Assembly: GCA_048881705.1 (NCBI GenBank)
Contig: JBHLSH010000068.1
Coordinates: 1-22,131, forward strand
Length of the DNA stretch: 22,131 nt
From: Candidatus Heimdallarchaeota archaeon
GTDB lineage: Archaea; Asgardarchaeota; Heimdallarchaeia; Hodarchaeales; Hodarchaeaceae
Direction of reading: 5' to 3'
Shown here: piece by piece, positions 1 through 22,131 of the stretch
How the letters are laid out: each line of letters begins with the position of its first letter
Position numbering within the stretch: the first letter of the stretch is position 1
The notes under the pieces: generated by a model
Seen by the model: only the letters and a program-made list of their open reading frames with translations
Told to the model about the DNA's origin: nothing
Databases searched by the model: none
Made by a program: the position numbers and the translations under genes

Positions 1-1917
1 AGCGAAACGGGATTGCACCACCTAGTGTGGGAAATTGTGGACAATTCTGTGGACGAAGCCATGGCTGGCTATTGTACACGTATTGTGGTCATTGTAGGAC
101 AGACTGAGGGAGGATTAGAGAGTGTCACTGTTCAGGACAACGGACGGGGCATTCCCACTGATAATCATCCCGATTATGATATTTCGTCTCTTGAGTTGGT
201 GACTACTAGGCTGCATTCTGGAGGGAAATTCGGGGAAGAAGCTTACAAAGTTAGTGGGGGATTGCATGGTGTTGGAATAGCGGTAGTAAATGCGTTGTCT
301 AGCTGGATGCAGGTTAAAGTAAAGAGAGACGGCAGGATTCTGATGCAGGAATATGTGAAGGGTGAAACAATCTCTCATGGTCTAATTGAGGTGGAAGAAG
401 ACTGGGAAGAAGAAACAGGAACCAGAATTAGCTTTATTCCCGACCCCGATATCTTTGAAACAACCCATTTCACCACCCAACAAATTAGGAGTAGATTAAG
501 GGAACTCGCATTCTTGAATAAAGGACTTGAAATTTTATTAATTGACAATCGACGCTATCTTAGTGATTTGGAGGGAGCTAAACCAGCAGAGCGAGATCAT
601 GCTGATTCCGAACCAGACTCTAACTCTGAAAAGGCTCTTTCTGAATGGCGATATTACTACGAGGGGGGAATCAGAGCTTATGTCGAACAACTTGCGCCAC
701 AGAAGGTACATGAAGATATACCATACTTTGATGAAACTATTGAAACTACACAAGTCGAAGTTGCCTTAGCATATGATCGCTCCGAACGTGATCTCGTCTA
801 CACATTCACTAATAATATAAATACCAAGCACGGCGGAACCCACCTATCAGGTTTTAAGGCAGGATTGACCCGGGCGATTAATGCATATGTTCAGAAGAAC
901 GAGCAGTTGATAAGGAATGCACGGCTCAAGAAGGAACTTAGAGATAAAAGATCGATCTTTAGCGGAAATGACGTAAGGGAAGGTTTAGTCGCGGTCGTTT
1001 CGGTGAAGGTTATTAATCCTCAATTCGAAGGTCAAACCAAAAGTAAACTTGGAAATTCAGAAGTAAAAGGCGTGGTCGAACGTGGGACATATGAGAACAT
1101 CCTACGATTCCTCGATGAGCATCCGGTCGATGGAAGAGAAATTATTCAGAAATGTGAGGAAGCAGCCTCGATTCGGATGAAATATCGCCAGCTTCGTGAG
1201 GCAATCAAGAAGACTCAAGCGAAAGGCACCGGAAAGCTCATAGATTGTTCAGAAACGGATCCTATGAGGCGCGAGCTTTTTCTCGTGGAGGGTGATTCTG
1301 CTGGAGGTAGTGCAATAGAGGGCCGCTTTAGTGAATTTCAGGCAATTTTACCGCTTCGAGGAAAGGTTATAAATGTCGAAAAGGCGCGATTGGAGAAGGC
1401 AATGAAAAACAAAGAAATTCTTGAAATCATAAGGGCTATCGGAGCGGGTTACAAGGAGAATTTCCAGATTGAAAATGTACGCTACCATAAAATTGTCTTA
1501 CTGATGGATGCTGACGTTGATGGGCATCATATTGTGTGTCTGCTGTTAACCTTCTTTTTTCGATATATGCCCGAACTGATTGACGAAGGCTACCTTTATA
1601 TTGCGCAGCCTCCGCTCTACAGAGTCAAAAAGGGCAACCAAGAGACCTATGTCTTGTCTGACCAAGAAAAAGATGAAATCCAACAGCAATGGGGAGGTAA
1701 GACTGAAGTTAGTCGGTTTAAAGGATTGGGAGAAATGAATCCTCTTCAATTGCGAGAAACCGTTTTGGATCCTGCGAACAGGATTCTCCTCCAAGTCACA
1801 CGAGACAATCTGATTGAAGCTGAACAGATGTTCGTGACGCTTATGGGACTTGAAGTTTCGCCCCGACGTAAATTTATAACAAGTCACGCCCTCGAAGTTG
1901 AGAGTTTGGATATATAG
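1..1917 (+). CDS. gyrB: DNA gyrase subunit B (5'-partial; frame is open from base 1, true start lies upstream of the window)
   Basis: Frame reads SETGLHHLVWEIVDNSVDEA (GHKL N-box), DNGRGIP, LHSGGKF...SGGLHGVG and GTRISF. TOPRIM motifs ELFLVEGDSAGGSA, LPLRGK and DADVDG are present, then FKGLGEMNP and a C-terminal LDI typical of GyrB. The TTG at 13 is an internal Leu. Directly upstream of a gyrA that has a GyrA-box. Confidence 0.97.
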   Translation, partial: SETGLHHLVWEIVDNSVDEAMAGYCTRIVVIVGQTEGGLESVTVQDNGRGIPTDNHPDYDISSLELVTTRLHSGGKFGEEAYKVSGGLHGVGIAVVNALSSWMQVKVKRDGRILMQEYVKGETISHGLIEVEEDWEEETGTRISFIPDPDIFETTHFTTQQIRSRLRELAFLNKGLEILLIDNRRYLSDLEGAKPAERDHADSEPDSNSEKALSEWRYYYEGGIRAYVEQLAPQKVHEDIPYFDETIETTQVEVALAYDRSERDLVYTFTNNINTKHGGTHLSGFKAGLTRAINAYVQKNEQLIRNARLKKELRDKRSIFSGNDVREGLVAVVSVKVINPQFEGQTKSKLGNSEVKGVVERGTYENILRFLDEHPVDGREIIQKCEEAASIRMKYRQLREAIKKTQAKGTGKLIDCSETDPMRRELFLVEGDSAGGSAIEGRFSEFQAILPLRGKVINVEKARLEKAMKNKEILEIIRAIGAGYKENFQIENVRYHKIVLLMDADVDGHHIVCLLLTFFFRYMPELIDEGYLYIAQPPLYRVKKGNQETYVLSDQEKDEIQQQWGGKTEVSRFKGLGEMNPLQLRETVLDPANRILLQVTRDNLIEAEQMFVTLMGLEVSPRRKFITSHALEVESLDI

Positions 1918-1923
1918 ACCGCC

Positions 1924-1928
1924 AGGAG
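1924..1928 (+). promoter_or_regulatory. Shine-Dalgarno (AGGAG) for gyrA
   Basis: AGGAG 10 nt upstream of ATG 1939, within the 21-nt gyrB-gyrA gap. Confidence 0.75.
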
Positions 1929-1938
1929 ATAAATTGAG

Positions 1939-4422
1939 ATGAGTTCCAATGTTAAAGTGGTCCCAATTGAACAAACAATGTCCAGGAGTTATCTTGAATA
2001 TTCGATGTCAGTTATAACATCGCGTGCCTTGCCGCATGTTAGGGACGGATTAAAACCAGTTCATCGACGGATTCTATGGGCAGCGCATAATCTTGGATTA
2101 ACCCATAATCGGCCACCGCGAAAATGTGCTCGTATCTCGGGGGAAGTTCTTGGAAAATATCACCCTCATGGGGATGCAGCCGTTTACGACGCTCTAGTAC
2201 GGATGGCTCAGCCTTTTTCGCTTCGATATCCATTGATTCAGGGTCAGGGAAACTTCGGAAGCATGGATGGACAGCCCGCCGCCGCCCAACGTTATACAGA
2301 GGCCAGAATGGAGGATATTACCGAGGAAATGCTCCAAGACATCGGCAAAGAGACAGTGGACTTTGTTGATAACTTTGATGGATTGGAAAAGGAACCTGTT
2401 ATTCTACCTACGCGGATTCCGAACTTATTGATAAACGGGGTTATGGGAATTGCGGTGGGGATGGCAACAACCATGCCTCCTCATAATTTGGGCGAAGTAA
2501 TCGATGGGGTAATGGCTACAATCAACGATCCGGATATTACCATTGACCAACTTATGGAATATATCCCCGGGCCAGATTATCCAACCGGAGGAGTGATTCA
2601 TGGAACTTCAGGGATTAAAAGGGCGTACCATAAAGGGCAGGGAACCATAATACTGAGAGCACGCTACCATACAGAGGAAAAAAAGGGAAAAACTCGAATC
2701 ATTATTACCGAAGTGCCTTATCTCGTAAAACGGCAGGATACAATTGATAACAGAGGTTTGGTTGATATAATTCTAAGAGAAAAAGAATTAGGAAAATTGG
2801 CCGATGTAGGGAGTGTCAGAAACGAATCTAGTATTATAAACGGCACTAAAATTGTCATTACTTTAAAAAGAAACGCTAATCTCGATATTGTCTTGAATCG
2901 ACTTTTCAAATACACTCCAATGCAGACCTCTTTCTCTATCCGTAACATGGTGCTCGTAGATGAATTGGTAGGAGAAACAACAAGATATCGACCCAAACTA
3001 CTAAACTTGAAGGGATTAATCACCGAATTCATCAACCACCGGTTCCAAATAGTCGAACGAAGAACACAATACGATCTCCGCAAGGCACGAGAAAGAGCCC
3101 ATATCTTAGAGGGACGTAAAATAGTGGTGGCGAACCTAGACGAAATAATCGCCCTGATCCGCGCCTCTGAATCTGGTCCACATGCCCAAGAATCATTGAA
3201 AGAGAAATTTTCGCTTTCTGAAATACAGGCCAAAGATATTTTGGCCTTACCGCTTCGTAGTTTAACCCGTTTTGACCAAGAAAAGATAATACGAGAGTAT
3301 GATGAAACTTTAAGGCAAATAAAAGAATATGAGTCAATTCTTGAAAATAAAGACCGAATCTATGAAATCATCGTTGAGGAACTGAAGGAGATCAAGAAAA
3401 AGCACGGGGATCCGCGTCGAACGCTAATCCGCTCGGAATCGCTGGACTGGTCTGAGAAAACCGAAGAAGACTTTATAACCAAAGAAGATATAGTAATAAC
3501 GTTAACAAGCAAAGGTTATATCAAATCTATACCTGCGGAAACATATAAAGCTCAGCATCGGGGAGGTAAGGGTATCAAGGCTATGGAAATCGCCAAGGAT
3601 GATTATTTGAAAGAAATGATCGTATGTTCAACCCATGATACGCTCCTTTTTCTGACCGTAAAGGGCCTGGTCTACACGAAACGAGGTTTTCAGATTCCAA
3701 TCTCCAAACAACGAGTAACCAAAGGAGTGAATATCGCTAACGTACTAAAACTAGAACGTGATGATGAGATTAGAACAATAATCCCTGTTTCAGAATTCAA
3801 TGATGGCCACTTCCTTATTACTGCAACCAAAATGGGAATCATCAAAAAAACCCCTTTGAAGGATTATGAACGTATAAGGTCAACGGGAATTATTGCTCAA
3901 CGTCTTCGAGATAACGACGTCATTATAGGGGCCAAAGTAACCGATGGATCGAGAGGTATAATTCTTGCAACGTTGAAAGGCAAGGCGATCCGTTTTCCAG
4001 AGGACGAGATACGTGTTGTGAAGAGAAGTAGCATTGGGGTTCTTGGAATTCGCCTAAATCAAGGCGACTACGTGGTCGATTTGGCTTTGGTCCATCCTGG
4101 TAAAACCCTCCTAACTGTGACAGAAAACGGCTATGGCAAGCGCTCGGAGTTTAAACATTATAGAATAACAAAAAGGAATGGCAAGGGGGTCATCAATATG
4201 AAAACAACAAAGAGAAATGGAGACGTAATAGCGGTACGGAGCGTTGCTGAAGATGATTATCTCTTACTGGTTGCGAATGATGGTAAATTGATCCAAATTG
4301 AAATCTCAAGTATCCGAGTCATTGGGAGAGCAACCGCAGGCGTCACCTTGATGCGAGTAAAACGTGAGGAAGGAGTAAAGATTTCCTCTATTGCCATTTT
4401 ATCCTCAGAGACGAACGACTAG
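1939..4422 (+). CDS. gyrA: DNA gyrase subunit A (827 aa)
   Basis: RALPHVRDGLKPVHRR, GKYHPHGD, GQGNFGS, catalytic Tyr in AAAQRYTEAR (Tyr119, 2293-2295) and GIAVGMAT. GyrA-box QHRGGKG at 3553-3573 and six recognisable beta-pinwheel blades in the CTD, so gyrase rather than ParC. Confidence 0.97.
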   Translation: MSSNVKVVPIEQTMSRSYLEYSMSVITSRALPHVRDGLKPVHRRILWAAHNLGLTHNRPPRKCARISGEVLGKYHPHGDAAVYDALVRMAQPFSLRYPLIQGQGNFGSMDGQPAAAQRYTEARMEDITEEMLQDIGKETVDFVDNFDGLEKEPVILPTRIPNLLINGVMGIAVGMATTMPPHNLGEVIDGVMATINDPDITIDQLMEYIPGPDYPTGGVIHGTSGIKRAYHKGQGTIILRARYHTEEKKGKTRIIITEVPYLVKRQDTIDNRGLVDIILREKELGKLADVGSVRNESSIINGTKIVITLKRNANLDIVLNRLFKYTPMQTSFSIRNMVLVDELVGETTRYRPKLLNLKGLITEFINHRFQIVERRTQYDLRKARERAHILEGRKIVVANLDEIIALIRASESGPHAQESLKEKFSLSEIQAKDILALPLRSLTRFDQEKIIREYDETLRQIKEYESILENKDRIYEIIVEELKEIKKKHGDPRRTLIRSESLDWSEKTEEDFITKEDIVITLTSKGYIKSIPAETYKAQHRGGKGIKAMEIAKDDYLKEMIVCSTHDTLLFLTVKGLVYTKRGFQIPISKQRVTKGVNIANVLKLERDDEIRTIIPVSEFNDGHFLITATKMGIIKKTPLKDYERIRSTGIIAQRLRDNDVIIGAKVTDGSRGIILATLKGKAIRFPEDEIRVVKRSSIGVLGIRLNQGDYVVDLALVHPGKTLLTVTENGYGKRSEFKHYRITKRNGKGVINMKTTKRNGDVIAVRSVAEDDYLLLVANDGKLIQIEISSIRVIGRATAGVTLMRVKREEGVKISSIAILSSETND

Positions 4423-4427
4423 GTGGA
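4421..4427 (+). promoter_or_regulatory. Shine-Dalgarno (AGGTGGA) for top6B, overlapping the gyrA stop codon
   Basis: TAGGTGGA spans gyrA stop 4420-4422 and lies 11 nt upstream of ATG 4439. Supports 4439 rather than TTG 4391 as the start. Confidence 0.65.
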
Positions 4428-4438
4428 ATGGATACAAA

Positions 4439-7400
4439 ATGACTAAAGCCACTAAATCCGCAAAAACCCAGCGTCCTAAGAGTACTTCTGATTCAAAGGT
4501 CGCACAGGAGAAAGTGGTAAAACGTTCCGCTGCGGACTTCTTTCAGGATAATAAGGCGATCGCTGGCTTCGATAACACAATGCGTGTTGTTTTTACTAGT
4601 ATCCGGGAACTGGTCGAGAATGGGCTGGACGCCGCGGAACGCGTTGGGCATCTACCGGAGATCAGAGTGATAATCCAACGGCTCTCACGGGATGAAATCG
4701 CAAAGCTATTGAATATAACTCAATTTGATTCTTCAGACAAGATTGACTTTCTACGTTTAACCGTAAGAGACAACGGATCAGGAATCCAATCTGAATTTGT
4801 ACCACCACTTTTCGGACGCGTTTTAACTGGTAGCAACTACGGTGCTCGTCAGTCTCGCGGACGATTTGGATTAGGTGCCAAGATGGTTCTTTTGAACGCT
4901 ATGTCCTCAGTCGATCTTCCATTGGTTATTAAGAGTAAGCATCTAAACGAGGACTTTACAAGTTACCATGAACTTATGATTAATCTTGCAGAAAATGAAC
5001 CTATTATCATTAACAGACGTGAGGTCCCCCAAGGGACGACGGAGGCAATTCCAAACTCTGGAACCGAGGTTAGTGTAACATTCACAGGGGCATGGGGTCT
5101 TGCTGCTCGCTATGTGTATGAATATTTCTCCCAATTAGCACTGATTACTCCTTATGCTTCCTTTTACATACAATATCCAGATAGTGATGTTCCAGTCGAG
5201 ATGGAACGAGTGGTAGAAGAAATGCCTCCGTATCCTCAGATTGCAAAGGTGCACCCTTGGGGAACTGATATAACTCAGTTCAAGCGAGAACTTGCCGTAA
5301 CACGAGTTTCGACTATGGAACAGTTTCTTCAGGAGCATTTCCAAGGCATCGGCGCAAAAACGGCTAAGGATTTCCTAGAGTTCGTGGGAATTCAAGCAGA
5401 TAAATCCCCCGATAAGTTGGAGGCAAGCGAGATCCGGCGTATCGTCCATGAGGGATTTGTGATGCCCGATTCAGATCCAAAGAAACGACGTACGCAGAAA
5501 TATTTTCCATTTAAACGTCCAAGTGGTGATTCTCTTGCTCCCCTGGGAGAAAACCTATTGGCAAAAGGAATTGAAAAAGAGCTAACGCCTCAGTTCGTGA
5601 GGGCGGCTTCCGGGGACGTCTCTGCGTATTCTGGTCATCCTTTCGTCATCGAGGCTGCTCTGGCATATGGAGGGCCAAACCTCTCGGGTGAGATAGGAAG
5701 CCCGAGGATCTATCGGTTTGCCAATCGGATACCGTTATTGTTCGGCGCAGGAAATGATATTATCACGAAATGCGTCCAAAAAATGAATTGGAAGAATTAC
5801 AAAATTTCAATTAATAAATCACCTATTGCCATCGTAGTTTCCGTAGTTTCGTCAAAAATACCATTCCCAGAAACTAGTAAGGAGTATATTGCCGATGTGG
5901 ATGAACTACGCGAGGAAATAAATCGAGTTCTCCGAAAATTGGCACGGGGACTGAGTCAGCATTTAGGCCGGGCTGAGAGAGAACGTCGTGAAAAACAGCG
6001 ACAATCTCGTTTTGAAAGCGCAGCTCCCAAAGTATTACGTAACTTGATGAATATTGTAAAAGACACCCCTTTCATCCTGGAATCACATGAAGAAGTTGCA
6101 AAACTTGAAAAAGCTCTGGCATCGGCAGTTCCCAGGCTTGTTCGTCGAAAATATCCTCCTAGTCCCGCCATTTCCAGCATTGGGGAATGGCTCCCCACTG
6201 AAACCTACGGAACTTTGGTAGAGAACGATTTTCAAACGATATTTCAGTTTTTACGGGCATCTAACGTGGAATTAAGCAAGATCACAGGCTTTGGTGAGGA
6301 TCGTATCGATGATATAAAGCGAAGAACGGTTAACGATCAAGAACGTTCAAAACAGGCCCCCCTTATGCGGGAATTTGAGATTTTTAACAAAAATATCGAA
6401 GATGATTTCAGCAAATATCGTGACATGCTTCGAATACATAAAGCATTCAATAAGCGTTGGATTGTATCGTCTCTTGATTTATTTGCAACCCCAGTTTCCC
6501 AATTAAGGTATATAGAAGGATTTCCAGAGAAATTAATCTATGATTGTAAAAGTAAAGCTGTTGAAATTCAACTAAAACACAGTTCCAGCGAAACTATTGC
6601 CATGGAGAACGCTGAATGGATGACCGATAACCTTCTCAAAAATTTTAGAAAGGCAAAAATCGATACTTTATTTGATTATATAATCGGATTTCCTGAAAAA
6701 TTGGCCCAGATACCGTCATTAAACCGTCGACTCATCGAATGGGCTAAGGACGAGATCAAGGGAGGGATTAAGGCGGGGTACATAGATCCTGAGAGCGTCA
6801 TTGGAGCGGCTTCTTTTGATTGGATGGATTATAAGGTTACTCCTCGTCTTCGTGGTCGAAAAATATCAAAGATTAAAGAGTTTCTTCAAACACCTTCTGA
6901 AACATTAGCAGAGTTACCTGAACTAGCTGAGAATCTGATTTTGCGATCAAAACAACTTTTCAAAGATAAGCTGGAAGATTTCAATGACCCTGACTCTCTT
7001 ATGGCTATTCCTGGAATTTCTGAATCCATGCAATCTGATTTGACGCGCTTAGAGATCCGTGGATTAGTTGATTTCCTTTTAAAGGGGGAGAATGAACTTC
7101 ATATTCTTAGAGGATTCACAAATCAACTCATTAACATGAAACTAGACGAGATCTATGAAGAGATCATCCAAAATCATGAAGCCTTTCCCATAAAAAACGC
7201 TTTATGGCTGGATCCTGACTTAGAATCTCAACTTAAGAGTTTCGGGATCAATTATGTTTACGATTTTGTTAAAACTGCTTCCTCCGAGCTTGAAAAGATC
7301 AAAGGAATGGATCCCCACATTTTAAGGACAATAAAAAGTGTTTATGGAACTCCTATACCGTTTTTTACCCCAGATGAAATGATATCATTAGAATCCAAGA

Positions 7401-10400
7401 AAATTTTCTGTTTAGAAGAACTTTATACGGCCATAAATAATCAACTTCTCCCGTCTGGGGCCTTGGGTACCAAGGCAAAGGACTTGCTGGACATCCTTTC
7501 TCAACCAATTTGCTTCTTACCTGTTTCAGGCAAATATTACTTATTATTTCATAATCTCGGAGTATCTAGAATTTTCGACCTGCTTATTTGGAATGATGCG
7601 GACCTACACAAAACCACGAAGGTTTCATACCAGGTCATTGATCAGATCAAGAGTACATTAAGTTTGGATCAGATAAGGGAGTTGATTGAAGAAAAATCAA
7701 TACCAATATCTGCATTGGCTGGGAATCTAAAGGGTAAGGAATGGACGTCTCTACTGGAATCAGGTTCAGGCGTACAGGCTCTCTATTATGCACTTCCCTA
7801 TTCAAATAGAGAACTGGGTGAACTTAATCTCACAGACAAGATGAGAAAACAGTTAGCTCGTCTTTTTAGAACACCTGTGACAAATTTACCGCAGATAAAA
7901 TCGAAATGGGTCTCACGTCTCCATTCAAATGGGATCAGCACCTTTATTGAACTAATTAGTTGGCCCCGCGAGGAATTGGTAAGGATCTTAGGGCGAGAGC
8001 GCAGTTTCGTTGATAATCTTTTTTCAGAGTTTCCTCCTTTCAGATCCGGAATGCCTCTAATTAGCTTAGGTGTCTTTTCAGCTACTGAAATGAAAACATT
8101 AAGAGATTCAGGATTTGAAACTGTCGAAGACGTTTATTTTGGGTTTAAGAAAGAACTCTTTAGTATAATGGGAGTTAAATGGAAAAAAATCGAACGATAC
8201 CAGCGCCGCCTTGAGACACCAATTGCGATGCTTCAGCTGGCAACAACGGCAGAGGGGTCGAAAATCCGAATCTCTCATGCGGGAATAGAGAGATTGGCGA
8301 CGAATGCGATCGATCAAATCATCAAACTTGTATACTGGGATAACCCGCAATTAAAAACCATTTTAAAAATGTCTGATGAGCGGGTACAAGAATTAAAAAG
8401 ATCCATAGCAATCAAGGAAGAGGGAATGCCATTGGGTAGAGTGAGTGGATTTACTCGAAAAGTTGCAGCAACTTTGACGGGGTATGGCATTGAAACGGTA
8501 GAAGATCTATATTTTAGCGCATCTGAAGATATGTTGGATGAAGAAGATGACCTTCAATGGGATGTGGTTAAGAAGGCAATGGAAGCTTTGGATCTTCCCA
8601 TTTCATACCTTACTGGAGTGATTCCAGATGATTACCTTGAGAAATTAATTGGAAAACGCATAGATACCATTATTCGATTTCTGATAACGTCTCCCGAGGA
8701 GCTCTCCTCTGTACTCGGAACTCCAATTGATAATATCGAAAATTTCCAGCAAAAAATCAACCTTATTAATCTCCGGGAATCCGCTGAAACGTCCATTTCG
8801 ATTTTAGACGGATTAAAAAGAAAGGATATTGCAACATTCGCGAATGAGGGAATTTTAACCGTTTTTGACTTCTTAACCAGTCCAGATGAACAGATATCAA
8901 GCGTTTTGGCCATTGATGTCAAGAAAGTGGAATCAATGAAAAAAGACATACACTTTTCAAGCATAGAGACCATAAAGGAAGAAAAAATGATACCATTGTC
9001 ATCAATAGCTATTTTTGATAGAAAAACGGTTAAAAAACTAGCACGCCTTGGAATAGAGAGCCTTTCTGATCTCTATTATGTTGCAACTTCAAAGAATTTG
9101 GAAGAGAGTCCAGTTGAATGGCAGGAGATTCTTGATGCCCGCATTGTGTTAGATATGCCACTGATAGCGAGTTCGGAGGTATCTCACGAAGAAATTGAAA
9201 TTCTTCGTAAAGCAAAGATCGTTCGAATTTTGGATTTAATGATGGATACTACCGAAACATTGGAAAAGCGAACAAAGCTCTCCAGTGATCGCATCGAAGC
9301 GATTAAGAAATCAATCAACTTTAATGAAATCCTTTCCCTTATTAAAAGCCTTTCTTCCCTAAAGCTTGATTTTCCTCCTGATTACAAGAGAAAAATTCAG
9401 ACTCTAGACCTTCAGACCGTTTACGATTTATTAGCACATCCTGATCCTGAATTCTATTTGGGCAAACTTAACGATCGAGCATATCGAATAGATTCCACAA
9501 ATTGGGAATCTTTATTCTCAGTATTGTCTATCCCCATTTCGTTAATTTTGGGTTTGGATCCTCCGACAATCAAATTATTAAATAGAAAACAGATTCGTAC
9601 TATGAGAGACGCACTTGTTGCGTCCGAGGCAAGGCTAGAGGGTGTTGAGGGTATTGAACCAACCGAATTTATTTCCGATCTAAAAGCCTTGAGTTTTTCT
9701 GAAATATTTCAGTTCAAACAGATACCTATGGTCTTTATCCCGAACTTACCCACCGAGTTCATTTTTCCCCTGATCGATAATAAGATAACTAGGGTAGATC
9801 ACTTATTGGATGCTTCTAATAGTGATGTAGCAGCAGCTTTGGAAACCTCAAGCACCCGGATCCGTAAAATACTTTCCAACTTGAGTATGTCTACAACCAT
9901 CAAATCAATGGAAGACAATTCGACTCCTTTAGATCAGTTTTCCTCCCTGGTTTCGAAATCTACCTTACAAAAACTTTCTAATATTGGGATTAGCACCATT
10001 CAGGAATTATATTTGCACGATCGTGAACAACTCAGCTTTAACGGACTCTCGGAATTATTTGCTTTTTTAGATCTTCCGATTAATCGTTTATCAACTGATA
10101 TACCGACTGGGGATCTCAGGAAGCTGTCACAATACGGAATAAATACCCTATTCCGATGGTTCTTCATTCCGAATCCCAATCTTTCAAAAATACTAGGAAT
10201 GGAAATCAGTGAGATAGCGGAAATCAAAAAAGAGTTCGACCCAGAGACGGCTTCATCTGCCAAATTAAGCGAAACTGATGTACCCCTAAAGGCCATTGTT
10301 GAGACGGGGTACATTGATTTCGATGAACTGGAGAAACTTGGAATCCGAACACTTGAGGATATGCTATTTGCGAATTTAGAAACTTTAGAATGCTCTGACA

Positions 10401-11407
10401 AGCTTAAGAAGCGTCTCAATAATCTCATTGATGCAGCAAACTCTTCATTAGCATATTATTCTTTATTGGATCCAACTTACGTAATGCCACTTGCGTTTAA
10501 CGGTATCACGTCGGTCAAACTATTGATTCAGAGTGAATTTTCACAGATTCGGGATAATATGGGTATTCTTGATGAAAATGAATATAATACAGCCCGTTCA
10601 TCGGTGAACCTTGTTAACATTCTGACCCATAAGAAGACTGAATCGGAATTTCGCGTAAAACTGTCTTCACTAAGGGCCTTTACCCCGAAACAACTAGAAG
10701 TGGTTCAAAAATTGGGAATAGACAACGTGGTTGACTTATATTTTCTTCTAGATCCAGATAAATCCCCTAAATCAGTAGCAAGTTCTGTGGATAGCGTCAA
10801 AAGGGTCTTAGAGAAGCCTTTTGCATCGTTAACTAGTATTAGTGCACCGAACTTAGCATCAAAGGTGGCCTTGTTATTTAACGCAGGAATTACTTCGATT
10901 ATTGAATTCCTTTTTTGGCCTAAATCTGATCTCGCTGAGCTCTTAGAAATTAAGCGATATGAACTAAACAGGTTTAGAAAGATTAATCTCGGTGATTTAA
11001 GAAGGAAAAAGCTCGGTACCCCTCTCGAGAACTTCGTGAGAGTCCCTGAAGAGTATATCGAACCTTTAAACGAATATGGCATTGATTTCATCGAAGATCT
11101 TTACTTCTACCTTAAACGTTATCCAACATTAATACCTGGGGATATGATTCCAGGAAAAATACTAAATGAATGGATCAAGGATCTTGATTCGCCGATTGTG
11201 CGACTAGCGGGTTTGCCTATTCCGGTTACTCAGGAATTAATCACAAAGGGAGTAAATCGAATCATTGATTTCTTATATTGGCCTGTGGATGAACTAAAAC
11301 AGGTCTATGGCTTATCAGAAACTAAAATCAAATCAATTAAGAAAAATGTCCGTTTAAGACGAAAAACAGATGTATTGGGACAACTAGACAAGTTTATGGG
11401 AGAATAG
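4439..11407 (+). CDS. top6B: DNA topoisomerase VI subunit B with a giant C-terminal (HhH)2-repeat extension (~2,322 aa)
   Basis: The first ~570 aa show SAADFF...AGFDN, RELVENGLDA (N-box), DNGSGI, QSRGRFGLGAK, GTEV, an H2TH (FQGIGAKTAKDFL), transducer RFANRIPLLF, the WKxY motif (WKNY), SKEYIA lysine and a stalk helix EEINRVLRKLAR...ERERREK. The ORF then continues without a stop for ~1,750 aa of helical repeats. Immediately upstream of top6A. Confidence 0.93.
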   Translation: MTKATKSAKTQRPKSTSDSKVAQEKVVKRSAADFFQDNKAIAGFDNTMRVVFTSIRELVENGLDAAERVGHLPEIRVIIQRLSRDEIAKLLNITQFDSSDKIDFLRLTVRDNGSGIQSEFVPPLFGRVLTGSNYGARQSRGRFGLGAKMVLLNAMSSVDLPLVIKSKHLNEDFTSYHELMINLAENEPIIINRREVPQGTTEAIPNSGTEVSVTFTGAWGLAARYVYEYFSQLALITPYASFYIQYPDSDVPVEMERVVEEMPPYPQIAKVHPWGTDITQFKRELAVTRVSTMEQFLQEHFQGIGAKTAKDFLEFVGIQADKSPDKLEASEIRRIVHEGFVMPDSDPKKRRTQKYFPFKRPSGDSLAPLGENLLAKGIEKELTPQFVRAASGDVSAYSGHPFVIEAALAYGGPNLSGEIGSPRIYRFANRIPLLFGAGNDIITKCVQKMNWKNYKISINKSPIAIVVSVVSSKIPFPETSKEYIADVDELREEINRVLRKLARGLSQHLGRAERERREKQRQSRFESAAPKVLRNLMNIVKDTPFILESHEEVAKLEKALASAVPRLVRRKYPPSPAISSIGEWLPTETYGTLVENDFQTIFQFLRASNVELSKITGFGEDRIDDIKRRTVNDQERSKQAPLMREFEIFNKNIEDDFSKYRDMLRIHKAFNKRWIVSSLDLFATPVSQLRYIEGFPEKLIYDCKSKAVEIQLKHSSSETIAMENAEWMTDNLLKNFRKAKIDTLFDYIIGFPEKLAQIPSLNRRLIEWAKDEIKGGIKAGYIDPESVIGAASFDWMDYKVTPRLRGRKISKIKEFLQTPSETLAELPELAENLILRSKQLFKDKLEDFNDPDSLMAIPGISESMQSDLTRLEIRGLVDFLLKGENELHILRGFTNQLINMKLDEIYEEIIQNHEAFPIKNALWLDPDLESQLKSFGINYVYDFVKTASSELEKIKGMDPHILRTIKSVYGTPIPFFTPDEMISLESKKIFCLEELYTAINNQLLPSGALGTKAKDLLDILSQPICFLPVSGKYYLLFHNLGVSRIFDLLIWNDADLHKTTKVSYQVIDQIKSTLSLDQIRELIEEKSIPISALAGNLKGKEWTSLLESGSGVQALYYALPYSNRELGELNLTDKMRKQLARLFRTPVTNLPQIKSKWVSRLHSNGISTFIELISWPREELVRILGRERSFVDNLFSEFPPFRSGMPLISLGVFSATEMKTLRDSGFETVEDVYFGFKKELFSIMGVKWKKIERYQRRLETPIAMLQLATTAEGSKIRISHAGIERLATNAIDQIIKLVYWDNPQLKTILKMSDERVQELKRSIAIKEEGMPLGRVSGFTRKVAATLTGYGIETVEDLYFSASEDMLDEEDDLQWDVVKKAMEALDLPISYLTGVIPDDYLEKLIGKRIDTIIRFLITSPEELSSVLGTPIDNIENFQQKINLINLRESAETSISILDGLKRKDIATFANEGILTVFDFLTSPDEQISSVLAIDVKKVESMKKDIHFSSIETIKEEKMIPLSSIAIFDRKTVKKLARLGIESLSDLYYVATSKNLEESPVEWQEILDARIVLDMPLIASSEVSHEEIEILRKAKIVRILDLMMDTTETLEKRTKLSSDRIEAIKKSINFNEILSLIKSLSSLKLDFPPDYKRKIQTLDLQTVYDLLAHPDPEFYLGKLNDRAYRIDSTNWESLFSVLSIPISLILGLDPPTIKLLNRKQIRTMRDALVASEARLEGVEGIEPTEFISDLKALSFSEIFQFKQIPMVFIPNLPTEFIFPLIDNKITRVDHLLDASNSDVAAALETSSTRIRKILSNLSMSTTIKSMEDNSTPLDQFSSLVSKSTLQKLSNIGISTIQELYLHDREQLSFNGLSELFAFLDLPINRLSTDIPTGDLRKLSQYGINTLFRWFFIPNPNLSKILGMEISEIAEIKKEFDPETASSAKLSETDVPLKAIVETGYIDFDELEKLGIRTLEDMLFANLETLECSDKLKKRLNNLIDAANSSLAYYSLLDPTYVMPLAFNGITSVKLLIQSEFSQIRDNMGILDENEYNTARSSVNLVNILTHKKTESEFRVKLSSLRAFTPKQLEVVQKLGIDNVVDLYFLLDPDKSPKSVASSVDSVKRVLEKPFASLTSISAPNLASKVALLFNAGITSIIEFLFWPKSDLAELLEIKRYELNRFRKINLGDLRRKKLGTPLENFVRVPEEYIEPLNEYGIDFIEDLYFYLKRYPTLIPGDMIPGKILNEWIKDLDSPIVRLAGLPIPVTQELITKGVNRIIDFLYWPVDELKQVYGLSETKIKSIKKNVRLRRKTDVLGQLDKFMGE
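6164..11350 (+). repeat. Protein-level tandem array of ~28 (HhH)2/HHH_5-like units of ~50-65 aa within Top6B
   Basis: Recurrent pattern P[IL]xxLxx(h)xxxxxxxLxxxG[IF]xT[IV]xD[LF][LY]...eLxx[IL]xG[hs]xxxIxxIk. Examples: PAISSIGEWLPTETYGTLVENDFQTIFQFLRASNVELSKITGFGEDRIDDIK; PIKNALWLDPDLESQLKSFGINYVYDFVKTASSELEKIKGMDPHILRTIK; PLGRVSGFTRKVAATLTGYGIETVEDLYF; PIVRLAGLPIPVTQELITKGVNRIIDFLYWPVDELKQVYGLSETKIKSIK. Count is by eye (+/-2). No nucleotide-level identity between units is evident. Confidence 0.85.
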
Positions 11408-11412
11408 GAGGT
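11406..11412 (+). promoter_or_regulatory. Shine-Dalgarno (AGGAGGT) for top6A, overlapping the top6B stop codon
   Basis: TAGGAGGT includes top6B stop 11405-11407 and lies 7 nt before ATG 11420, so the N-terminal extension of Top6A is very likely translated. Confidence 0.85.
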
Positions 11413-11419
11413 TTATCTT

Positions 11420-11674
11420 ATGGCTACAGTCGTTATAGAAGATGCAACAGGTCTTTCAAAGAAGGTTATCCAAAGCGAAATAGAGGAAGATAGTTCAGTC
11501 CGAATCATCCGGACTCTGGTGAAAAAGGAACTCGATTTAGGGAAACAACCTTTTCAGGTGTTTTTCGGGAAAAGGCAAGACAAGAACTTTAAGGAGCTTA
11601 ATGAAAGAACTATAGATGGATTTAAGGAGCTTAAAAAGGATAATATAGACCTAGTATTGCGTATCCGAAGAAAA
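11420..11674 (+). other. Putative ubiquitin-like (beta-grasp) domain at the N-terminus of Top6A
   Basis: MATVVIEDATGLSKKVIQSEIEEDSSVRIIRTLVKKELDLGKQPFQVFFGKR...ERTIDGF...IDLVLRIRRK aligns by eye with ubiquitin [67 protein letters not shown]. Shared elements: TG turn, KxIxxExE strand, amphipathic helix, F-GK, RT, LVLRxR. No terminal GG. Confidence 0.65.
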
Positions 11675-12820
11675 ATCGACCTAACCAAACTGCAAAGCCT
11701 TCATAAAGTTGTTTCAGATCAGGATATTGATCTTCCAGTAAGCATATTGAAGGTCGATAATGTTGAGCCATCAGAAACAAAACGCAGGTTACAAGATGTA
11801 GCTAGAGAGTTTCTTGAGGAAATTGCTGTCAGTCCGGACGGAGCCGCTTTTCGTATTCCAGCGCGTAGTTCCGAAAATGTAGGTTATGATGATAGCTCAA
11901 AAATGGTTCTTTTGGGGAGTCATGTTGTTGATCGTCAGTTTCGTCATTTAAGTAGCGTTCAAGGAATTGTTCAGCTTACAGGCCTTATGCGGTACATTGA
12001 TGAGATTCTTGACGCAGAAAAACATGCCACGAAGCGCCATTTATTCTATAGGGATGTGAATCTATTCGGGAACCAACGAGTCTCTGATACCCTGATAGAG
12101 GATTTAGGGGCCCTTCTTCGAGTGTCTCGTAATTCTCTAAACGTAATTGCTTCTGCCAAAGGCAAAATTATAGGCAGATTGTCCTTTACAGAAGGTGGAG
12201 ATTTCATAGATTGTACCCAGGGTTTGGGGGGGCATGCTATTACGCCTATGCTGGATCAAATAGATAATTTTGAAAGCGACGCGGAATTCGTTTTGGTAAT
12301 TGAGAAAGACGCAGTATTTCAAGATCTGGCTGAGGATAAGTTCTTTAACTATATACCTTGTATTCTGGTTACGGCCTCAGGTCAACCTGATATGGCTACA
12401 CGTCTTTTTCTCAAACGATTGTATGAGGAGGTGAAACTTCCTATTTTGGGATTTCTGGATGCCGATCCATATGGATTGGACATCCTTCGGGTATATAGCA
12501 TCGGTTCAAAGGCCTTAAGTTTTGAATCCGTTGAGATGGCGATTCCAGATATTCGTTGGTTAGGTTTACTTCCCTCAGATATAAAGGAATATCAGATCCC
12601 TAAGTCGGTGCTTATCAAAATGACAGATAATGACATTAAGCGAGCTGATGATCTTCTTAAGGAGGATTTCGTTCGATCACGGCCTGAGTGGGAGAGGCAA
12701 ATCCAAATTATGAAGGATACGGGTCACAAGGCCGAAATTCAGGCCCTGGCGTCTAAAGATTGGCGGTTTATGACGAATACCTATCTCCCGAGCAAGCTAG
12801 ACTCTGGTAGTTGGGTTTGA
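11420..12820 (+). CDS. top6A: DNA topoisomerase VI subunit A (Spo11 homolog) with an N-terminal ubiquitin-like extension (466 aa)
   Basis: Winged-helix ATKRHLFYRD with putative catalytic Tyr210 (12047-12049), LNVIASAKG, TOPRIM FVLVIEKDAVF, ASGQPDMATRLFL, DADPYG, IRWLGLLPSD, KAEIQAL and C-terminal YLPSKL..GSWV. About 100 aa longer at the N-terminus than typical Top6A. Confidence 0.96.
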   Translation: MATVVIEDATGLSKKVIQSEIEEDSSVRIIRTLVKKELDLGKQPFQVFFGKRQDKNFKELNERTIDGFKELKKDNIDLVLRIRRKIDLTKLQSLHKVVSDQDIDLPVSILKVDNVEPSETKRRLQDVAREFLEEIAVSPDGAAFRIPARSSENVGYDDSSKMVLLGSHVVDRQFRHLSSVQGIVQLTGLMRYIDEILDAEKHATKRHLFYRDVNLFGNQRVSDTLIEDLGALLRVSRNSLNVIASAKGKIIGRLSFTEGGDFIDCTQGLGGHAITPMLDQIDNFESDAEFVLVIEKDAVFQDLAEDKFFNYIPCILVTASGQPDMATRLFLKRLYEEVKLPILGFLDADPYGLDILRVYSIGSKALSFESVEMAIPDIRWLGLLPSDIKEYQIPKSVLIKMTDNDIKRADDLLKEDFVRSRPEWERQIQIMKDTGHKAEIQALASKDWRFMTNTYLPSKLDSGSWV

Positions 12821-12860
12821 TCGTCCGAGAAGAATCGCTTTTTCCCCTCTGCTGAGACTA

Positions 12861-13538
12861 ATGATGCTGTCGATGTCGTTCTTCATCGTTCCAGGCTTTG
12901 AAAACGTCGATCATGGGGAAGTACGCCGAATATTAGATCTTGTTCAGAGCGTCATTGCTTTCTCACAGGGTCAATCTCTGGATAAAAAAGCCATTGGTAG
13001 GATCACTAAAAAATTGGGGGCTCGTATGTTTGGCAGCGAGTTATTTCCTGGGGGGTCCAGTGTCCTTTTTGCTTGGCGTTTCCCAATCGAAAAACTCGGG
13101 GCTGTTGTGGTAAAACCTTACTATAGCGGCACAATTACCCGCCTTCTAATCCATTATTTTACCCAGATTGACTACTTCCAAACGTACAAGGATAAAGAAT
13201 TCCTGTCTCCGAATGGGAAGGTAATCTTACTCAATATTCCTCAGGTGGTTGGCTTCGCGAAGATCGAAACCTTTAATCGTGAATTTCCAACTTTATTGGT
13301 GGAGGAAGCGGTGGGAGAATCTATTCAAACAAATCCGACCTTGATTCGCCAAGTAAGCCAGATTGCGCGTCAAATGGCTTCGGAAGGCCTCATTTTCGAC
13401 TTTTATCCTTCAAATTGGAAGCTTCATGGAAAAAAACTAACCTACGTGGATCTGCTGAGCTCAAATAAACTAAAAAATTTGAAAAAAAGAATTACTCAAC
13501 TATTGGAAAAGATTGAATCTCCTGCGGCCAGAATGTGA
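12861..13538 (+). CDS. Hypothetical protein with a minimal protein-kinase-like (atypical RIO/Bud32/APH-like) fold, ~225 aa
   Basis: Motifs in kinase order: Gly-rich loop LFPGGSSVLF, beta3 lysine AVVVK85, IPQVVGF strand, hinge LLVEEAVGES, helix then GLIFD180FYPSN185 (DxxxxN catalytic loop) and YVD197L (DFG-position Asp). Very short C-lobe. Start may be ATG 12861, 12864 or 12873. Confidence 0.6.
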   Translation: MMLSMSFFIVPGFENVDHGEVRRILDLVQSVIAFSQGQSLDKKAIGRITKKLGARMFGSELFPGGSSVLFAWRFPIEKLGAVVVKPYYSGTITRLLIHYFTQIDYFQTYKDKEFLSPNGKVILLNIPQVVGFAKIETFNREFPTLLVEEAVGESIQTNPTLIRQVSQIARQMASEGLIFDFYPSNWKLHGKKLTYVDLLSSNKLKNLKKRITQLLEKIESPAARM

Positions 13539-13553
13539 CTTCCAATGGTTGGA

Positions 13554-14105
13554 TTATAACTCCCCGTCACGGTAATAGACCGCACGTCTTATTGCTGAAG
13601 CAAAGGCAGTTCCGACTCCCCTTCCCGTGACCGCAGAGGTGGGAAAATATGGCGCATTTAATTTATCCGCGAACCTCTGTCCGATCTCATCCTGGAATTC
13701 TCTGTTTTTGATGTCAATTTTATTTGCGCAGAGTACCGCTGGCACAGTTCCAAGCGTTTTTTTAACTTCTTTCACCCAATGGGGAAGTGAAATAAGGGTA
13801 GATTCTCGTGTGACATCCGCCACGTAGATAACCGAGTGTGCTCCTTCATAGAATATGGGACGAACCTTATCAAAGGTTGGTTGGCCAGAAAGATCCCAAA
13901 AAATCGCTGTTGTATGGCCTTCAGTCTTCTCAGGGGCTCTGATCTTTAGGAAAGAGATATCGGCGCCAGCTGTTGGCTTATGCTCAAAATCTCTTTTGGT
14001 AAAGACGGATACAAGCTGAGTTTTCCCTACCAAGGGATCCCCCACTATTACGATCTTGTATTGAGCATGATGTGGGATTTCAAAGAGAATTTCTTCTTGG
14101 GACAT
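13554..14105 (-). CDS. Rab-like small GTPase (Ras superfamily), ~183 aa
   Basis: G1 GDPLVGKT, G2 PTAGAD, G3 WDLSGQ, FYEGA (Rab YYRGA-like), G4 NKID, G5 TSA; no C-terminal Cys. I chose ATG 14105 because GGAG lies 9 nt upstream; the alternative start is 14120. Confidence 0.93.
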   Translation of the reverse strand: MSQEEILFEIPHHAQYKIVIVGDPLVGKTQLVSVFTKRDFEHKPTAGADISFLKIRAPEKTEGHTTAIFWDLSGQPTFDKVRPIFYEGAHSVIYVADVTRESTLISLPHWVKEVKKTLGTVPAVLCANKIDIKNREFQDEIGQRFADKLNAPYFPTSAVTGRGVGTAFASAIRRAVYYRDGEL

Positions 14106-14250
14106 GATAAATAACTCCATTCAATTGATTTTGAAAGGAAAGATCGAAGATCGGATTATTGTTGAAATTCTTGTCACGAAAGCTCCGTATATGTCCGGTT
14201 ATAAGAGCTATAAAGAACCCTTTGGAGATTCCTCTTTAAAACTTTCTTTA

Positions 14251-14406
14251 TTATTTCTCTGGTTTACTGATACCTGATGCCAAATCCTTTCCTTCTGCCT
14301 TTAGGACTCGCTCTAAATGTTTTACACAATAGTATTTGGCTTTGTAGCTTGCGTAGTAAGCTTCGCCACAAATAGAACAATTCTTGGGGGAATTTGGAGA
14401 CTTCAT
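14251..14406 (-). CDS. Small putative zinc-finger protein (C-x2-C-x13-C-x2-H), ~51 aa
   Basis: MKSPNSPKNCSICGEAYYASYKAKYYCVKHLERVLK. ATG 14406 has AAGGGA just upstream and lies 31 nt downstream of the stop of the preceding minus-strand gene. The ORF track starts it at TTG 14451, which would overlap that gene. Confidence 0.6.
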   Translation of the reverse strand: MKSPNSPKNCSICGEAYYASYKAKYYCVKHLERVLKAEGKDLASGISKPEK

Positions 14407-14437
14407 TTTGATCCCTTTGTTACTTAAGAAAATTCCT

Positions 14438-16345
14438 TCACTCTTCTTCAATGGAAGGGGGTAAAATTATCGGTACCTCCCATGTCAGTATTGTTTCCCC
14501 CCCTTCTCTTTCTATTTTTGGATTCTTGGCAGGACCATTAGTTGAAAAGTCCTTTAAGAGCGCAATCGCGGGTTTATTGTTCCCCATTAGCTCTGTAACA
14601 AATTTACTTATTCCTCTAGCACTGGCAACTGTTGTCAGGCAATATAAGAAGAATCTAGCCAATCCTTGGTTTCGATAGTCATCATGGACTAAAAGTGAGA
14701 TTTCCGCAGCCGTTTGATCACGTAATACGTAGAAATGGCCCGTACCTATAATTTGCTCTGAGCTTATCGGCCCCAGAAAGGCAGCGATGCCAAAATCACT
14801 TTTAAAGTCTAGGTTTGCTTCCTTTTGGGCCTCTTTATGTGGTAAGGCGCGGATGGCGCTAAAATAACGGGAGAATCGTGCTTCCGTAGACAAGGAATAA
14901 AAAAACCTCCTGAGCTTATCTTCATCAGAGCTTAAAATCGGACGCACGCGAACGGACTCTCCTTTCTTCAAAGTGAAAAGTTCCTGAAAAGCGAGTGGAT
15001 AGAGGAGGGCTTCGGAGCTGTCATAAAATGTCTGATCAGGATAAATATATCCAAGGTCCAATGCATGTCGAAAAAGGTCTTGCCGGAACTTCGGGTGTGC
15101 TAACTCTATCATTCTCAGAACTCGTTCTCGTAAAGATGCCCCATGCAGATAGGCTATTCCAAATTCTGTAACCACATACTCGATATTCGCTCTGGTAATT
15201 GCGACTCCTGCTCCTGGAGTTAAGTGCGCGACTATCCGTGATTTTTCCCCATTCTTTGCTGTTGATGGCAATGCAATAATTCCCTTTCCATTGGGCGCCA
15301 TTTGAGCACCCAAATGAAGATCTGAGGCTCCACCAATCCCACTATATAAAATATGCCCGAGACTATCCCCCACAACCTGGCCAGTTAGATCTACCTCTAT
15401 TGCGGAATTGATTGCAGTCATTTTGGGATTTTTAGCAATTATATTGGGATCAAGAACGTAATCAGAGGGAAAGAATTGGAAAAAGGGATTGTTATTTACT
15501 GCGTTGTACAGTTTTTTTGTCCCAACACAGAATGCTGCGACGGTCGCGCCAGTATGGATAGTCTTGGCGGAGTTGTTGACAACCCCATTCTCAATTAGAT
15601 CAAGAACTGAGTCATTAATCATCTCCGAGTGTATTCCTAAGTCTTTTTTTGAGGTTAAATACTTGGGAACCGTCAGAGGAACCTTTCCAAAGCCAAATTG
15701 TAGTGTAGATCCATCTTCAACCAATGTAGCAACATTAGAGGCCACTTTTTCGATTTGTGGAGATACTGGAGGAAGTTTCCATTCAATCAGGGGAGCTCTA
15801 TTCTCGACCAGGTAATCAATACCTGAGATCGGAACGAGACTGTCTCCATAGGTCACAGGCATTTCCGGATTAACCTCTGCAATAACCAATCTTGCATTTT
15901 CGATTGCAGCCTTACTAATATCTACATTAATTCCCAAAGAGACAAATCCAGATTCATCTGGCATAGAAGTTTGGATGAGGGCCACATCTATGGGGAGGAC
16001 TTTATTTCGAAATAATCTGGGTACCTTTCGGGTTGAAAGGGGAGTGTAATCCGCCTTTCCTTCTCGTACTGCCTGTCTAAGATTCCCTGTTATGAAAAAA
16101 CTGTTATAACGAAACCGATGGGCGTATTGTTCCTTCACATACGGGGCAGATCCAAGAGAAATTGCGTGATAGATTTCATTATCCAGTGTTTGCATTTCCA
16201 TCGTTGATAAATGCAATAGAAGGAGCTGAGGTTCCGCACATCCCGCCCCCGCGAAAATACGATCTCCAGGTTTTATCTGGGAGAGCGCTTCGGTCGGAGT
16301 GGTTAGTTTGGATTCCCAATCCAGCCCATCTACAGGTTGAAACAT
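14438..16345 (-). CDS. Acetyl-CoA hydrolase/CoA-transferase fused to a C-terminal GNAT acetyltransferase (635 aa)
   Basis: IKPGDRIF.G.GCAEP, DVALIQTSMPD..GFVSLG, TLQFGFGKVP, LGIHSEM (catalytic Glu position), NSAIEVDLTGQV, GIGG, IIALPST, EYVVTEFGIA. The C-terminal ~170 aa read VRVRPILSSDEDKLRRFFYSLS...AEISLLVHDDYRNQGLA (GNAT motif A). Confidence 0.9.
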   Translation of the reverse strand: MFQPVDGLDWESKLTTPTEALSQIKPGDRIFAGAGCAEPQLLLLHLSTMEMQTLDNEIYHAISLGSAPYVKEQYAHRFRYNSFFITGNLRQAVREGKADYTPLSTRKVPRLFRNKVLPIDVALIQTSMPDESGFVSLGINVDISKAAIENARLVIAEVNPEMPVTYGDSLVPISGIDYLVENRAPLIEWKLPPVSPQIEKVASNVATLVEDGSTLQFGFGKVPLTVPKYLTSKKDLGIHSEMINDSVLDLIENGVVNNSAKTIHTGATVAAFCVGTKKLYNAVNNNPFFQFFPSDYVLDPNIIAKNPKMTAINSAIEVDLTGQVVGDSLGHILYSGIGGASDLHLGAQMAPNGKGIIALPSTAKNGEKSRIVAHLTPGAGVAITRANIEYVVTEFGIAYLHGASLRERVLRMIELAHPKFRQDLFRHALDLGYIYPDQTFYDSSEALLYPLAFQELFTLKKGESVRVRPILSSDEDKLRRFFYSLSTEARFSRYFSAIRALPHKEAQKEANLDFKSDFGIAAFLGPISSEQIIGTGHFYVLRDQTAAEISLLVHDDYRNQGLARFFLYCLTTVASARGISKFVTELMGNNKPAIALLKDFSTNGPAKNPKIEREGGETILTWEVPIILPPSIEEE

Positions 16346-16547
16346 GGTTTTCAGACCCTGAAAAATGACTGAAAGGTTTGTCCTATTCTCTGATATTAGT
16401 CTTCGGGTTGAAATTCTTTGTCATAAGTACACTGTAACCTCAAACTCTGTCAGCATCCTATTGATTAGCTATTGTTAAGAGAAAATTCAAACCAGCTAGT
16501 TTTCAAACATGACTCAAGCCAGCTTATCTGGTAGTATAACTTAAGGG

Positions 16548-19523
16548 ATGTGTGTTATTACGTCCACTCTTTCTTTTTCTCCTGATGTTATTAAAAATGG
16601 ACTAGAAAATATAATTCATGGTGAAGCTGTCAGCAGCGAAATTACACGATATTTGTTCAGTACTGATGCATCTGTATACCGTATTATGCCATCTTGTGTT
16701 GTTTTTCCAAAAAATCCAGAGGATGTGAAGACCGTCCTCAAATTTGCCAATTCTCGGGGAATACCAGTACATGCACGGGGGGCAGGATCTGGTCTTGGCG
16801 GTGCCGCGCTTGGAAGCGGCATTATTCTCGCCATGAGAAAATTCATGAACAAAATAATCGAGATTAATGACAAGGAAAACTACGCTATTGTACAACCAGG
16901 CGTCATTTGTGGAAAACTGAATAAAGAACTTGCCAAAATTGGGAAAATTGTTTACGTGGATAATTCCTCGGAAAATTACGCCTCGTTGGGAGGGATGATC
17001 GGTACGAATTCGTCGGGAGCTCATGCAGTTAAGTATGGATATATGGCAGACTTTGTTGAAGAGTTAACAGTTATTTTGTCAAATGGGGAGGAAATAAAGA
17101 CGCATCCAATGGAAATAGGCTCGCCTGAGTATAATGGGATTACTTCTCGCGATACACTTGAAGCAGAGATCTATAAAACCGCTGTCAGCCTGGTTAATAA
17201 TCAAAGGACACAGGAGCTGATTGCATCAAACTTTCCAAAGGTTCGCATGAGTGTCAGTGGGTATAATATTCGTGATCTTATCAAGGACAATATCATTGAT
17301 CTATCCAAGCTCTTTTTAGGTTCTGAAGCTACTCTGGGGATAGTTGTAGAAGCTAAGCTGAAATTGATACCTAAACCAACCAAAATGTCGTTGGTTGTTA
17401 TCGAATTTGAGAATCTAATGAAATCGGGTACCGCAGTTGAGATAATAGTGAGAGAAATCGGGCCTGCTGCGATCGAGATTCTCGGTAAAAGCGTTCTAGA
17501 GATTGGGGTGAATGTCGACCCCTCATTAAAGCAAGTACTACCAGATCCATTACCTGATAATGTGCTTTATGTTGAATTCGATGAAGAAAATCCCAAGGTT
17601 AGAGCAGACAAGGTCGCTCAGGTACGTAAGGTAATTCTCGAGGAGAAAAGGCTAGCAAAAAATATGAAAGCTAGTGATGATCCTATAGAGCAAGCTGCAT
17701 TGTGGAAAGTAAGAAAGGAAGCAGTTCCTCTTTTGCAAATCCTTCGAGGCGATCCACGGCGGATAATGGCATTTGTTGAAGACCAAACTGTACCCTTAGA
17801 ACATTTAGGAAGCTATATGACTACCCTCCGGGAACAAGTTTTCCCTAAACACGGGATTAAAGCGGCCATTTATGGCCATGCGGCCAAAGGGCTGGTACAC
17901 ACACGTCCATTTGTAAGCACTCGGGATGCAAAGGATCTACAGATTATTGAGAAAATCGCAGAAGAAGTAAATACCACTGTTATCGGATTCGGTGGATCAA
18001 TTTCAGGGGAGCATAATGACGGGTTCACACGTATTAATTTCATTAAACGCCTGTATGGAGAAGAAATTTATGATATTTTTAAGCGAATAAAGAAAACAGC
18101 GGACCCGAACACCATCCTCAATCCTGACAAAAAAATCACAGAGAAGAAGAATCTTCTAACGTCCAACCTCCGATATGGAGCCAATTACGAAAGTATTCCC
18201 TTGGAGACCAACCTTGTTTGGCTAGAAAAACGGGCTTTTGAGGATGAAATCGAAAGCTGTCATGGATGCGGTAAATGTACCGTTGAATTCTTACCAGCGC
18301 GTGATTGCCCAATTTATCGGGCCAAGATCGATACGACGGAAGAACTATCCGCTCCCCGAGCGCGATCGAATTTAATGAGGGGAATCATTAGTGGGCAATT
18401 AGATCACAAACTTCTTTATACAAAAGAGGCCAGGCAAATCCTAGAGGATTGTGCGGGATGCATGATGTGCCTGGTGGACTGCCCCTCCTTCATTAACGTA
18501 CCTAAGTTTAGTTTTGACGCAAAAGTGATGCATTATAAGCAATCTCGGTGGCCCTTCATTGGGAAAATCCCTAGTGGGAATTGGTTTAGTGGAAATTTCG
18601 AGTTTTTGGCCCGACGGGGGAGCACGTTCGCACCCCTCGCAAACATAGGTCTTTGGGGTCCAAACAGATACCTCATGCACTTGGTTGGACTTCATCGCAA
18701 GGCAAAATTTCCGAAGTTTCGCAGAAATACATTCAGAAAGTGGTTCAAAAGTTATCGAAAGGCTAATCCAGCTCCTGCTACCCCGGTCAAAAAAGTGGCC
18801 ATTTTTCATGGATGTTTTGCCAATTATACTGATAACACCGACATAGCCGCCGCTCATGTACAGGTTCTTGAGAAAAACAATATAGAAGTCGTGGTTCCAG
18901 AAAAACAGTATTGCTGCGGGATCCCACTTCTAGCCAATGGATTGGGAACGATCGCAGTAGAAAAGGGCAAGAAAAATACCGAAACGTTTGCAGGTCTTGT
19001 CAAACAAGGATATGATGTTGTCACGCAATGTTCCTCATGTTATGCGACTCTAGAAGACGAGCTGTATGAAACCCTTGTGGGTACAGAAGACGCCAAGCTT
19101 GTCAAAGAGAATCTACATTTCTTCTCGGACTATATCTTAAAACTGAAGGCCGAGGGAAAACTAAATACTGAGTTCAATGGCCGTTCTAAACTCCGCTACG
19201 GATACCATGAACCTTGTCACCTGATTAGCTCTGGGAAAAAGGGAATCTCAGTAAAAATGTTGAAGGATCTACCTAATGTAGACCTTATACCGCTCAAAAC
19301 AGAGTGTTGTGGTATGTTGGGGTCGTGGGGGTTTAAAGCAAAGAATTACAAGTACAGTCAGAAGTTGGCCGACGAAACACTATATCCTGAAGCGAATCGG
19401 GAAGATGTGGACGTACTGGTGACCGATTGTCCCACCTGTAAATTGCAGTTATTGAATGTAGATAAAAAAATCTATCATCCCACACAAGTTCTCCGGGATG
19501 CCTACGGTTTAAAGCATTCCTAG
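16548..19523 (+). CDS. FAD-binding / 4Fe-4S / CCG-domain oxidoreductase (GlcD-GlcF or YdiJ-like fusion; probable lactate/glycolate-type 2-hydroxyacid dehydrogenase), 991 aa
   Basis: STDASVY..MPSCVVFP, RGAGSGLGG, VQPGV, SLGGMIGTNSSG, GSEATLG, GHAAKGLVHTRP, GEHNDG and ILNP (FAD_binding_4 plus FAD-oxidase C). Fe-S motifs CHGCGKC-x9-CP and CAGCMMCLVDCP, then two CCG domains (HGCF...YCCG...QCSSC; HEPCH...ECCG...DCPTC). Substrate cannot be fixed from sequence. Confidence 0.88.
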   Translation: MCVITSTLSFSPDVIKNGLENIIHGEAVSSEITRYLFSTDASVYRIMPSCVVFPKNPEDVKTVLKFANSRGIPVHARGAGSGLGGAALGSGIILAMRKFMNKIIEINDKENYAIVQPGVICGKLNKELAKIGKIVYVDNSSENYASLGGMIGTNSSGAHAVKYGYMADFVEELTVILSNGEEIKTHPMEIGSPEYNGITSRDTLEAEIYKTAVSLVNNQRTQELIASNFPKVRMSVSGYNIRDLIKDNIIDLSKLFLGSEATLGIVVEAKLKLIPKPTKMSLVVIEFENLMKSGTAVEIIVREIGPAAIEILGKSVLEIGVNVDPSLKQVLPDPLPDNVLYVEFDEENPKVRADKVAQVRKVILEEKRLAKNMKASDDPIEQAALWKVRKEAVPLLQILRGDPRRIMAFVEDQTVPLEHLGSYMTTLREQVFPKHGIKAAIYGHAAKGLVHTRPFVSTRDAKDLQIIEKIAEEVNTTVIGFGGSISGEHNDGFTRINFIKRLYGEEIYDIFKRIKKTADPNTILNPDKKITEKKNLLTSNLRYGANYESIPLETNLVWLEKRAFEDEIESCHGCGKCTVEFLPARDCPIYRAKIDTTEELSAPRARSNLMRGIISGQLDHKLLYTKEARQILEDCAGCMMCLVDCPSFINVPKFSFDAKVMHYKQSRWPFIGKIPSGNWFSGNFEFLARRGSTFAPLANIGLWGPNRYLMHLVGLHRKAKFPKFRRNTFRKWFKSYRKANPAPATPVKKVAIFHGCFANYTDNTDIAAAHVQVLEKNNIEVVVPEKQYCCGIPLLANGLGTIAVEKGKKNTETFAGLVKQGYDVVTQCSSCYATLEDELYETLVGTEDAKLVKENLHFFSDYILKLKAEGKLNTEFNGRSKLRYGYHEPCHLISSGKKGISVKMLKDLPNVDLIPLKTECCGMLGSWGFKAKNYKYSQKLADETLYPEANREDVDVLVTDCPTCKLQLLNVDKKIYHPTQVLRDAYGLKHS

Positions 19524-19816
19524 TGGGATTCAAGACCATGGCTTCACGGGTTCCCGATATACCAGGGACATAAAATGTGGCCGATCTGGGTTAAGAGTTT
19601 TGACTGGAACTTACGTCCACAAATAGGTTTTTAGACAGAGTCAAGAACAAATAATCCGATAATCTGGTTTTTGTTCTGGTATGAAAACTGCGAGTCTCTA
19701 ACAACGTTGATAAACAACACGTTTCTTTTTTCGTCTACTGAAACGATTTATCTGATCGAACTTCATGAGATGATGTTTTCTAAAATTCGTTTAGATGACA
19801 GGACGAAAACAGAAAC

Positions 19817-19822
19817 GAGGTG
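19817..19822 (+). promoter_or_regulatory. Shine-Dalgarno (GAGGTG) for the DUF3303-like ORF
   Basis: Archaeal-type GAGGTG 6 nt upstream of TTG 19829. Confidence 0.7.
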
Positions 19823-19828
19823 TAACTG

Positions 19829-20089
19829 TTGAAATTTTTATCCACATTCAAAATAGGAAATGTAGAAGACCTTAAAGCTGCGGAAAAAAAACGTAATGAG
19901 CTTCCAGATTTCGGGATAACGCCAATTTCCGAATCTTATGGAATCATCGGTCAGCTGAAAGGATTTCAGATCCTCGAATCTGAGGATGAGAAAGCTCTCG
20001 AAAAATTGGCCTTGTATTATCTCCCGGAGGTTCAATTCAAATTTAAACCCATAATTAAGGTTAGTGAAATCTCCAAAATCATGTCATAG
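19829..20089 (+). CDS. Small DUF3303-like alpha/beta (dimeric barrel-type) protein, 86 aa
   Basis: MKFLSTFK...KGFQILESEDEKALEKLALYYLPEVQFKFKPII fits the recalled DUF3303 pattern (GfaivEaddxeal...p.veFevxPv). Strong SD and TTG start. Confidence 0.6.
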   Translation: MKFLSTFKIGNVEDLKAAEKKRNELPDFGITPISESYGIIGQLKGFQILESEDEKALEKLALYYLPEVQFKFKPIIKVSEISKIMS

Positions 20090-20102
20090 GCCGTTTAGCA
20101 AG

Positions 20103-20130
20103 TTATTTTCCCTTTTTCTCCCTTTTTTTA
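20103..20130 (+). terminator. Candidate archaeal oligo-U terminator
   Basis: TTATTTTCCCTTTTTCTCCCTTTTTTTA, 13 nt after the stop of the DUF3303-like gene. Confidence 0.5.
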
Positions 20131-20436
20131 TTAGGTCGGGAAAATCTAATTATGGTGTTACCTTGAAAACACCAGTTCTGTCTTCGAAGCAGAATCGACC
20201 AGAAATCATTGTTTCATAGACCTTAATTTTGAGTTTTTGGACATTAAATTGGGGTAACAAGGATATAAAAATTGGCGGTTTTCTCGTTTAGACTACGATC
20301 TTAGAATTCCTTTAATTGCATGAAATTTTCGAGATTGTGATGGGATTTCTTATTTAACCTTCCGCATTAAAAGCCAAATGACAGGCTTATACCAAAAAAC
20401 CTGTTGTCGTTCGTATAGGAATTTTTGGAAGGAATA

Positions 20437-21600
20437 ATGCCACTTTCACTAGATTTACCCAAAACGGATCTGGAGTTTCTGAAACTAACTGTCTTGGAAA
20501 GTACACAAAGACGAAGTCAAACCTTATCTAAGATTCAACAGAGCATAGAGGACATTAAAGAAATTCTTGAGAGGGATGCAGACTATAATAGGGATGTACG
20601 GATACAAGAGTTGGAATCAAATCTTGTAGAAAATAAAATCAGCTTTTTTCGAGCCCAAACAGAACGAGAAATTAAGAATGCCATAATAGAATTTTTAGAT
20701 TTATCAAATGAGCGCAATGTTCTCATAGAACTAGCGGAGGATCTTTTGGTAGATGATGTTTACAGTATGCTTTCCTCCCAAAATATCGCTCCCGTGGTTT
20801 GCCATCCTTCAGTTTTAGATACAGAACCATTCAATGTGAAAACGGGCATTAAAAGATTGAATTATTTTCCACTCGAGGATGACAAGTTACGATACTTTTA
20901 CAGGAAAATCAGAGAAAAGTCACTTTACTCATCGACAGGTGTATCATCAGCTGATTTTTTGGCATTCGATACGGGCACTATTATTATAAGAGACCTGCAA
21001 CGTTGGCGAGGAATCTTAACAACAGCACCAGTAAAACATCTCGCTGTTGTAAATATAGACAAAGCAATGAAGTATCATTCTATCTTAGGTTTTCTGAATG
21101 CGATGAAAATCATCAATCCTCAATACCTGGATACCAATTTTCTGATTTCTAGCAGCCCTTCGAGGACAGGGGATATTGAACGAATACTTGTTTATGGTGC
21201 TCATGGACCTCTTTCAGTCGGAGTGATAGCGGTTGATAGCGAATTTCCTGACGTTCCTGGGAATAGATCCGATTTATATCCTTTAAGTCTGGTTTTAGAT
21301 GCCTTATTTCCTGAGCTCAAACACATCGCGAATTTTCTCGATGTCCCTACAATTAATCCCATTACAATGTGGAGATTTATAACCAATTCGAACGCTCAAA
21401 GTCATTGGGCGCTTGCGCACACAGTTTTAAACCGGGTTGAAAACTCGGATTTAGCCTTGCCTAGGAATATCATTAATGCTTACACTGCGATCAAATCTGA
21501 AGCGGCAAATATCGGTAATCTTGGTGCGGAAGAAACAGATCGTTTAGAAAAGGACCTGTATACGCTATTAACAAGTCTAGAAGTTACAAGGAAGGACTAA
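20437..21600 (+). CDS. LUD-domain (LutB/LutC, lactate utilisation-like) protein with a Cys-free C-terminal region, ~387 aa
   Basis: GVSSADFLAFDTGTI, APVKHLAVVNIDK and SSPSRTGDIERILVYGAHGP match the LUD motif set. ATG 20437 preceded by GAAGGA is preferred over TTG 20425. Only one Cys in the protein. Confidence 0.82.
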   Translation: MPLSLDLPKTDLEFLKLTVLESTQRRSQTLSKIQQSIEDIKEILERDADYNRDVRIQELESNLVENKISFFRAQTEREIKNAIIEFLDLSNERNVLIELAEDLLVDDVYSMLSSQNIAPVVCHPSVLDTEPFNVKTGIKRLNYFPLEDDKLRYFYRKIREKSLYSSTGVSSADFLAFDTGTIIIRDLQRWRGILTTAPVKHLAVVNIDKAMKYHSILGFLNAMKIINPQYLDTNFLISSSPSRTGDIERILVYGAHGPLSVGVIAVDSEFPDVPGNRSDLYPLSLVLDALFPELKHIANFLDVPTINPITMWRFITNSNAQSHWALAHTVLNRVENSDLALPRNIINAYTAIKSEAANIGNLGAEETDRLEKDLYTLLTSLEVTRKD

Positions 21601-21632
21601 TCATAGCTAAATATCCTGCCATATTGGCTCTT

Positions 21633-22131
21633 ATGAAAGACATGATCCAGAAGTACCGATCCCCTCTAGGGATCCCCTTGACTACAAACGCCAGTTGGTG
21701 TAACGATGGTCACGAAAGTCACCCTAAGGTGGTGTATTCGGGTGCCCTGTATGTCACAATGAGTGTTGTATCGAAAATGTCAAGGATTTTACCTTTAGTA
21801 CTTCGAAATCCGACGAAAGAGGCTCGAATTAAACTTATCGGAAGGTTTGCATTTTTCTCTCGGTTATTTTTATGGATGCCATTTTTACGGGATAGAAAAT
21901 TGGCAAACGTGCCCAAAAGAGGCCTAAAGATCCTCCACTCATTAGGATATGATGATATTCGATGTTTGGATGTTGAACCATATTCTGGAGTTCTTTTATA
22001 CGATCTAGGTTTCGAAGAGGAATTACTTGAATACGGGCGTTATCTTCGCGACTTTTTTCATTCTCGTAACGTTGAAGAGATAATATTACTTGATCCTCAC
22101 ACCTATGAACTCTTCACTACTGTTTATGCAA
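21633..22131 (+). CDS. 3'-partial CCG-like '(Fe-S)-binding protein' family ORF, probable partner of the LUD protein (missing from the ORF track because it has no stop in the window)
   Basis: Frame is open from 21519 to the window end. From ATG 21633 (or TTG 21624) it reads MKDMIQKYRSPLGIP...SW...KVVYSGALYVT...GLKILHSLGYDDIRCLDVEPYSGVLLYDLGFEEELLEYGRYLRDFFHSRNVEEIILLDPHTYELFTTVYA. EPYSG and DPHT occupy the positions of ExCCG and CPxC of CCG domains. Confidence 0.72.
   Translation, partial: MKDMIQKYRSPLGIPLTTNASWCNDGHESHPKVVYSGALYVTMSVVSKMSRILPLVLRNPTKEARIKLIGRFAFFSRLFLWMPFLRDRKLANVPKRGLKILHSLGYDDIRCLDVEPYSGVLLYDLGFEEELLEYGRYLRDFFHSRNVEEIILLDPHTYELFTTVYA

Follow-up and report, generated by a model that had tools for sequence, protein, structure and literature searches.

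Do the DNA gyrase genes, the enlarged topoisomerase VI (Topo VI) genes and the kinase-like gene that follow one another on contig JBHLSH010000068.1 form a single regulated topology module, or are only some of them tied together? The cluster belongs to Hodarchaeales/Heimdallarchaeia, the lineage of Asgard archaea currently placed closest to eukaryotes. We analysed a stretch of 22,131 nt (hereafter the window), in which the following features were located:

1..1917, + strand: gyrB, truncated at its 5' end by the window edge (~30 codons missing)
1939..4422, + strand: gyrA, 21 nt after gyrB
4439..11407, + strand: top6B, starting with ATG 16 nt after gyrA; 2322 aa
4439..6118, + strand: core of top6B (aa 1-560), GHKL ATPase and transducer
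6170..11359, + strand: C-terminal (HhH)2 array of top6B (aa 578-2307), delimited by our own HMM iteration
11420..12820, + strand: top6A, whole gene, 12 nt after top6B
11420..11674, + strand: predicted N-terminal beta-grasp (ubiquitin-like, UBL) domain of top6A (aa 1-85), from an AF2 model and Foldseek
11675..12820, + strand: linker (aa ~86-120) and WHD/Toprim core of top6A (PF04406, PF21180)
12839..12843, + strand: T5 tract 19 nt past the top6A stop, a possible archaeal terminator signal
12861..13538, + strand: ORF5, 225 aa, 40 nt after top6A, modelled as a minimal protein-kinase-like fold
13554..14120, - strand: convergent Ras-family small GTPase gene, 15 nt past ORF5, closing the cluster

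These ORF coordinates agree with the first-pass annotation, which had described five co-oriented genes with gaps of 21, 16, 12 and 40 nt and a convergent gene 15 nt further on. With the alternative start used in the database gene call (Met at 12873), ORF5 would encode 221 aa and lie 52 nt from top6A. The order and orientation of the six genes from gyrB to the Ras-family gene were kept in 9/9 loci of the same genus at 39-77% protein identity, indicating that the layout did not arise by chance. The Ras-family gene (PF00071, E=6.5e-31) occupied the identical position and orientation in all nine (68-97% identity). The gaps between gyrB, gyrA, top6B and top6A ranged from -4 to 22 nt in these loci and the window, a TTTAAA-like element was conserved among congeners ~115 nt upstream of gyrB, and the Shine-Dalgarno sequence AGGAGGT precedes top6A. 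A single PF09239 match and a single Top6A match were found in the window genome, so that top6BA encodes its only Topo VI. gyrB-gyrA-top6B-top6A is probably one co-transcribed unit, in which gyrBA and top6BA leave no room for a promoter between them and all four genes would be read from the TATA-like element upstream of gyrB.

According to Villain et al. 2022 (PMC9348778), gyrase and Topo VI genes are also contiguous in haloarchaea and some methanogens, where they are likely divergently transcribed (Berthon 2008, cited therein), Top6B carries a lineage-specific C-terminal extension consisting of a ~100-aa Ig-like CTD, and both features are taken to show that the two type II enzymes are co-adapted. 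The Hodarchaeales cluster likewise places gyrBA beside a top6BA pair with a C-terminally extended Top6B, but here all four point the same way, at most 22 nt apart, and the extension comprises ~1,760 aa of (HhH)2 repeats.

GyrB and GyrA passed their family cut-offs (NF004189, 778 vs 740 bits; NF004043, 1043 vs 902 bits) and contained the motifs EGDSA, PLRGK and DVDGHHI, and the catalytic Tyr in AQRYTE and the GyrA box QHRGGKG, respectively. By these profiles and motifs, the pair is a bacterial-type DNA gyrase; gyrB showed a dN/dS of 0.02 against the nearest congener. The Top6B core matched NF003218 (447 bits, cut-off 274) and PF09239 (175.9 bits, cut-off 24) and retained the GHKL boxes and the transducer switch Lys (ELVENGLDA, DNGSGI, GRFGLG and SKE). 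The Top6A core, with TP6A_N and Toprim domains (PF04406, 65, cut-off 26; PF21180, 216.6, cut-off 24.1), retained Tyr210, Glu295 and D347xD349 within the motifs KRHLFY, IEKDA and DADPYG, and its model matched 1d3y in Foldseek (E=8e-17). Its family match begins only at residue ~111-124, and the best NCBIfam equivalog (NF003333) scored 275.7 bits, below the cut-off of 465; judged by sequence, this Top6A is a divergent, eukaryote-like/Asgard-type subunit. Catalytic motifs, including the GyrA box, were intact in all four subunits, and the decorated Topo VI is predicted from its kept motifs to be catalytically intact. Compared with canonical archaeal Topo VI (S. shibatae, M. mazei; 2zbk, 2q2e and 1d3y), the B and A cores are the same with all catalytic motifs, whereas the B subunit has gained an HhH arm of 1,760 aa and the A subunit a beta-grasp domain and linker of ~110 aa.

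The HhH array on Top6B reported in the first-pass annotation was confirmed at the domain level. The tail gave RAD51D_N, HHH_5 and RNAP alpha-CTD profile matches (PF21794, 81.3, cut-off 27.3; PF14520, 54.1, cut-off 27), and our HMM iteration detected 25 tandem (HhH)2 units of ~57 aa each, nearly contiguous from aa 1145 onward. Before that position, four gaps of 48-73 aa probably hide degenerate units, which would give ~28-29 in all. In a genome-wide search with the unit profile, 24/25 matches fell in the window top6B. Top6B length is fixed within the genus (2311-2346 aa), the array is collinear unit by unit, and its dN/dS of 0.11 indicates purifying selection. Top6B is thus, by profile analysis, a normal GHKL/transducer core followed by an (HhH)2 arm of ~1,760 residues. 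Relatives possibly carry 50-60 units, and to our knowledge the arrays would be the largest tandem (HhH)2 arrays. Topoisomerase V of Methanopyrus kandleri, a type IC core with 12 (HhH)2 domains, is alike in fusing a topoisomerase catalytic module to a long tandem array. The likeness is one of analogy and not of membership: the catalytic part here is a type IIB B subunit (Top6B), no Topo V appeared among the PDB profile matches at E<=1, the units number ~28 vs 12 and the tail is acidic, unlike the basic HhH arm of Topo V.

The first ~85 aa of Top6A model as a beta-grasp (ubiquitin-like) fold. Within the AF2 model of the longer Top6A, this region adopted the order b-b-a-b-b-a-b (pLDDT ~69-86 per 10-residue block), and the Foldseek matches past Top6A/Spo11 were mostly beta-grasp domains (PB1, USP15-UBL, TBCE-UBL, ubiquitin and UBX). 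The short-domain matches had TMt of 0.57-0.68 and rmsd of 2.8-3.9 A, with E values of only ~1e-2, and the Pfam ubiquitin and PB1 profiles gave no match in this domain; topology and size resemble those of the USP15 UBL, the TBCE UBL and the NBR1 PB1. The UBL named in the first-pass annotation therefore holds as a fold, and its description as a ubiquitin-like tag does not. A conjugatable ubiquitin/SAMP-type modifier was rejected because the domain is N-terminal, ends in ...LRIRRKIDL and runs into the linker and core with no free Gly-Gly end. A profile of the domain gave one hit and no more per genome, invariably at the beginning of a ~470-aa Top6A. We suggest that it may serve as a protein-protein docking site. 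In the literature searched, we found no report of a beta-grasp fusion to Top6A/Spo11 and no paper describing a Topo VI with an HhH-array B subunit and a UBL A subunit.

ORF5 gave no match in Pfam (E<=0.01) or NCBIfam (E<=0.1), named kinase families included, and none in a PDB sequence search. Its AF2 model (pLDDT 88) aligned in Foldseek with Rio2, PknG, PRPK and APH (1zar, E 2e-5), nearly all top matches belonging to the PKL superfamily, and VIA gave Z ~7-9 over residues 1-206 to ABC1-like, PRPK, Rio and APH proteins. ORF5 accordingly models as a minimal protein-kinase-like (PKL) fold protein, which upholds the kinase-like label at the fold level. The family alignment showed invariant GGSSVLF (including G64-V68), K85, D180, N185 and D197, corresponding to the G-loop, the beta3 Lys, the DxxxxN catalytic loop and the metal-binding Asp. 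ORF5 shares the truncated C-lobe, G-rich loop, Lys, DxxxxN and Asp of the Bud32/PRPK, RIO1/RIO2, ABC1/UbiB-like and APH folds; in contrast to these, it has no invariant alphaC Glu, no His before the catalytic Asp and an extra N-terminal helix pair. In the model only one helix follows the DFG-like Asp, leaving no obvious peptide-substrate lobe. The gene evolves fast, with 39-47% identity among congeners vs 72-77% for Top6A (dN/dS 0.15), and the family is small, with only 47 clusters at 50% identity in a set of 1.84 billion proteins.

The distribution of these features was compared across Asgard archaea, with families labelled f1, f2 and so on as in our genome survey. Among the matches listed, Top6B measured 1108-4305 aa in Heimdallarchaeia families vs ~500-680 aa elsewhere in the Asgard archaea. 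Almost every Heimdallarchaeia family, and one family outside that class, had both the HhH array and the UBL; neither turned up in a further ~110 Asgard genomes. The UBL profile was positive in f1, f3, f5, f6, f7 and f20, always at the Top6A start; the domain was seen by direct alignment in both f2 Top6As, the profile had no match in f4, and the other Asgard genomes scanned yielded a single marginal match (f23, E 6e-4). The UBL-bearing families are the same ones in which Top6B reaches 2200 aa or more. From these sequence comparisons, array and UBL are an old, co-inherited pair across Heimdallarchaeia. Gyrase was present in f1, f2, f3, f5, f6 and f7, and its adjacency to top6 was confined to the order Hodarchaeales; in f20 and f4, where gyrase was not found, a canonical second Top6B/A pair was present. 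The decorated Topo VI was always accompanied by a second type II enzyme (gyrase or canonical Topo VI) in the families surveyed. These families are phylogenetically non-independent, so that the co-occurrence amounts to no more than about 2-3 independent events. Because of this constant companion, the decorated Topo VI would have a specialised role, such as that of a decatenase or a crossing resolver.

The first-pass annotation had asked whether its features co-occur and stay adjacent across Asgard genomes, and held that independent distribution among relatives would speak against a module. Array and UBL do travel together; gyrase adjacency is limited to the order and ORF5-top6A adjacency to one genus. 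The features are therefore nested and not co-distributed, which comes part of the way towards independence. We favour, with a probability of roughly 0.6, a cluster typical of one Hodarchaeales genus that consists of a gyrBA-top6BA unit with a specialised decorated Topo VI and a kinase-like neighbour. ORF5 would then be an order-specific minimal kinase/ATPase-fold protein, fixed beside top6A in this genus only, and the two long flexible Top6B arms would tether Topo VI to DNA and/or chromatin partners.

With a pI of 5.4, the Top6B tail is acidic overall (single units -8 to +5), so DNA binding, suggested by the domain type, is not assured. The array might instead be mainly a protein-interaction scaffold that recruits, or is recruited by, chromatin, replisome or segregation proteins, a reading we hold to be rather unlikely. 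It would accommodate the near-neutral units, the loss of hairpin glycines (kept in 15/24 units in the first hairpin and 10/24 in the second) and the best profile matches, RNAP alpha-CTD (E=1.6e-5 over its full length) and NusA AR, since the alpha-CTD and the NusA acidic repeats are protein-contact modules; the collinear units and fixed array length further suggest unit-specific partners. However, there are also matches to RAD51D-N, HHH_5 and the Pol iota thumb, which are DNA-contacting modules, the tails have a mildly basic pI of 8.6-9.3 in f3 and f4, and Topo V offers a DNA-binding precedent for a topoisomerase-fused array.

That the five genes are one regulated chromosome-topology module, in which ORF5 phosphorylates Topo VI and/or gyrase and the UBL and array are counterparts of Ub/SUMO and of accessory subunits, we judge improbable. 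ORF5 does adjoin top6A in 19/19 congeners possessing both genes, down to 39% ORF5 identity, and in four of them the gap is 6-12 nt, suggesting co-transcription. Its core catalytic residues are all kept, two homologues from metagenomes have an (HhH)2 unit of Top6B type at the C-terminus (hhalign 92%), pointing to a DNA or HhH-array connection, and the orthologue in a sister family (G022) sits behind priL-priS, another DNA-replication context, and not behind top6A. Yet the family, found in Hodarchaeales only, was not found in 59 genomes of other Heimdallarchaeia families with decorated Topo VI, and the lack of an obvious substrate lobe and the fused, non-conjugatable UBL do not fit such a module. 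The top6A-ORF5 gap ranges from 6 to 225 nt among congeners; it measures 72-225 nt in several, the longer of these gaps contain TATA-like boxes and oligo-T tracts, and T5-T6 tracts after top6A recur in the congeners L013 (T5) and L016 (immediately past the stop), so that ORF5 may be transcribed on its own. With a UBL that cannot be conjugated and an HhH tail that is net acidic, the eukaryote-like regulatory layer suggested in the first-pass annotation is unsupported. The same nested, genus-limited adjacency, variable gaps and separate TATA-like elements would suit an unrelated neighbour kept beside top6A by genomic inertia, and we rate this not far below an even chance. Paralogues of ORF5 adjoin aminotransferase and membrane-protein genes, and ORF5 may belong with the convergent Ras-like GTPase gene, which is equally conserved beside it; at the G022 locus, too, a Ras-like gene lies past priL-priS, ~2.7 kb upstream of the ORF5 orthologue. 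The persistence of the adjacency, the four short gaps and the HhH-fused homologues argue against mere inertia, and a functional tie between ORF5 and Topo VI is possible.

The extended Top6B of f20 and f4, where gyrase was not found, calls for a qualification of the published rule by which C-terminal extensions of Top6B go with the presence of gyrase. A bolder version of the favoured reading, in which the heimdallarchaeial Topo VI is a chromosome-scale architectural enzyme beyond a relaxase or decatenase and one genus has added dedicated minimal kinase/ATPase control, would be a long shot. Both Spo11 and plant Topo VI descend from archaeal-type Topo VI. A clade-wide Topo VI that combines a B subunit of 2-8 times normal length with a UBL-bearing A subunit implies an undescribed targeting or specialisation of a type IIB topoisomerase, and its arrays pose a tractable biochemical question, namely whether they bind DNA or protein.

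The five co-oriented ORFs and the convergent gene directly beyond them had been described accurately in the first-pass annotation, as the ORF coordinates confirmed. The genes of the window are as follows.

1-1917, co-oriented with the next four genes: gyrB, 5' end cut by the window edge
1939-4422, same orientation: gyrA, 21 nt after gyrB
4439-11407, same orientation: top6B, 16 nt after gyrA
11420-12820, same orientation: top6A, 12 nt after top6B
12861-13538, same orientation: ORF5 (225 aa), 40 nt after top6A
13554-14120, minus strand: Ras-family small GTPase gene, convergent, ending 15 nt past ORF5
14438-16345, minus strand: acetyl-CoA hydrolase/transferase (N and C domains) with a fused C-terminal GNAT acetyltransferase domain
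16548-19523, plus strand: FAD-linked oxidase fused to 4Fe-4S and two CCG domains (991 aa)
19829-20089, plus strand: DUF3303 ORF
20425-21600, plus strand: LUD-domain protein

The public gene call takes the Met at 12873 as the start of ORF5, giving 221 aa and a 52-nt gap to top6A. The Ras-family GTPase kept its position opposite ORF5 in 9/9 loci of the same genus (68-97% identity); Ras-like genes also occur in genome G022, beyond priL-priS and ~2.7 kb upstream of the orthologue of ORF5, and in G024, ~2.3 kb downstream of top6A. The FAD-linked oxidase fusion, the DUF3303 ORF and the LUD-domain gene look like a lactate/glycolate-type oxidation cluster.

The object of interest is a clade-wide, doubly decorated Topo VI, with an (HhH)2 array on Top6B and an N-terminal ubiquitin-like domain (UBL) on Top6A, and not a five-gene system. 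Gyrase and Topo VI stand back to back, and by their motifs each was shown to be catalytically complete. GyrB and GyrA both scored above the NCBIfam cut-offs and kept the gyrase motifs (EGDSA, PLRGK, DVDGHHI, AQRYTE and the GyrA box QHRGGKG). The Top6B core (aa 1-560) matched NF003218 with 447 bits (cut-off 274) and retained the N, G1 and G2 boxes and the SKE switch-lysine motif, and Top6A retained KRHLFY (Tyr210), IEKDA and DADPYG. No Topo VI besides that of the cluster was found in the window's own genome (90.9% complete). Homologues of Top6B, recorded at NCBI simply as "DNA topoisomerase VI subunit B", carried the names Candidatus Hodarchaeota, Hodarchaeales, Hodarchaeum mangrovi (2317 aa, core 82% identical), Heimdallarchaeota and Kariarchaeaceae. 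These names place the window in Hodarchaeales, class Heimdallarchaeia, and an assignment to Thorarchaeota, suggested by the label of one close homologue, was rejected on their account.

NCBI taxon labels conflicted for near-identical proteins of the genus (Thorarchaeota, Hodarchaeota, Hodarchaeales, Promethearchaeota, Heimdallarchaeota and Odinarchaeota) and are misleading if used alone. Additionally, over-long gyrase ORFs were found in several relatives (gyrB of G023, locus L022 1-3477; gyrA of G028 and G038; G018:C17). The gyrB frame stays open across 1158 aa, and in gyrA ORFs of 1270 and 1096 aa the match is split in two, suggesting inteins or insertions.

A BLASTP search of the Top6B tail against itself returned no repeats at E<1e-3, because the units are too diverged for such a search and a profile is needed. 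Profile iteration starting from regex seeds identified 25 units, each ~57 aa long, in residues 578-2307; 20 of them are nearly contiguous from residue 1145 on (linkers of 0-14 aa). The earlier part of the tail contains four longer gaps (48-73 aa) that probably hide degenerate units, which would bring the total to ~28-29. The unit profile, A2, matched full-length RNAP alpha-CTD (E 1.6e-5) as well as NusA AR domains, RAD51D-N and the Pol iota thumb, and Pfam reported RAD51D_N, HHH_5 and RNA_pol_A_CTD on the tail. These matches identify the units as (HhH)2 domains. The unit profile matched 25 times in the window's own genome, and 24 of these matches fell in top6B. Mean BLOSUM scores between units (window 6170-11359) were 15.6 for neighbours, 24.5 for units two apart and 25.3 for units three apart, which hints at alternating unit types; an A-B super-repeat is weakly visible, without a clean period.

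Both decorations of Topo VI, the array and the beta-grasp domain, were shown to be under purifying selection; against the nearest congener, omega was 0.11 for the tail and 0.06 for the Top6B core. Reading the tail as a "DNA-binding arm" carries caveats that appear in its composition: it is net acidic (pI 5.4; K+R 226 versus D+E 256), single units range from -8 to +5 in net charge, and the hairpin glycine is kept in 15/24 units in the first hairpin and 10/24 in the second.

Family models of Top6A begin to match at residue ~111-124. In an AlphaFold2 model from an 18-sequence alignment, residues 1-84 adopted a beta-beta-alpha-beta-beta-alpha-beta order (pLDDT ~69-86 by 10-residue block). Foldseek searches of the PDB returned ten Top6A/Spo11 matches on top, followed mostly by beta-grasp domains (NBR1/p40phox/Par6 PB1, USP15/USP4 UBL, TBCE UBL, ubiquitin, UBX, FERM-F1 and PI3K RBD); the short-domain matches had TMt 0.57-0.68 and rmsd 2.8-3.9 Å, with E-values of only ~1e-2. 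The modelled structure thus supports a ubiquitin-like fold. The first-pass annotation had proposed a ubiquitin-like tag; the fold held, but the domain is integral and runs on into the linker and core, and it is therefore no conjugatable tag. Compared with the protein atlas, the region resembled archaeal ubiquitin-like clusters only below the threshold (score 0.79).

ORF5 had no match in Pfam, NCBIfam or PDB sequences, and a PDB search with the ORF5 profile gave nothing meaningful. A 14-sequence alignment of the family revealed invariant GGSSVLF, K85 (in KPYY), E149, D180-x4-N185 and D197. The AlphaFold2 model was confident (pLDDT 88) and matched Rio2, PknG, PRPK, TkArkI and APH in Foldseek, and VIA-align gave Z 8.9-7 across residues 1-206 for ABC1-like Rv3197, PRPK, Rio1/2, APH and WaaP. 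Motifs, model and fold matches therefore indicate a minimal protein-kinase-like fold, in which one helix only follows the DFG-like Asp, and the kinase-like identity proposed earlier was upheld at the level of fold. The family is very small, with 47 clusters (50% identity) in a set of 1.84 billion proteins. Two metagenomic members, P0107 and P0108 (291-302 aa; locus L039), have at the C-terminus a Top6B-type (HhH)2 unit (hhalign probability 92%) with a canonical GIGP hairpin; their contigs of 1.4-2 kb are too short for genomic context.

A word-based homologue search with the UBL region retrieved only 2 proteins, and the distribution of the domain was consequently taken from a profile search over genomes, which matched exactly one locus per genome, always at the start of a ~470-aa Top6A.

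Top6B length and UBL matches in Top6A by family (f1, family of the window's genus; f2, sister family; f3-f7, other Heimdallarchaeia families; f20, family of another Asgard class)
f1: ~2310-2346 aa; UBL 8/9
f2: ~2400 aa (two contigs joined); UBL in both Top6As (direct alignment)
f3 and f6: ~4140-4305 aa; UBL 17/18 and 1/1, respectively
f4: ~1110-1155 aa, 5 units; UBL 0/2
f5: ~3470-3590 aa; UBL 5/5
f7: ~2530-3570 aa; UBL 3/3
f20: ~2290 aa; UBL 2/2
Other Asgard families: ~500-680 aa among the matches listed, except one f27 Top6B (1353 aa); one marginal UBL match only over 109 genomes (f23, E 6e-4)

Lengths and matches by family indicate that the array and the UBL co-occur. Gyrase adjoins top6B in every congener where contigs permit and also in G023 (f2), and sits elsewhere in the genome in f3 and f5. 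It was not found in f4 (0/8) or f20 (0/2, both genomes 100% complete), which instead have a second, canonical Top6B/A pair. In genome G058, of another Asgard class, no gyrase was found, and locus L035 (G058:C6:511500-530500) carries, in tandem on one strand, a canonical top6B-top6A pair (557 and 387 aa), an unknown ORF of 968 aa, and a decorated pair (top6B of 2289 aa; UBL-bearing top6A of 463 aa). ORF5 was found in 19/21 genomes of f1, 2/2 of f2 and 0/59 of the remaining families of the class, and it adjoins top6A in 19/19 congeners having both genes. The ORF5 homologue of G023 has other neighbours. In G022, the reciprocal-best homologue directly follows the DNA primase genes priL-priS, overlapping priS by 4 nt (L027 979-4067, G022:C122), giving the kinase-like family another DNA-replication context. 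Paralogues of ORF5 occur in unrelated contexts, and no DNA-metabolism genes were found in their neighbourhoods. The features are thus nested, from the array with the UBL through gyrase adjacency to kinase adjacency, and do not make up one co-inherited system. The comparison among relatives proposed in the first-pass annotation left its interpretation partly supported.

The gaps between gyrB, gyrA, top6B and top6A were -4 to 22 nt in 10/10 loci, with a conserved TTTAAA-like box ~115 nt ahead of the gyrB TTG start. Across loci, the top6A-ORF5 gaps were 6, 6, 12, 12, 28, 40, 72, 89, 202 and 225 nt. In two of the longer gaps (L016 and L017), TTTATAA boxes precede the start of ORF5 by 35-40 nt, and in L016 an oligo-T tract immediately follows the top6A stop. 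In the window, this gap contains a T5 tract (12839-12843) and, as read from the sequence, no TATA-like box. A scan for sigma-70 promoters and intrinsic terminators, a model unsuited to archaea, gave no more sites than in shuffled sequence. Based on the gap sizes and on the TATA-like and oligo-T elements, gyrB-gyrA-top6B-top6A is read as the probable operon, with ORF5 as a conserved yet partly autonomous neighbour.

A signature insertion in Asgard Top6A was already known. Published work describes gyrase-Topo VI co-localisation and, in gyrase-bearing Asgard, C-terminal extensions of Top6B that are lineage-specific and "globular", and gyrase was reported in Heimdall, Kari and Hodarchaeota and not in Thorarchaeota (Villain et al. 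2022, PMC9348778), a distribution that agrees with the placement in Hodarchaeales. Neither the HhH array nor the UBL fusion nor ORF5 was found described in the literature searched. The HhH arms might tether Topo VI to DNA and/or partner proteins, and the beta-grasp domain could provide a docking module. Possibly ORF5 is tied to HhH-bearing proteins as a kinase or ATP-dependent switch, although this link is weak. Because a second type II topoisomerase accompanies the decorated Topo VI in every lineage that has it, a division of labour between the two enzymes is suggested, which would agree with the proposal that Topo VI specialises as a decatenase where gyrase is present (Villain et al. 2022, PMC9348778).

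Follow-up and report, generated by a model that had tools for sequence, protein, structure and literature searches.

A giant Topo VI B subunit of a Heimdall-group archaeon carries a conserved arm of 28 double-HhH modules

The window analysed here, a stretch of 22,131 nucleotides, opens with a gene string on the forward strand in the order gyrB-gyrA-top6B-top6A. Its host is an Asgard archaeon, placed in Hodarchaeales by the names that the orthologs carry. The first gene, gyrB (1..1917), has lost its 5′ end to the contig end and was recognized by the Pfam families DNA_gyraseB, Toprim, DNA_gyraseB_C and HATPase_c. It is followed by gyrA (1939..4422; 827 aa), which matches DNA_topoisoIV at 1e-149 and carries five DNA_gyraseA_C blades. 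Sixteen nucleotides separate the end of gyrA from the start codon of top6B (4439..11407), a single uninterrupted ORF of 2,322 aa plus stop that runs from an ATG at 4439 to a stop codon at 11405-11407. A GGTGG motif lies 11-15 nt 5′ of the ATG, and the MTKA... start is common to the orthologs. The B subunit of Topo VI is usually treated as a protein of 500-650 residues; the product encoded here is four times the normal size. A genome search detected no second Top6B in this 91%-complete genome, leaving the giant ORF as the sole copy. The top6A gene (11420..12820; 466 aa) begins 12 nt after the top6B stop, with a GGAGG in the gap. For the ORF 3′ of top6A, the protein atlas and NCBIfam gave leads only.

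An artefact was considered, either an assembly error that joined core and extension from separate genes or a decaying pseudogene. The ORF is uninterrupted in the window, and the core/arm junction near 6150, where the preliminary description had asked for a check of the reads, is crossed by independent contigs without indels. Logan contigs cover 3900-7196 and show 0 differences, and contigs of two likely-source runs cross the junction, the support there being that of assembled contigs rather than of raw reads. In a third sample, a ~92%-identical strain covers 3900-10467; it differs by 505 substitutions and shows neither indels nor joints. No DNA-level repeats that might mislead an assembler were found, making a repeat-collapse misassembly unlikely. 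Furthermore, there are at least 25 full-length orthologs in Hodarchaeales (2,296-2,330 aa) on contigs of up to 646 kb, and the gene is present in the closed genomes G067 and G015. In one related metagenome contig two frame changes break the gene into three ORFs (611+617+1033 aa), but set against the observations above, the chance that the giant gene is an artefact is close to negligible.

The N-terminal part of the protein (aa 1-~545) is a canonical Top6B core composed of GHKL, H2TH and transducer domains. It scores 447 bits against the NCBIfam Top6B model PRK04184 (cut-off 274; aa 19-549) and aligns with the Saccharolobus shibatae structure 2zbk_B at 3e-86 over aa 22-541 and with 2q2e_B at 1e-67. 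The GHKL ATPase domain (4520..5128; ~aa 28-230) was delimited by alignment to 2zbk_B/1mx0, with Pfam HATPase_c covering aa 55-150. Its N-box (ELVENGLDA), G1 (DNGSGI) and G2 (GRFGLGAKM) motifs align with those of 2zbk_B/1mx0 and are invariant in 25 orthologs. An H2TH-like domain (5231..5452; ~aa 265-338) aligns with the H2TH region of 2zbk_B, and the same residues give a weak match to Pfam NFACT_N. The transducer domain (5519..6001; aa 361-521) matches Pfam PF09239 (Topo-VIb_trans) at 7e-52 over its full length (1-159), and the genome search placed it at the same site. Both the WKNY motif (WKxY) and the switch lysine, within SKEYIA, are aligned. The end of the transducer helix and a hinge follow (6002..6190; aa 522-584), containing the conserved motif RR.YPPSP.ISSIGEW. 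The hinge itself is ~40 aa long, with a pLDDT of 33-54 over aa ~550-583 in the AF2 model, and among orthologs residues R569, R570, P573, P574, S575, G582, E583 and W584 are invariant.

The neighbouring Top6A matches Pfam TP6A_N and TOP6A-Spo11_Toprim (3e-64) and aligns with 2zbk_A at 1e-58, with the alignment beginning at aa 119. Its catalytic tyrosine (RHLFY), the glutamate in IEKD and the DxD in DADPYG are all aligned to 2zbk_A. The N-terminus is ~100-110 residues longer than in canonical proteins, and family searches returned no match for aa 1-120. As read from these alignments, a catalytically intact Top6B core is co-encoded with an intact Top6A, and an A2B2 enzyme would be a working type IIB topoisomerase for which ATP-dependent strand passage is predicted.

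Beyond the hinge, the reading frame continues into an arm of 1,720 aa (6191..11350, forward strand; aa 585-2304) that was resolved into 28 units of ~60 aa by AF2 secondary structure, in-register alignment, HMMs and Foldseek. Units 1-10 start at aa 585, 649, 728, 799, 860, 924, 976, 1029, 1098 and 1153, units 11-20 at aa 1213, 1278, 1338, 1395, 1459, 1526, 1581, 1645, 1706 and 1770, and units 21-28 at aa 1838, 1888, 1958, 2010, 2081, 2137, 2202 and 2259 (nucleotide start = 4439 + 3(aa-1)). Both AF2 models of the arm (pTM 0.48-0.49) are all-alpha and repeat a four-helix unit, helix(9)-loop-helix(6)-helix(8)-loop-helix(10), 28 times; the number of first helices is 28 and the in-register alignment takes in all 28 units. 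Over the whole protein, the summed Pfam scores reach 81.5 bits (5e-23) for RAD51D_N and 54 bits (2e-14) for HHH_5. A profile of the units matched the PDB entries 1doq (alpha-CTD; 2.9e-4), 2bhn (XPF; 3.7e-3) and 1b22 (RAD51; 7.3e-3), and also 2kz3 and 1u9l. In Foldseek, the best local structural match of the arm was to the RAD51 N-lobe 8xbw_L (probability 0.99, TM 0.67, rmsd 2.2 Å over 56 columns). These models and profiles assign the arm units to the RAD51-NTD/alpha-CTD type of (HhH)2 fold. The preliminary description, made from the sequence alone, had proposed an intact Top6B core (~570 aa) fused in frame to an extension of ~1,730 aa built from ~28 (HhH)2-like units of ~60 aa with an LxxxGIxTVxDL signature. 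The single ORF and the core alignments bear out the fusion, the helix count, the in-register alignment and the HMMs bear out the units, and the signature was recovered; the HhH fold, for which it had suggested Pfam and AlphaFold as checks, is seen in the summed RAD51D_N and HHH_5 scores and in the all-alpha repeats.

The units are strongly diverged from one another. Within one protein they share ~20% mutual identity, individual Pfam scans place only 3 of the 28 in any HhH family at E<0.01, and a BLASTP of Top6B against itself gave no internal matches at 1e-3, so that HMMs were needed to detect the repeats. An HMM built from units 10-28 scored the N-terminal third of the arm at 79 bits, compared with no more than 4.9 bits for 200 shuffles, and the reverse test gave 94 bits versus 8.8 bits; the repeat signal is thus not circular. 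Neighbouring units are the least similar (0.31 at lag 1 versus 0.47-0.56 at lags 2-6), and a search for a two-unit super-repeat gave no clean period of two. Residues specific to each unit are kept between orthologs, whose arms are 50-56% identical and align with 26 extra columns only. Taken together, the arm consists of 28 ancient, individually conserved double-HhH modules joined in frame to Top6B.

Arm-bearing Top6B proteins of 1,110 to 4,341 aa occur across the Heimdall group, with the arm length fixed within lineages. They form one clade in quick trees with SH-aLRT support, the second of which was built without five very long Loki-type rows. The arm-bearing Top6B characterises this Heimdall-group clade as a whole and is not peculiar to one organism, and the trees argue for the arm having been gained once. 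The placement of eukaryotic Top6B relative to the arm clade has a support of only 80-81. The additional N-terminal region of Top6A (~100 aa) is likewise confined to the arm-bearing lineages.

Each of the eight arm-bearing families sampled also has a second type II enzyme; this is a count over related genomes rather than a statistical test. In families f1-f6 the second enzyme is gyrase, found in 62 of 70 genomes. Gyrase occurs in none of 12 genomes of f7 and in 1 of 5 genomes of f28, and both of these families have a separate canonical Top6B/Top6A pair. In the genome G307 such a canonical pair is the immediate upstream neighbour of the giant pair, at the place held here by gyrB-gyrA. The strict link between arm and gyrase that would follow from the hypothesis of Villain et al. 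was considered and rejected as a rule, since f7 and f28 bear arms with little or no gyrase.

The preliminary description had compared the extension with the arm of Topo V, and the evidence on this point is divided. According to such a reading, most or all of the 28 modules bind duplex DNA, wrapping or lining the flanks of the G-segment or capturing a distant T-segment, which would raise affinity, processivity, salt tolerance or crossing preference. The domain families closest to the units (RAD51 NTD, alpha-CTD, XPF/Hef HhH2 and Dpo4 thumb) all bind nucleic acid, and the unit profile matches nucleic-acid-binding (HhH)2 families only. When the two ~920-residue arm models were compared with 350,542 chains, Topo V chains ranked first for both halves; with the nature of the closest families, this makes DNA binding by the whole arm possible. 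In addition, the transducer helix end abuts Top6A near the DNA gate in solved Topo VI (2ZBK/2Q2E), so by inference the arm would begin near the gate, and other type II C-terminal domains, such as the GyrA CTD, handle DNA. However, the Topo V matches are non-significant (E 0.11 and 0.023, rmsd ~30 Å), no match of either arm model reached E<=0.001, and only the three units mentioned above reach a Pfam HhH family by themselves.

The chemistry of the arm also stands against such a role. The arm carries a net charge of -30, and in most lineages the values for the arm bodies lie between 0 and -3.3 per 100 aa, the short f7 arm being at +2.6; the basic part of arm-bearing Top6B is confined to the last ~80 residues. 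As the preliminary description had noticed, many units lack a hairpin glycine and several are acidic: the hairpin-1 glycine is kept in 16 and the hairpin-2 glycine in 11 of the 28 units, leaving about half of these glycines lost, and acidic residues occupy hairpin 2 in a third of cases. The columns common to the units are a linker proline and those that build the hydrophobic core, plus a single column that is mostly basic, and the unit alignment shows no conserved basic face common to all 28. The net acidic arm, the lost glycines and the sharing of a hydrophobic core do not favour a polycationic DNA wrap of the Topo V kind, and a DNA-binding role for most of the modules appears rather improbable. 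Topo V is thus retained as the closest solved multi-domain analogue, ranked first without significance, while the likeness does not extend to chemistry. This does not reduce the arm to a mere spacer, which would be an odd use of 28 separately conserved folded modules; the unit surfaces, kept at about 56% identity, are probably functional. In relatives of 3,500-4,300 aa the tails are strongly basic, pointing to DNA contact at least there.

A lyase activity has been proposed for the HhH region of Topo V, and the preliminary description had raised an AP-lyase or repair role for the extension. If some of the HhH units had AP-lyase or dRP-lyase activity, the protein would be topoisomerase and repair protein in one, an idea that can draw on the Topo V analogy and on weak summed matches to the thumb regions of Y-family polymerases. 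The scans of the units turned up neither a lyase-type family nor such a motif, however, and the units are nearer to RAD51-NTD/alpha-CTD than to Topo V; we regard such a module as very improbable.

The protein ends with a basic RLRRK sequence and a terminal peptide (11351..11404, forward strand) of the form G-x-L-D-x-[FY]-M, here GQLDKFM, which resembles a PIP-box. In 25 orthologs G2314 and M2320 are invariant, and L2316 and Y/F2319 are found in at least 90%. PIP positions 4, 7 and 8 (L2316, F/Y2319 and M2320) are present and conserved after RLRRK, whereas position 1 in the Hodarchaeales tip is L/V and not the canonical Gln. In the same genome Fen1 ends with QSLDQFF and RNase HII with KTLDELL, and the tip shares with them an L-D-x-[FYL]-[FLM] core. 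Distant giants have K/S/T-rich tails with a canonical Q-x-[ST]-L-[DN]-x-[FYM]; one relative with a canonical PIP has the tail QKSLNAF. Prediction of a complex between PCNA and the last unit plus tail gave weak support, at 0.39 versus 0.01 for the best control. The value is weak by the calibration of the tool: of 80 solved complexes 58 attained its mark, as did 2 of 110 mismatched pairs, but at 0.60 or under only 7 of the solved complexes did so, together with both mismatches. Across the PCNA runs at least 45% of contacts agreed and the partner pLDDT was at least 51. Since PIP-PCNA complexes have already been solved, passing the mark may reflect likeness only.

The same features bear on whether the arm could act as a protein scaffold, associating with itself or recruiting histones, SMC-type complexes or repair factors, and so placing Topo VI in a chromosome scaffold with no direct contact to DNA or clamp. 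Protein binding is also known for (HhH)2 relatives, among them the NusA AR domains, alpha-CTD and the NTD of RAD51, and the matched entry 8xbw shows the RAD51 N-lobe on the histone H4 tail. The acidity of the arm, the conserved identity kept by every unit and the Top6A addition restricted to arm-bearing lineages are all in keeping with protein contacts. Yet the only conserved short linear motif is the tip, which looks clamp-binding, and the basic tails of the largest relatives speak for DNA contact in those proteins. We consider a pure scaffold unlikely, and less probable than DNA binding along the arm.

The account we prefer, a reading to which we give an even chance of being right, is that the giant protein belongs to a specialist decatenase or segregation Topo VI on long tethers, with the tip docked on a partner that is most plausibly PCNA. 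This reading is drawn from the architecture together with the co-occurrence of a second type II enzyme. Topo VI would have turned specialist, most likely for decatenation or segregation of replicated DNA, with general supercoil control falling to the gyrase whose genes lie just upstream. The two arms of the enzyme would be mainly long, semi-rigid elements for reaching and tethering, and not polycationic wraps of the Topo V kind; most modules would serve as structural spacers, while those with hairpin glycines and positive charge may still touch DNA. Docking of the arm tip through the C-terminal peptide, most plausibly on PCNA, would keep the enzyme near newly replicated duplexes. A more specific version is tentative, and we think it more probably wrong than right: the arm would be a tether tens of nanometres long, with its tip on the clamp (or on DNA, by way of the basic tail, in the largest relatives), making Topo VI a replisome-anchored decatenase beside a general type II enzyme. 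If true, this would foreshadow in a prokaryote the way in which eukaryotic type II enzymes share out their work and are tethered to chromatin through their C-terminal regions, with a single origin in an archaeal clade whose Top6B adjoins the eukaryotic one (at the placement support given above).

Topo VI is the principal type II topoisomerase of archaea, and the Spo11/Top6BL machinery that initiates meiotic recombination descends from it. The Asgard Heimdall group comprises the archaea most often placed beside eukaryotes. Here, the arm of the sole B subunit is conserved and three times longer than the enzyme proper, and the Top6B giants, at up to 4,341 residues, would be among the largest topoisomerase subunits known. 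The single origin of the arm, its fixed length and the presence of a second type II enzyme suggest that the work of untangling chromosomes is divided between enzymes in a way that has gone unrecognised.

In line with the preliminary description, full-text literature searches found no published description of an arm-bearing giant Top6B. A partial precedent is provided by Villain et al. (2022; PMC9348778), who reported that in archaea with gyrase, Asgard among them, Top6B has C-terminal extensions specific to particular lineages, described as about 100 residues long or as a globular domain. Those extensions resemble the arm in following the transducer and in the idea of a Topo VI specialised once gyrase is present; they differ in having no HhH train of 1,100-3,800 residues, and the arms described here occur also in the low-gyrase families f7 and f28.

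Compared with canonical Top6B (2ZBK chain B, S. shibatae, 530 aa; 2Q2E chain B, M. mazei, 621 aa), the giant has the same GHKL, H2TH and transducer domains with their motifs, and, as in canonical Topo VI, a neighbouring Top6A with catalytic tyrosine and Toprim. It adds 1,780 residues past the transducer, comprising hinge, 28 units and terminal peptide, and lacks the Ig-like CTD of the M. mazei protein. The tip is like PIP-box clients such as Fen1, RNase HII and others in that it sits at the extreme C-terminus behind basic residues and has an L-D-x-aromatic-hydrophobic core; it differs by the Gln at position 1, which is absent from the Hodarchaeales Top6B. The arm units share their fold and an L...G-I-x-T-h-x-D-L ... 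L..I.G-h signature with RAD51/RadA NTD, RAD51D_N, alpha-CTD, XPF/Hef and NusA AR domains, which are present in one or two copies as opposed to 28 in tandem; in the arm, about half of the hairpin glycines are lost.

Finally, Topo V of Methanopyrus kandleri (2CSB, 5HM5, 8DF7/8DF9), a type IC enzyme with 12 tandem (HhH)2 domains that form a DNA-binding, lyase-bearing region, is the only other topoisomerase we know of with a long tandem (HhH)2 array. The two proteins are alike in architecture only, a tandem (HhH)2 array on a catalytic part. The catalytic parts are of type IC in Topo V and of type IIB here, with no type IC domain in the giant Top6B; the 12 units of Topo V compare with 28, and the giant arm has a net acidic charge and many hairpins that are degenerate. 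PDB sequence searches returned no Topo V match. The arm and the Topo V array are likely related by convergence. Topo V is thereby joined by another, independent instance of an HhH train on a topoisomerase, and one with a different chemistry.

The window was shown to encode an intact Topo VI with a B subunit that bears a conserved arm of 28 modules of helix-hairpin-helix (HhH) origin and a conserved terminal peptide. Within the 2,322-codon giant top6B (4439-11407, +), residues 19-549 matched the NCBIfam Top6B equivalog PRK04184 (447 bits), Pfam placed the transducer domain at residues 361-521, and residues 22-541 aligned with S. shibatae Top6B (2zbk_B, E 3e-86) through the N-box (ELVENGLDA), G1 (DNGSGI), G2 (GRFGLGAKM), WKNY and switch lysine motifs, bearing out the intact core claimed in the preliminary description. 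The partner Top6A (11420-12820, +) aligned with 2zbk_A (1e-58) and retains both the catalytic tyrosine and the acidic residues of Toprim.

That the giant top6B is an artefact and not a real single gene is scarcely conceivable. A search of the window for tandem or long direct DNA repeats found none, Logan contigs (independent assemblies) of two likely source runs covered 3900-7196 with 0 differences, and a contig of a ~92%-identical strain from a third sample covered 3900-10467 with 505 substitutions, 0 indels and 0 joints. The core/arm junction near 6150, earlier marked for checking, is thereby bridged without an indel. Moreover, 25 full-length orthologs (2,296-2,330 aa) aligned in 2,348 columns, with column identities of 0.80 (core) and 0.56 (arm). 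The artefact explanation can draw on a related contig (L084 1369-8183) in which the gene, again flanked by gyrA and top6A, appears as three ORFs (611, 617 and 1,033 aa) separated by two frame changes; this exception among related copies reflects either an error of sequencing or a copy that is decaying or split.

Everything past the hinge (residues ~550-583; low confidence, pLDDT 33-54) was predicted by AlphaFold2 to be an all-alpha repeat, the same four-helix unit recurring in the models of residues 540-1458 (pLDDT 74.4, pTM 0.48) and 1393-2322 (pLDDT 71.6, pTM 0.49). Counting first helices in these models gave 28 units, so that both the repeated HhH-like fold and the number of ~28 tandem (HhH)2-like domains proposed from the sequence held up under structure prediction. 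A custom unit HMM recovered 24 units (i-E<0.01), each of the four remaining gaps corresponded to one modelled unit, and all 28 aligned in register. An HMM from units 10-28 scored the first nine at 79 bits, versus ≤4.9 bits in 200 shuffles, and the reverse test gave 94 bits versus 8.8 for shuffles; the repeat signal is not circular. Whole-protein Pfam sums were 81.5 bits for RAD51D_N, 54 bits for HHH_5 and 29.5 bits for RNA_pol_A_CTD. Among solved structures, a profile of the 28 units matched the RNA polymerase alpha-CTD (1doq, 2.9e-4), the XPF (HhH)2 (2bhn) and the RAD51 N-domain (1b22), along with RAD51D, NusA AR, Hef and Y-family thumb regions, and Foldseek found a local match to the RAD51 N-lobe (8xbw_L, probability 0.99, TM 0.67, rmsd 2.2 Å, 56 columns). 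Each unit is therefore a double HhH domain of the RAD51-NTD/alpha-CTD type.

Despite its low-confidence prediction, the hinge contains an invariant proline-rich motif, RR.YPPSP.ISSIGEW (6140-6190, residues 568-584), which suggests a putative binding or modification site and not a passive linker.

The extension had been likened to the arm of Topo V. Topo V chains were indeed top-ranked by Foldseek for both arm models and are the closest solved array by architecture, but the E values were non-significant (0.11 and 0.023, rmsd ~30 Å) and relatedness is not demonstrable. The comparison also falters on charge: the arm contains 226 K+R versus 256 D+E (net -30), with single units ranging from -9 to +5. 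Arm bodies are neutral to acidic in most lineages, followed by a basic stretch (+3 to +25) over the final 80 residues. Glycine is kept at hairpin 1 in 16/28 units and at hairpin 2 in 11/28, in agreement with the earlier remark that many units lack it and several are acidic. When the 28 units of 25 orthologs were pooled, the conserved columns were those of the hydrophobic core and the linker proline, and only one column was mostly basic. Judged by composition, the arm appears to fit a structural module and not a polycationic DNA wrap. A Topo V-like DNA-binding arm is accordingly a doubtful, if serious, candidate; an arm acting purely as a protein scaffold seems quite unlikely, and a repair module highly improbable. 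Pairwise identity among units is ~20%, yet individual units are conserved across orthologs and arm length stays constant, so one unit cannot simply stand in for another.

When 400 genomes of the host phylum were searched with the transducer domain, long Top6B ORFs turned up across the whole class to which the window belongs. Lengths were ~2,312-2,346 aa in the window's own genus (f1), ~4,140-4,305 aa in families f3 and f4, ~2,500-3,573 aa in f5, mostly ~2,200-3,590 aa in f6, ~1,110-1,120 aa in f7, and ~2,290 aa in f28, which belongs to a different class; in each of these, a unit HMM trained on the window found units along the full extension. Residues 1140-2322, run exhaustively with HMMER against 1.84 billion representative proteins, returned only 38 matches, the longest of 4,341 aa; every one was a giant containing the Top6B core or a piece of such a giant, and therefore the unit family is essentially confined to Top6B. 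The survey for Asgard Top6B above 1,000 aa, as previously proposed, thus yielded arm-bearing forms from ~1,110 aa, and the protein search extended the range to 4,341 aa. Mapped on core trees (quick searches with SH-aLRT), arm-bearing Top6B formed a single clade (99-100) in which the short f7 form branched first; the closest outsiders were a 547-aa Asgard protein and plant/algal Top6B, with weak support (80-81). We read this as a single gain of the arm, which would then have grown from ~9 to 28 and, judging the larger arms by length only, to roughly 55-60 units.

Long Top6B proteins were also seen in gyrase-bearing Loki-type families (L053-L060 in genomes G127, G134, G148 and G279; 1,013-1,249 aa, 23-35% identity, branch length 3.9). 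Here an inserted stretch interrupts the core match, an enlargement of a different kind.

Gyrase was present in 62/70 genomes of f1-f6, where the giant is the sole Top6B, as it is in the host genome (3.96 Mb, 91% complete). It was found in 0/12 f7 and 1/5 f28 genomes, families with an additional canonical Top6B/Top6A pair. In a 100%-complete genome of the other class (G307:C6:515382-528528), the giant pair (2,293 and 473 aa) is immediately preceded by a canonical top6B-top6A pair (564 and 389 aa), which occupies the position that gyrB-gyrA has in the window. The arm-bearing Topo VI was never alone as a type II enzyme in the families surveyed, and this constant second enzyme suggests that it is a specialist. 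The Top6A of the window has ~110 surplus N-terminal residues (1-~115, 11420-11770), for which no Pfam or NCBIfam match was found. Top6A measures 466-476 aa beside a giant B (f1, f28), whereas the canonical partners that these genomes also encode measure 382-390 aa, and therefore the extension tracks the arm.

The window is the whole of contig C68 (22,131 bases), and its host was assigned to Hodarchaeales (an Asgard order of Heimdallarchaeia) by the names of orthologous proteins. gyrB (1-1917, +, truncated at the contig end), gyrA (1939-4422, +), top6B and top6A run head to tail on one strand (1-12820), separated by 21, 16 and 12 nt; the start codons of top6B and top6A are preceded by Shine-Dalgarno-like motifs (GGTGG and GGAGG, respectively). 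By this arrangement both type II topoisomerases look like a single operon. In another genome of the class (G015), gyrA lies ~440 kb from top6B, so the linkage is not general.

Beyond top6A by 40 nt lies a 225-aa ORF (12861-13538, +) without a family match; a protein atlas led to unnamed clusters, with weak leads to the small atypical kinase families Phage_T7_kinase and Kinase-PolyVal. It is followed by a 188-aa Ras/Roc-family GTPase (13554-14120, -; Ras 6.5e-31), a type of eukaryote-like signature protein of Asgard archaea. L084 has a 221-aa ORF and a Ras/Roc gene at the equivalent places. Further on are a 635-aa acetyl-CoA hydrolase/transferase (N and C domains) fused to a C-terminal GNAT acetyltransferase domain (14438-16345, -), and a 991-aa glycolate/D-lactate oxidase-like protein with FAD-linked oxidase, 4Fe-4S and two CCG cysteine-rich domains (16548-19523, +), which with a downstream LUD-domain protein (20425-21600, +) forms a lactate-utilisation-type cluster.

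The final residues of giant B, the PIP-box-like RLRRK-x-D-V-x-G-x-L-D-x-[FY]-M, show little or no variation among orthologs. The host's own Fen1 ends in QSLDQFF, its RNase HII has KTLDELL close to the end, and distant giants have K/S/T-rich tails with QKSLNAF, QKSLNEY, QTSLDEY, QKTLDAML or QTTLDEI. Complex prediction with the host PCNA, the last unit and the tail weakly supported docking (0.39 versus 0.01 for the best control); at least 45% of contacts were shared between runs, with a partner pLDDT of at least 51. The mark used was reached by 58/80 solved complexes and 2/110 mismatches, and at ≤0.60 by 7/80 and both mismatches. Because PIP-PCNA complexes are already solved, the score indicates likeness at most. 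The host PCNA itself (L011 964-1830 (-), contig C24; 288 aa) has a ~35-residue tail of nearly all Asp, Glu and Tyr, unusual for an archaeal PCNA; genus orthologs have open frames of 287-312 aa.

Taken together, we give an about even chance to the reading in which this Topo VI would be a specialised decatenase with gyrase at its side, its arms serving as long elements for reach and tethering and their tips docking on PCNA; a subset of units may still contact DNA. The giant Top6B is apparently a hitherto undescribed, real and conserved variant of a known enzyme, its function putative. The architecture was not found described in the full-text literature searched. Top6B is a topic both of Allen et al. 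2024 (PMC11302465) and of a 2025 paper on the Asgard replisome (PMC12680538), but the arm does not come up in the text searched, and database records name these proteins plain 'DNA topoisomerase VI subunit B'. For the Top6B of gyrase-bearing archaea, Asgard included, Villain et al. 2022 (PMC9348778) described lineage-specific C-terminal extensions, modelled them as globular domains and proposed that Topo VI specialised after the arrival of gyrase, which is a partial precedent for the specialisation idea and not for the arm.
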